Positions 1-31,690 of a stretch of 31,690 nucleotides of DNA are shown here, piece by piece. Numbering within the stretch: the first letter of the stretch is position 1; the number at the start of each line of letters is the position of its first letter. A program made the position numbers and the translations under genes. The notes below the pieces were generated by a model that was not told where the DNA came from, ran no database searches, and worked only from the letters and a program-made list of their open reading frames with translations. The stretch is from the NCBI GenBank assembly GCA_048938895.1, contig JBHLLU010000024.1, forward strand, positions 34,275 through 65,964. Direction: 5' to 3'. Source of the DNA: Promethearchaeota archaeon (GTDB lineage: Archaea > Asgardarchaeota > Lokiarchaeia > Sigyniarchaeales > SOKP01).

Positions 1-1
1 C

Positions 2-232
2 TGGAGATCAGCAGGAACAGTAGGATATGATACAATGTATTTAACTGAAAATGACACTGGCCCTGATGATGCTGTTCATGACTATTTTGGGATATATATT
101 ATTCATGATCCTAACAGAAAGATAGGTAAAAATTTAGGAATTAGGAATATACTTGACATTGCTCCTACATCTTTAAAGATTTTGGGATTTAAGGTTCCAA
201 AGGACATGGAGGGAGATGTCATTAATTTTTAG
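2..232 (+). CDS. Alkaline phosphatase superfamily / nucleotide pyrophosphatase-phosphodiesterase-like protein, C-terminal fragment (5' end outside window)
   Basis: The frame of ORF 35..232 is open back to position 2 (WRSAGTVGYDTMYLTENDTGPDDAVHDYFGIYII...ILDIAPTSLKILGFKVPKDMEG). The 'H..G..I' and 'DIAPT.L..LG...P..MEG' segments are the typical C-terminus of AP-superfamily proteins. It lies directly upstream of cysC. Confidence 0.75.
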   Translation, partial: WRSAGTVGYDTMYLTENDTGPDDAVHDYFGIYIIHDPNRKIGKNLGIRNILDIAPTSLKILGFKVPKDMEGDVINF

Positions 233-241
233 AAGTAGTAG

Positions 242-784
242 GTGAATAAAATAGAGCATAAAGGTTTTACATTATGGTTTACTGGGCTCCCCTGTTCAGG
301 GAAAACAGTTCTTGCGAATGCAGTTGCCGAAGACTTAAGAAAAAAAGGAATGAAAGTTGAAAGACTTGACGGTGATATAGTTAGGAAGAATTTAACAAGA
401 GATCTGGGGTTCACAGAAGAAGATCGAAATATGAATATTGAAAGAGTTACATTTGTAGCAAAGTTATTAACTCGAAATGGAGTAGCTGTACTTGCTTCAT
501 TTGTATCCCCATACAACAAAATTAGAGATTACTCTAGAAATGAAATTGGGAATTACATACTTGTTTATGTTAAGTGTTCACTTGAAGAATGCGAAGCAAG
601 AGATGTTAAAGGAATGTATGCAAAAGCGAGGGCTGGAGAAATAAAAGACTTTACAGGAATCGATCATCCATTTGAAGAACCGGATAGAATCGATATCCTT
701 GTTGAAACTGATAAGCAAACTATTGAAGAAAGTAAAAAAATTATTTTAAAGGCTCTAGAAGCTAAAGGGTATTTACCCAATTAA
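242..784 (+). CDS. cysC: Adenylyl-sulfate (APS) kinase
   Basis: P-loop WFTGLPCSGKT, LDGDIVR, LGFTEEDRNMNIER, RDVKGMYAKARAGEIKDFTGIDHPFEEP; 180 aa; GTG start. Confidence 0.96.
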   Translation: MNKIEHKGFTLWFTGLPCSGKTVLANAVAEDLRKKGMKVERLDGDIVRKNLTRDLGFTEEDRNMNIERVTFVAKLLTRNGVAVLASFVSPYNKIRDYSRNEIGNYILVYVKCSLEECEARDVKGMYAKARAGEIKDFTGIDHPFEEPDRIDILVETDKQTIEESKKIILKALEAKGYLPN

Positions 785-816
785 TTCTTTTTTCTTTTTT
801 TTCTTTGATTTTTTTT
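785..816 (+). terminator. Oligo-T tract, probable archaeal intrinsic terminator after cysC
   Basis: TTCTTTTTTCTTTTTTTTCTTTGATTTTTTTT immediately after the cysC stop, between convergent genes. Confidence 0.6.
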
Positions 817-851
817 GTATTTTAATCTACTAGTCTTCATAAAAGGAAGAT

Positions 852-2114
852 TTAATCGATATATCCCAATGCTTGTAATCTATCTAACACTTTCTCTTGT
901 TCTTCTTTTTTTAACCGTTCTCCAACAAAATCTTGAAATTTCAAACTTTCAATCTTTCTTCTTAATTCATCTACTAAATTGGGATAAATTTTTGCAACAT
1001 TATGTTTTTCATGTGGATCTTTAATTAATAGGTACAATTCCTCATTCTTTTTCTTCCGAAAAGGGGCATATATATATTTATATCTATTATCTACTCGAAT
1101 TCCCGATAACCAATCTTCTTTGTTAGGAATAGTGATACCTACTGCTTCTAGATATGCATCTCTATGGGGTAATTTTTCTCCTTTCATTATGGGCAACAAA
1201 CTTTTACCAGTTATTTCGTTCTGTAATGGTAGGTTAAGTAAATCTAAAATTGTTGGGAAAATATCAATATGTCGAATTTGTATAGTTGATTCAGCATGAG
1301 GTATATTCTTTGGATTATAGAAAATCAACGGAACCTTTACAAGATGGTCATACACATTATAACCATGTCCCACATGAATTGGGCGTATCATTTTAGCATA
1401 AGGGATTTTTAATATCCTATATTTCTTTAAAATTCGTACACCTTTTACAAGTAATTTCTTAGTATATCTTTCAAATTTTGAATGTGTAATGCTTTCACCA
1501 TGATCTCCTGTTATTATAACAGTTGTATCTTCTTTTAATAATTTAAGAACCTTACCAATATAGTTATCTATGCTAGCTATGGCTCTTGCATATCTTGATT
1601 TCCCATATTGTTCATTATTCATTTCTTTAAGAACCCGTCTAGGATGGTGTAGAGCCCAGATATGTAAAAGGACAAACCATGGTTCTTTAAAATGAGATTT
1701 GAACTTCTTAAGCAATTTCTCCCCCCATAATGTATGAATTGTCTCAATTCTCTCTCGATAATTGAATTCGTCAAATCCTTTGTCAAAACCTATTTCTTGC
1801 ACTACTGGTCCTGTTATTTCTGCATAAGTATTATACCCTTTTTCTTTTAATATTTCAGGACAGGTAACGATGTCTTTATTTAACGCATATCCAGAGTGAC
1901 TTCTCACTCCATTTTCAAAGGGATAAAGTCCAGTTAGCATACTTGAAAAAGAAGGAGTTGTAGTAGTTGTAGTCGCAATGGTATTAAGAAAACTGAATCC
2001 TTTTTCTTTTAATTTAGAGATATTGGGAATATGACTTTTTCCTGAGTCATAAATATAATCAGCTCTTAAACAGTCTACTACTATGAATAAAATATTTTTC
2101 ACATTTTCCACCAT
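852..2114 (-). CDS. Sulfatase-like hydrolase/transferase (alkaline phosphatase superfamily), Thr at nucleophile position
   Basis: NILFIVVDCLRAD, TTTPSFSSMLTG (in place of CxPSR), LHIWALHHP, ITGDHG, HIDIFPTIL, ELYLLIKDPHEKHNVA, C-terminal RLQALGYI. Confidence 0.85.
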   Translation of the reverse strand: MVENVKNILFIVVDCLRADYIYDSGKSHIPNISKLKEKGFSFLNTIATTTTTTPSFSSMLTGLYPFENGVRSHSGYALNKDIVTCPEILKEKGYNTYAEITGPVVQEIGFDKGFDEFNYRERIETIHTLWGEKLLKKFKSHFKEPWFVLLHIWALHHPRRVLKEMNNEQYGKSRYARAIASIDNYIGKVLKLLKEDTTVIITGDHGESITHSKFERYTKKLLVKGVRILKKYRILKIPYAKMIRPIHVGHGYNVYDHLVKVPLIFYNPKNIPHAESTIQIRHIDIFPTILDLLNLPLQNEITGKSLLPIMKGEKLPHRDAYLEAVGITIPNKEDWLSGIRVDNRYKYIYAPFRKKKNEELYLLIKDPHEKHNVAKIYPNLVDELRRKIESLKFQDFVGERLKKEEQEKVLDRLQALGYID

Positions 2115-2133
2115 TTTCCATCATTTATAATTT

Positions 2134-3105
2134 TTAAGTTACAACTAAATCCACATTATATTTTTTGGAATACCATTCAAAATAATCTCTCAATCCTTCT
2201 TCCTGAGAATATTTTGGTTGAAAATTCAGGAGTTTATTTGCTTTAGTTATATCAGCATAACTATGAAGAATATCTCCCGGTCTTGGATCTTGATAAATTA
2301 TTTTCAAATCTCTTCTATTTGTCATTTTTAACATCAAATTTGCTAGCTGTTCTAAAGCAATTGGAGATCCTAATCCTAAATTTAAGATTTCTCCCGAAAT
2401 ATCATTTTCCGCTGCTAATATATTAGCTTGAACAACATCCTTGACATACGTGAAATCTCTTGATTGTTTCCCATTTCCATAAATTACTAAATCTCTATTA
2501 GAAAGAATCATTCCTAACCATATTGCTATTACCCCGCTATATGGTGAATCTTGTTGTCTTGGTCCATAAACATTGAAATAACGTAAAGAAATCGTTTTTA
2601 TTCCATAAATATTATAAAATATTTGCATATATGCTTCACATGCTAATTTCGATACACCGTAGGGGGAAATAGGAATTCTTGGCATATCTTCTTTTTTTGG
2701 TAGCGTTGGTGTATCACCATATACAGAAGAACTTGATGCAAAAATGACTTTATCTACATTTCTCTTTCTGGCGGCATTTAAAATATTTAATGTGCCATTT
2801 ACATTTACGTCATTGCAGGAATCTGGCATTATAATTGATTGTGGAACGCTGGTAAAGGCTGCTTGATGGTAAACTATCTCAATATCTTTGAATAGTTCTA
2901 ATAATAAACTTAGATCTCTAATATCTCCTTTTATGAACTTGAAAGAGTTATTCCCTAGTATATCTTCAAAATTCTCAAATCGACCATTATATAAATTATC
3001 AAAACCAATTACATTTGCTCCTAATTTAATTAGCTCAAGAGTTAAATTACTTCCGATAAAACCTGCGGCACCAGTAACCAAAACGTTCTTTCCTTCAAAA
3101 TTCAT
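2134..3105 (-). CDS. NAD-dependent NDP-sugar 4-epimerase (GalE/WbpP-like extended SDR)
   Basis: VLVTGAAGFIGSNL, HQAAFTSVPQS, ASSSSVYG, YGVSK, LRYFNVYGPRQ, GKQSRDFTYV. ATG at 3105 preferred over the ORF-track start at 3126. Confidence 0.9.
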   Translation of the reverse strand: MNFEGKNVLVTGAAGFIGSNLTLELIKLGANVIGFDNLYNGRFENFEDILGNNSFKFIKGDIRDLSLLLELFKDIEIVYHQAAFTSVPQSIIMPDSCNDVNVNGTLNILNAARKRNVDKVIFASSSSVYGDTPTLPKKEDMPRIPISPYGVSKLACEAYMQIFYNIYGIKTISLRYFNVYGPRQQDSPYSGVIAIWLGMILSNRDLVIYGNGKQSRDFTYVKDVVQANILAAENDISGEILNLGLGSPIALEQLANLMLKMTNRRDLKIIYQDPRPGDILHSYADITKANKLLNFQPKYSQEEGLRDYFEWYSKKYNVDLVVT

Positions 3106-3314
3106 TATATTTAAAAAATACTTCAAATTTAATTAGGTTTTTTCTCCAAAATATATTCTTAAAAATTATCTTAAATAAAACATTATAAAGAATTCAATGA
3201 TTTATTTATATCACAGAAGAAATTTATCGAAGAAAGTACAGTTTAAACATTAAATGAATTAAAAAATATGAAATATTTCAGATGGAATAAAAGTAAAGCA
3301 TTAAGGTGCAAATT

Positions 3315-4352
3315 TTGAAAAAAATTCTTATTACAGGAGTAAATGGATTTATTGGGTCTCACTTAGTCGATTTCATTATTGATAAAGATGTAGAAATCTA
3401 TGGAATTGAAAGACCAAGTCAAATTTATAGAAATTTATCACACTATTTGAAGAATAAATTTTCATTTGAGATAGATAATAAGAGAGATTTCTTTGGAGAA
3501 CCAATCAAAATACCTACTGATAATGATAAATTCATTCTTCTGGAATGCGATATAAAAAATGCCAGTTTACTAGAGAAAATAATTACAATAGTAACTCCCG
3601 ATATTATTTTCCATTTCGCAGCACAACCAAACATTATCCCTTCATGGGAGGATCCTGTTGATACTATTGAAACAAATGTTATCGGAACGTTAAATATTTT
3701 TGAGCCAATTAAAAAAAATATCCTTAATTCGAGAGTTGTGTCTGCTTGCACAAGTGCGGAATATGGAACCACTGTTCAACTTAACCGACCATTAAAGGAA
3801 AGTGACCCACTTTTAGCCGTTCATCCATATGGGATCAGCAAAATTGCTACTGAATTACTAGCGCGTCAATATTTCTTAAATTTTAATATTGAAATTGTCA
3901 ATCTTAGACTTTTTAATCAAACGGGAATTCGAAAGATTAATGATGCCCCTTCTGACTTTGTAAGGAAAATAGTCGATATTGAACTTGAACATAGTGAACC
4001 TATTATTCAAGTTGGTAATTTAGATTCCTATAGAGATTTCACAGACATTAAAGATTCTATAAAGGCAATTTGGCTTACTGCTTTAAAGGGAAAGCCAGGG
4101 GAAACTTATAATATATGTTCGAACACAAAAGTTCAAATTCGAACACTTTTGGAAATTATTTTACAATTCTCTAAAAAAAAAATTAAGGTTATAGAAAAGT
4201 CCACTCAAAAATTACGAAAAACTGATGAGGATGTTATTATTGGTGATAATTCGAAAATACATAATGAATTAGGTTGGAAACCGATTATACCACTTGAAAC
4301 AACACTTAAAGCTATGTATAATTATTGGTTGGACTATAGCAAAAATAAATAA
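3315..4352 (+). CDS. GDP-mannose 4,6-dehydratase / GDP-4-keto-6-deoxymannose reductase (Gmd/Rmd-like extended SDR)
   Basis: ILITGVNGFIGSHL, FHFAAQ, TSAEYG, HPYGISK, VGNLDSYRDFTD, GDNSKIHNELGWKP. Start placed at TTG 3315, 6 nt after SD-like AGGTG (ORF track gives GTG 3306). Confidence 0.8.
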   Translation: MKKILITGVNGFIGSHLVDFIIDKDVEIYGIERPSQIYRNLSHYLKNKFSFEIDNKRDFFGEPIKIPTDNDKFILLECDIKNASLLEKIITIVTPDIIFHFAAQPNIIPSWEDPVDTIETNVIGTLNIFEPIKKNILNSRVVSACTSAEYGTTVQLNRPLKESDPLLAVHPYGISKIATELLARQYFLNFNIEIVNLRLFNQTGIRKINDAPSDFVRKIVDIELEHSEPIIQVGNLDSYRDFTDIKDSIKAIWLTALKGKPGETYNICSNTKVQIRTLLEIILQFSKKKIKVIEKSTQKLRKTDEDVIIGDNSKIHNELGWKPIIPLETTLKAMYNYWLDYSKNK

Positions 4353-4395
4353 AGATTTAAAAAAAAGAAATTTTATTAGAAATAATTCGCTTTTT

Positions 4396-6438
4396 CTATG
4401 ATCTTCTAGAGAGAATAAGAAGTATTACACCTAAAGCCGCTAAAGCTCCGCCTCCAGCACCTAAACTTAAAGCTAAAGTATCTCCTAGATCATATGGCGT
4501 CATAGGTAAGTTTTTATCGTCCTCAGCTAATTTGTTAACGAGTATATCTCTAAAAACTGGTAACCATTCTAATATTGCACTCATTTGTATAAAGTTTAAG
4601 CCACCGTTCTGTGCTTGTAATGTCGTATACATTGCATTGCCTTCTTTTGCTTTATACCAGTTATTGACACCCTTTACAGTAACTAACGAATAATCACTAT
4701 CTTCATCCCAAAGTAGGAAACATTGAGTTAGTGTAAGAGTTGATACATAGCTTAACCCAATCTCAAAATAAGGGGGTCCATAAATAGGTGGTGTCCGCTC
4801 AGATAGAAATCCTTCAGGAAGAACTACCTCTCCATTAATAGTTCCATTAGCCCATTGTTCATAGAAAGCTATAGTAGCAACCTGTGTCAGTGTTAGCCCA
4901 TAATCTAACTCAATCAAGTCCGCTGCTCTCCCGGTAGCAGGATCAGCACCAATGAGGGCTCCTAACCAGTTTAAAAGAGCAGTTAATTCACCTGTGCTAA
5001 TACCAAAAGATGCAATGATAGAAGCCTGAGCGGTTGTATCCATTTGCATAGCAGGTAACCACATACTCGAGTAACTATCTCCATAAATGAATGTTTTGTC
5101 ACTTAATGGATCCCATAGAGCTATGCATTCAGCTAATGAGAGACCACTGGCAGTTGGCAACCCAACTTCAAAGTATGGTGCTCCCGCAAAAGACGGATCA
5201 ACTTCACCGAGAAAACCACCAGGGAGAATGACCTCACCAAAAATGGTTCCATTTGCCCATTGCTCATAAAATGCCAAAATAGCTAGCTGACTTACTGTTT
5301 GTCCAGTAGCGTCCAAAACTAATGCAGGGGTAACATTATCAATGAAATTACTTAACCAGGTCAAAATCATTGTTAATTGAGTCGGTGAAAGACCGAAGGT
5401 ACCAATTAATGTCCCCTGGGCAGTTGGGTCTCCAAGTCCCGCAGCTATCCATGTTTCTATGCCACTATCATTTGTAAAGGATAATGGGAGTGAACTGTTC
5501 CATAGGTTCATGCACGTTGCAATAGAGATGTTTGTAGGAGCAGGGATTCCTGCTTCAAATCCTTTTAGCTCAGAAGTGCCAATAAATAACCCAATATCAA
5601 TTCCATCAGGGAAAAAAGTAGCGTTCGCCCATTGTCGATAAAATCCAGTTGCGATTGCTTCTGCTCTGGTGATTCCATAGTTATACTGAAACGCACTGGG
5701 CACAGCATAAGTGATAAGAGTCCAAATATAATCAAACGTGTTCCCGACTTGAGCTATTGTAACATTGTAGTGTCCAGGAATTACCGCATTGGTATATCCA
5801 TCACCACCCAGATATGCTATATAATAGAATATATCATATATCTCTTTCGCACCTGTTCCGTAAGTAGTATCTGTAATTATGCCATGGAAATAATAAGGAG
5901 TGATATATGCATCATAAAAGATACTATCTAACAGATTAGTCCGAGCGGTCAATGTATAGTTTTGGGCAACACCTGTGATATTGGAGACACCAGGTATTCC
6001 TGTATATGGGTCAACAAAAGTAGGATCATTAAAGAAGACATTTGTACCAGCATCAAAACCGTAAGTAAGGTTCAACCAATAGATTGAAAGGTTAACCAAT
6101 TGAGCAGCTGTTCCGAAATCAATAATATCCGGAATTTTAGCTTCGATCTCTGCCTTCAAGCCAAGAAGTGCGCCAGGGGTTGATTTTAATTTTAATAGGG
6201 GCTCCACACCAGCGGAAGCCGCATCGAATACTCCTTTAAGAACATCTGGTAGTCCTAAGACGGGAATTTGTTCCTCCAGAGCTGGAACTGCATCCGCTTT
6301 AATCTTAATCATGGCTTCAGGAACTCCATCAGAGACCAGATCTCGTAGATAATCGTTTGTAACTAAGCCCGTTGGTACTAAACCCGCACCAACAGCTAGC
6401 AAAACAATTGCAGTTATTAATTTAGATTTACTTGACAT
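4396..6438 (-). CDS. Membrane-anchored surface protein with N- and C-terminal hydrophobic helices and three internal ~124-135-aa repeats; possible CD36/LIMP-2 (LmpA)-related repeat
   Basis: N-terminal LITAIVLLAVGAGLV, C-terminal ALAALGVILLILSRRS. Repeated FY(R/E)QWAN(A/G)T...FE(A/V/I)G...C..LW...Q/EL..(I/L)L.WL. Many N-x-S/T sequons. Confidence 0.7.
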   Translation of the reverse strand: MSSKSKLITAIVLLAVGAGLVPTGLVTNDYLRDLVSDGVPEAMIKIKADAVPALEEQIPVLGLPDVLKGVFDAASAGVEPLLKLKSTPGALLGLKAEIEAKIPDIIDFGTAAQLVNLSIYWLNLTYGFDAGTNVFFNDPTFVDPYTGIPGVSNITGVAQNYTLTARTNLLDSIFYDAYITPYYFHGIITDTTYGTGAKEIYDIFYYIAYLGGDGYTNAVIPGHYNVTIAQVGNTFDYIWTLITYAVPSAFQYNYGITRAEAIATGFYRQWANATFFPDGIDIGLFIGTSELKGFEAGIPAPTNISIATCMNLWNSSLPLSFTNDSGIETWIAAGLGDPTAQGTLIGTFGLSPTQLTMILTWLSNFIDNVTPALVLDATGQTVSQLAILAFYEQWANGTIFGEVILPGGFLGEVDPSFAGAPYFEVGLPTASGLSLAECIALWDPLSDKTFIYGDSYSSMWLPAMQMDTTAQASIIASFGISTGELTALLNWLGALIGADPATGRAADLIELDYGLTLTQVATIAFYEQWANGTINGEVVLPEGFLSERTPPIYGPPYFEIGLSYVSTLTLTQCFLLWDEDSDYSLVTVKGVNNWYKAKEGNAMYTTLQAQNGGLNFIQMSAILEWLPVFRDILVNKLAEDDKNLPMTPYDLGDTLALSLGAGGGALAALGVILLILSRRS
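4550..5650 (-). repeat. Three diverged intragenic protein-level repeats
   Basis: The Trp codons of the QWAN motif lie at 5629-5631, 5257-5259 and 4852-4854 (spacings 372 and 405 bp). Outer boundaries are approximate. Confidence 0.8.
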
Positions 6439-6460
6439 AGTATATATTTTAACTTTTCAT

Positions 6461-6476
6461 TATTTAAATGTTTTTA
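6461..6476 (-). promoter_or_regulatory. Putative BRE/TATA promoter for a leaderless transcript of the surface protein gene
   Basis: The minus strand has an A-rich BRE-like run (AAAAACA) directly followed by TTTAAATA, ending about 23 nt upstream of the ATG at 6438. No SD motif is visible. Confidence 0.45.
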
Positions 6477-6626
6477 TAAATGGTTGAGTGAGTATTTTAC
6501 GTTCGTACTCTTAATTAAATCTGAATTTCAGAGATTCGGATTACATTTTTATCGATTTTTTAAAATTCTAGAACTTTATATCCCAAAAAGATGAAAGGTA
6601 ATGTAAATCAAATAGCTTTATTAAAT

Positions 6627-9600
6627 CTAAATTTTGATGAAATTAAAAGTTATTTTCTTTATATCATCTATTTTTAATTGTATGTTACAATAGGGACAAG
6701 TATTTTCAGTATTTCCTTTAAGTTTTTTAAGAATGTTTTCCTTCAATGAAGCAGAACAAATTTTATTAGAGCAAAGGGTTAATTCACCATAAACTTTCTC
6801 TTTTTCTTTATTTAAGTTCTCTTCGATAATCTTAAGATTCTGGGCGGTGACTTTCTCCGAAATCGCACTTTTATTATTCTTAATATATTTATTCAAATAT
6901 TCAACATTCGTTCCAATAACTAAATTAATCATTTCTCCTACTTTGAAATTATTCTTTTTACGGGCATATTGAATATTTCTAACTAAATCATTTACTACAC
7001 GCTCAGCAAGCAATTCATCATCAAGTTCCGTATCCAAATAGATATTACAGTACTTAGATTCCGCTTTCACTAGTGTTCCATCGGTTTCCACTGAATCTTT
7101 GATTTCTAATTCCTTAACATTTCCAATCTGTTTAATGATTTCTGGAAAAGAAAGTTCTGGCATACCATCTTTCGGTTCTATAATTATTTTTTTATTTGGC
7201 CATCTAAGTCTTATTTTATTTTCTTCCTTTAAAGCGCGTATCAACTCAATCAATTCTTTAGTAAAGAGCATTTGATCTTCTAGTTCCAAATTAATTTCAT
7301 CTAGTGCAACTTCTGGCCAGTTCTGTAAATGAATGCTTTCAGTTTCGGGTAGGTTTATTGATTTCATATATGGTTTAAACATTTTGAGGTAAATCTCCTC
7401 TGCTAACATAGGATTGATTGGAGCTAACAATAACAAAACCTTCAATAATAAATCGAATAAAATAGTCATGATGGTAAATTTATCATGGCTATCTGAATAT
7501 ATATCTAATTTTTCTCTATTTAGCATGATGTACCATCTGCTAATATCATTGATAATGAAATCCCTTAACTCACTAGTTATCCAAGGGAGTTTATATTCGT
7601 CTGACAATTTAGTAACTCTTTCAATTGTGGTATTTAATCTTGAAATAATCCACTTATCCAACAAACTTAAATCATTCTTATCAATTTTGTTCTTGAAGCG
7701 ATCATATTTAGCTAAGCCTAATTTTTCACTTGCATAGACGAAAACATTCCAAATAGTATTAATTACTTTATAGGTATCAGCATATTCTTTTGTGTTGAAG
7801 TTAAAATCACGACCAGGTTGGGTTACACCTATAGAATAAAGTCGAAATGTTTCAATACCTTTTATTTTTGAATAAGATTTATTTTTTACTAACTCATCCA
7901 AAGAACCTTCTATTAGATCCTCAGGAAAGATTTGAGTTCCTTTTGATTTGCTCATTTTTTGTTTATTTCTTAATGTCCATCCATGCATATAACAAGCACT
8001 ATAATTTTTTTTTCCAGAAGATACCATAGCACTACATAATAGGGTGTTAAACCAACCTCTAATTTGATCTTTTCCTTCAAGAATGAAATCCGCAGGAATC
8101 CAAGTATCATAATGGCTTTCTCCATCATAGACTTCCTGTGCTGCCCACATCACTGAACCAGAATCTAACCAAACATCTAAAATGTCTGGAATTCTTCTTT
8201 TTACGCCTTTATTACATTTTTTACAGATCCATGTTACCTCATCAATCCAAGGACGATGCAAATCTTTAGGTACTTCACCTGCTATTTCTTTTAATTCCTT
8301 TGAAGAACCAATCACGGTTATATCGCCACAATTTTCATTATCACATGTCCATACACTAAGAGGAATACCCCAGAATCGTTGTCGGGAAATACACCAGTCT
8401 TTTAGTGTACTTAACCAACTTTTGAACCATCTATTCCCTGCCCAATCTGGGATCCAATAGATTTTACTATTCTCTTTTAATAAATCTGGAACAAGACTTT
8501 CTGTTCTAAAAAACCATTGATTTGTGGCTCTATATACTAATTTTGAATCACATCTCCAACAGTGAGCATATTCGTGCTCAATTTCACTAGTAAAAATAAG
8601 AGTACCTTTTTTTTTCAACAAATCCAAGATTTCTTCGTTAGCATCGAATACAAATTTTCCTTCATAGATCCCGGCTTCTTTTGTATAGATTCCTCTTATA
8701 TCTACGGGATTGAAAACAGGAATATTATTTGCTACCCCTACCTCAAAATCTTCAGGTCCATGACCCGGAGCAGAATGAACTAATCCAACTCCTTCAGAAG
8801 CAGAAACATATTCAGCAGATAAAATAATTGTGTGCACTTTCTCATTTTCTTTTTCTAACTCCGCTTGATAGGGCACCTCTTCCAACAAAGGGTGAATATA
8901 TCTCATTCCCTCTAGATCTTCACCAATATAATTATCTACAATCTTATATGTATATCCTAGTTCTCCCGAAATTAGATGAACTAGAGAAACTTTTGATAGA
9001 ATCCAATACTCATCTAAATCCTCAATGTGGACTTTTGCATATTCTGCAATAGGATTCGCCATTATAGCTTCATTTGCGACCAATGTCCAAGGAGTTGTAG
9101 TCCAAATAATAAAATAAGTATCATCCATGTCAGCTGATTTAATCTTAAGGAAAAGACTAGTATCAATTATGTTTTTATATTCATGTTCATGTTTTGCTAG
9201 AGCTGTAGCACATCGAGGACAACAATTTAAAGGCCTATAAAATTGGTAGAGGAGCTTATTTTCCCATGCTTTTTTTAAGGTCCACCAAATTCCCTCAATA
9301 TAGCTATTCTTAAATGTAATATATGGATTTTCCCAATCCCAGAACAAACATCCTAATCGTTTGAATTGTTCATTCATTATTTTTAAATTCTTTTGGGCGT
9401 ATTCTTTACAATTGGTAATGAATTTATCTACACCGTATTCAAGGATTTGCTGCTTATTATCTATTCCCAACTCCTTTTCCATTTGTACTTCTATTGGTAA
9501 ACCGTGGGTATCATACCCTGGGGTGTCTGTAACCTTATATCCTCTCATTCTTTTATATTTTATAAGATAATCCTTGAGAATTTTATTCCAAGCAGTTCCT

Positions 9601-9773
9601 AAGTGAATCGAACCGGTAGTATATGGAGGACCATCTATAAATCTCCAAGTTTCTTTTCCTTTTTCTTTTTCCCTAATCTTTGAATAGATATTGTTTTCAA
9701 TCCAAAAATTCAAGATTTTTTCTTCTAATTCTGGTAAGTTCAGTTTCTTTTCTAATACTTCCACGTAAATCAT
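6627..9773 (-). CDS. ileS: Isoleucine--tRNA ligase (archaeal type)
   Basis: DGPPYTTGSIHLGTAWNKILKD, GYDTHGLPIE, WTTTPWTL, GLVHSAPGHGPEDF, DWCISRQRFWGIP, EGKDQIRGWF, KMSKS; 1048 aa. Confidence 0.97.
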   Translation of the reverse strand: MIYVEVLEKKLNLPELEEKILNFWIENNIYSKIREKEKGKETWRFIDGPPYTTGSIHLGTAWNKILKDYLIKYKRMRGYKVTDTPGYDTHGLPIEVQMEKELGIDNKQQILEYGVDKFITNCKEYAQKNLKIMNEQFKRLGCLFWDWENPYITFKNSYIEGIWWTLKKAWENKLLYQFYRPLNCCPRCATALAKHEHEYKNIIDTSLFLKIKSADMDDTYFIIWTTTPWTLVANEAIMANPIAEYAKVHIEDLDEYWILSKVSLVHLISGELGYTYKIVDNYIGEDLEGMRYIHPLLEEVPYQAELEKENEKVHTIILSAEYVSASEGVGLVHSAPGHGPEDFEVGVANNIPVFNPVDIRGIYTKEAGIYEGKFVFDANEEILDLLKKKGTLIFTSEIEHEYAHCWRCDSKLVYRATNQWFFRTESLVPDLLKENSKIYWIPDWAGNRWFKSWLSTLKDWCISRQRFWGIPLSVWTCDNENCGDITVIGSSKELKEIAGEVPKDLHRPWIDEVTWICKKCNKGVKRRIPDILDVWLDSGSVMWAAQEVYDGESHYDTWIPADFILEGKDQIRGWFNTLLCSAMVSSGKKNYSACYMHGWTLRNKQKMSKSKGTQIFPEDLIEGSLDELVKNKSYSKIKGIETFRLYSIGVTQPGRDFNFNTKEYADTYKVINTIWNVFVYASEKLGLAKYDRFKNKIDKNDLSLLDKWIISRLNTTIERVTKLSDEYKLPWITSELRDFIINDISRWYIMLNREKLDIYSDSHDKFTIMTILFDLLLKVLLLLAPINPMLAEEIYLKMFKPYMKSINLPETESIHLQNWPEVALDEINLELEDQMLFTKELIELIRALKEENKIRLRWPNKKIIIEPKDGMPELSFPEIIKQIGNVKELEIKDSVETDGTLVKAESKYCNIYLDTELDDELLAERVVNDLVRNIQYARKKNNFKVGEMINLVIGTNVEYLNKYIKNNKSAISEKVTAQNLKIIEENLNKEKEKVYGELTLCSNKICSASLKENILKKLKGNTENTCPYCNIQLKIDDIKKITFNFIKI

Positions 9774-9930
9774 CTTGTTGTAAATGTGAATGTTTATTAT
9801 AAGATGTTTAAACTAAAAAATTTAATGTAAACCATATAAACTTGGTGGTAAAGATCTGTAAATTTAAGTGGTAGATAATTAAAATGTATTAAATTTCTTT
9901 AATTCATTCTATTATTAAAAATAGAAGTGT

Positions 9931-11568
9931 TTATCTTAGACAAAAACCACATTTCCCGAAAGATTGAATTGTTTGTTCCCAACAGTGGTGATGATATGCC
10001 CTATTACAATGTGGGCATTCTGTATGGCAACTATCTTCACCTGCTATTTTTTTAGCACAACTTGGGCATTCTATTTTATGACAAATAACACAAGATACCA
10101 CAGATACCTCAAAGATTTTCTTTGAAATTAGATTAAATAAATCTACAAGATAGCTAAATGTTGTCCATTCTTTAAAGAAGTCGTTAAATGAAGCATGTAA
10201 ATCATTCTTAATTTTCTCATGAGCTTCAATTTCAAATTCGTTAACCACTTTAATTTCTGGCATTTTCATTGGATAATCAGTAGGTAAATTAATTTGAAAT
10301 TCAAAGGTAAGATCTTCTGTTTTCATTTTTCCTTGCATCTCTATATGAAGATTGGCATTGATTGGGTCATATCTTATATTTTTATAATGATCTTTTAATA
10401 GATCAATTTCAAAGTTAATTCTCGAATTCTTATCTACTAACCATGAAAGTTCTCTTATAATTTCTACAACATCTGACTCCTTTTCTATCCAATTTTTATA
10501 AGATTTTAATTCTGAGATAGGAACATTGATGATTTGTTTAAGTTCAGATGAGATTTCTATAATAGGGGGTTTTGGATAAGGTTCTAAATCGACATCTATA
10601 ATATATTCCTTGAAACCATATGTAACTAGATGTACTTTTATGGATGTTAAACTTTCTGAAATTTTATCACATTCATATTCTCCAGATATGTTTTTATACT
10701 GAGATTCAATTTCTTTGATGAAATAAAGCTTCTTTTCCAATTCTCGTATTATTTCTATAATATGAGTAGGTTTTTTTGAATCCCAGCTGCTCAGAGACAT
10801 TAAAGCAGAATCTGGATCTTTCAAAATGGTTTTTACCTCTTCCGGTAATGAAATTTTTGGTTTTTTTGGAAAATTAGTAAAATCTATTGAAATTACAAAT
10901 GTTTTTGTTAGTGTAATTGTAATATACACATTAATTTCGGCTGCGTTTGTTCCTTTTTGATCGTAAGCATACTCTTGTTGAATTAATCCAAGTTCTGTTG
11001 CCAATTCTAAACTCAAGTGTTCATTTTCATCATATATAGGTTCATCTGGTGATTCAACATTTTCTTTAGAAGGTTCTATACTCGTTTGCTCACTATAAAA
11101 TTTATTGTTGTCATAATTTGAAGGTGTGACATAGTATTCTGGTTGAAATTCTTCGGGATAGGCATTTAGATCAGGAGTGACATACTCCACCTCATTTAAA
11201 TTTTCATAATTATCTCCGATTGTCTCCAAAGTGTCAATTTCTTCTTCTGATTGCTTTTTAATGTTATGCAATTTCTCTTGTATTTGTTTCTCGAGTTCCT
11301 TAACGATGTCAACTACATTATTCTCCGGTCTCCATTTCTGAAATTTCTCTAATTGGATTTCTCCTAATAATTCTTTTATTTCATTATGGAATTTCAAGTG
11401 AGGGGGTTTGTTTGGGAATGTTTCATCAAATTTTATCTCTAATTCATATTTTTTTTCTGGTGTTTCATATACATACCCATATAAATGAGCAATATTACCA
11501 GAAACCATCCAAAAAGAGAATTCCTTTGCTATTCTCTGGGCTTCTTTCAGTATTCGTTCTTTCTCCAA
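9931..11568 (-). CDS. Multi-UBC-like (UEV/RWD) domain protein with C-terminal C4HC3 RING-type zinc finger; putative E3 ubiquitin ligase
   Basis: Four repeats of the beta-strand + (F/Y)PxxP(P) motif, each followed by W...(V/I)(V/I)(D/E)(I/L) helix. C-terminal CVIC...CPHC....HHHCW........CGFC. TTG start. Confidence 0.7.
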   Translation of the reverse strand: MEKERILKEAQRIAKEFSFWMVSGNIAHLYGYVYETPEKKYELEIKFDETFPNKPPHLKFHNEIKELLGEIQLEKFQKWRPENNVVDIVKELEKQIQEKLHNIKKQSEEEIDTLETIGDNYENLNEVEYVTPDLNAYPEEFQPEYYVTPSNYDNNKFYSEQTSIEPSKENVESPDEPIYDENEHLSLELATELGLIQQEYAYDQKGTNAAEINVYITITLTKTFVISIDFTNFPKKPKISLPEEVKTILKDPDSALMSLSSWDSKKPTHIIEIIRELEKKLYFIKEIESQYKNISGEYECDKISESLTSIKVHLVTYGFKEYIIDVDLEPYPKPPIIEISSELKQIINVPISELKSYKNWIEKESDVVEIIRELSWLVDKNSRINFEIDLLKDHYKNIRYDPINANLHIEMQGKMKTEDLTFEFQINLPTDYPMKMPEIKVVNEFEIEAHEKIKNDLHASFNDFFKEWTTFSYLVDLFNLISKKIFEVSVVSCVICHKIECPSCAKKIAGEDSCHTECPHCNRAYHHHCWEQTIQSFGKCGFCLR

Positions 11569-11676
11569 GCCATTCTCACATAATTCGAGTTATATTCTAT
11601 ATATGAAACATAGACTTTCTTCTTAAAAATCTTTACAATACCGTGAAATAATGAGGAAGGATTAGTTTTTCTAAAT

Positions 11677-12456
11677 TTAAGTTTTTAAATAATATGTTTT
11701 CGCTCTATTTCTAAATTCCTCACTAAAAATTTTATGAGTTATTCTCTTGATTTTGGGAAAAACATAAAATTTTATAAACAATAGAACGATTTTAAGTAGA
11801 TAATTCTTAATTTTAATAAAAGATTCCCCTTGATCTCTCGGTTTTAGTTTAATCGCAATTTCTTTATATTTATAATACGGAACAATTTTAAAAAGCATTT
11901 CTTGAGTCAGAGAATATTCTGATTCGAATTCCAATTCTTGTAATAATTTTGAAGATAATGCTCTAAAACCATTTGTAGGATCTGAGATTTTTCTTCGTAA
12001 AAATAGGAAGTAGAAAGCAGTCATTAATTTAGAACAAAGTTTTCTATTAGGATCCATATCATAATAATATTTAAATCGATTACCAATCACAAATTCAATA
12101 CTATCCTCTAAAATTGGTGTTATAAAATCAGTTATATATTTAGGGGGGTGTTGCCCATCAGCATCTAAAATGATTGCTATATCCATATTGTTTTCTCTGC
12201 AATATTCCAATCCTGTTTTTGTAGCAGCTCCATTACCTCTATTTTTAGGATGTTTAAGAAGTGTGATATTATATTGACTTACAATTTCACTAGTCTTATC
12301 TTTTGACCCATCATCAACTACAATTACACTTAGTTTATCAGAAACGTTATTTGGAATTTGATCAAGTGTTTTTCCAATGTTTAATTCTTCATTAAAAGCG
12401 GGAATCACCACACCAACTTTTAATCCTTGAAATCTATAGGTATTCTCCCCAGTCAT
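11677..12456 (-). CDS. Glycosyltransferase family 2 (polyprenol-phosphate glycosyltransferase / DPM-like)
   Basis: VVIPAFNEE, IVVDDGSKDKT, NRGNGAA, LDADGQHPP, VIGNRF, ISDPTNGFRA. Confidence 0.9.
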   Translation of the reverse strand: MTGENTYRFQGLKVGVVIPAFNEELNIGKTLDQIPNNVSDKLSVIVVDDGSKDKTSEIVSQYNITLLKHPKNRGNGAATKTGLEYCRENNMDIAIILDADGQHPPKYITDFITPILEDSIEFVIGNRFKYYYDMDPNRKLCSKLMTAFYFLFLRRKISDPTNGFRALSSKLLQELEFESEYSLTQEMLFKIVPYYKYKEIAIKLKPRDQGESFIKIKNYLLKIVLLFIKFYVFPKIKRITHKIFSEEFRNRAKTYYLKT

Positions 12457-12743
12457 AATACTTTTATTTGGTAAATTTGACTTCTAAGAAGACAATGATG
12501 GTTTCGGATTATTAACTTAATCTTTATTTAAAATCAATTAATAGAATTATTTTAAGATGAAATCTATTATATATTTTGATATGTGTTAAAATATTCCGTT
12601 ATATAAAATAATAATCATTTAACAAAAGAAATTTGAATTTTACGTGAGACACTCCTATTACCTTTCTTTTTGCATTATTCTTTAATGGTATTTCCTTAAA
12701 CTGAAAAGATAATTTAAAAATTATTTCATTCTTTTTCTTAAAT

Positions 12744-13913
12744 ATGGGAAAAAAGTTGAAAAAAATCTGTTATGTTAATCCCGGAATTAACATCAGAAGA
12801 CCAATTTCCTTTATAATGAATTCACTGAAAAAAAAAGAATATAAAGTTTCAATTTTAACCCCTAGAAAGAAACTTGCAGGAAAAAGAGAAAAAACAAGAC
12901 ATTATGACGACTTTGAAAGAATTAATTTGTTAACTTATCCTGTGTGGACTAAGAGTTCAGGATTTATTTGGCCGATCCCTACAAATTTTGACTTTTTTAG
13001 AAAATGCTGGAAAGCTTTGAAAGAAAATGATATAATTCAAGTATGGGTTCCTTTTTATCCAAATACATTTATCACTTGTTTGTTAAAACTTCTTTTCTTC
13101 AAAAAAAAAACATTGATTTTGACGATGGACACTTTTCCCGCTTATTCTTTTAAAACATCCCCAACTCTAGACATTCTTTTTAAATTGTTTTTTAAAACAG
13201 TTGGAAAGATAGCCTTTATTGCTTCGAATTTTATCTGCATTTACGGGGAATCATTTGTAAAGTATTCAAAAAAAGCGGGGGCACCTCAAAGTAAGATTAG
13301 GATAACACCTACAGGAATAAGTTTAAATCCTAAACCCGCAGAAAAAAATATACGAAACTTGTTTTCTATAAAAGAAGACGATAGAATTGTCCTCTTTGTG
13401 GGTCTTCATAACAATCGAAAAGGTATTGATTTAATTATTAAAACAGTAAATGTTCTTAAGAATGAAAAGATTAAATTTATGTTAGTAGGAGATGGTCCAG
13501 AGAGGAATAAAGGGATTCAATTAGTTAAAGAATTAAATTTAGATAAGAAAGTTATATTTACAGGCACCAGACTTGATGTGCATAATTTCTACGCGAATGC
13601 AGACGTTTTCTTTCTCCCAAGTCGTGGGGAAGGATTAGCTGGTGTTTTAATGGAAGCAATGATTTATCAAGTACCTATAATCACAAGCAATATCGCAGGG
13701 ACTAGGGATTTAGTGATACATATGAATAATGGGTTATTATGTGAAGTAGAAAATTATATATGTTATGCTAGAAAAATAAAAGAACTTTTAAATACCCCAG
13801 AATTAGCTCAGAAATTCAAATCGAATGGATTAAAAATGATTAAAGATCATTATTTATGGGAAAAGAATATTCAGAATTTTATAAGAATTTATGATCAAGT
13901 GAATAATTATTAA
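12744..13913 (+). CDS. Glycosyltransferase family 4 (GT-B)
   Basis: LFVG.....KG, LVGDGPER, ADVFFLPSRGEGLAGVLMEAM (Ex7E), NNGLL. Confidence 0.9.
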   Translation: MGKKLKKICYVNPGINIRRPISFIMNSLKKKEYKVSILTPRKKLAGKREKTRHYDDFERINLLTYPVWTKSSGFIWPIPTNFDFFRKCWKALKENDIIQVWVPFYPNTFITCLLKLLFFKKKTLILTMDTFPAYSFKTSPTLDILFKLFFKTVGKIAFIASNFICIYGESFVKYSKKAGAPQSKIRITPTGISLNPKPAEKNIRNLFSIKEDDRIVLFVGLHNNRKGIDLIIKTVNVLKNEKIKFMLVGDGPERNKGIQLVKELNLDKKVIFTGTRLDVHNFYANADVFFLPSRGEGLAGVLMEAMIYQVPIITSNIAGTRDLVIHMNNGLLCEVENYICYARKIKELLNTPELAQKFKSNGLKMIKDHYLWEKNIQNFIRIYDQVNNY

Positions 13914-14016
13914 TCCTATTAAAACCTATCAGCTGGGTTGGTGCTTCAGATTTTAATAAAATAATTATTCTCTCTTTTATTATTTCTTTATTAAATAAGT
14001 GACAATTATAAAAATC

Positions 14017-14985
14017 ATGATTAAAAATAAAAACATCTTGATTACAGGTGGAGCAGGATTTATTGGGACTCACCTTTTTGAAACTCTTATACAAGAAAAC
14101 AATTATATTGAAGTATTAGATAATTTCAATCGATGTTATTATTCGGGAAAAGAAGAGAATTTTGCAGGTGTATCACAAGATTATGAAATTTTACAAGATT
14201 ATAATATTATCAAAGGAGATTTATTAGATCGCTCCACTTATAACGAAATTTCAGAAGATGTTGAAATTATCTTCCATCTTGCAGCTCATGCAGGAGTGCA
14301 ATATTCAATGCAAAATGTTGAGCAAGTTACAAAAAATAATATAGAGGGATTATTAAATCTCTTTGAATTTGTAAAAAAAAAGGAAGTTCAAAAGTTTGTT
14401 TTTGCATCATCTTCTACTGTTTATGGTAATCCTCTGTATACCCCTGTAGATGAAGATCATCCTAAAAATCCAATATGTCCCTATGGGTTATCAAAATTAT
14501 GTGGCGAGATTTATGCTGATTATTATTTTAGAGAATATTCTATTCCCATAAGTTCACTTAGATTTTACTCTGTATATGGTCCAAGAGGAAGACCAGATAT
14601 GGTTGTGGGAAAATTTTTCGATCTAATTTTACAAAATAAAGAATTGGAAATATACGGGGATGGAGAGCAATTAAGAGATTTTACATATGTTTCCGATATA
14701 GTTGACGGATTAATATTGGCATCTGAAAAAAGAGAATCCTCAGGTCAAGCATTTAATTTAGGTTTGTCTAACCCAATTTCCATTAATCAATTAGTAAACA
14801 AAATTTATGATATATCAAATAAACCTAAGAATGTTAGATATTATGAAAAAAAGAAAGGTGACATGGACATAACCCATGCAGACATAAGTAAAGCAAAAAA
14901 TTTATTAAATTATAATCCTAAAATCAATATTGATGAGGGATTACAAAGAACTTATAATTGGTTTAAGGAACATCAAGGAATTTAA
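14017..14985 (+). CDS. NAD-dependent epimerase, UDP-glucuronate 4-epimerase-like
   Basis: ILITGGAGFIG, HLAAHAGVQYS, ASSSTVYG, YGLSK, LRFYSVYGPRGRPDM (characteristic of the UDP-GlcA epimerase group). ATG 14017 preferred to GTG 13999. Confidence 0.85.
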   Translation: MIKNKNILITGGAGFIGTHLFETLIQENNYIEVLDNFNRCYYSGKEENFAGVSQDYEILQDYNIIKGDLLDRSTYNEISEDVEIIFHLAAHAGVQYSMQNVEQVTKNNIEGLLNLFEFVKKKEVQKFVFASSSTVYGNPLYTPVDEDHPKNPICPYGLSKLCGEIYADYYFREYSIPISSLRFYSVYGPRGRPDMVVGKFFDLILQNKELEIYGDGEQLRDFTYVSDIVDGLILASEKRESSGQAFNLGLSNPISINQLVNKIYDISNKPKNVRYYEKKKGDMDITHADISKAKNLLNYNPKINIDEGLQRTYNWFKEHQGI

Positions 14986-15000
14986 TTAAATTTCAAATGG

Positions 15001-16626
15001 TTAATTTCGTGTAAATTTTTTAACAACTCTCAACCCTTTTATAAGATATTTATCAAAAAATCTCTTCTTATTTAAGAAAGATTCAAAACTATTGATATCA
15101 GAAGTAGTAACTGTTTTAAGCATAAAATTAAAAAATATAAACAGTATTATAAAGATGCTAATTGAAATAAAATCAAAATTCTTAAATAATGTTAGTCCTA
15201 AATCTTCGATTAAGTTAAGACTGACATCTTTAATTAAAAATTCTTTTAAAAGGATTGTAATAACTAAAGGTCCAAAAAATGTCAAATATTGAATTAGGAT
15301 TTTTTTGATATTTAATTTGATATTTCCAAATCTGTAGGTCGCGTATATTTGAATAACCATCGATATTAAATTTCCTATTATTAGACCATACAAAATTGCC
15401 CCTTCAACCCCGCCAAAATAGAGTCCCATAAAAAATAAAGGAATGCTAATTGATGTATAGAGAATCCTTAAAACTAACGATAATTTCACTTTATGTTGAG
15501 CATTTAAATGACTCTGCACAAATGAAGCTAAAATTTTAAAGATTGTTGCTAGTAGTATTAAGCGAAGGAAATTTGAAAAAATAAGGCGACCTTCAAGAAA
15601 TAGAAAATCTAAAACAAACTCAACACTGAAGAATAGGATTCCGGAAATAAACAAGATTAGAAATAATGTCATTCTATAAGCAATTTTATAAATTCTATCA
15701 ATCTGTTCATAGTTTTCTTTTACATTTAAGGTTGTAAAAGAATTTAATAAGGGAAATTGGAACGATTTTATTGAATATTCACTTAATTTTTGATAATTTA
15801 AGGATATATTGAAACCTGTGGCAGCATTTGGTGAAATAAAACCAATTCCCTGAAGTTGAAATTCTCTCCAGACTTTCTCGAACATATCTGTTGCTGCTGT
15901 TGCCCCACCATATCTAAACATCTTAATTAAATCCTCTTTAAATGAATCAGGCTCATTACCTGTGGGTTTAATTCTAAAGACCATAATAAATAGAAAAAGA
16001 CTATTACCCACAAGTGAAATAGTGCTTGATATCAGGATAATCCATGCTGCTACTCCAATTTCAACATTAATTCCTTTGATATATAAAATTAAAAGAGGTA
16101 TTATCTGAAGTCCATCTTTCACAATTACAAAGATTAAGTTATATTTGAATTTATTGAAACCACGATTTATCGCTGTCACAATAAAGTTGAGGCTATTTAC
16201 GAAGATTAATGGTGATAATATATAAAAAAGGGCTACAGTATCAGTATCAAAGAAATTTCTAAGCAGAGTAATTAAAAGTACACTAAATATGAAAATCGGG
16301 ATTAAAAACCCTAATTTAATAATGAATGCATTTTTAATTACAGATTTTATCTTTGTGTTTTCATTTAAAGCTCGATATCTTGGAATATAATAATTTAAAG
16401 CAAAACTATAACCCGGAGGTAATAGCCCGGAGATAGTGACAGTAATTGTGATGAATGAAGTAGCTATTATTAGAAAGCCCCATATCTCATCTGAAAATAA
16501 TCGTGCTAAAAGAAAAGAATATATAAATGTAAAGAACAGGGAAACATAATTAATCATAAAGGAAAAGAGCGTATTAGAAGCTAATGTTCTATACTCTGAA
16601 TTGCCTTCAGATAATGGTTCTTTCAT
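15001..16626 (-). CDS. Oligosaccharide flippase (Wzx/RfbX, MOP superfamily)
   Basis: About 13-14 hydrophobic segments. N-terminal 'LASNTLFSF...LLARLFSDEIWG...ALNYYIPRY' pattern and 'GGVEGA' near TM12. Glycan-locus context. Confidence 0.8.
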   Translation of the reverse strand: MKEPLSEGNSEYRTLASNTLFSFMINYVSLFFTFIYSFLLARLFSDEIWGFLIIATSFITITVTISGLLPPGYSFALNYYIPRYRALNENTKIKSVIKNAFIIKLGFLIPIFIFSVLLITLLRNFFDTDTVALFYILSPLIFVNSLNFIVTAINRGFNKFKYNLIFVIVKDGLQIIPLLILYIKGINVEIGVAAWIILISSTISLVGNSLFLFIMVFRIKPTGNEPDSFKEDLIKMFRYGGATAATDMFEKVWREFQLQGIGFISPNAATGFNISLNYQKLSEYSIKSFQFPLLNSFTTLNVKENYEQIDRIYKIAYRMTLFLILFISGILFFSVEFVLDFLFLEGRLIFSNFLRLILLATIFKILASFVQSHLNAQHKVKLSLVLRILYTSISIPLFFMGLYFGGVEGAILYGLIIGNLISMVIQIYATYRFGNIKLNIKKILIQYLTFFGPLVITILLKEFLIKDVSLNLIEDLGLTLFKNFDFISISIFIILFIFFNFMLKTVTTSDINSFESFLNKKRFFDKYLIKGLRVVKKFTRN

Positions 16627-16850
16627 AATTAACTACTTCTATACTAATTACTAAATTTTTTTTAAAATTAAATTAAAAAATGAAAATATTAAATTTCAAA
16701 TTAATTTTGTGTTATTCTTATTTTTGGGAAAAATTATGTTTTTATTAATCTAAGATAATTTTATGAATTTTCAATTATTTACAAAATTAATTTTGTAAAA
16801 AAAGTTATTTCAAATTAAAGAATTTAAATTTAGGAATATTCTAAGGTATC

Positions 16851-17759
16851 TTGCCAGTACTTGAAAAGTTCCGTGTTGATTTTATCGGAATCGGTGTAAT
16901 GAAAGCAGCATCCTCATGGATTTTTGAATGTCTTAGAGAACACCCCGAAATATGCATGTGTTCCGAAAAGGAACCACATTTTTTTGATTGGCCATTTAGG
17001 TATAAGAAGGGCTTAAAATATTATTCTTCTCTTTTTAGTCATTGTTCTCAAGATAAATTAAAGGGAGAATTTACAGCTAGTTATATTCGCTTTCCAGAAG
17101 CCCTATTGTTAATAAAAAAGCACTTTCCTAATGTAAAATTAATAATTTCATTAAGAAATCCAATTGATAGAGCTATGTCTCAGTATAAATATAATGTACA
17201 ACTAGGTGGAAGGTTAAGTATTTATAAAGATTTTAGAGAAGCTCTTGAAAATGATGAAGATAATATTGTCGAAAGAGGTTTTTATTTCAAGCAATTACAA
17301 AGTTGTTTCGATATTTTCCCAAAAGAACAAGTATTAATCTTGCTTTTCGATGATATTAAAAGCAATCCATTTTTGTTTTTACAACAAATCTATAGATTCT
17401 TAGAATTAAAAGATCTAAATTTTATGCCTAGTCTTTTAAATAAAAAAGTATTACAAACGGGGAGTAAGTCAGCACAGAATAAAATCCCCTTTTTATCAAC
17501 TATTATATTTGGAATGGGGAATTTGATAAATAAATATTCTAAATTAAAGTATATTATATCCACAAGTCAATTTATGGAATATATTAGAAGAATTGTAAAT
17601 TTTAACAGAAAATTTTCATTTCAAGAGAAGGAGAATGAAACTTTAAAAATCAAGGTTGATAATGAAACACGAGAATATCTTTACGAGATTTATAGAGAGG
17701 ATATTGAAAAATTAGAAATATTTCTAGATCGGGATTTAAGGTCTTGGAAAATTGCATAA
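16851..17759 (+). CDS. PAPS-dependent sulfotransferase (heparan-sulfate N/3-O-sulfotransferase-like fold)
   Basis: 5'-PSB loop FIGIGVMKAASSW, KEPHFFD, GEFTASY, 3'-PB SLRNPIDRAMSQY, C-terminal Y..DI.KL..FL.RDL.SW; TTG start. Confidence 0.88.
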   Translation: MPVLEKFRVDFIGIGVMKAASSWIFECLREHPEICMCSEKEPHFFDWPFRYKKGLKYYSSLFSHCSQDKLKGEFTASYIRFPEALLLIKKHFPNVKLIISLRNPIDRAMSQYKYNVQLGGRLSIYKDFREALENDEDNIVERGFYFKQLQSCFDIFPKEQVLILLFDDIKSNPFLFLQQIYRFLELKDLNFMPSLLNKKVLQTGSKSAQNKIPFLSTIIFGMGNLINKYSKLKYIISTSQFMEYIRRIVNFNRKFSFQEKENETLKIKVDNETREYLYEIYREDIEKLEIFLDRDLRSWKIA

Positions 17760-17891
17760 TAAATCTTTATTTTTTGGTATTTAACATTTTAATCAAATTT
17801 TTAACCTTATAGTAATTCTCCTTAATACAATAGTTCAATTAAATCATAAACCTGCTAATCTAATTAACTATTTAATAGGTAGGATGCTTAA

Positions 17892-19400
17892 ATGAATATC
17901 TTCTGGATTGTAACTGATTCAATATGCAATTATGAAAGATCTGATCTACATGGATTACTCCCAATCTATAAGACACTAAAAAATAGCAATGAAGGTTTTT
18001 ATTTTGAAAATGCTCTAGCTCAATTTCCCTCAACAGTACTCTCTATTTTTTCCTTTTTAACTGGTAGATTTCCATATTATATCTTTTCAGATTTTGATAA
18101 ATTAACTAAAACACTCCCGAGTTTAAAAGATAGAAATTTTATAACTCAATTAAAATACAACGGGTATAATATAGAATCTATTTTATTCTGGAGAGAAGGT
18201 GTGGATTTCCTTAAAGAAATTCTTAACCCTTATGATGATAGGGAAATTTTTAAGGGAGATCATTGGCTTGATGCCAAAGAAATTTATGATATCTTCCTAA
18301 AGCAAATTAAACGATTGAAAATTGATGAAGACAATTTTTATTTTATCTTTTTTAGGCCAAGCGATCCTCAAACTGATTTTTGTTTAACAGAAATTATTAA
18401 ATATTTAGAAGACAATTCTCTGTGGAAAGAATCAATATTCATTCTGAATTCAGATCACGGATTTTATGATAAGAACCTTTATAAAAGAATTAAATTATTG
18501 CATTTTGATGATATTCATCAGAGTTCATTACGTTCTGCAATGTTTATGAAAATTCCTTTAAGTTTAACCAATACTTCACCAAGAATTATTGAAAAACGAG
18601 TGTACTTATTCGATATCATGGAGACAGTTTTGGATTATTTAGGTTTTCAGATAGATTATGAACGGGAATCTCTATCATTTAAAGATTTGATTGAAAAAAA
18701 AATTGACATCAATATTACTCGAAAAGTAAGATCAGATTGTTATTTGATATTTCAATCAATTGAAAAAGCTGCAATTTTTCAAAATGATTGGAAGCTTTAT
18801 ATTAACAATGGAAAATATTCCTTATTTGATCTTTCTAAAGATCCACTTGAGAAGAAGGATGTAAGCAAGGTGAATCCAAGAATTTATAAAGATTTATATA
18901 ATTTTTATCTAACAACTGAAGTGCAAGCAAGTGATATTTTCATCTCTGGCTTAAATGATTTTTTTGATGATTCTGTTTTAAAAGGCTTAAAATCAGAATA
19001 CATTTATCTCCCTGATCAATTTCCCCCACAAATTGTAAAATTTCTCAAAGAGCAACTTAAAATCAATAATAAAATAATTTCTCCCATGGAATTAAAAAAC
19101 AATGCCTTATTTAAGAAACAGAAAAATCTAGTTACAATTCTGATTTTCAACAGAATGACAGGATATGGCATAAAAAGGTTACGGAGAAAATTACGAAAGT
19201 ATACTAAGCGTTTCATATTTATAGATACTTCATTATCAGATGCCTCAGGCAGAGCAAACCAAGCAGGATATGTAAAATTTATCATTAATTCGATAATCAA
19301 AAGAAGAAGTCAATTATTTCAAAGATGGAAGGAAATTCTAGTATGGATTTTATATTTCCCCTTTTATTTTAATATGCAGATTAGAAAGTATTATAATTAA
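17892..19400 (+). CDS. Sulfatase-like hydrolase/transferase (alkaline phosphatase superfamily) with basic/hydrophobic C-terminal extension
   Basis: NIFWIVTDS, FENALAQFPSTVLSIFSFLTG, ILNSDHG, FDIMETVLDYLG, LFDLSKDPLEKKDV. Confidence 0.75.
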   Translation: MNIFWIVTDSICNYERSDLHGLLPIYKTLKNSNEGFYFENALAQFPSTVLSIFSFLTGRFPYYIFSDFDKLTKTLPSLKDRNFITQLKYNGYNIESILFWREGVDFLKEILNPYDDREIFKGDHWLDAKEIYDIFLKQIKRLKIDEDNFYFIFFRPSDPQTDFCLTEIIKYLEDNSLWKESIFILNSDHGFYDKNLYKRIKLLHFDDIHQSSLRSAMFMKIPLSLTNTSPRIIEKRVYLFDIMETVLDYLGFQIDYERESLSFKDLIEKKIDINITRKVRSDCYLIFQSIEKAAIFQNDWKLYINNGKYSLFDLSKDPLEKKDVSKVNPRIYKDLYNFYLTTEVQASDIFISGLNDFFDDSVLKGLKSEYIYLPDQFPPQIVKFLKEQLKINNKIISPMELKNNALFKKQKNLVTILIFNRMTGYGIKRLRRKLRKYTKRFIFIDTSLSDASGRANQAGYVKFIINSIIKRRSQLFQRWKEILVWILYFPFYFNMQIRKYYN

Positions 19401-19519
19401 ATTTATTATCCCTTGAAGACGATTTTAAATAGCCTTTTAGACTTATTTTTCTTAGAAATTAGTTGAGAAACAGTTCAAAAAAGATTTATGTTATTATGGT
19501 ATTATTTTAACTAGACATC

Positions 19520-21211
19520 ATGAGCTTTAAAAATCGTATTTCACCTGAAATTAGAAGGAGATCCCTAAAAGATATATTAAGCAAAAGGAATTTTGTAAGA
19601 GTTATAGAAGTCCATAATGGTTTAAGTGCGATAATAGCTAACAATATTAAAGAGCAGAGGGAAGATGAAGTTTTAGAATTTGATGCTTTATGGGAGAGTA
19701 GCTTAACAGATAGTGCTGCAAAAGGATATCCTGATGCTGAAATAATTGGACCAGAGTCAAGGTATGAAACTATACGCCAAATATTACAAAGTTCAAATAA
19801 ACCGTTGATAGTAGACGGAGATACTGGTGGTGAAGCAACCAATTTTGAATTTTTTGTTAAAAATCTAGAAGATCTAGGGGTTTCGATGGTTATAATTGAA
19901 GATAAAGTATTTCCCAAAAGAAATAGCTTAGAACCAGGCGCTAACCAAACTCAAGAGGATCCTGACATATTTGCGACGAAAATTAAAAGAGGTAAAAGTG
20001 TTTTATTTTCAAAAGATTTTCTAATAGCTGCAAGAATTGAAAGTCTTATTTCAGGTGCAGGATTAGAAGATGCAATCCTTAGAGCAAGAAAATATTTGTT
20101 AGCTGAAGCGGATGCTATAATGATTCATTCTAAAGATTCTAATCCTGAGGATGTTCTTAATTTTGCTGTTAAATATGATAAATTAAGCTCTGAGATTGGT
20201 TTTAGAAAACCTTTGATTTGTGTACCAACAACTTATAATACAATTAAGGAAGAAGATTTAAGAAAGAGTGGTTTTAATATAGTTATTTATGCCAATCACC
20301 TGCTAAGATCAAGCCATAAAGCCATGGTTGAAACCGCTTCCTTAATATTAAGGAATCAGAGAGGATTTGAAGCAGAACCCATGTGTAGCCCTGTAAAAAC
20401 CATTTTTCAAGATGTTGGATTCTTAGAAGTAAAGGAAAAAGATAAAATATACGCTAAGAGTAAACATCATGTTATAATTCCTGCTGCCGGTGTAGAATCT
20501 ATTTTTGATCACCCTAAATCCATTTTAGAAATAAAAGGAAAAACAATAATTCAAAGGCAATTAGAGATTCTTAATAGCTGTGGAATATATGATGTTGTGG
20601 TTATAAGGGGATTTAAGAAAGAGCTTCTCAACATTCCGGGAGTTAAATATATTGATAACGAACACTACGAAGATTATGGGCTTCTCTATTCCTTATTTAG
20701 AGCAGAAAAGGAAATGGAAGGAGGATTTATTTATATTAATTCAGATATCCTTTTTGATTCTCAGATTATTAATTCTTTGTTAGAAACTAGAAGAGATATT
20801 GTATTAGTTGTTGATAATTCCTATACTTATCATAAACATGAAATAGATAAAAGATTGGATTTAGTAATGACTTCAAAAAAACCCACTAATCAACAGAGAT
20901 TTCTTTATTCTAGGGATAATGAAATAATAAGAATTGGTAAGAATATTGATAAAAATATGGCAGATTATGAATATATAGGAATTGCCTACTTCTCTGAATA
21001 TGGTGTAGAGATAATCAAGCAAATATATCAAGAGTGTACTACAAATAAAAAAGAATGTTTTCATGCTATATCTATAGAGAAAGCAACTTTCAATGATTTT
21101 ATTCAAGAAATTATAGATCGAGGTTTTAAAGTCCACACATTGGAGATTCATAAAGGATGGTTAGAGATTCATAACAAAAAAGATGTTGATTTAGCTGAAA
21201 AGCTACTCTAA
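19520..21211 (+). CDS. pepM: Phosphoenolpyruvate mutase fused to C-terminal nucleotidyltransferase (LicC/PntC-like) domain
   Basis: EVHNGLSA, WESSLTDSAAKGYPD, DGDTGG, PEP-mutase signature EDKVFPKRNS (19898-19927), ARIESLI, IMIHS, VPTTY, IYANHLLRS. From aa ~316: VIIPAAG...PKS...SDILF...GWLEI. Confidence 0.95.
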   Translation: MSFKNRISPEIRRRSLKDILSKRNFVRVIEVHNGLSAIIANNIKEQREDEVLEFDALWESSLTDSAAKGYPDAEIIGPESRYETIRQILQSSNKPLIVDGDTGGEATNFEFFVKNLEDLGVSMVIIEDKVFPKRNSLEPGANQTQEDPDIFATKIKRGKSVLFSKDFLIAARIESLISGAGLEDAILRARKYLLAEADAIMIHSKDSNPEDVLNFAVKYDKLSSEIGFRKPLICVPTTYNTIKEEDLRKSGFNIVIYANHLLRSSHKAMVETASLILRNQRGFEAEPMCSPVKTIFQDVGFLEVKEKDKIYAKSKHHVIIPAAGVESIFDHPKSILEIKGKTIIQRQLEILNSCGIYDVVVIRGFKKELLNIPGVKYIDNEHYEDYGLLYSLFRAEKEMEGGFIYINSDILFDSQIINSLLETRRDIVLVVDNSYTYHKHEIDKRLDLVMTSKKPTNQQRFLYSRDNEIIRIGKNIDKNMADYEYIGIAYFSEYGVEIIKQIYQECTTNKKECFHAISIEKATFNDFIQEIIDRGFKVHTLEIHKGWLEIHNKKDVDLAEKLL

Positions 21212-21238
21212 AGTTTTATTTAAAAGTGATTAAAAAAG

Positions 21239-22375
21239 ATGATTGAATCTTTGGGTGTTGGTTCTATCCAGAACCTACAACGCATTTTAAAAAGCATTAA
21301 TTCTAAGAGAGTATTTTTTATCACAGGAAATTCTTCTTTAGAGAAACCAAATATTAAGAAAGTTAAATCCATAATTAGAAAAGAATGTGAAATTTACCAT
21401 TTTGATGAAATTTCCTCAATCCCCTCTATTGAAGGTGTAAAAATTGCTTTAAATTCATTTAGGAAAAGTAATAGTGATGTTATTGTTGCGATGGGGGGAG
21501 GATCAGTATTAGACATAGGAAAGAGTGTATCGATATTTTCTACCAATAAAGGAAATATCGAGGATTATCTTTTTAAGAAAATTTCGTTTAGAAAGAAGGG
21601 AATTCCATTAATTTTAATACCAAGCACGGCTGGTACAGGAAGTGAAGCAACTCATTTTGCTGTAATTTTCAAAGAAAAAACAAAATATTCGTTGGCTGAT
21701 GAGAAATTTATGCGAGCCGATTATATCATTGTAGATCCTGAATTAACATATAGCCTTCCAAAGAGGATAACCGCTTATACCGGTATGGATGCATTTTGTC
21801 AAGGAATAGAATCATTTTGGAATATAAATTCTACAGACGAATCAAAAGAATATGCAAAGAAAGCAATTAGGCTGATAATGAATAACATAGAAAAAGCAGT
21901 TAACTCCCCCGATGAAGAATCTAGATATAATATGGCTATTGGAGCTAATTATGCAGGCAAGGCAATAAATATAACAAAGACAACAGCCGCTCATGCAATT
22001 TCTTATCCTATTACATCATATTTCAATGTACCTCACGGTCTTGCTGTAGCGTTAACTATATCCTCTATGATATTCTTTAATGCAGGTGTAAATAAGAATG
22101 ACGTGTTGGACCCTCGTGGACTTGAATATGTAAAAAAAATCATGGATGAAGTAAAATTACTAATCGGTGCTCGTACCTTTATTGAGGCTCAAGAAATTGT
22201 CAATAATTTGATTAAAAAAATCGGTTTAGAACTAAAGTTATCAGAATTAGGAATATCAAGCCAAAGTGATTTGGAAATTATTGTAAAGAATGGGTTTAAT
22301 CCTGAAAGGGTAAAAAATAATCCAAGATTATTAACAGAACCTCAATTAAGAGAAATTTTAGAGGGAATTAAATGA
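21239..22375 (+). CDS. Phosphonoacetaldehyde reductase (group III Fe-dependent alcohol dehydrogenase, PhpC/FomC-like)
   Basis: GGGSVLDIGK, IPSTAGTGSEATHFAV, GMDAFCQGIESFW, GKAINITKTTAAHAISYPIT, HGLAVA, RVKNNP. Located between pepM and ppd. Confidence 0.88.
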   Translation: MIESLGVGSIQNLQRILKSINSKRVFFITGNSSLEKPNIKKVKSIIRKECEIYHFDEISSIPSIEGVKIALNSFRKSNSDVIVAMGGGSVLDIGKSVSIFSTNKGNIEDYLFKKISFRKKGIPLILIPSTAGTGSEATHFAVIFKEKTKYSLADEKFMRADYIIVDPELTYSLPKRITAYTGMDAFCQGIESFWNINSTDESKEYAKKAIRLIMNNIEKAVNSPDEESRYNMAIGANYAGKAINITKTTAAHAISYPITSYFNVPHGLAVALTISSMIFFNAGVNKNDVLDPRGLEYVKKIMDEVKLLIGARTFIEAQEIVNNLIKKIGLELKLSELGISSQSDLEIIVKNGFNPERVKNNPRLLTEPQLREILEGIK

Positions 22376-23088
22376 AAGTTATAATATTAAATGCTGGAAT
22401 TGGTAAAAGGTTGGCACCATTAACGAATAATCTTCCGAAATGTTTGGTCAAAATAGATGAAAGAAATACCATCTTAGATCATCAATTAAAGATTATAACT
22501 AAGGTTGGTTTTACAGATTTCATAATTCCAACGGGTCCATTTGAGAATAAAATAAAAAAACATATTAAAAATAACTATCCATTCATTAAAATCCAATATG
22601 TTAACAATCCAATTTATGATAAATCTAATTACATATATTCTTTATACCTGGCTAAAAAAATAGTTGACGATGATATTTTATTTTTGCATGGAGATTTAAT
22701 ATTTTCTGAAAAATTAGTAAAATTAATACTTGATTCAAAGGAAATAGATTGTGTCTTGGTAAACAAGGAGATACCACCTCCAGAAAAAGATTTTAAAGCC
22801 ATAATTATAGATGAAAGAATAGAAAAAATTGGTGTGAATCTAACTGGGAGTAATGCGGCTTTCTTAGCTCCGTTATATAAACTATCAATAGGATTTATGG
22901 AACAATGGTTTAAAAGAATTGAAGAGTTTATTAAAAAGGGTAAAGTAAATTGTTATGCTGAAGATGCTTTAAATGAATTATTAGGCGATCTTATCTTAAA
23001 ACCCTGTTATTTTGATGAATTTTGTGTTGAGATTGATGATCATGAAGATTTAGAAAGAGTAAAGAATTATATATCTAAACTTAAATAA
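22372..23088 (+). CDS. Phosphocholine/phosphonate cytidylyltransferase family protein (LicC/PntC-like)
   Basis: IILNAGIGKRLAPLTNNLPKCL, NPIYDKSNYIYSL, LHGDLIF, EIDDHEDL. ATGA overlap with the upstream gene. Confidence 0.85.
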   Translation: MKVIILNAGIGKRLAPLTNNLPKCLVKIDERNTILDHQLKIITKVGFTDFIIPTGPFENKIKKHIKNNYPFIKIQYVNNPIYDKSNYIYSLYLAKKIVDDDILFLHGDLIFSEKLVKLILDSKEIDCVLVNKEIPPPEKDFKAIIIDERIEKIGVNLTGSNAAFLAPLYKLSIGFMEQWFKRIEEFIKKGKVNCYAEDALNELLGDLILKPCYFDEFCVEIDDHEDLERVKNYISKLK

Positions 23089-23105
23089 ATAAAGAACTTT
23101 ATTAG

Positions 23106-24242
23106 ATGAAAATGATTTCTTGCGAAGATTTTATTTCTATTTTGAATAGATATGACTTTGGATTTTTTACAGGAATCCCAGATTCAACGTTTAAAGATTT
23201 GATGAAATTCTTAAGTGAAAATGATTCCGAAAACCTTAATAATATTATCACGTGTAATGAATGCGAAGCTATCGCTTTAGCTTCAGGTTATCATCTTGCG
23301 ACAAATAAAGTCGGAATTGTGTACATGCAAAATTCAGGGCTTGGAAAAGCCGTTAATCCTCTTACTTCATTATGTGATCCTGAGGTTTACTCTATACCAA
23401 TTTTACTATTAATTGGATGGCGTGGAGAACCAGGTAAACCAGATGCGCCCCAGCACAAAAAAATGGGGAAAATTACCTTACCATTATTAGATACACTTCA
23501 GATACCTTATATTCTTATGAAAGATGATTTGGATAGTATTGAAACTGGAATACAACAAGCAAAAAAATATTGTTTTGAAAAAAAGGGACCTTATGCTTTT
23601 GTATTTCCTCGTAATTTCTTCAAAGAGTATGAAATGAAAGAAAAACGATTAAATAATTATTCATTAACTTCGAGTGAAGCAATTCATCTAATTATGGATA
23701 ACCTTACCAATAATGAAATAATTGTATCCACTACTGGTTATATTTCCAGGAAATTATTTGAATATAGAGAAACAAGGAATCTTGAGCATGGCAAAAGCTT
23801 TTACAATATTGGTTCGATGGGTTGTGCTAGCTCAATAGGATTGGGTATAGCCCTTCAAAAACCAAATAAGAGAGTAATAATTTTTGATGGAGATGGTGCT
23901 GCAATTATGCAATTGGGAGCATTTTCTACAATTGGAAAAAATGCACCCCCGAATTTTGTACATATAATATTTGATAATGAAGCTCACGAATCCACTGGGG
24001 GTCAACCTACCTCCTCTTCAATAATAAATTTTACACAGATTGCTGATGCATGCAATTATAAATTAACTTGTTTAATAAAAACTCAAAAAGAATTGTTGAG
24101 TTGTATAGAAGAAATTAAATCTGCTAAAGGTCCAATCCTAATCCATATAAAAATAAATTTCTTAGATAATACAAGATTAAAAAGACCAGATAGGCTTCCC
24201 AAAGAGTATAAAGAAGAACTAATGGATATACTAAAGCTTTAA
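23106..24242 (+). CDS. aepY: Phosphonopyruvate decarboxylase
   Basis: FFTGIPDS, NECEAIALASGYHLAT, YMQNSGLGKAVNPLTSL, IGWRGEPGKPDAPQH, VSTTG..SR.LFE, GSMGCASS, ThDP motif DGDGAAIMQLG...FDNEAHESTGGQPT. Confidence 0.93.
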   Translation: MKMISCEDFISILNRYDFGFFTGIPDSTFKDLMKFLSENDSENLNNIITCNECEAIALASGYHLATNKVGIVYMQNSGLGKAVNPLTSLCDPEVYSIPILLLIGWRGEPGKPDAPQHKKMGKITLPLLDTLQIPYILMKDDLDSIETGIQQAKKYCFEKKGPYAFVFPRNFFKEYEMKEKRLNNYSLTSSEAIHLIMDNLTNNEIIVSTTGYISRKLFEYRETRNLEHGKSFYNIGSMGCASSIGLGIALQKPNKRVIIFDGDGAAIMQLGAFSTIGKNAPPNFVHIIFDNEAHESTGGQPTSSSIINFTQIADACNYKLTCLIKTQKELLSCIEEIKSAKGPILIHIKINFLDNTRLKRPDRLPKEYKEELMDILKL

Positions 24243-24351
24243 TAGGGGTAAATTCATTTACCTAGCTTATAATTTCAATTTTATTAATATTTTTATAGGA
24301 TATGAGATTTTTATGATTAATTTTAAGTTTGAATTCAAATAAAGAAAATTA

Positions 24352-26637
24352 ATGATTAAAATGAAACAAAGAGTAAATAAAATTCTTTTTTACATTCATT
24401 TTAGAATTCATATATTAATTTTCTTAGTTTCTCTAATATCTCTTATATTTGTCTTTTTAAAATTGATTGATTTTAATAAAATTATTGGAATCGAAAATGT
24501 AAAGGGTTTAAATTTATTTTTCCAAACACTAGTTATTCCAAGTTCCATCTATGTGATATTGTTTCTACCAACTTACCCTATCTTTTTTTTACTATTAAAA
24601 AAAAGCGATTTTACCTTCCTGGAAAAATTAAGTCTAACAATCGTTATCAATTCTGTTTTTTATATTTTTTTAGGATATATTGGATATTGTTTGGGCATCG
24701 AACTATCAAAATATTATTTTTTTTTTAGCATAACTATCTTTTTTTTGATTATAATTAGCGTAATTATTCTTATTGATTGGAAAAAGGCAGATCAAAATAT
24801 ACTTAAGTCAAAAAGACTATTTCATGATATAACCGGGAAATCAAAACAATTTTCACTTATTAGGTATATTAAAAATACACTGAACCTGAACGGAATCTTT
24901 CTCTTCATATTTATTTTCTTCATTTGTATTCTTAATATTGTTAAATACTCAATTTTTGTAGGAACGGATCCCTGGCTTCACATTTTTAATAGCCAAATTA
25001 TTACAAAAGAGAATTTTCTCTATCTTAAAGGATATCATGGTACATTGGGTATTAGTATTTTCGGTGCTGTCATTAACTTCTTTTCAGGAATAGGTCATGT
25101 TTTAATTCCTAAATATTTTGTATTTTATACCTATTTTCTCTCAGGTATATTGTTTTATAATATCTCTTTGAGAATTTTTAGAAATAAAAATTTAGCCATT
25201 TTTAGTGTATTTATTCTTGAATTTTCCTCTTTGGGATTTTCGAACATGATGCTTCAATACTGGCCTTCAGGGTCAGCTCTAATTAAATGTTTAGCAGTTT
25301 TTCTTCTGCTTTATAAGAGGTTACAAGGTTTTCTTAAAGTGGAACGCCCTTCAAAGGAAGATGTTTTTAGAAATATTACTTTGTATTATAGTCTTATTAC
25401 AATCATCTTTGTAAGTGCTGTATTGACTCATGTAATTACATCTCTTATATTTTTGTTCTCATTTCTTTGGTTGTATCTTATTTATTTTCTAAGAGATTAT
25501 AAACGAGGTATTGATTTTATCTTTCTCTGTGGCTTAACTGGTTTGTTCCTATTGTTGAACATTTTCGGGATCGGAAGTGGTCATTATTGGTTTTTTACAT
25601 CTTTAAATTTCTCTTGGTATATCTTAATCTTAATTGGCATAGGTGGGTGTTGCGCTGGTTTTATTTTTTTATGGAGAATACAAAAATCGATAATTTTTAC
25701 AAAGGGACGGTATAAATCAGCTATTTCGGGTGAAAAAAACAGATTTCTTAAAAAGATAGAAGATCGAGCAATAATTCCTCTCATTTTTAGCTTTTTAATG
25801 ATATTAGCTCTCTGTTTATTAATTGTGAATCTTATATGGATGGAGATTGGAATTACTAATATATTCTATGTACTAGAAATTATAATGTTAAGTTCCTTTG
25901 CTATTTGGGGTTTAATTTTATTTCAAAAAAAGCCTAGAGGAAAGCCATTATTTATTTGGGCTATGGGTTTACTTCTACTATTAGGAGGAGGTTTTGTATT
26001 TAATATTTTAATACTGAATAATATGATATGGCAGAGAATTCTCTATCTTATTCCTCCTATCACTGTAATTGGATTTAGTTCATATATCTATAAAATTATT
26101 AAATTAAAAAAAATAAGAACGTTTCAAATGAAGTTTGTAATTCTTTTTATAATTATATTTTCTCTTTTTTCTTCATTTTTCTATCAATCGGTTAGTTTTA
26201 ACGTCTTTACGCTGAAAAAAAGAAATGTAAGCTCAATCCAATGGTATGCCAATAATGCAAAGGACAAAAATGTATTAATCACTGAATTCGGTTGGAATCA
26301 TGTTTTTAGATATTACGGCTATATTTATAATAATTCGAATAGTACTCTTCTCTATGAAGGTAATTTCATTAAACTAAAATATGAAACTGATTTATTTCCC
26401 CCTTCAAATCATTTTTTTGATAATGGGACAAATATTTTACAACAAATTAAAAAAAATTATGGTACTGATGTATATATAATTTTTGAAGATACATATATTA
26501 TAAATAAAGGATTTGACCTCTTTGGTCAATTATCAAAAGAAGAAGAAGAAGAATACTATAATCTCGACTATTTAAATAAAGTTTGTTCTTCAAAAACTAA
26601 GAGGGGTGCAGAATCCCCTATATTTTGGGTCATCTAA
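24352..26637 (+). CDS. Polytopic integral membrane protein, possible GT-C-fold glycosyl/substituent transferase
   Basis: About 15 or more hydrophobic segments, loop motif GTDPWLH (24961-24981), 'LTH..T', 'WQRILY', and a soluble C-terminal domain (SSIQWY...VLITEFGW). This is the layout of GT-C-like proteins; the function is inferred. Confidence 0.55.
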   Translation: MIKMKQRVNKILFYIHFRIHILIFLVSLISLIFVFLKLIDFNKIIGIENVKGLNLFFQTLVIPSSIYVILFLPTYPIFFLLLKKSDFTFLEKLSLTIVINSVFYIFLGYIGYCLGIELSKYYFFFSITIFFLIIISVIILIDWKKADQNILKSKRLFHDITGKSKQFSLIRYIKNTLNLNGIFLFIFIFFICILNIVKYSIFVGTDPWLHIFNSQIITKENFLYLKGYHGTLGISIFGAVINFFSGIGHVLIPKYFVFYTYFLSGILFYNISLRIFRNKNLAIFSVFILEFSSLGFSNMMLQYWPSGSALIKCLAVFLLLYKRLQGFLKVERPSKEDVFRNITLYYSLITIIFVSAVLTHVITSLIFLFSFLWLYLIYFLRDYKRGIDFIFLCGLTGLFLLLNIFGIGSGHYWFFTSLNFSWYILILIGIGGCCAGFIFLWRIQKSIIFTKGRYKSAISGEKNRFLKKIEDRAIIPLIFSFLMILALCLLIVNLIWMEIGITNIFYVLEIIMLSSFAIWGLILFQKKPRGKPLFIWAMGLLLLLGGGFVFNILILNNMIWQRILYLIPPITVIGFSSYIYKIIKLKKIRTFQMKFVILFIIIFSLFSSFFYQSVSFNVFTLKKRNVSSIQWYANNAKDKNVLITEFGWNHVFRYYGYIYNNSNSTLLYEGNFIKLKYETDLFPPSNHFFDNGTNILQQIKKNYGTDVYIIFEDTYIINKGFDLFGQLSKEEEEEYYNLDYLNKVCSSKTKRGAESPIFWVI

Positions 26638-26660
26638 AATATTAAAAGAAGATTTCATTC

Positions 26661-26698
26661 ATCTCAAAAAACATTTAAGTTTTAGCTCTTTTTGAGAT
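26661..26698. promoter_or_regulatory. Perfect 10-bp inverted repeat flanking a TATA-like element
   Basis: ATCTCAAAAA-(18 nt: ACATTTAAGTTTTAGCTC)-TTTTTGAGAT in the intergenic gap upstream of the second sulfotransferase. Confidence 0.4.
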
Positions 26699-26731
26699 TT
26701 AGAACAATGAAAAAAGAATTTTAAAATTAAT

Positions 26732-27634
26732 ATGTCAAAGTCAGTATTTGTTATCGGTATTCAGAGATCTGGTACAACTTGGTTAGCAAACCTACTTTGC
26801 AACCATAGTAAAATTGTAGGAGTTCAACGAGAGCCTTTTGGAATACTTGAAAGTGCCTATTTTAGTCATGTCGATAATTTCTTTGGAAACCTCAGAAGAA
26901 ATCATAACTTCATCCAATTTGTTGAAACATATGCAAGTTCAGATTATTTTAGAGCAACTGGACTCGATAAGGACCTTTTATATAAAAATAGGCCAAAAAC
27001 TTATAGTCAAGCATTTAAACTTATTATGGATACTCTCGCAGAAAAGCATAATGCAGATTATTGGCTAGAAAAATCACCAGCTCATTCACTATATCTAAGA
27101 AAAATATCGATATATTTCCCTGATGCTAAATTTATTAGGATAAAAAGAAATCTCTATGACGTGATTACATCTGCGATTAGAAAAACTCATATTAAAAACA
27201 AACTTATGAAGAAAATCTATATTTTAATTAGACTTATTCAATATCGTAAATATGAATCATATATAAAGAAATTTGAATCTCAGACAAACCGCTTGTTAAT
27301 GCTTAGCTATGAATCAGTGCGAAAGAATATTGAAAATAATATGAATGACATTTGCAAATTCTTAGGAATCAACTTTGAACCAAATATGTTAAAAACTGAT
27401 TATAAACCGAATACCAGTTTTGAGAGTTTCGTTAATACTACGGAAAGGAAGACTGTATTAACTAATTCTGAAAGAAAATTAATCAAAATGCTAAATACTA
27501 TCTTAAAAGTCATCCCATTTAATATATATAGGATAATTTTCTATTTTCAAGTAAATGTGCGAAAAAAAGGATTCCCTAGGTGGTTTTGGATGTATTATGA
27601 GAAAGACAAATTTCAAAAGATAATAATTAAATAA
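26732..27634 (+). CDS. PAPS-dependent sulfotransferase (sulfotransferase_3-like)
   Basis: VFVIGIQRSGTTWLANLL..H, WLEKSPAH, FPDAKFIRIKRNLYDVITS, LSYE, ICKFLGINFEPNML. Confidence 0.88.
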   Translation: MSKSVFVIGIQRSGTTWLANLLCNHSKIVGVQREPFGILESAYFSHVDNFFGNLRRNHNFIQFVETYASSDYFRATGLDKDLLYKNRPKTYSQAFKLIMDTLAEKHNADYWLEKSPAHSLYLRKISIYFPDAKFIRIKRNLYDVITSAIRKTHIKNKLMKKIYILIRLIQYRKYESYIKKFESQTNRLLMLSYESVRKNIENNMNDICKFLGINFEPNMLKTDYKPNTSFESFVNTTERKTVLTNSERKLIKMLNTILKVIPFNIYRIIFYFQVNVRKKGFPRWFWMYYEKDKFQKIIIK

Positions 27635-27699
27635 CATCTTTTACCTTAAAGGAATTATAAAGGGATTTTGTAATAAAAAGAGATTTTCTGACATCTCAC

Positions 27700-28497
27700 C
27701 TATTTAAAAATCTCATAGTTGCCCGGAAATACATCATCTAATTTTTGCTGTAAAATCTGTTTCTTATTCCCTTCGATTTTAATTAATTTAGGTAATTTAC
27801 CTGTGTGACCAACTTTATCTTTTCTACATATAAAGGCTCCAATGACTCCATCAATATCATCAGCAGTGTCTAAACCTCTTTTTATGGATCTTTCAATATC
27901 CATACCCTTCACTGAATTTGCTACTTTAGTTGCTGCAGCGTCTGCCAAAGCTGCGGTTTTAGTAAAAATAGTGACTGCATCAGCTTCCCCAAAGCTAATA
28001 GCATGTCCTATTGTTGCAGAACTTGTTCCGATACCAATCGGACAATCTTTCTTTTCTATTCTAAATCCAATATTTAGGTTTAATTTATTATTTCCTGCAT
28101 AAAGAGCAATGTTCATAGGCTTGATGGAATCTATAGCAATTTCACCGCCATTTTCAACTAAGGCAACCTTAGCCTCTATAAAATCTGCATTTTCCTTATT
28201 TGATCTTGTTTTCATAGTTTCTAACATCAAGTCAACTAGAGCCCCCGCAACAGCCGCCATAGGGCCCACATCACAAATATATGCTACTTCTGACATTATT
28301 TTGATTACCTCTATATCTGAATCTTGTTTGATAGGAGAAAGGGAGGTTAAAAATTGAGTGTTTTTAATAACATATTTCTCCAAATTTCCCCGATGCAGAT
28401 AAAAACTTTTTTTAGCAGCTAAAATTGCCTTTTTGGACTCTGAAATAATTGTTATATCTGATTCTTTTTCTGAAAAATGTGTTTTATATATTTTCAA
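27700..28497 (-). CDS. UPF0280 family protein (ApbE-like)
   Basis: VGPMAAVAGA, VENGGEIA, GIGTSSATIGHAISFGEADAVTI, ALADAAATKVAN. Confidence 0.9.
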   Translation of the reverse strand: MKIYKTHFSEKESDITIISESKKAILAAKKSFYLHRGNLEKYVIKNTQFLTSLSPIKQDSDIEVIKIMSEVAYICDVGPMAAVAGALVDLMLETMKTRSNKENADFIEAKVALVENGGEIAIDSIKPMNIALYAGNNKLNLNIGFRIEKKDCPIGIGTSSATIGHAISFGEADAVTIFTKTAALADAAATKVANSVKGMDIERSIKRGLDTADDIDGVIGAFICRKDKVGHTGKLPKLIKIEGNKKQILQQKLDDVFPGNYEIFK

Positions 28498-28609
28498 TAT
28501 TAGTTTCTTTCTAATTCATATATTTCTAAGTAATATAATGAGTCTAATAACAAAATAAATATAAATAACTAGGTTTTTATTATTTAATGAAATAGATTAA
28601 TTCGATATT

Positions 28610-29101
28610 ATGAGTAACATTAATTACGAAGAAATTATCTCACAATTGAAATCAGAATTAAATGCTGAATGTGCAATAGCAAATAAATACGGGATTATTT
28701 TAGGAACAAAGATTAAAGAATTTTCTAAGGGAAAAGTAATACCCCAAAAAATACTTTCCTTGATTTCAAGTTCTAAAGAAATTGCCCAAGAATTAAATTT
28801 AGAAAAGATAAATTCCTTTGCTATTGAAGCTCAAGAAAATCATTATCTTTTTTCATATACTGAAAAATTAATATTAATTTCAAAATTGGATCTAAATGTT
28901 AATTTGGCAAAATTTATGCCAAGTATAAGCATTTTTTTAAACAAACTAAGCGAAAGTTCTGAGGAAGGAGAGATTAAAGAATTCTCCATCTTTAATTTTT
29001 CCAAAGAATTATCAAAAATCGAGGATACACTGAAACAGGAAGAAATTAAAAAAGAAAAATATTCAATTATAAAAGATCTAGTTAAACACGTTTCAAATTA
29101 A
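28610..29101 (+). CDS. Roadblock/LC7-like domain protein with C-terminal helical tail
   Basis: Helix followed by 'CAIANKYGIILGT' hairpin, helix (IAQELNLEKINSFAIE), three strands and a helix, matching the roadblock alpha-beta-beta-alpha-beta-beta-beta-alpha pattern. Directly upstream of a small-GTPase gene. Confidence 0.55.
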   Translation: MSNINYEEIISQLKSELNAECAIANKYGIILGTKIKEFSKGKVIPQKILSLISSSKEIAQELNLEKINSFAIEAQENHYLFSYTEKLILISKLDLNVNLAKFMPSISIFLNKLSESSEEGEIKEFSIFNFSKELSKIEDTLKQEEIKKEKYSIIKDLVKHVSN

Positions 29102-29141
29102 TTAAAAAATGGGATTATTTAAAATTCATAGGTGATTCATC

Positions 29142-31340
29142 ATTCTAAGGCAAGTCTTTATCTACAAAGGTGAAGAACTACTTTATTATAGGCATTTTGG
29201 TAAAGCAATGAAACATGAAGCTTTGGATTATCTAATATCAGAAATCATGGATGATGAAGCTATCAGGGGTGAAGATAGAGTAGAATTCCATGATTATTAT
29301 AAATTCAGAGTATCTTATATCACCCAAAAAAGCTTAGGAATAATTGTTCTTTTTGTTACGGGTTTAACAGACAAATTTGATAATATCAAAAAGGAATTGA
29401 TAAAATGTAGGAAAGAGTTTATCAACCTCTTTGAAGAAATATTACAACATCGTTTTGATGCAAAAACTTTTGAAGTTTTTGACCCCATTGTTGATTCAAT
29501 CCACAAGAATCTTAGACCAAAAATATCTTTAATCGGATTTTCGGGAGTAGGAAAAACTACTATAACTAAGTTAATAAGAGCAGAAGAGATCCCCATGCAA
29601 CATATTCCTACAATTACAGGTGACATCGCTACTGTGAAAATTGGGAAATTGCATTTTCATTTGTGGGATTTTGCGGGACAAGAACAATTTAGTTATCTTT
29701 GGGATAATTTTATAAAAGGTAGCGACGCTGCTCTTTTAATTACTGATTCAACCTTAGAAAATGTTGAAAAAAGTAAATTTTTCCTAGAATTAATTAAAGA
29801 ACAATCCCCACATGCTCATACAGCGGTCATCGGAAATAAGCAAGATTTAGAAGGAGCTATTAATCCTGCTCAAATAGAAAGAGTATTAGGATTAAAATCA
29901 TACTCAATGATTGCAAAAGATCCTGAGAATCGAAATAAAATGATTCAAATAATTGCTGATGTTTTAGAAATGAGTGCAGAAGTCTCTCCGTTATTAAAGC
30001 CACTTTTAGAGAGAGATAAATTAATAGAAGAAGCAACAGGGGCATTAAAGACTGCTGATTTTGAAAAAGCAGCATTTCTTTTTGATAAGATAAGTTATTT
30101 ATGCGTAGAATTAGGAGATGATTCATTAGGTAAGGAATTTTATGAGAAATCACAAAAAATAAAAGCAATGCTGGACCAAGTTGGTGCTCCCCAACCTACT
30201 CCTGCTCACCCAATAGAGACAGATAGACAAGAGCAAAAAATCGTCTCGAAGGAACTACAAATCTCTAAAGAGATTATTACCACTAAGCCGACAATCTCAA
30301 TTGAGACGTCTGAAGTTAGTATGCCCCCTACGCCTAAACTTCCTCCTCAGAGATCAACAGAAAGACAAGTTATTAGACCAGAAAAACCTGAAACCCCAAC
30401 ACAATCTATAAAACAGTCTGTTAGTTCCGTTGGAAACACTAATGTTGGCTTACAATTAAATCCTGAAGATTTTATGGTAAAACTAAGACCCAAGACTTTA
30501 GGTGATGTACCGAAAGATGCAAGAAAAAAATTGAAGACATCTGCATTTGGTCATGTTGCAAATATTTCTCAAACTCCAAAAGAGATGCCAGATGGATTCC
30601 CTCAACCTACAAGAATTCCAAAAGAATTTACCCCTCTAAATACACCAATACCCCCTACTGAACCACAAACACTACCTCAACAAATTTCAACTCAACCTAC
30701 TCCATCCCCTCAACCTACAAGAAATGCAAAAGAATTCACCCCTCTAAAAACACCAATACCCCCTACTGAACCACAAACACTACCTCAACAAATTTCAACT
30801 CAACCTACTCCATCCCCCCAACCTACAAGAATTCCAAAAGAATTTACCCCTCTAAATACACCAATGCCCACTACTGAACCGCAAATAGTACCTCAACAAA
30901 TTTCGACTCAATTTACTCCATCCCCTCAACCTACAAGAATTCCAAATGAATTTACCCCTCAAAGTACACCAATGCCCACTACTGAATCACAAACAATACC
31001 TCCACCAACTTCAAGTCAAATTACCCCATCAGCTCAACCAATAAAAACTATAGACGCTCCAAAAGCAAGCACTCCAGAGATTGGAAAGCAAGGATCTCAA
31101 ATGGATCAATATAGCTCGCCTACCATGGAACAAAAGCAAATTGATCATGTGAAAAAAACACTTAACGATTTAAAAGTAAAAAAGGTTGAGATATCAAAAA
31201 TGGCTTTAGATTTCGAAATTAAAGAAATGACAGGAGAAATTACTAAAGAGGAATTTGAAGAAAAAATGAAGAGAATAAAGGAGTATGAAGAAAGAATAGA
31301 AAAGCAGATTCAAGACATACAGAAACTATTGAAAGGTTAA
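29142..31340 (+). CDS. Multidomain Arf-like small GTPase: longin-like N-terminus, GTPase, helical region, Pro/Thr/Gln-rich repeats, C-terminal coiled coil
   Basis: G1 GFSGVGKTT, G2 IPTIT, G3 WDFAGQEQFSYLW, G4 GNKQDL. The first ATG of the ORF is 29208, but the frame is open and protein-like from 29136 (FIILRQVFIYKGEELLYYRHFG). The start at ATT 29142 is tentative. Confidence 0.8.
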   Translation: MLRQVFIYKGEELLYYRHFGKAMKHEALDYLISEIMDDEAIRGEDRVEFHDYYKFRVSYITQKSLGIIVLFVTGLTDKFDNIKKELIKCRKEFINLFEEILQHRFDAKTFEVFDPIVDSIHKNLRPKISLIGFSGVGKTTITKLIRAEEIPMQHIPTITGDIATVKIGKLHFHLWDFAGQEQFSYLWDNFIKGSDAALLITDSTLENVEKSKFFLELIKEQSPHAHTAVIGNKQDLEGAINPAQIERVLGLKSYSMIAKDPENRNKMIQIIADVLEMSAEVSPLLKPLLERDKLIEEATGALKTADFEKAAFLFDKISYLCVELGDDSLGKEFYEKSQKIKAMLDQVGAPQPTPAHPIETDRQEQKIVSKELQISKEIITTKPTISIETSEVSMPPTPKLPPQRSTERQVIRPEKPETPTQSIKQSVSSVGNTNVGLQLNPEDFMVKLRPKTLGDVPKDARKKLKTSAFGHVANISQTPKEMPDGFPQPTRIPKEFTPLNTPIPPTEPQTLPQQISTQPTPSPQPTRNAKEFTPLKTPIPPTEPQTLPQQISTQPTPSPQPTRIPKEFTPLNTPMPTTEPQIVPQQISTQFTPSPQPTRIPNEFTPQSTPMPTTESQTIPPPTSSQITPSAQPIKTIDAPKASTPEIGKQGSQMDQYSSPTMEQKQIDHVKKTLNDLKVKKVEISKMALDFEIKEMTGEITKEEFEEKMKRIKEYEERIEKQIQDIQKLLKG
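30600..31031 (+). repeat. In-frame tandem repeat, 4 x 108 bp (36 aa)
   Basis: Units start at 30600, 30708, 30816 and 30924. Consensus PQPTRIPKEFTPLNTP(I/M)P(P/T)TEPQTLPQQISTQPTPS; unit 4 is the most diverged. Confidence 0.95.
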
Positions 31341-31372
31341 CTTTAGATAAAAATAGAGAATTATTTTTTACT

Positions 31373-31690
31373 TTAAATAAAATTTTTTAAATATATATCT
31401 GGTACATTTGCTTCCCCAATAATGATACCTTTTTTCCCTCCATGGTAATCAGATCCACCTGATTTGATTAAATTATACTTCTCTGCGAGTTTTCTAAAAT
31501 ATTTTGGGAAAAACTCCTGCGCCCATTGAGCTTTATCTGTATTAAAAAAAGGTCTATTTTTCGAATATGTATATTCAACTTCGATTCCCTCAATTCCTGC
31601 TTCTAAACACATCTCAATAAATTTTTCCCTACTTGGTACTTCATGAATTCCTGGATGTGCCAAAATTGGAATTCCTCCAGCAGCTTTAAT
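31373..31690 (-). CDS. PHP-domain phosphatase (TrpH/YciV-like), C-terminal fragment (5' end outside window)
   Basis: The frame is open to the window edge: IKAAGGIPILAHP...GIEGIEVEY...GGSDYHG. Confidence 0.88.
   Translation of the reverse strand: MKAAGGIPILAHPGIHEVPSREKFIEMCLEAGIEGIEVEYTYSKNRPFFNTDKAQWAQEFFPKYFRKLAEKYNLIKSGGSDYHGGKKGIIIGEANVPDIYLKNFI

What the first reader, a model, noticed from the sequence alone, without database searches (positions are those of the whole stretch)
4396..6438. Hairpin membrane protein whose repeats resemble the luminal insert of Dictyostelium LmpA (CD36/LIMP-2 family)
Seen: one hydrophobic helix at each terminus, a ~620-aa ectodomain, about a dozen N-x-S/T sequons and three repeats, each with one conserved Cys. 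Repeat 1 reads FYRQWANAT...TNISIATCMNLWNSSLPLSFTNDSGIETWIAAGLGDPTAQGTLIGTFGLSPTQLTMILTW. My recollection of D. discoideum LmpA contains a co-linear segment (FYQQWANAT...SNISI...LFNSS...G..LWINALLGD......L.....L...Q..MILNW). This is from memory and unverified. CD36/LIMP-2 proteins share the two-terminal-TM topology. I do not see the CD36 beta-barrel core here, so the protein may consist only of the repeated helical insert. If real, it would be a prokaryotic relative of a domain in a lysosomal/phagocytic scavenger receptor.
Basis: partly seen in the sequence, partly recalled or inferred. Interest (0 to 1): 0.8.

Follow-up and report, generated by a model that had tools for sequence, protein, structure and literature searches.

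The report
Barrel-less CD36-apex protein of Lokiarchaea
This archaeal surface glycoprotein is built from three copies of the same helical module that sits on top of the Dictyostelium lysosomal receptor LmpA, and related archaea carry complete CD36/LIMP-2-type receptors with that module, which ties a eukaryotic scavenger-receptor family to the closest archaeal relatives of eukaryotes.

Summary
The ORF at 4396-6438 (-) encodes 680 aa with one hydrophobic helix at each end, 12 N-x-S/T sequons (about 4 expected) and three ~130-aa repeats.

The interpretation also holds. An HMM built only from 17 named eukaryotic CD36 inserts hits exactly three of 11,858 ORFs in this genome. These are this ORF (E 2.7e-53) and two paralogues.

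The protein has no CD36 barrel. Pfam gives no match, and the AlphaFold2 model (pLDDT 90) is almost all helix.

New here: true CD36-family genes (Pfam E down to 1e-98) occur in 28 of 400 genomes of the window's phylum. That includes 8 of 53 genomes of its own genus, and MAGs named Hodarchaeales and Kariarchaeaceae. They carry the same module at the same apex site as the amoebozoan proteins. The window protein also shares its N-terminal anchor with the Loki CD36 proteins.

Best reading: it is a barrel-less offshoot of an Asgard CD36 lineage that displays apex modules on the cell surface. A role in binding or adhesion is inferred, not shown. The module matches no solved fold. I found no paper describing archaeal CD36.

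The parts
4396..6438 (-). Whole gene: 680-aa hairpin-anchored surface glycoprotein (P0001)
   Evidence: ORF with ATG start. It has full-length orthologues at 45-67% identity in Loki-type MAGs. A profile of the family matches 97 of 400 genomes of the phylum.
6355..6438 (-). N-terminal anchor, aa 1-28: a Lys-rich stub followed by a hydrophobic helix with a G-x-G-L-x-P-T-G motif
   Evidence: Hydropathy. K4, K6, G17, G19, L20, P22, T23 and G24 are >=90% conserved in 50 sequences. An HMM of aa 1-60 matches the N-termini of all 8 Loki CD36 proteins in a 27-sequence set: E 5.6e-14 to 7.1e-09 for six, 5.7e-06 and 0.0026 for the other two.
5674..6354 (-). N-domain, aa 29-255: long stalk helices (39-61, 63-126) plus a globular helical part
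   Evidence: AF2 secondary structure. The family HMM 'Ndom' matches inside the CD36 insert of Heimdall-type proteins (E 6e-26 to 1e-42) and of the ciliate protein (1.7e-10). phmmer aligns query aa 27-417 to P0164 aa 226-612.
5299..5673 (-). Repeat 1, aa 256-380: the copy closest to the LmpA insert
   Evidence: BLASTP against LmpA aa 233-339 gives 35% identity over 113 columns, E 7e-07. hhalign against the eukaryote-only alignment gives 99.7%. The sequon at N272 is kept in 50 of 50 family members.
4894..5298 (-). Repeat 2, aa 381-515
   Evidence: AF2 of this repeat alone gives pLDDT 89.8 and pTM 0.83, with seven helices. hhalign against the eukaryotic insert gives 99.6%.
4489..4893 (-). Repeat 3, aa 516-650
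   Evidence: hhalign gives 99.5%. Repeats 2 and 3 of the stand-alone proteins form one clade, SH-aLRT 95.
4396..4488 (-). C-terminal anchor, aa 651-680: a Gly-rich hydrophobic helix followed by R-R-S, then the stop codon
   Evidence: Hydropathy. G663 and G670 are >=90% conserved. There is a weaker match to the C-terminal anchors of Loki CD36 proteins, domain E 4.9e-05 to 2.4e-03.
6439..6626 (-). 188-bp A+T-rich spacer upstream of the gene, with a TATA-like TTTATAAA about 40 nt before the ATG
   Evidence: Read directly from the sequence. It is not tested and is only a candidate own promoter.

Best explanation
The gene encodes a cell-surface N-glycoprotein of a Lokiarchaeial (Promethearchaeota) genome. 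It is held in the membrane by a helix at each end.

Its ectodomain is the 'apex module' of an Asgard CD36/LIMP-2-type receptor without the CD36 beta-barrel. It consists of an N-domain with a long helical stalk and three tandem copies of a ~125-aa helical domain (R). [quoted passage not shown] The insertion point is between the parts that align to LIMP-2 on either side of the a4/a5 region. This is seen in Heimdall-type and Loki archaea, in Amoebozoa (including D. discoideum LmpA) and in one ciliate transcriptome.

The window protein also shares the N-terminal anchor of the Loki CD36 proteins. I therefore read it as a paralogue that lost, or never had, the barrel and multiplied the R domain.

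Shown: the homology, the architecture, the absence of a barrel, and the occurrence in Asgard genomes.

Inferred:
- The ectodomain faces outward and is glycosylated.
- Because the CD36 apex is the ligand-contacting part of the family, the protein works as a binding or adhesion module for external ligands or partner cells, not as a lipid tunnel.

My odds are about 0.95 for the homology and architecture and about 0.4 for the binding/adhesion role. The figure below weighs the two.
For: Homology
- Library-wide phmmer hits to CD36-bearing proteins lie inside their insert. Pfam CD36 was found in 9 of 10 picked hits and in 5 of 7 further hits over its cut-off, with a sixth just below it.
- A local CD36 C-part HMM marks 15 of the 150 listed hits.
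- Names: Cavostelium, Endostelium, Pelomyxa and Muranothrix; Kariarchaeaceae, Hodarchaeales and Heimdallarchaeota MAGs.
- LmpA itself aligns at aa 233-339, 35% identity, with FYQQWANAT and the other recalled motifs.
- Reciprocal test: the eukaryote-only HMM hits 3 of 11,858 ORFs of the genome at E<=10, this ORF best at 2.7e-53.
- hhalign gives 99.5-99.7%.

Same insertion site
- In Endostelium, the Heimdall-type protein and the Loki protein, the N-part ends at the LIMP-2 segment NIPVLTVI. The C-part resumes 2 to about 20 residues later in the chain.

No barrel
- Pfam, NCBIfam and PDB sequence searches are empty at E<=10.
- The AF2 model has pLDDT 90.3 and pTM 0.71 and is helical throughout.

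Shared anchor.

Surface glycoprotein
- Positive residues flank both anchors and sequons are enriched.
- The gene lies among nucleotide-sugar enzymes, GT2/GT4, a flippase, APS kinase, sulfotransferases and phosphonate-pathway genes.
- It evolves faster than its neighbours: 50-64% identity against 77-85% for IleRS.

Family
- Three paralogues in this genome differ in module number.
- R also occurs fused to PKD and LVIVD repeats, as expected for an extracellular module.
Against: - No experiment or expression data exist; no RNA run could be listed.
- This genome has no CD36 gene at all (98.7% complete), so the protein cannot act together with one.
- Direct phmmer of the whole protein against the 14 CD36-family proteins (mostly named dictyostelids), scaled to the big library, is only marginal. 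E runs from 2.4e-4 to 0.07 and only 4 of 14 are reported. The link to LmpA needs profiles or intermediate sequences.
- The trees do not give a direction. Deep nodes of the CD36 tree are open, and the eukaryote/Asgard split has support 51. In the R-domain tree the Cavostelium copy falls on the stand-alone side, and the main split is 91, unstarred.
- The relation of the N-domain to R is not established (30% probability).
- Conserved neighbours were found in only 3 of 8 loci tested.
- The glycoproteome paper on P. syntrophicum found little glycosylation overall (PMC11284389, passages read).
- Signal-peptide cleavage of the N-terminal helix was not tested.
Confidence: 0.75

Rival explanations
1. 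It is a structural coat protein. As an abundant, heavily glycosylated membrane-anchored protein, it would form the glycocalyx or envelope of a Lokiarchaeon that lacks a classical S-layer, with no specific ligand.
For: - Sequons are enriched in 50 of 50 members.
- The gene lies in a large glycan synthesis, sulfation and phosphonate cluster.
- Paralogues vary in repeat number and carry 17 and 32 sequons.
- It diverges fast relative to its neighbours.
- Papers report no S-layer protein detected in P. syntrophicum (PMC11284389, passages), so another coat component is needed.
Against: - No match to any S-layer family in Pfam or NCBIfam.
- Anchoring by both ends and the homology to a receptor apex are not typical of lattice proteins.
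- The family is missing from 13 of 53 genomes of the genus, although MAG incompleteness weakens that point.
- Abundance is unknown.
Confidence: 0.3
2. The module and the CD36 genes of Asgard archaea were acquired from eukaryotes (for example amoebae) by horizontal transfer. On this view the window protein derives from a eukaryotic gene.
For: - CD36 is patchy in Asgard genomes: 28 of 400 over the cut-off.
- The deep nodes of the CD36 tree are unresolved.
- The CD36 family is otherwise known only from eukaryotes (PMC10715195, abstract and passages).
Against: - Asgard CD36 sequences form lineage-specific clades (Loki 100, Heimdall-type 93) and are not nested in any eukaryotic group.
- They sit as intronless ORFs on contigs of 93 kb and 28.6 kb among ordinary prokaryote-type genes.
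- Every CD36-less hit that carries a name is from Asgard-type MAGs, apart from one 'bacterium' MAG fragment and one repetitive marmoset match I discount. Among them R also stands alone or beside PKD or LVIVD repeats, in 97 of 400 genomes, while all five named eukaryotic hits with a real domain match carry it inside CD36.
Confidence: 0.12
3. The resemblance to LmpA comes from shared composition (N/S/T-rich glycoprotein, aromatic residues) or from convergence, not from common descent.
For: - Both proteins are sequon-rich.
- One listed hit, a marmoset protein with 18 short stretches (P0229), looks like such a compositional match.
- The protein-language-model atlas gave no usable hit.
Against: - The alignment covers about 110 columns of the repeat, with co-linear invariant W/Q/E/G positions.
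- The eukaryote-only HMM hits nothing else among 11,858 ORFs, even at E<=10.
- The N-domain is co-linear as well.
- The insertion site is identical.
Confidence: 0.01

Closest known systems
Dictyostelium discoideum LmpA (DdLIMP, Q9XYS8): apex expansion of a CD36/LIMP-2 homologue
   Same: - R domain at aa 233-339, 35% identical to repeat 1, with the F-Y-x-Q-W-A-N-x-T sequon motif, a second degenerate half-copy at about aa 388-439, and many sequons.
- One TM helix at each end (PMC2148220, passages).
   Different: - LmpA has the CD36 barrel on both sides of the insert (local HMM E 3.3e-72), one full R rather than three, and no detectable N-domain.
- It is an endolysosomal protein of a phagocyte.
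CD36 / LIMP-2 / SR-B family (Pfam PF01130; structures 4F7B, 4Q4B, 5LGD)
   Same: - Hairpin topology and a glycosylated ectodomain.
- The window protein's modules are homologous to what occupies the family's apex, the ligand-contacting region, in several lineages.
- Its N-terminal anchor is homologous to that of Loki CD36 proteins.
   Different: - No barrel and no tunnel.
- No Pfam or PDB sequence match.
- No conserved cysteines.
- It therefore cannot move lipids the way the family is thought to.
Asgard CD36-family proteins found here (e.g. MHA2363615.1 Hodarchaeales, MHA2249150.1 Kariarchaeaceae, MCY3415128.1 Heimdallarchaeota; 775-aa ORF in a same-genus genome, L021:9701-12028)
   Same: - N-domain + R (Heimdall type) or half an R (Loki type) at the apex site.
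- The same N-terminal anchor (Loki type).
- The same phylum and, for 8 of 53 genomes, the same genus.
   Different: They contain the full CD36 domain (Pfam E 1.8e-98 and 4.9e-98; LIMP-2 E 5.5e-43 and 3.5e-51). The window protein and its genome do not.
Archaeal S-layer and surface glycoproteins
   Same: C-terminal membrane anchor, sequon richness and a glycan-gene neighbourhood.
   Different: No sequence similarity to any described S-layer family, a second anchor at the N-terminus, and an all-helical ectodomain rather than Ig-like or beta-rich domains.

Membership tests
CD36 / LIMP-2 / SR-B (PF01130) | Match to the CD36 family profile over the curated cut-off | tested here: not met
   Pfam gives 0 families at E<=10. 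PDB sequence search gives 0 at E<=10. Positive controls with the same tools: Asgard and amoebozoan relatives score E 1e-31 to 1e-98.
CD36 / LIMP-2 / SR-B (PF01130) | Asymmetric beta-barrel ectodomain core with a tunnel | tested here: not met
   The AF2 model has pLDDT 90.3. DSSP shows helices throughout and only two 3-residue strands. This is a prediction, not a solved structure.
CD36 / LIMP-2 / SR-B (PF01130) | One transmembrane helix at each terminus with short cytoplasmic tails | tested here: met
   Hydropathy peaks lie at aa 3-28 and 654-678 only. K/R residues lie on the outer flanks of both helices. The N-anchor is homologous to that of Loki CD36 proteins. Cleavage of the N-terminal helix was not tested.
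CD36 / LIMP-2 / SR-B (PF01130) | Helical apex between the N- and C-parts of the barrel (a4/a5 region) | tested here: inconclusive
   The protein's N-domain and R are homologous to the expanded apex of some members. With no barrel, position cannot be assessed. Fold searches did not list LIMP-2 or CD36.
CD36 / LIMP-2 / SR-B (PF01130) | Conserved ectodomain disulphides (metazoan members) | tested here: not met
   There are three Cys, each at a column that is Cys in only 13-22 of 50 relatives. PMC10715195 reports the disulphide pairs mainly in bilaterians (passages).
LmpA-type apex expansion domain ('R domain'; no database name) | Significant, co-linear similarity over the whole ~110-aa unit, including the F-Y-x-Q-W-A-N-x-T motif and the invariant Q, W, E, W | tested here: met
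   Each of the three repeats gives 99.5-99.7% against the eukaryote-only profile.
Archaeal S-layer proteins | Similarity to a described S-layer family, or formation of a lattice | tested here: not met
   No Pfam or NCBIfam family matched. Lattice formation is not testable with these tools.

The most novel reading that the evidence does not exclude
The CD36/SR-B scavenger-receptor scaffold, together with a large helical apex (N-domain + R), arose in Asgard archaea and passed to the first eukaryotes. The big apex of amoebozoan LmpA-type proteins would then be the ancestral state, and the three-helix apex of animal CD36/LIMP-2 a reduced remnant. Proteins like the one in this window would be free-standing versions of that ancestral ligand-sensing head, used by Lokiarchaea to recognise partners or particles at their surface.
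Probability: 0.3. Interest if true: 0.9.

Novelty: new variant of a known kind. Interest (0 to 1): 0.78.

Why it matters
CD36/LIMP-2/SR-B proteins are central to lipid uptake, phagocytosis and lysosome biology. They have been treated as a eukaryotic invention present in LECA. Their expanded apex regions are described as lineage-specific, independently evolved and 'lacking homology to known protein domains' (PMC10715195, passages).

This window shows that the amoebozoan apex expansion has clear homologues in Asgard archaea. Following it up shows that Asgard genomes, including MAGs labelled Hodarchaeales, carry the complete receptor with the expansion at the same site.

That adds a candidate to the list of eukaryotic signature proteins connected with endolysosomal and phagocytic functions. 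It gives an experimentally tractable handle, because cultured Lokiarchaea and Dictyostelium genetics are both available. It also reopens the question of what the ancestral apex looked like.

The window protein itself is a new architecture: the receptor head without the barrel. It may tell us what the head does on its own.

Tried and rejected
Searches and tests that led nowhere
- Protein atlas, whole protein and repeat 1 alone: no usable hit.
- The search for homologous proteins with the Cavostelium insert as region query returned only the query itself. I replaced it with a profile of seven CD36+insert proteins.
- Fold searches gave nothing specific.
  - Foldseek/PDB, whole model: 0 matches at E<=1e-3, best a designed helical toroid at 1.4e-2.
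  - VIA-align wide, whole model: best Z 9.2 over 70 residues, on helical hairpins formed by the two terminal helices. That is within the tool's stated noise for helical models.
  - Repeat 2 alone: Foldseek gave 8 matches at E<=10 and none at <=1e-3. VIA-align wide gave 0 of 48,161 chains with Z>=5; the best were Z 3.3-3.9 on homeodomain-type three-helix bundles.
  - LIMP-2 and CD36 were not listed in any of these four searches. This is an absence of evidence only.
- RNA evidence: no RNA holder listed.
- Idea that the N-domain is a fourth, degenerate repeat: hhalign gave only 30% probability. Not established.
- Idea that the Cys form disulphides: rejected.
- Idea that the gene context is universally conserved: only 3 of 8 loci keep it.
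- Trees could not settle the direction of descent.

Correction to my notebook: it says 13 of 14. Recounting the output gives 12 of 14. P0282 and P0286 had no hit with the three-repeat HMM; P0282 does hit with the family HMMs.

Literature
- These searches returned nothing on archaeal CD36: CD36+Asgard, CD36+Heimdallarchae, CD36+Lokiarchae, 'scavenger receptor'+'Asgard archaea', CD36+eukaryogenesis and LIMP+Asgard.
- The apex preprint has 0 occurrences of 'archaea' or 'prokaryot'.
- Supplements were not opened. Supplementary ESP tables of Asgard genome papers, and Table S4 of PMC11284389, could bear on novelty and on glycosylation of an orthologue.
Full report
THE OBSERVATION

The window has about 30% G+C. 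At 4396..6438 on the minus strand it carries an ATG-started ORF of 680 aa.

- Hydropathy windows above 1.6 occur only at aa 3-28 and 654-678.
- There are 12 N-x-S/T sequons. Shuffles give 4.1 +/- 1.9, and 0 of 2000 reach 12.
- Three tandem repeats (about aa 256-380, 381-515, 516-650) match each other at E 6.7e-20, 1.3e-11 and 1.9e-30.
- Each repeat has one Cys at the same column, but in 50 aligned relatives that column is Cys in only 22, 13 and 17 sequences. The Cys is therefore incidental.
- Pfam, NCBIfam and the PDB sequence library give nothing at E<=10.

WHOSE GENE IT IS

The word-indexed search found 112 relatives. All names given by sources are Promethearchaeota, Lokiarchaeota, Thorarchaeota or Hermodarchaeota MAGs, apart from one 'bacterium' fragment and one sediment metagenome record.

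A profile of 50 full-length members matches 97 of 400 genomes of the window's phylum. That includes 84 of 134 in its family and 40 of 53 in its genus.

The window's own genome (98.7% complete, 7.5% contamination) has two paralogues on another contig:
- a 552-aa protein with the N-domain plus two repeats and 17 sequons;
- a 961-aa protein with an internally triplicated N-domain plus about three repeats and 32 sequons.
Both have hydrophobic helices at both ends.

THE LINK TO CD36 AND LmpA

An exhaustive phmmer search of 1.84 billion representatives gave 159 hits at E<=1e-3. I picked ten of the more distant hits by length. Nine carry Pfam CD36 split into two stretches, and the tenth carries PKD domains. 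A local HMM of the CD36 C-part marks 15 of the 150 listed hits.

The named CD36-bearing hits fall in two groups.
- Eukaryotes: Cavostelium, Endostelium, Pelomyxa ('lysosomal integral membrane glycoprotein') and the ciliate Muranothrix.
- Archaeal MAGs: Kariarchaeaceae, Hodarchaeales and Heimdallarchaeota, with CD36 E-values of 4e-83 to 2e-89.

In all of them the region matching the window protein lies between the two CD36 stretches.

A profile of seven eukaryotic proteins then retrieved 14 further CD36-family proteins. Most are from named dictyostelids (Dictyostelium, Polysphondylium, Acytostelium); three carry no species name. An HMM made only from the window protein's three repeats hits 12 of these 14.

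The 90% cluster of one of them contains D. discoideum AX4 LmpA (Q9XYS8, 779 aa).
- LmpA aa 233-339 aligns with repeat 1 at 35% identity over 113 columns.
- A weaker half-copy lies at about aa 388-439.
- LmpA has 19 sequons, the number given in the original paper.

CONTROLS

- Profile-profile comparison of each repeat with an alignment of the insert from 17 named eukaryotes gives 99.5-99.7% probability, E 1e-22 to 1e-26.
- The HMM of that eukaryote-only alignment was searched against all 11,858 six-frame ORFs of at least 60 aa in the window's genome. It hits exactly three at E<=10: this ORF (2.7e-53, three domains) and the two paralogues.
- The regions of the eukaryotic proteins were chosen with Asgard-derived HMMs, but their residues are independent.
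- Against this: direct phmmer against the 14 CD36-family proteins, scaled to the big library, is only marginal (2.4e-4 to 0.07, 4 of 14 reported). The atlas searches were also blank.

ANATOMY OF THE SHARED UNIT

I built family HMMs for the N-domain (aa 29-255) and for each repeat, and mapped them on the relatives.
- Heimdall-type CD36 proteins, two unnamed metagenomic ones and the ciliate protein contain N-domain + one R.
- Amoebozoan proteins contain one R.
- The CD36 proteins of the window's own family contain only the C-terminal half of R, directly before the C-part of the barrel.

The insertion point is the same in all three groups. The N-part ends where LIMP-2 reads NIPVLTVI, and the C-part resumes 2 to about 20 residues later in the LIMP-2 chain. 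This holds for Endostelium, a Heimdall-type ORF of 917 aa and a same-genus Loki ORF of 775 aa. The GBE paper places eukaryotic apex expansions at helices a4/a5 (section read).

An HMM of the first 60 residues of the window family also matches the N-termini of all 8 Loki CD36 proteins. E is 5.6e-14 to 7.1e-09 for six of them and 5.7e-06 and 0.0026 for the other two, in a 27-sequence set. The match includes the L-x-P-T-G-x-x-x-N-D-[FY] stretch. The C-terminal anchor matches more weakly.

STRUCTURE

AlphaFold2 with 50 sequences gives pLDDT 90.3 and pTM 0.71. The model is almost entirely helical. A helix runs from the N-terminal anchor into the ectodomain (3-37), followed by stalk helices 39-61 and 63-126, three similar helical domains, and helices 616-641 and 648-677. 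There is no barrel.

Repeat 2 folded alone gives pLDDT 89.8 and pTM 0.83, with seven helices.

No search found a convincing solved relative. The best for the single repeat is Z 3.9.

ASGARD CD36 GENES (BEYOND THE FINDING)

PF01130 matches 29 of 400 genomes of the phylum, 28 over the cut-off. These include 20 of 134 in the window's family and 8 of 53 in its genus, but not the window's genome.

Two loci were inspected. The ORFs of 775 and 917 aa are uninterrupted. They lie on contigs of 93 kb and 28.6 kb among AIR-synthase-related, MoCF, QueC, radical-SAM and PIG-L genes. They match LIMP-2 at E 5.5e-43 and 3.5e-51, and CD36 at 1e-39 and 3.8e-47.

A tree of the C-part (38 rows, quick method) gives a Loki clade (100), a Heimdall-type clade (93) and amoebozoan clades. 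The deep nodes are open. Named eukaryotes and Asgard rows fall on opposite sides of one branch with support 51, which is neither shown nor rejected.

In the R-domain tree (54 rows), 13 of 14 eukaryotic and 5 of 5 Asgard CD36-embedded copies lie on one side of a branch (91, unstarred). On the other side lie 29 of 30 stand-alone copies. Repeats 2 and 3 form a clade (95).

CONTEXT

The gene lies between IleRS and a GDP-mannose-dehydratase-like gene. The surrounding region holds APS kinase, two sulfatase-like genes, three further nucleotide-sugar epimerase/dehydratase-type genes, GT2, GT4, a flippase-like protein, two sulfotransferases, PEP mutase, a TPP decarboxylase-like enzyme, Fe-ADH and nucleotidyltransferases.

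The order UBC/RWD - IleRS - this gene - GMD is kept in 3 of 8 loci tested, all from the same genus. There the protein is 50-64% identical while IleRS is 77-85% identical.

INTERPRETATION

Shown:
- The protein is a hairpin-type membrane protein.
- Its whole ectodomain is homologous to the apex expansion of CD36-family proteins of Asgard archaea and of Amoebozoa, including LmpA.
- It lacks the barrel.
- It belongs to a variable multigene family.

Inferred: it is exposed on the cell surface and N-glycosylated. It acts by binding something external, as the apex does in CD36-family receptors. A purely structural coat role is the main rival.

The direction of descent is open. Two things favour an archaeal home for the module. 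All five named eukaryotic hits with a real domain match carry R inside CD36. The CD36-less hits that carry a name are Asgard-type MAGs (apart from one 'bacterium' fragment and a repetitive marmoset match), and among the CD36-less hits R also occurs beside PKD or LVIVD repeats.

NOVELTY

Six literature searches found no paper on archaeal CD36. The main paper on CD36 apex evolution does not mention archaea and calls the expansions independent and without known homology.

Noticed in passing
L021:9701-12028 (+), L022:9573-12326 (+), L009-L020; proteins P0164, P0167, P0175, P0235: Complete CD36/LIMP-2-family genes occur in Asgard archaea: 28 of 400 genomes of the phylum over the Pfam cut-off, including 8 of 53 of the window's genus. 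MAGs named Hodarchaeales, Kariarchaeaceae and Heimdallarchaeota carry giant versions of 1333-1648 aa. I found no paper describing this.
   Followed up: partly
G000 contig C140 (L023:2963-4621 -, L024:3630-6515 -): Two paralogues of the window protein lie in the same genome, with different module counts (552 aa and 961 aa) and 17 and 32 sequons.
   Followed up: partly
window 19520-24242 (+): PEP mutase fused to a nucleotidyltransferase, Fe-alcohol dehydrogenase, a second nucleotidyltransferase and a TPP-dependent decarboxylase-like gene. This looks like a phosphonate (hydroxyethyl- or aminoethylphosphonate-type) pathway, placed in a glycan cluster.
   Followed up: no
window 242-2114, 16851-19400, 26732-27634: APS kinase, two sulfotransferases and two sulfatase-like genes lie around the glycosyltransferases, which suggests sulfated surface glycans.
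   Followed up: no
window 24352-26637 (+): A 761-aa protein with about 12 hydrophobic segments and no Pfam match lies inside the glycan cluster. It may be a polymerase- or transferase-like membrane protein.
   Followed up: no
window 9931-11568 (-) and 29208-31340 (+): Two eukaryote-like signature genes: a 545-aa protein with UBC (E2) and RWD domains, and a 710-aa protein with an Arf/Ras/Roc-type GTPase domain.
   Followed up: no
proteins P0254 (900 aa) and P0228 (802 aa): The R domain also occurs next to PKD domains and next to LVIVD repeats in metagenomic proteins, so it is a mobile extracellular module.
   Followed up: no
protein P0229 (Callithrix jacchus, 1443 aa): This listed hit has 18 short matched stretches to query aa 296-323. 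It looks like a compositional or repeat artefact and not a relative.
   Followed up: no

What the first reader, a model, noticed from the sequence alone, without database searches (positions are those of the whole stretch)
9931..11568. FANCL-like architecture: four catalytically dead E2/RWD folds plus a C4HC3 RING
Seen: four repeats with UBC/RWD-type motifs (YELEIKFDETFPNKPP, FVISIDFTNFPKKP, YIIDVDLEPYPKPP, FEFQINLPTDYPMKMP). Each is followed by an E2-like 'W...VVDIV' helix (WRPENNVVDIV, WDSKKPTHIIEII, WIEKESDVVEII, WTTFSYLVDLF). None has the HPN motif or a catalytic Cys at the E2 position. The C-terminus (9931-10092) reads CVIC..CPHC..H..CW..FGKCGFC. Established: FANCL consists of three E2-like folds (ELF + double RWD) and a C4HC3 RING, and BRE/BABAM2 is a tandem-UEV scaffold. 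From memory, the FANCL RING ends FGECPYC. Inference: an archaeal single-chain E3 ligase related to, or convergent with, FANCL.
Basis: partly seen in the sequence, partly recalled or inferred. Interest (0 to 1): 0.85.

Follow-up and report, generated by a model that had tools for sequence, protein, structure and literature searches.

The report
Archaeal FANCL-like RING ligase scaffold
An Asgard (Lokiarchaeia-type) archaeon encodes a protein made of four inactive copies of the ubiquitin-conjugating-enzyme fold followed by a zinc RING finger, a layout otherwise known from eukaryotic ubiquitin ligases such as FANCL and listerin, so it is probably a ubiquitin ligase whose design predates or parallels the eukaryotic ones.

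Summary
ORF 9931-11568 (-) encodes 545 aa with four UBC/RWD-like folds and a C-terminal Cys/His domain. None of the folds has a Cys at the E2 active-site position. Pfam UQ_con and RWD pass their cut-offs. The repeats are mutually homologous (hhalign E 2e-11 to 2e-5). The AlphaFold model (pLDDT 81.7) has FANCL as its best PDB matches (E 8.5e-8, 3.9e-7). BRE/BABAM2 and listerin follow.

- Domain 1 is a pseudo-E2 tethered by a 74-residue disordered linker. The FANCL-like body is domains 2-4 plus the RING.
- The Zn domain has 12 conserved ligands, enough for three Zn. By sequence it is closest to RBX1, not to FANCL.
- No FANCL Pfam model reaches its cut-off.

The family has at least 322 proteins and was found only in this Asgard class. 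In one relative, a three-domain homologue lies in an E1-E2-JAB cluster. The E1 and E2 orthologues of that cluster exist in this genome.

Best reading: a RING-type E3 scaffold (0.6). Descent from a common ancestor with FANCL is unresolved, and activity is untested. No description was found in print. Interest 0.65.

The parts
9931..11568 (-). Whole gene: 545-aa protein P0001 with a TTG start; the stop codon is at 9931-9933.
   Evidence: Full-length homologues of 57-100% identity align end to end.
11254..11568 (-). Domain 1 (about residues 1-105): a pseudo-E2 (UEV-like) fold and the most E2-like of the four. The HPN motif is replaced by HNE, and Gln sits in the active-site Cys column.
   Evidence: Pfam UQ_con E 6.8e-12, residues 38-99. 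Alignment to Rad6. hhalign against this genome's own E2 family gives E 1.7e-8. pLDDT 88-96.
11014..11253 (-). Disordered linker (about residues 106-185), variable in length and composition between homologues.
   Evidence: pLDDT below 50 for residues 110-183. Length varies from about 70 to about 160 residues in the four-domain forms.
11155..11187 (-). Conserved short linear motif EYVTPDLNAYP (residues 128-138) inside the linker. A weaker second copy, YVTPS, lies downstream.
   Evidence: T131, P132, D133 and P138 are invariant and L134 and Y137 are at least 90% conserved in 41 sequences. The motif is kept in four-domain forms of only 39-45% identity. Its function is unknown.
10699..11013 (-). 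Domain 2 (about residues 186-290): UBC/RWD-like fold, no Cys. It starts with an RWD-type helix, TELGLIQQEY.
   Evidence: hhalign D1-D2 E 2.2e-11 and D2-D3 3.5e-12. Model strands 201-240 and helices 243-281. P234 is invariant in 46 sequences.
10405..10698 (-). Domain 3 (about residues 291-388): UBC/RWD-like fold. Its only Cys (C300) is in strand 1 and is not conserved.
   Evidence: P332 is invariant and W360 is at least 90% conserved.
10105..10404 (-). Domain 4 (about residues 389-488): an RWD domain immediately before the Zn domain.
   Evidence: Pfam RWD 26.6 bits (cut-off 22.8) and UBC_like 26.7 bits (cut-off 27). RWD matches 44 of 46 family members at E<=1. Together with the RING it matches the listerin C-terminus best.
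9934..10104 (-). C-terminal Zn domain (residues 489-545): RING-type with 12 conserved ligands, C493, C496, C501, C504, C514, C518, C521, H526, H528, C529, C540 and C543. Three Zn sites are inferred.
   Evidence: Ligand conservation in 41 aligned domains. A profile against the PDB puts RBX1 first at E 1e-3, with the ligands aligned column by column. Prok-RING_1 matches 30 of 46 members, best E 3.8e-6. pLDDT 79-95.

Best explanation
The gene encodes a single-chain, non-catalytic scaffold that most likely acts as a RING-type E3 ligase in a ubiquitin-like conjugation pathway of Lokiarchaeia-type Asgard archaea.

Proposed mechanism:
1. The C-terminal three-zinc RING (residues 489-545) recruits a charged E2~Ub. 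Inferred.
2. The candidate E2 is the conserved 173-aa E2 on contig C140. Its orthologue sits two genes downstream of the three-domain homologue of this protein in a relative's E1-E2-JAB cluster. The gene linkage is shown; the pairing is inferred.
3. Domains 2-4 are three consecutive inactive UBC/RWD folds. They form the body that holds substrate or partner proteins, as the ELF and double-RWD domains do in FANCL. The architecture is shown; the function is inferred.
4. Domain 1 is an E2-derived pseudo-enzyme on a flexible tether of about 75 residues. It probably binds ubiquitin or a ubiquitylated client non-covalently, as UEV domains and the FANCL ELF domain do. The conserved linker motif EYxTPDLNAYP may be a docking or autoinhibitory peptide. 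Both points are inferred.

The three-fold-plus-RING form looks ancestral. The tethered domain 1 looks like a later fusion in this archaeon's order.
For: Folds and architecture:
- Pfam UQ_con and RWD are above their cut-offs.
- Across 46 family members, RWD matches 44 and UQ_con 43.
- The repeats are internally homologous.
- The AF2 models are confident: pLDDT 81.7 for the full length and 87.0 for domain 4 plus RING.

Nearest solved structures are all RING E3s or scaffolds built on UBC-like folds:
- FANCL at E 8.5e-8 and 3.9e-7.
- BRE at 5.3e-6.
- Ltn1 at 3.4e-4.
- The FANCL central domain with TM 0.64 over 205 columns.
- Domain 4 plus RING matches Ltn1 and LTN1 at 3.8e-5 to 8.1e-4 over 157-161 of 157 residues.

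RING character:
- 12 ligands are conserved in 41 domains.
- The helix after the H-x-H-C motif is where a RING's central helix lies.
- RBX1 is the top sequence match among solved structures.
- The residue between the first two Cys (I495) and the one after C529 (W530) are invariant in 41 close homologues and stay hydrophobic in most distant ones. From memory, these are the classical E2-contact positions of RINGs.

Pathway link:
- In G128 the gene order is homologue, ThiF E1, UQ_con E2 (E 5e-26), JAB. A second ThiF gene and a VWA-RING gene follow. In G129 the homologue is next to the E1.
- This genome has orthologues of that E2 (64% identity) and that E1, which is split over two contig ends.
- It also has a separate Ub-E1-E2-JAB operon with no RING gene.

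Selection: at least 322 homologues, and 104 of 134 genomes of the same family carry it.
Against: - No activity, E2 binding or zinc content has been measured.
- No coordinates were available, so the cross-brace ligand pairing is inferred from the RBX1 alignment and the C4HC3 spacing. It was not seen.
- A single-sequence search aligned an alternative first Cys pair (C501/C504) to PHD and RING-H2 fingers.
- In this genome the gene is not next to any ubiquitin-system gene. It sits between IleRS and glycosyltransferase, sulfation and phosphonate genes.
- The operon link comes from one lineage only: two genomes of one family.
- All global TM-scores to FANCL, BRE and Ltn1 are low (0.16-0.35), so the matches are local and architectural, not rigid-body.
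- The family is missing from 8 of 53 genomes of its own genus, including two single-contig ones, so it is dispensable.
- Pfam RING models do not reach their cut-offs.
Confidence: 0.6

Rival explanations
1. The protein is a BRE/BABAM2-like, non-enzymatic scaffold. The tandem UBC-like folds would organise a JAB/MPN deubiquitinase complex, perhaps with a VWA protein. The Zn domain would be a structural or protein-binding module, not an E2 recruiter.
For: - BRE chains rank 3 and 5 in Foldseek, at E 5.3e-6 and 2.9e-5.
- Pfam BRE matches 9 of 46 members, best E 1.9e-7, and a few are just above the 25.8-bit cut-off.
- The G128 cluster holds a 472-aa JAB protein with a long helical tail and a VWA-RING protein. 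From memory, BRISC and BRCA1-A contain MPN proteins with coiled coils and the VWA protein MERIT40.
Against: - BRE has no RING, whereas here the RING is the most conserved part of the protein.
- The BRE Pfam matches cover only about 60 of 320 model positions, on a single fold.
- JAB genes are ordinary members of archaeal Ub operons, including this genome's own.
- FANCL scores better than BRE.
Confidence: 0.13
2. The protein is a translation- or ribosome-linked RWD-RING ligase, functionally like listerin or RNF25. The RWD folds would dock on the ribosome or a translation factor.
For: - Domain 4 plus RING matches the listerin C-terminus best, at E 3.8e-5, 8.3e-5 and 8.1e-4.
- Isoleucyl-tRNA synthetase is the next gene in this window. 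It is also the next gene in 9 of 11 same-genus loci, in 2 of 5 fetched loci of other genera of the same family, and in 1 locus of another family where the protein is 42% identical.
- The ESM Atlas lists listerin and RWD+RING clusters at 0.82-0.85, which count as leads only.
Against: - The protein has no HEAT/ARM region or N-terminal domain of listerin.
- Adjacency to a housekeeping gene among relatives can be plain synteny, and it is lost in the other orders.
- No ribosome-related evidence of any kind was obtained.
Confidence: 0.1
3. The protein is a ubiquitin receptor or sorting adaptor. The inactive UBC folds would act as UEV-type ubiquitin binders, as in TSG101/Vps23, with no ligase role.
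For: - All four folds lack the active-site Cys.
- Pfam UEV matches 5 of 46 members weakly.
- Asgard UEV proteins bind ubiquitin (PMC9192718 and bioRxiv 10.1101/2023.07.25.550441, passages read).
Against: - The model shows no coiled-coil stalk or steadiness box.
- The gene is not in an ESCRT cluster.
- This reading does not explain the invariant RING.
Confidence: 0.07
4. The protein is a true orthologue of FANCL acting in DNA crosslink repair.
For: FANCL is the top Foldseek hit. FANCL clusters are the nearest eukaryotic neighbours in the ESM Atlas, at 0.87-0.89, which is below the tool's 0.9 mark.
Against: - FANCL Pfam models are not met.
- The RING is closest to RBX1 by sequence.
- No multi-domain form was found in the 81 sampled genomes of another Asgard class, and only weak matches turned up in the remaining sampled families of the phylum.
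- No FANCD2/FANCI-type substrate is known in archaea (from memory; not searched here).
Confidence: 0.03

Closest known systems
FANCL (Fanconi anaemia E3; ELF + double RWD + RING; PDB 7kzp_L, 9a0j_L, 3zqs)
   Same: Both have three consecutive UBC-like folds without a catalytic Cys, followed directly by a C-terminal RING with Cys4-His-Cys3 order of the eight canonical ligands. FANCL is the best Foldseek match to the whole model, with 388 and 401 alignment columns against targets of 373 and 370 residues. The domain roles of FANCL are taken from PMC4543658 (abstract and passages).
   Different: - This protein has a fourth fold, a pseudo-E2 on a disordered tether.
- Its RING has a third Zn site.
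- No FANCL Pfam model reaches its cut-off.
- Global TM is only 0.19-0.26.
- It is archaeal, and no FA partners are known.
Listerin / Ltn1 C-terminal RWD-RING module (PDB 8aaf_e, 9ofv_e, 9gy4_F)
   Same: Both have an RWD fold immediately followed by a RING. This is the best Foldseek match for residues 389-545, covering all 157 residues. Pfam UBC_like, the model that ESM Atlas lists on most members of its listerin clusters, scores 26.7 bits against a cut-off of 27.
   Different: Listerin is about 1,500-1,700 aa with a long HEAT/ARM solenoid and one RWD. Here there are four UBC-like folds and no solenoid.
RBX1 / RBX2 RING-H2 (cullin-RING ligase subunit)
   Same: Both have a CxxC, CxxC, C insertion in the first RING loop and an H-x-H-C motif, followed ten residues later by the last ligand pair. 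RBX1 is the top sequence match among solved structures (E 1e-3), with ligand columns aligned. That RBX1 binds three zincs is from memory.
   Different: The second canonical pair is C-x2-C here, against C-x-H in RBX1. The last ligand is Cys, not Asp. There is no cullin-binding N-terminal strand. The E-value is borderline.
BRE / BABAM2 (BRISC and BRCA1-A scaffold; PDB 6gvw_C, 6h3c_C)
   Same: Both are tandems of inactive UBC/UEV folds used as a scaffold. BRE ranks 3 and 5 in Foldseek, and Pfam BRE matches 9 of 46 members.
   Different: BRE has no RING. The Pfam matches cover one fold only.
UEV pseudo-E2s (Mms2/Uev1, TSG101/Vps23, Asgard UEV-Vps23)
   Same: Domain 1 is an E2 fold that lacks the active-site Cys and has a shortened active-site loop.
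   Different: Domain 1 is fused through a disordered linker to an RWD-RING body. It has no Vps23 stalk. Ubiquitin binding is untested.

Membership tests
UBC/E2 superfamily (Pfam UQ_con PF00179) | The sequence profile reaches the gathering score | tested here: met
   45.6 bits against a cut-off of 27, with domain 1 the best stretch. 43 of 46 family members match at E<=1.
UBC/E2 superfamily (active enzymes) | HPN motif and a catalytic Cys in the active-site loop | tested here: not met
   There is no 'HP' in the protein, and no Cys in domains 1, 2 or 4. C300 in domain 3 lies in strand 1 and is not conserved. Gln occupies the Cys column in the alignment to Rad6. All four folds are therefore pseudo-E2/RWD-type.
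RWD domain (PF05773) | The sequence profile reaches the gathering score | tested here: met
   26.6 bits against a cut-off of 22.8, residues 396-481. 44 of 46 members match, best E 1.6e-10. This gene is the only RWD match in the genome.
FANCL | Three UBC-like folds (ELF + double RWD) directly followed by a C-terminal RING | tested here: met
   Domains 2-4 plus the Zn domain show this layout in the AF2 model. FANCL chains are the top Foldseek hits. Relatives of 390-436 aa consist of exactly this part.
FANCL | Pfam FANCL_d1, FANCL_d2, FANCL_d3 and FANCL_C at gathering score | tested here: not met
   FANCL_d1 scores 12 bits (cut-off 23.8, E 0.22), and on domain 4 rather than on the first fold. d2, d3 and FANCL_C are not listed at E<=10. 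FANCL_d1 matches 5 of 46 members, best E 2.1e-4.
FANCL | C4HC3 RING that binds two zincs | tested here: inconclusive
   The eight ligands C493, C496, C518, C521, H526, C529, C540 and C543 have C4HC3 order. Four further ligands are conserved, which implies a third Zn. The FANCL RING is not among the best 60 of 94 profile matches in the PDB.
FANCL | Works with UBE2T on FANCD2/FANCI inside the FA core complex | not tested
   No search for FA partners was made; none is expected in archaea (from memory).
RING finger (E2-recruiting, cross-brace) | Eight interleaved Zn ligands with a central helix and hydrophobic E2-contact residues | tested here: inconclusive
   The ligand order, the helix at 527-537 and the conserved I495 and W530 all fit. 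RBX1 is the top match at E 1e-3. Against this, Pfam zf-rbx1, zf-RING_2 and Prok-RING_1 are all below their cut-offs, and no coordinates were available to verify the pairing.
BRE/BABAM2 (PF06113) | A profile match over the BRE model; no RING | tested here: not met
   There is no BRE match in this protein. In 9 of 46 relatives the match covers only about 60 of 320 positions. A RING is present here.
Listerin/Ltn1 | A long HEAT/ARM solenoid plus a C-terminal RWD-RING | tested here: not met
   Only the RWD-RING module matches. The rest of the protein is UBC-like folds and a disordered linker.

The most novel reading that the evidence does not exclude
This Lokiarchaeia family is a surviving archaeal relative of the ancestor of the eukaryotic RWD-RING ligases (FANCL, listerin, RNF25). 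On this reading, the 'inactive E2 folds as substrate platform plus RING' design arose in Asgard archaea by duplication of an E2, inside a ubiquitin operon, before eukaryogenesis. The same ancestor may also underlie the BRE-type multi-UEV scaffolds. In this archaeon's order a pseudo-E2 was then added on a tether that carries a conserved docking motif. That would give a self-contained ligase with a built-in ubiquitin-binding or autoinhibitory arm.
Probability: 0.25. Interest if true: 0.8.

Novelty: new variant of a known kind. Interest (0 to 1): 0.65.

Why it matters
Eukaryotic E3 ligases that use inactive E2/RWD folds as their body (FANCL, listerin, RNF25) and multi-UEV scaffolds (BRE) have no described prokaryotic counterpart. 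The only mention found is one 'RWD-like' Asgard sequence in a kinetochore study (PMC6601020, passages read).

A conserved archaeal family with this architecture, sometimes encoded inside an E1-E2-JAB cluster, would push the origin of the design back before eukaryotes. If instead it is convergent, it would show that the design arose twice.

It also offers a small, single-chain and probably soluble model for a general question: how non-catalytic E2 folds position substrates for a RING. It adds a candidate E3 to a second E1-E2 module in these archaea, whose own Ub-E1-E2-JAB operon has no RING gene.

Tried and rejected
**Steps that led nowhere**
- Complex prediction. I submitted the C140-type E2 (alignment A4, 25 rows), the RING (residues 486-545, from A3) and 3 Zn. 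The result was 'no answer': scores 0.18 and 0.27 against a mark of 0.32, and the controls were not run. This is evidence neither for nor against binding.
- The look-up of sequencing runs. No RNA holder is listed, so nothing can be said about expression. 20 of the 21 listed rows hold all or part of the stretch; all are on record as DNA, from sediment, marsh or soil metagenomes.
- NCBIfam gave no family.
- A single-sequence PDB search with the Zn domain gave only non-significant PHD and RING-H2 matches, best E 0.07.
- Proteins that share only domain 2: 8 of the 10 scanned had no Pfam family. One had a weak ABC_tran match and one had zinc ribbons.
- An ill-designed literature search was uninformative, and so was. 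None of its 12 listed papers holds 'Asgard'.

**Ideas considered and dropped**
- PHD finger. The spacing fits C4HC3, but the residues before the last Cys pair are G-K, not the Trp that I recall as typical of PHD fingers. RBX1 scores better.
- Operon with IleRS. The intergenic gaps of 108-188 nt and the unrelated functions of the neighbours make co-function unproven.

The taxonomy of the distant representatives is therefore unknown.
- Supplementary tables of the Asgard ESP/asCOG papers could not be seen and may list this family under E2-like or RWD labels.
Full report
**1. What is there**

The window has about 26-38% G+C. ORF 9931..11568 on the minus strand encodes 545 aa from a TTG start.

- Pfam places UQ_con on residues 38-99 (E 6.8e-12, 45.6 bits, cut-off 27).
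- RWD falls on 396-481 (26.6 bits, cut-off 22.8), and UBC_like on 412-451 (26.7 bits, cut-off 27).
- There are only weak hints for FANCL_d1 (E 0.22) and Prok-RING_1 (E 0.15).
- NCBIfam has nothing.

**2. Are the four repeats real?**

I cut a 41-sequence alignment (A1) into segments and compared them by hhalign.

| Pair | E-value |
|---|---|
| D1-D2 | 2.2e-11 |
| D2-D3 | 3.5e-12 |
| D1-D3 | 1.4e-6 |
| D1-D4 | 1.9e-5 (77% probability) |
| D2-D4, D3-D4 | not significant |

- D1 also matches the alignment of this genome's own active E2 family at E 1.7e-8, and D4 at 5.3e-5. D2 and D3 do not.
- AlphaFold2 on a 46-sequence alignment (A2) gives mean pLDDT 81.7 and pTM 0.58. It shows four units of helix, four-strand meander and two or three helices (pLDDT about 85-96). 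Residues 110-183 are disordered (below 50), and the C-terminal Zn domain scores 75-88.
- The protein has no 'HP' dipeptide. Its 11 Cys are C300, which is not conserved, plus ten in 493-543.
- In the alignment to Rad6, the active-site column is Gln and the HPN loop is four residues shorter.

All four folds are catalytically dead.

**3. The Zn domain**

In 41 aligned domains from the family and from other architectures, 12 ligands are conserved:

- C493, C496, C518, C521, H526, C529, C540 and C543 in 41 of 41;
- C501 and C504 in 40 of 41;
- C514 in 38 of 41;
- H528 in 36 of 41, with Cys in 3.

The other four form a CxxC...C knuckle in loop 1, whose length varies between homologues, plus H528.

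A profile of 18 such domains (A5) finds RBX1 first among solved structures. The E-value is 1e-3, and the first 14 rows are distinct RBX1 sequences (20 of the first 21). RCHY1 and RBX2 follow. The printed alignment puts C493, C496, C501, C504, C514, C521, H526, H528 and C529 on Cys/His columns of RBX1. From memory, RBX1 binds three zincs with exactly such an insertion.

The FANCL RING is not among the best 60 of 94 matches. A single-sequence search gave only non-significant PHD and RING-H2 matches that use C501/C504 as the first pair.

**4. Structural neighbours**

Foldseek of the full model against the PDB:

| Rank | Chain | Protein | E-value | Note |
|---|---|---|---|---|
| 1 | 9a0j_L | FA core complex | 8.5e-8 | 388 columns, 373-residue target |
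| 2 | 7kzp_L | FANCL | 3.9e-7 | |
| 3 | 6gvw_C | BRCA1-A complex (chain read as BRE) | 5.3e-6 | |
| 4 | 7kzp_M | FANCL | 2.3e-5 | |
| 5 | 6h3c_C | BRISC complex (chain read as BRE) | 2.9e-5 | |
| 6-7 | 9ofv_e, 8aaf_e | Ltn1 in RQC complexes | about 3.5e-4 | |
| 8 | 3zqs_A | FANCL central domain | 3.8e-3 | TM 0.64 per target, rmsd 4.7 Å, 205 columns |

Many E2s, Knl1, CENP-O and Mediator subunits come after these. Global TM-scores of the long matches are low (0.14-0.27), so the domain order matches but the overall shape does not.

A second model covers residues 389-545 (pLDDT 87.0). It matches Ltn1 and LTN1 best, at 3.8e-5, 8.3e-5 and 8.1e-4 over 157-161 columns. FANCL follows at 8.5e-3.

The ESM Atlas feature search lists the family's own clusters first (0.95 and 0.94). 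Next come eukaryotic FANCL clusters (0.89-0.87), listerin (0.85) and RWD+RING clusters (0.82). For the RING alone it lists FANCL_C-bearing clusters at 0.87-0.83.

**5. The family**

- The word-seeded search found 322 proteins at E<=1e-3 among 8,000 scored candidates. The best 120 are full-length, 518-591 aa and 57-100% identical. Their source labels are Promethearchaeota, Lokiarchaeota and other Asgard MAG names: 'hypothetical', 'ubiquitin-protein ligase', and once 'E2 variant'.
- The exhaustive search of 1.84 billion cluster representatives found 130.
  - They include four-domain forms down to 41% identity.
  - Another group, at 23-32% identity, matches only residues of about 188-545. Of the 7 members of that group scanned, 3 also have a weak, sub-threshold N-terminal zf-RING_2 match.
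  - The Zn domain alone, at about 60% identity, also ends beta-helix/NosD proteins.
- In 400 genomes of the phylum, 138 have a match at E<=1e-5.
  - Strong, multi-domain matches occur only in families f1-f7 of this archaeon's class. In f1 the count is 104 of 134, and in its own genus 45 of 53.
  - The other families give only matches around 1e-6, or none.
- A profile search in another class (81 genomes) found only single folds or RING-only pieces.
- Forms of 390-436 aa consist of D2-D4 plus the RING. They occur in families f5-f7, as do paralogues of 28-32% identity. D1 plus the linker occurs in f1-f4. By parsimony the three-fold form is older and D1 is a later fusion. This is inference.

**6. 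Context**

In this window the neighbours are:

- isoleucyl-tRNA synthetase downstream (recognised from its translation and from my own knowledge; no family scan was run);
- a GT2 glycosyltransferase upstream;
- epimerase, sulfatase, APS-kinase and sulfotransferase genes, and phosphonate genes.

IleRS is adjacent in 9 of 11 same-genus loci. It is also adjacent in 3 of 13 more distant loci (L027, L036, L037) and lies within 5-7 kb in 2 more.

The informative case is genome G128, which belongs to another family of the same class. Its gene order is:

1. NTP-transferase
2. the three-domain homologue
3. ThiF E1 (409 aa)
4. UQ_con E2 (E 5e-26)
5. JAB protein (472 aa) with a helical tail
6. a second ThiF gene, on the other strand
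7. a VWA-RING protein

In G129 the homologue again lies between the NTP-transferase and the E1. No Pfam ubiquitin match lies on that G128 contig.

This genome has a Ub-E1-E2-JAB operon on contig C126, with no RING gene. It also has a second module.

- The C140 E2 is 64% identical to the G128 cluster E2, while the C126 E2 is only 37% identical.
- The orthologue of the G128 E1 is split between the end of C140 and the start of C16.
- That E2 is found in 136 of 151 sampled genomes of the class.

I therefore propose that this second E1-E2 module is the partner of the protein. This is inference from one lineage.

**7. Mechanism proposed**

The RING recruits E2~Ub, and D2-D4 form the platform for substrate or partners, as in FANCL. 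In FANCL the RING binds the E2, the double RWD binds substrate and the ELF domain binds ubiquitin (PMC4543658, abstract and introduction passages).

D1 is a tethered UEV-like arm. The linker motif, consensus (E/D)(Y/F/W)(I/V/L)TPD(L/M/F)x(A/S)YP, is kept in four of the five listed four-domain forms of 39-45% identity, within otherwise unconserved linkers. It is a candidate docking peptide.

None of these steps has been tested.

**8. Comparison and novelty**

The protein works like FANCL, listerin or RNF25 in design. It is not a demonstrable member of the FANCL family: the Pfam models are not met, the RING is closest to RBX1, and it has an extra fold.

Literature searches returned only the following:

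- 'Asgard' with RWD, RING and ubiquitin
- 'Asgard' with FANCL
- 'Lokiarchaeota' with 'RWD domain': 0 papers
- 'Asgard' with RWD: 4 papers

These searches gave the kinetochore paper, which mentions a single Asgard RWD-like sequence (PMC6601020), its commentary, and one unrelated paper. The Asgard ubiquitin-ESCRT papers I read in passages describe single UEV and small RING proteins, not this architecture. Supplements were closed.

I rate it a new variant of a known kind, with interest 0.65.

Noticed in passing
window 11155-11187 (-), residues 128-138: A conserved short motif, EYVTPDLNAYP, lies in an otherwise variable disordered linker. It is kept in relatives of only 39-45% identity, and a weaker second copy (YVTPS) follows. 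It is possibly a docking or autoinhibitory peptide. No known motif class was matched.
   Followed up: partly
L029 (G128:C6) 6032-14368: A gene cluster in a relative reads: NTP-transferase, three-domain homologue, ThiF E1, E2, JAB protein with a long helical tail, second ThiF, VWA-RING protein. The combination of JAB with coiled coil, VWA and multi-UEV recalls the composition of BRISC/BRCA1-A (from memory).
   Followed up: partly
G000 contigs C140 (end) and C16 (start); loci L042, L097: This genome has a second E1-E2 module. The E1 gene is broken by the contig ends. Directly upstream of the E1 lies a 2,124-aa protein with MIT domains (E 7e-21) and TPR repeats.
   Followed up: partly
L040 (G000:C126) 2492-6827: The genome's own Ub-E1-E2-JAB operon has no RING gene. 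It ends with a 401-aa protein with no Pfam family. Two further proteins with ubiquitin-like C-termini (263 and 176 aa) lie nearby.
   Followed up: no
window 19520-24242 (+): Phosphonate-biosynthesis-like genes lie in a row: a PEP mutase fused to a nucleotidyltransferase, an Fe-alcohol dehydrogenase, a second nucleotidyltransferase and a TPP-dependent decarboxylase.
   Followed up: no
window 242-4352 and 11677-19400, 26732-27634: The window holds a glycan and sulfation gene set: APS kinase, sulfatase-family proteins, three NAD-dependent epimerases/dehydratases, GT2 and GT4 glycosyltransferases, a polysaccharide-synthesis-family membrane protein and two sulfotransferases. In relatives, ATP sulfurylase and a phosphodiesterase accompany them.
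   Followed up: no
window 29208-31340 (+): A 710-aa protein carries an Arf/Roc/Ras-type small GTPase domain at residues 101-235 (Arf E 8.7e-21). Such GTPases are typical of Asgard archaea.
   Followed up: no
window 4396-6438 (-) and 24352-26637 (+): Two large ORFs (680 and 761 aa) have no Pfam family. The 680-aa ORF lies directly downstream of IleRS on the same strand as the gene under study.
   Followed up: no
P0181, P0189 and similar: The same three-zinc RING domain, at about 60% identity, ends proteins made of right-handed beta-helix (NosD-like) repeats. The RING is therefore a mobile module within these archaea.
   Followed up: partly
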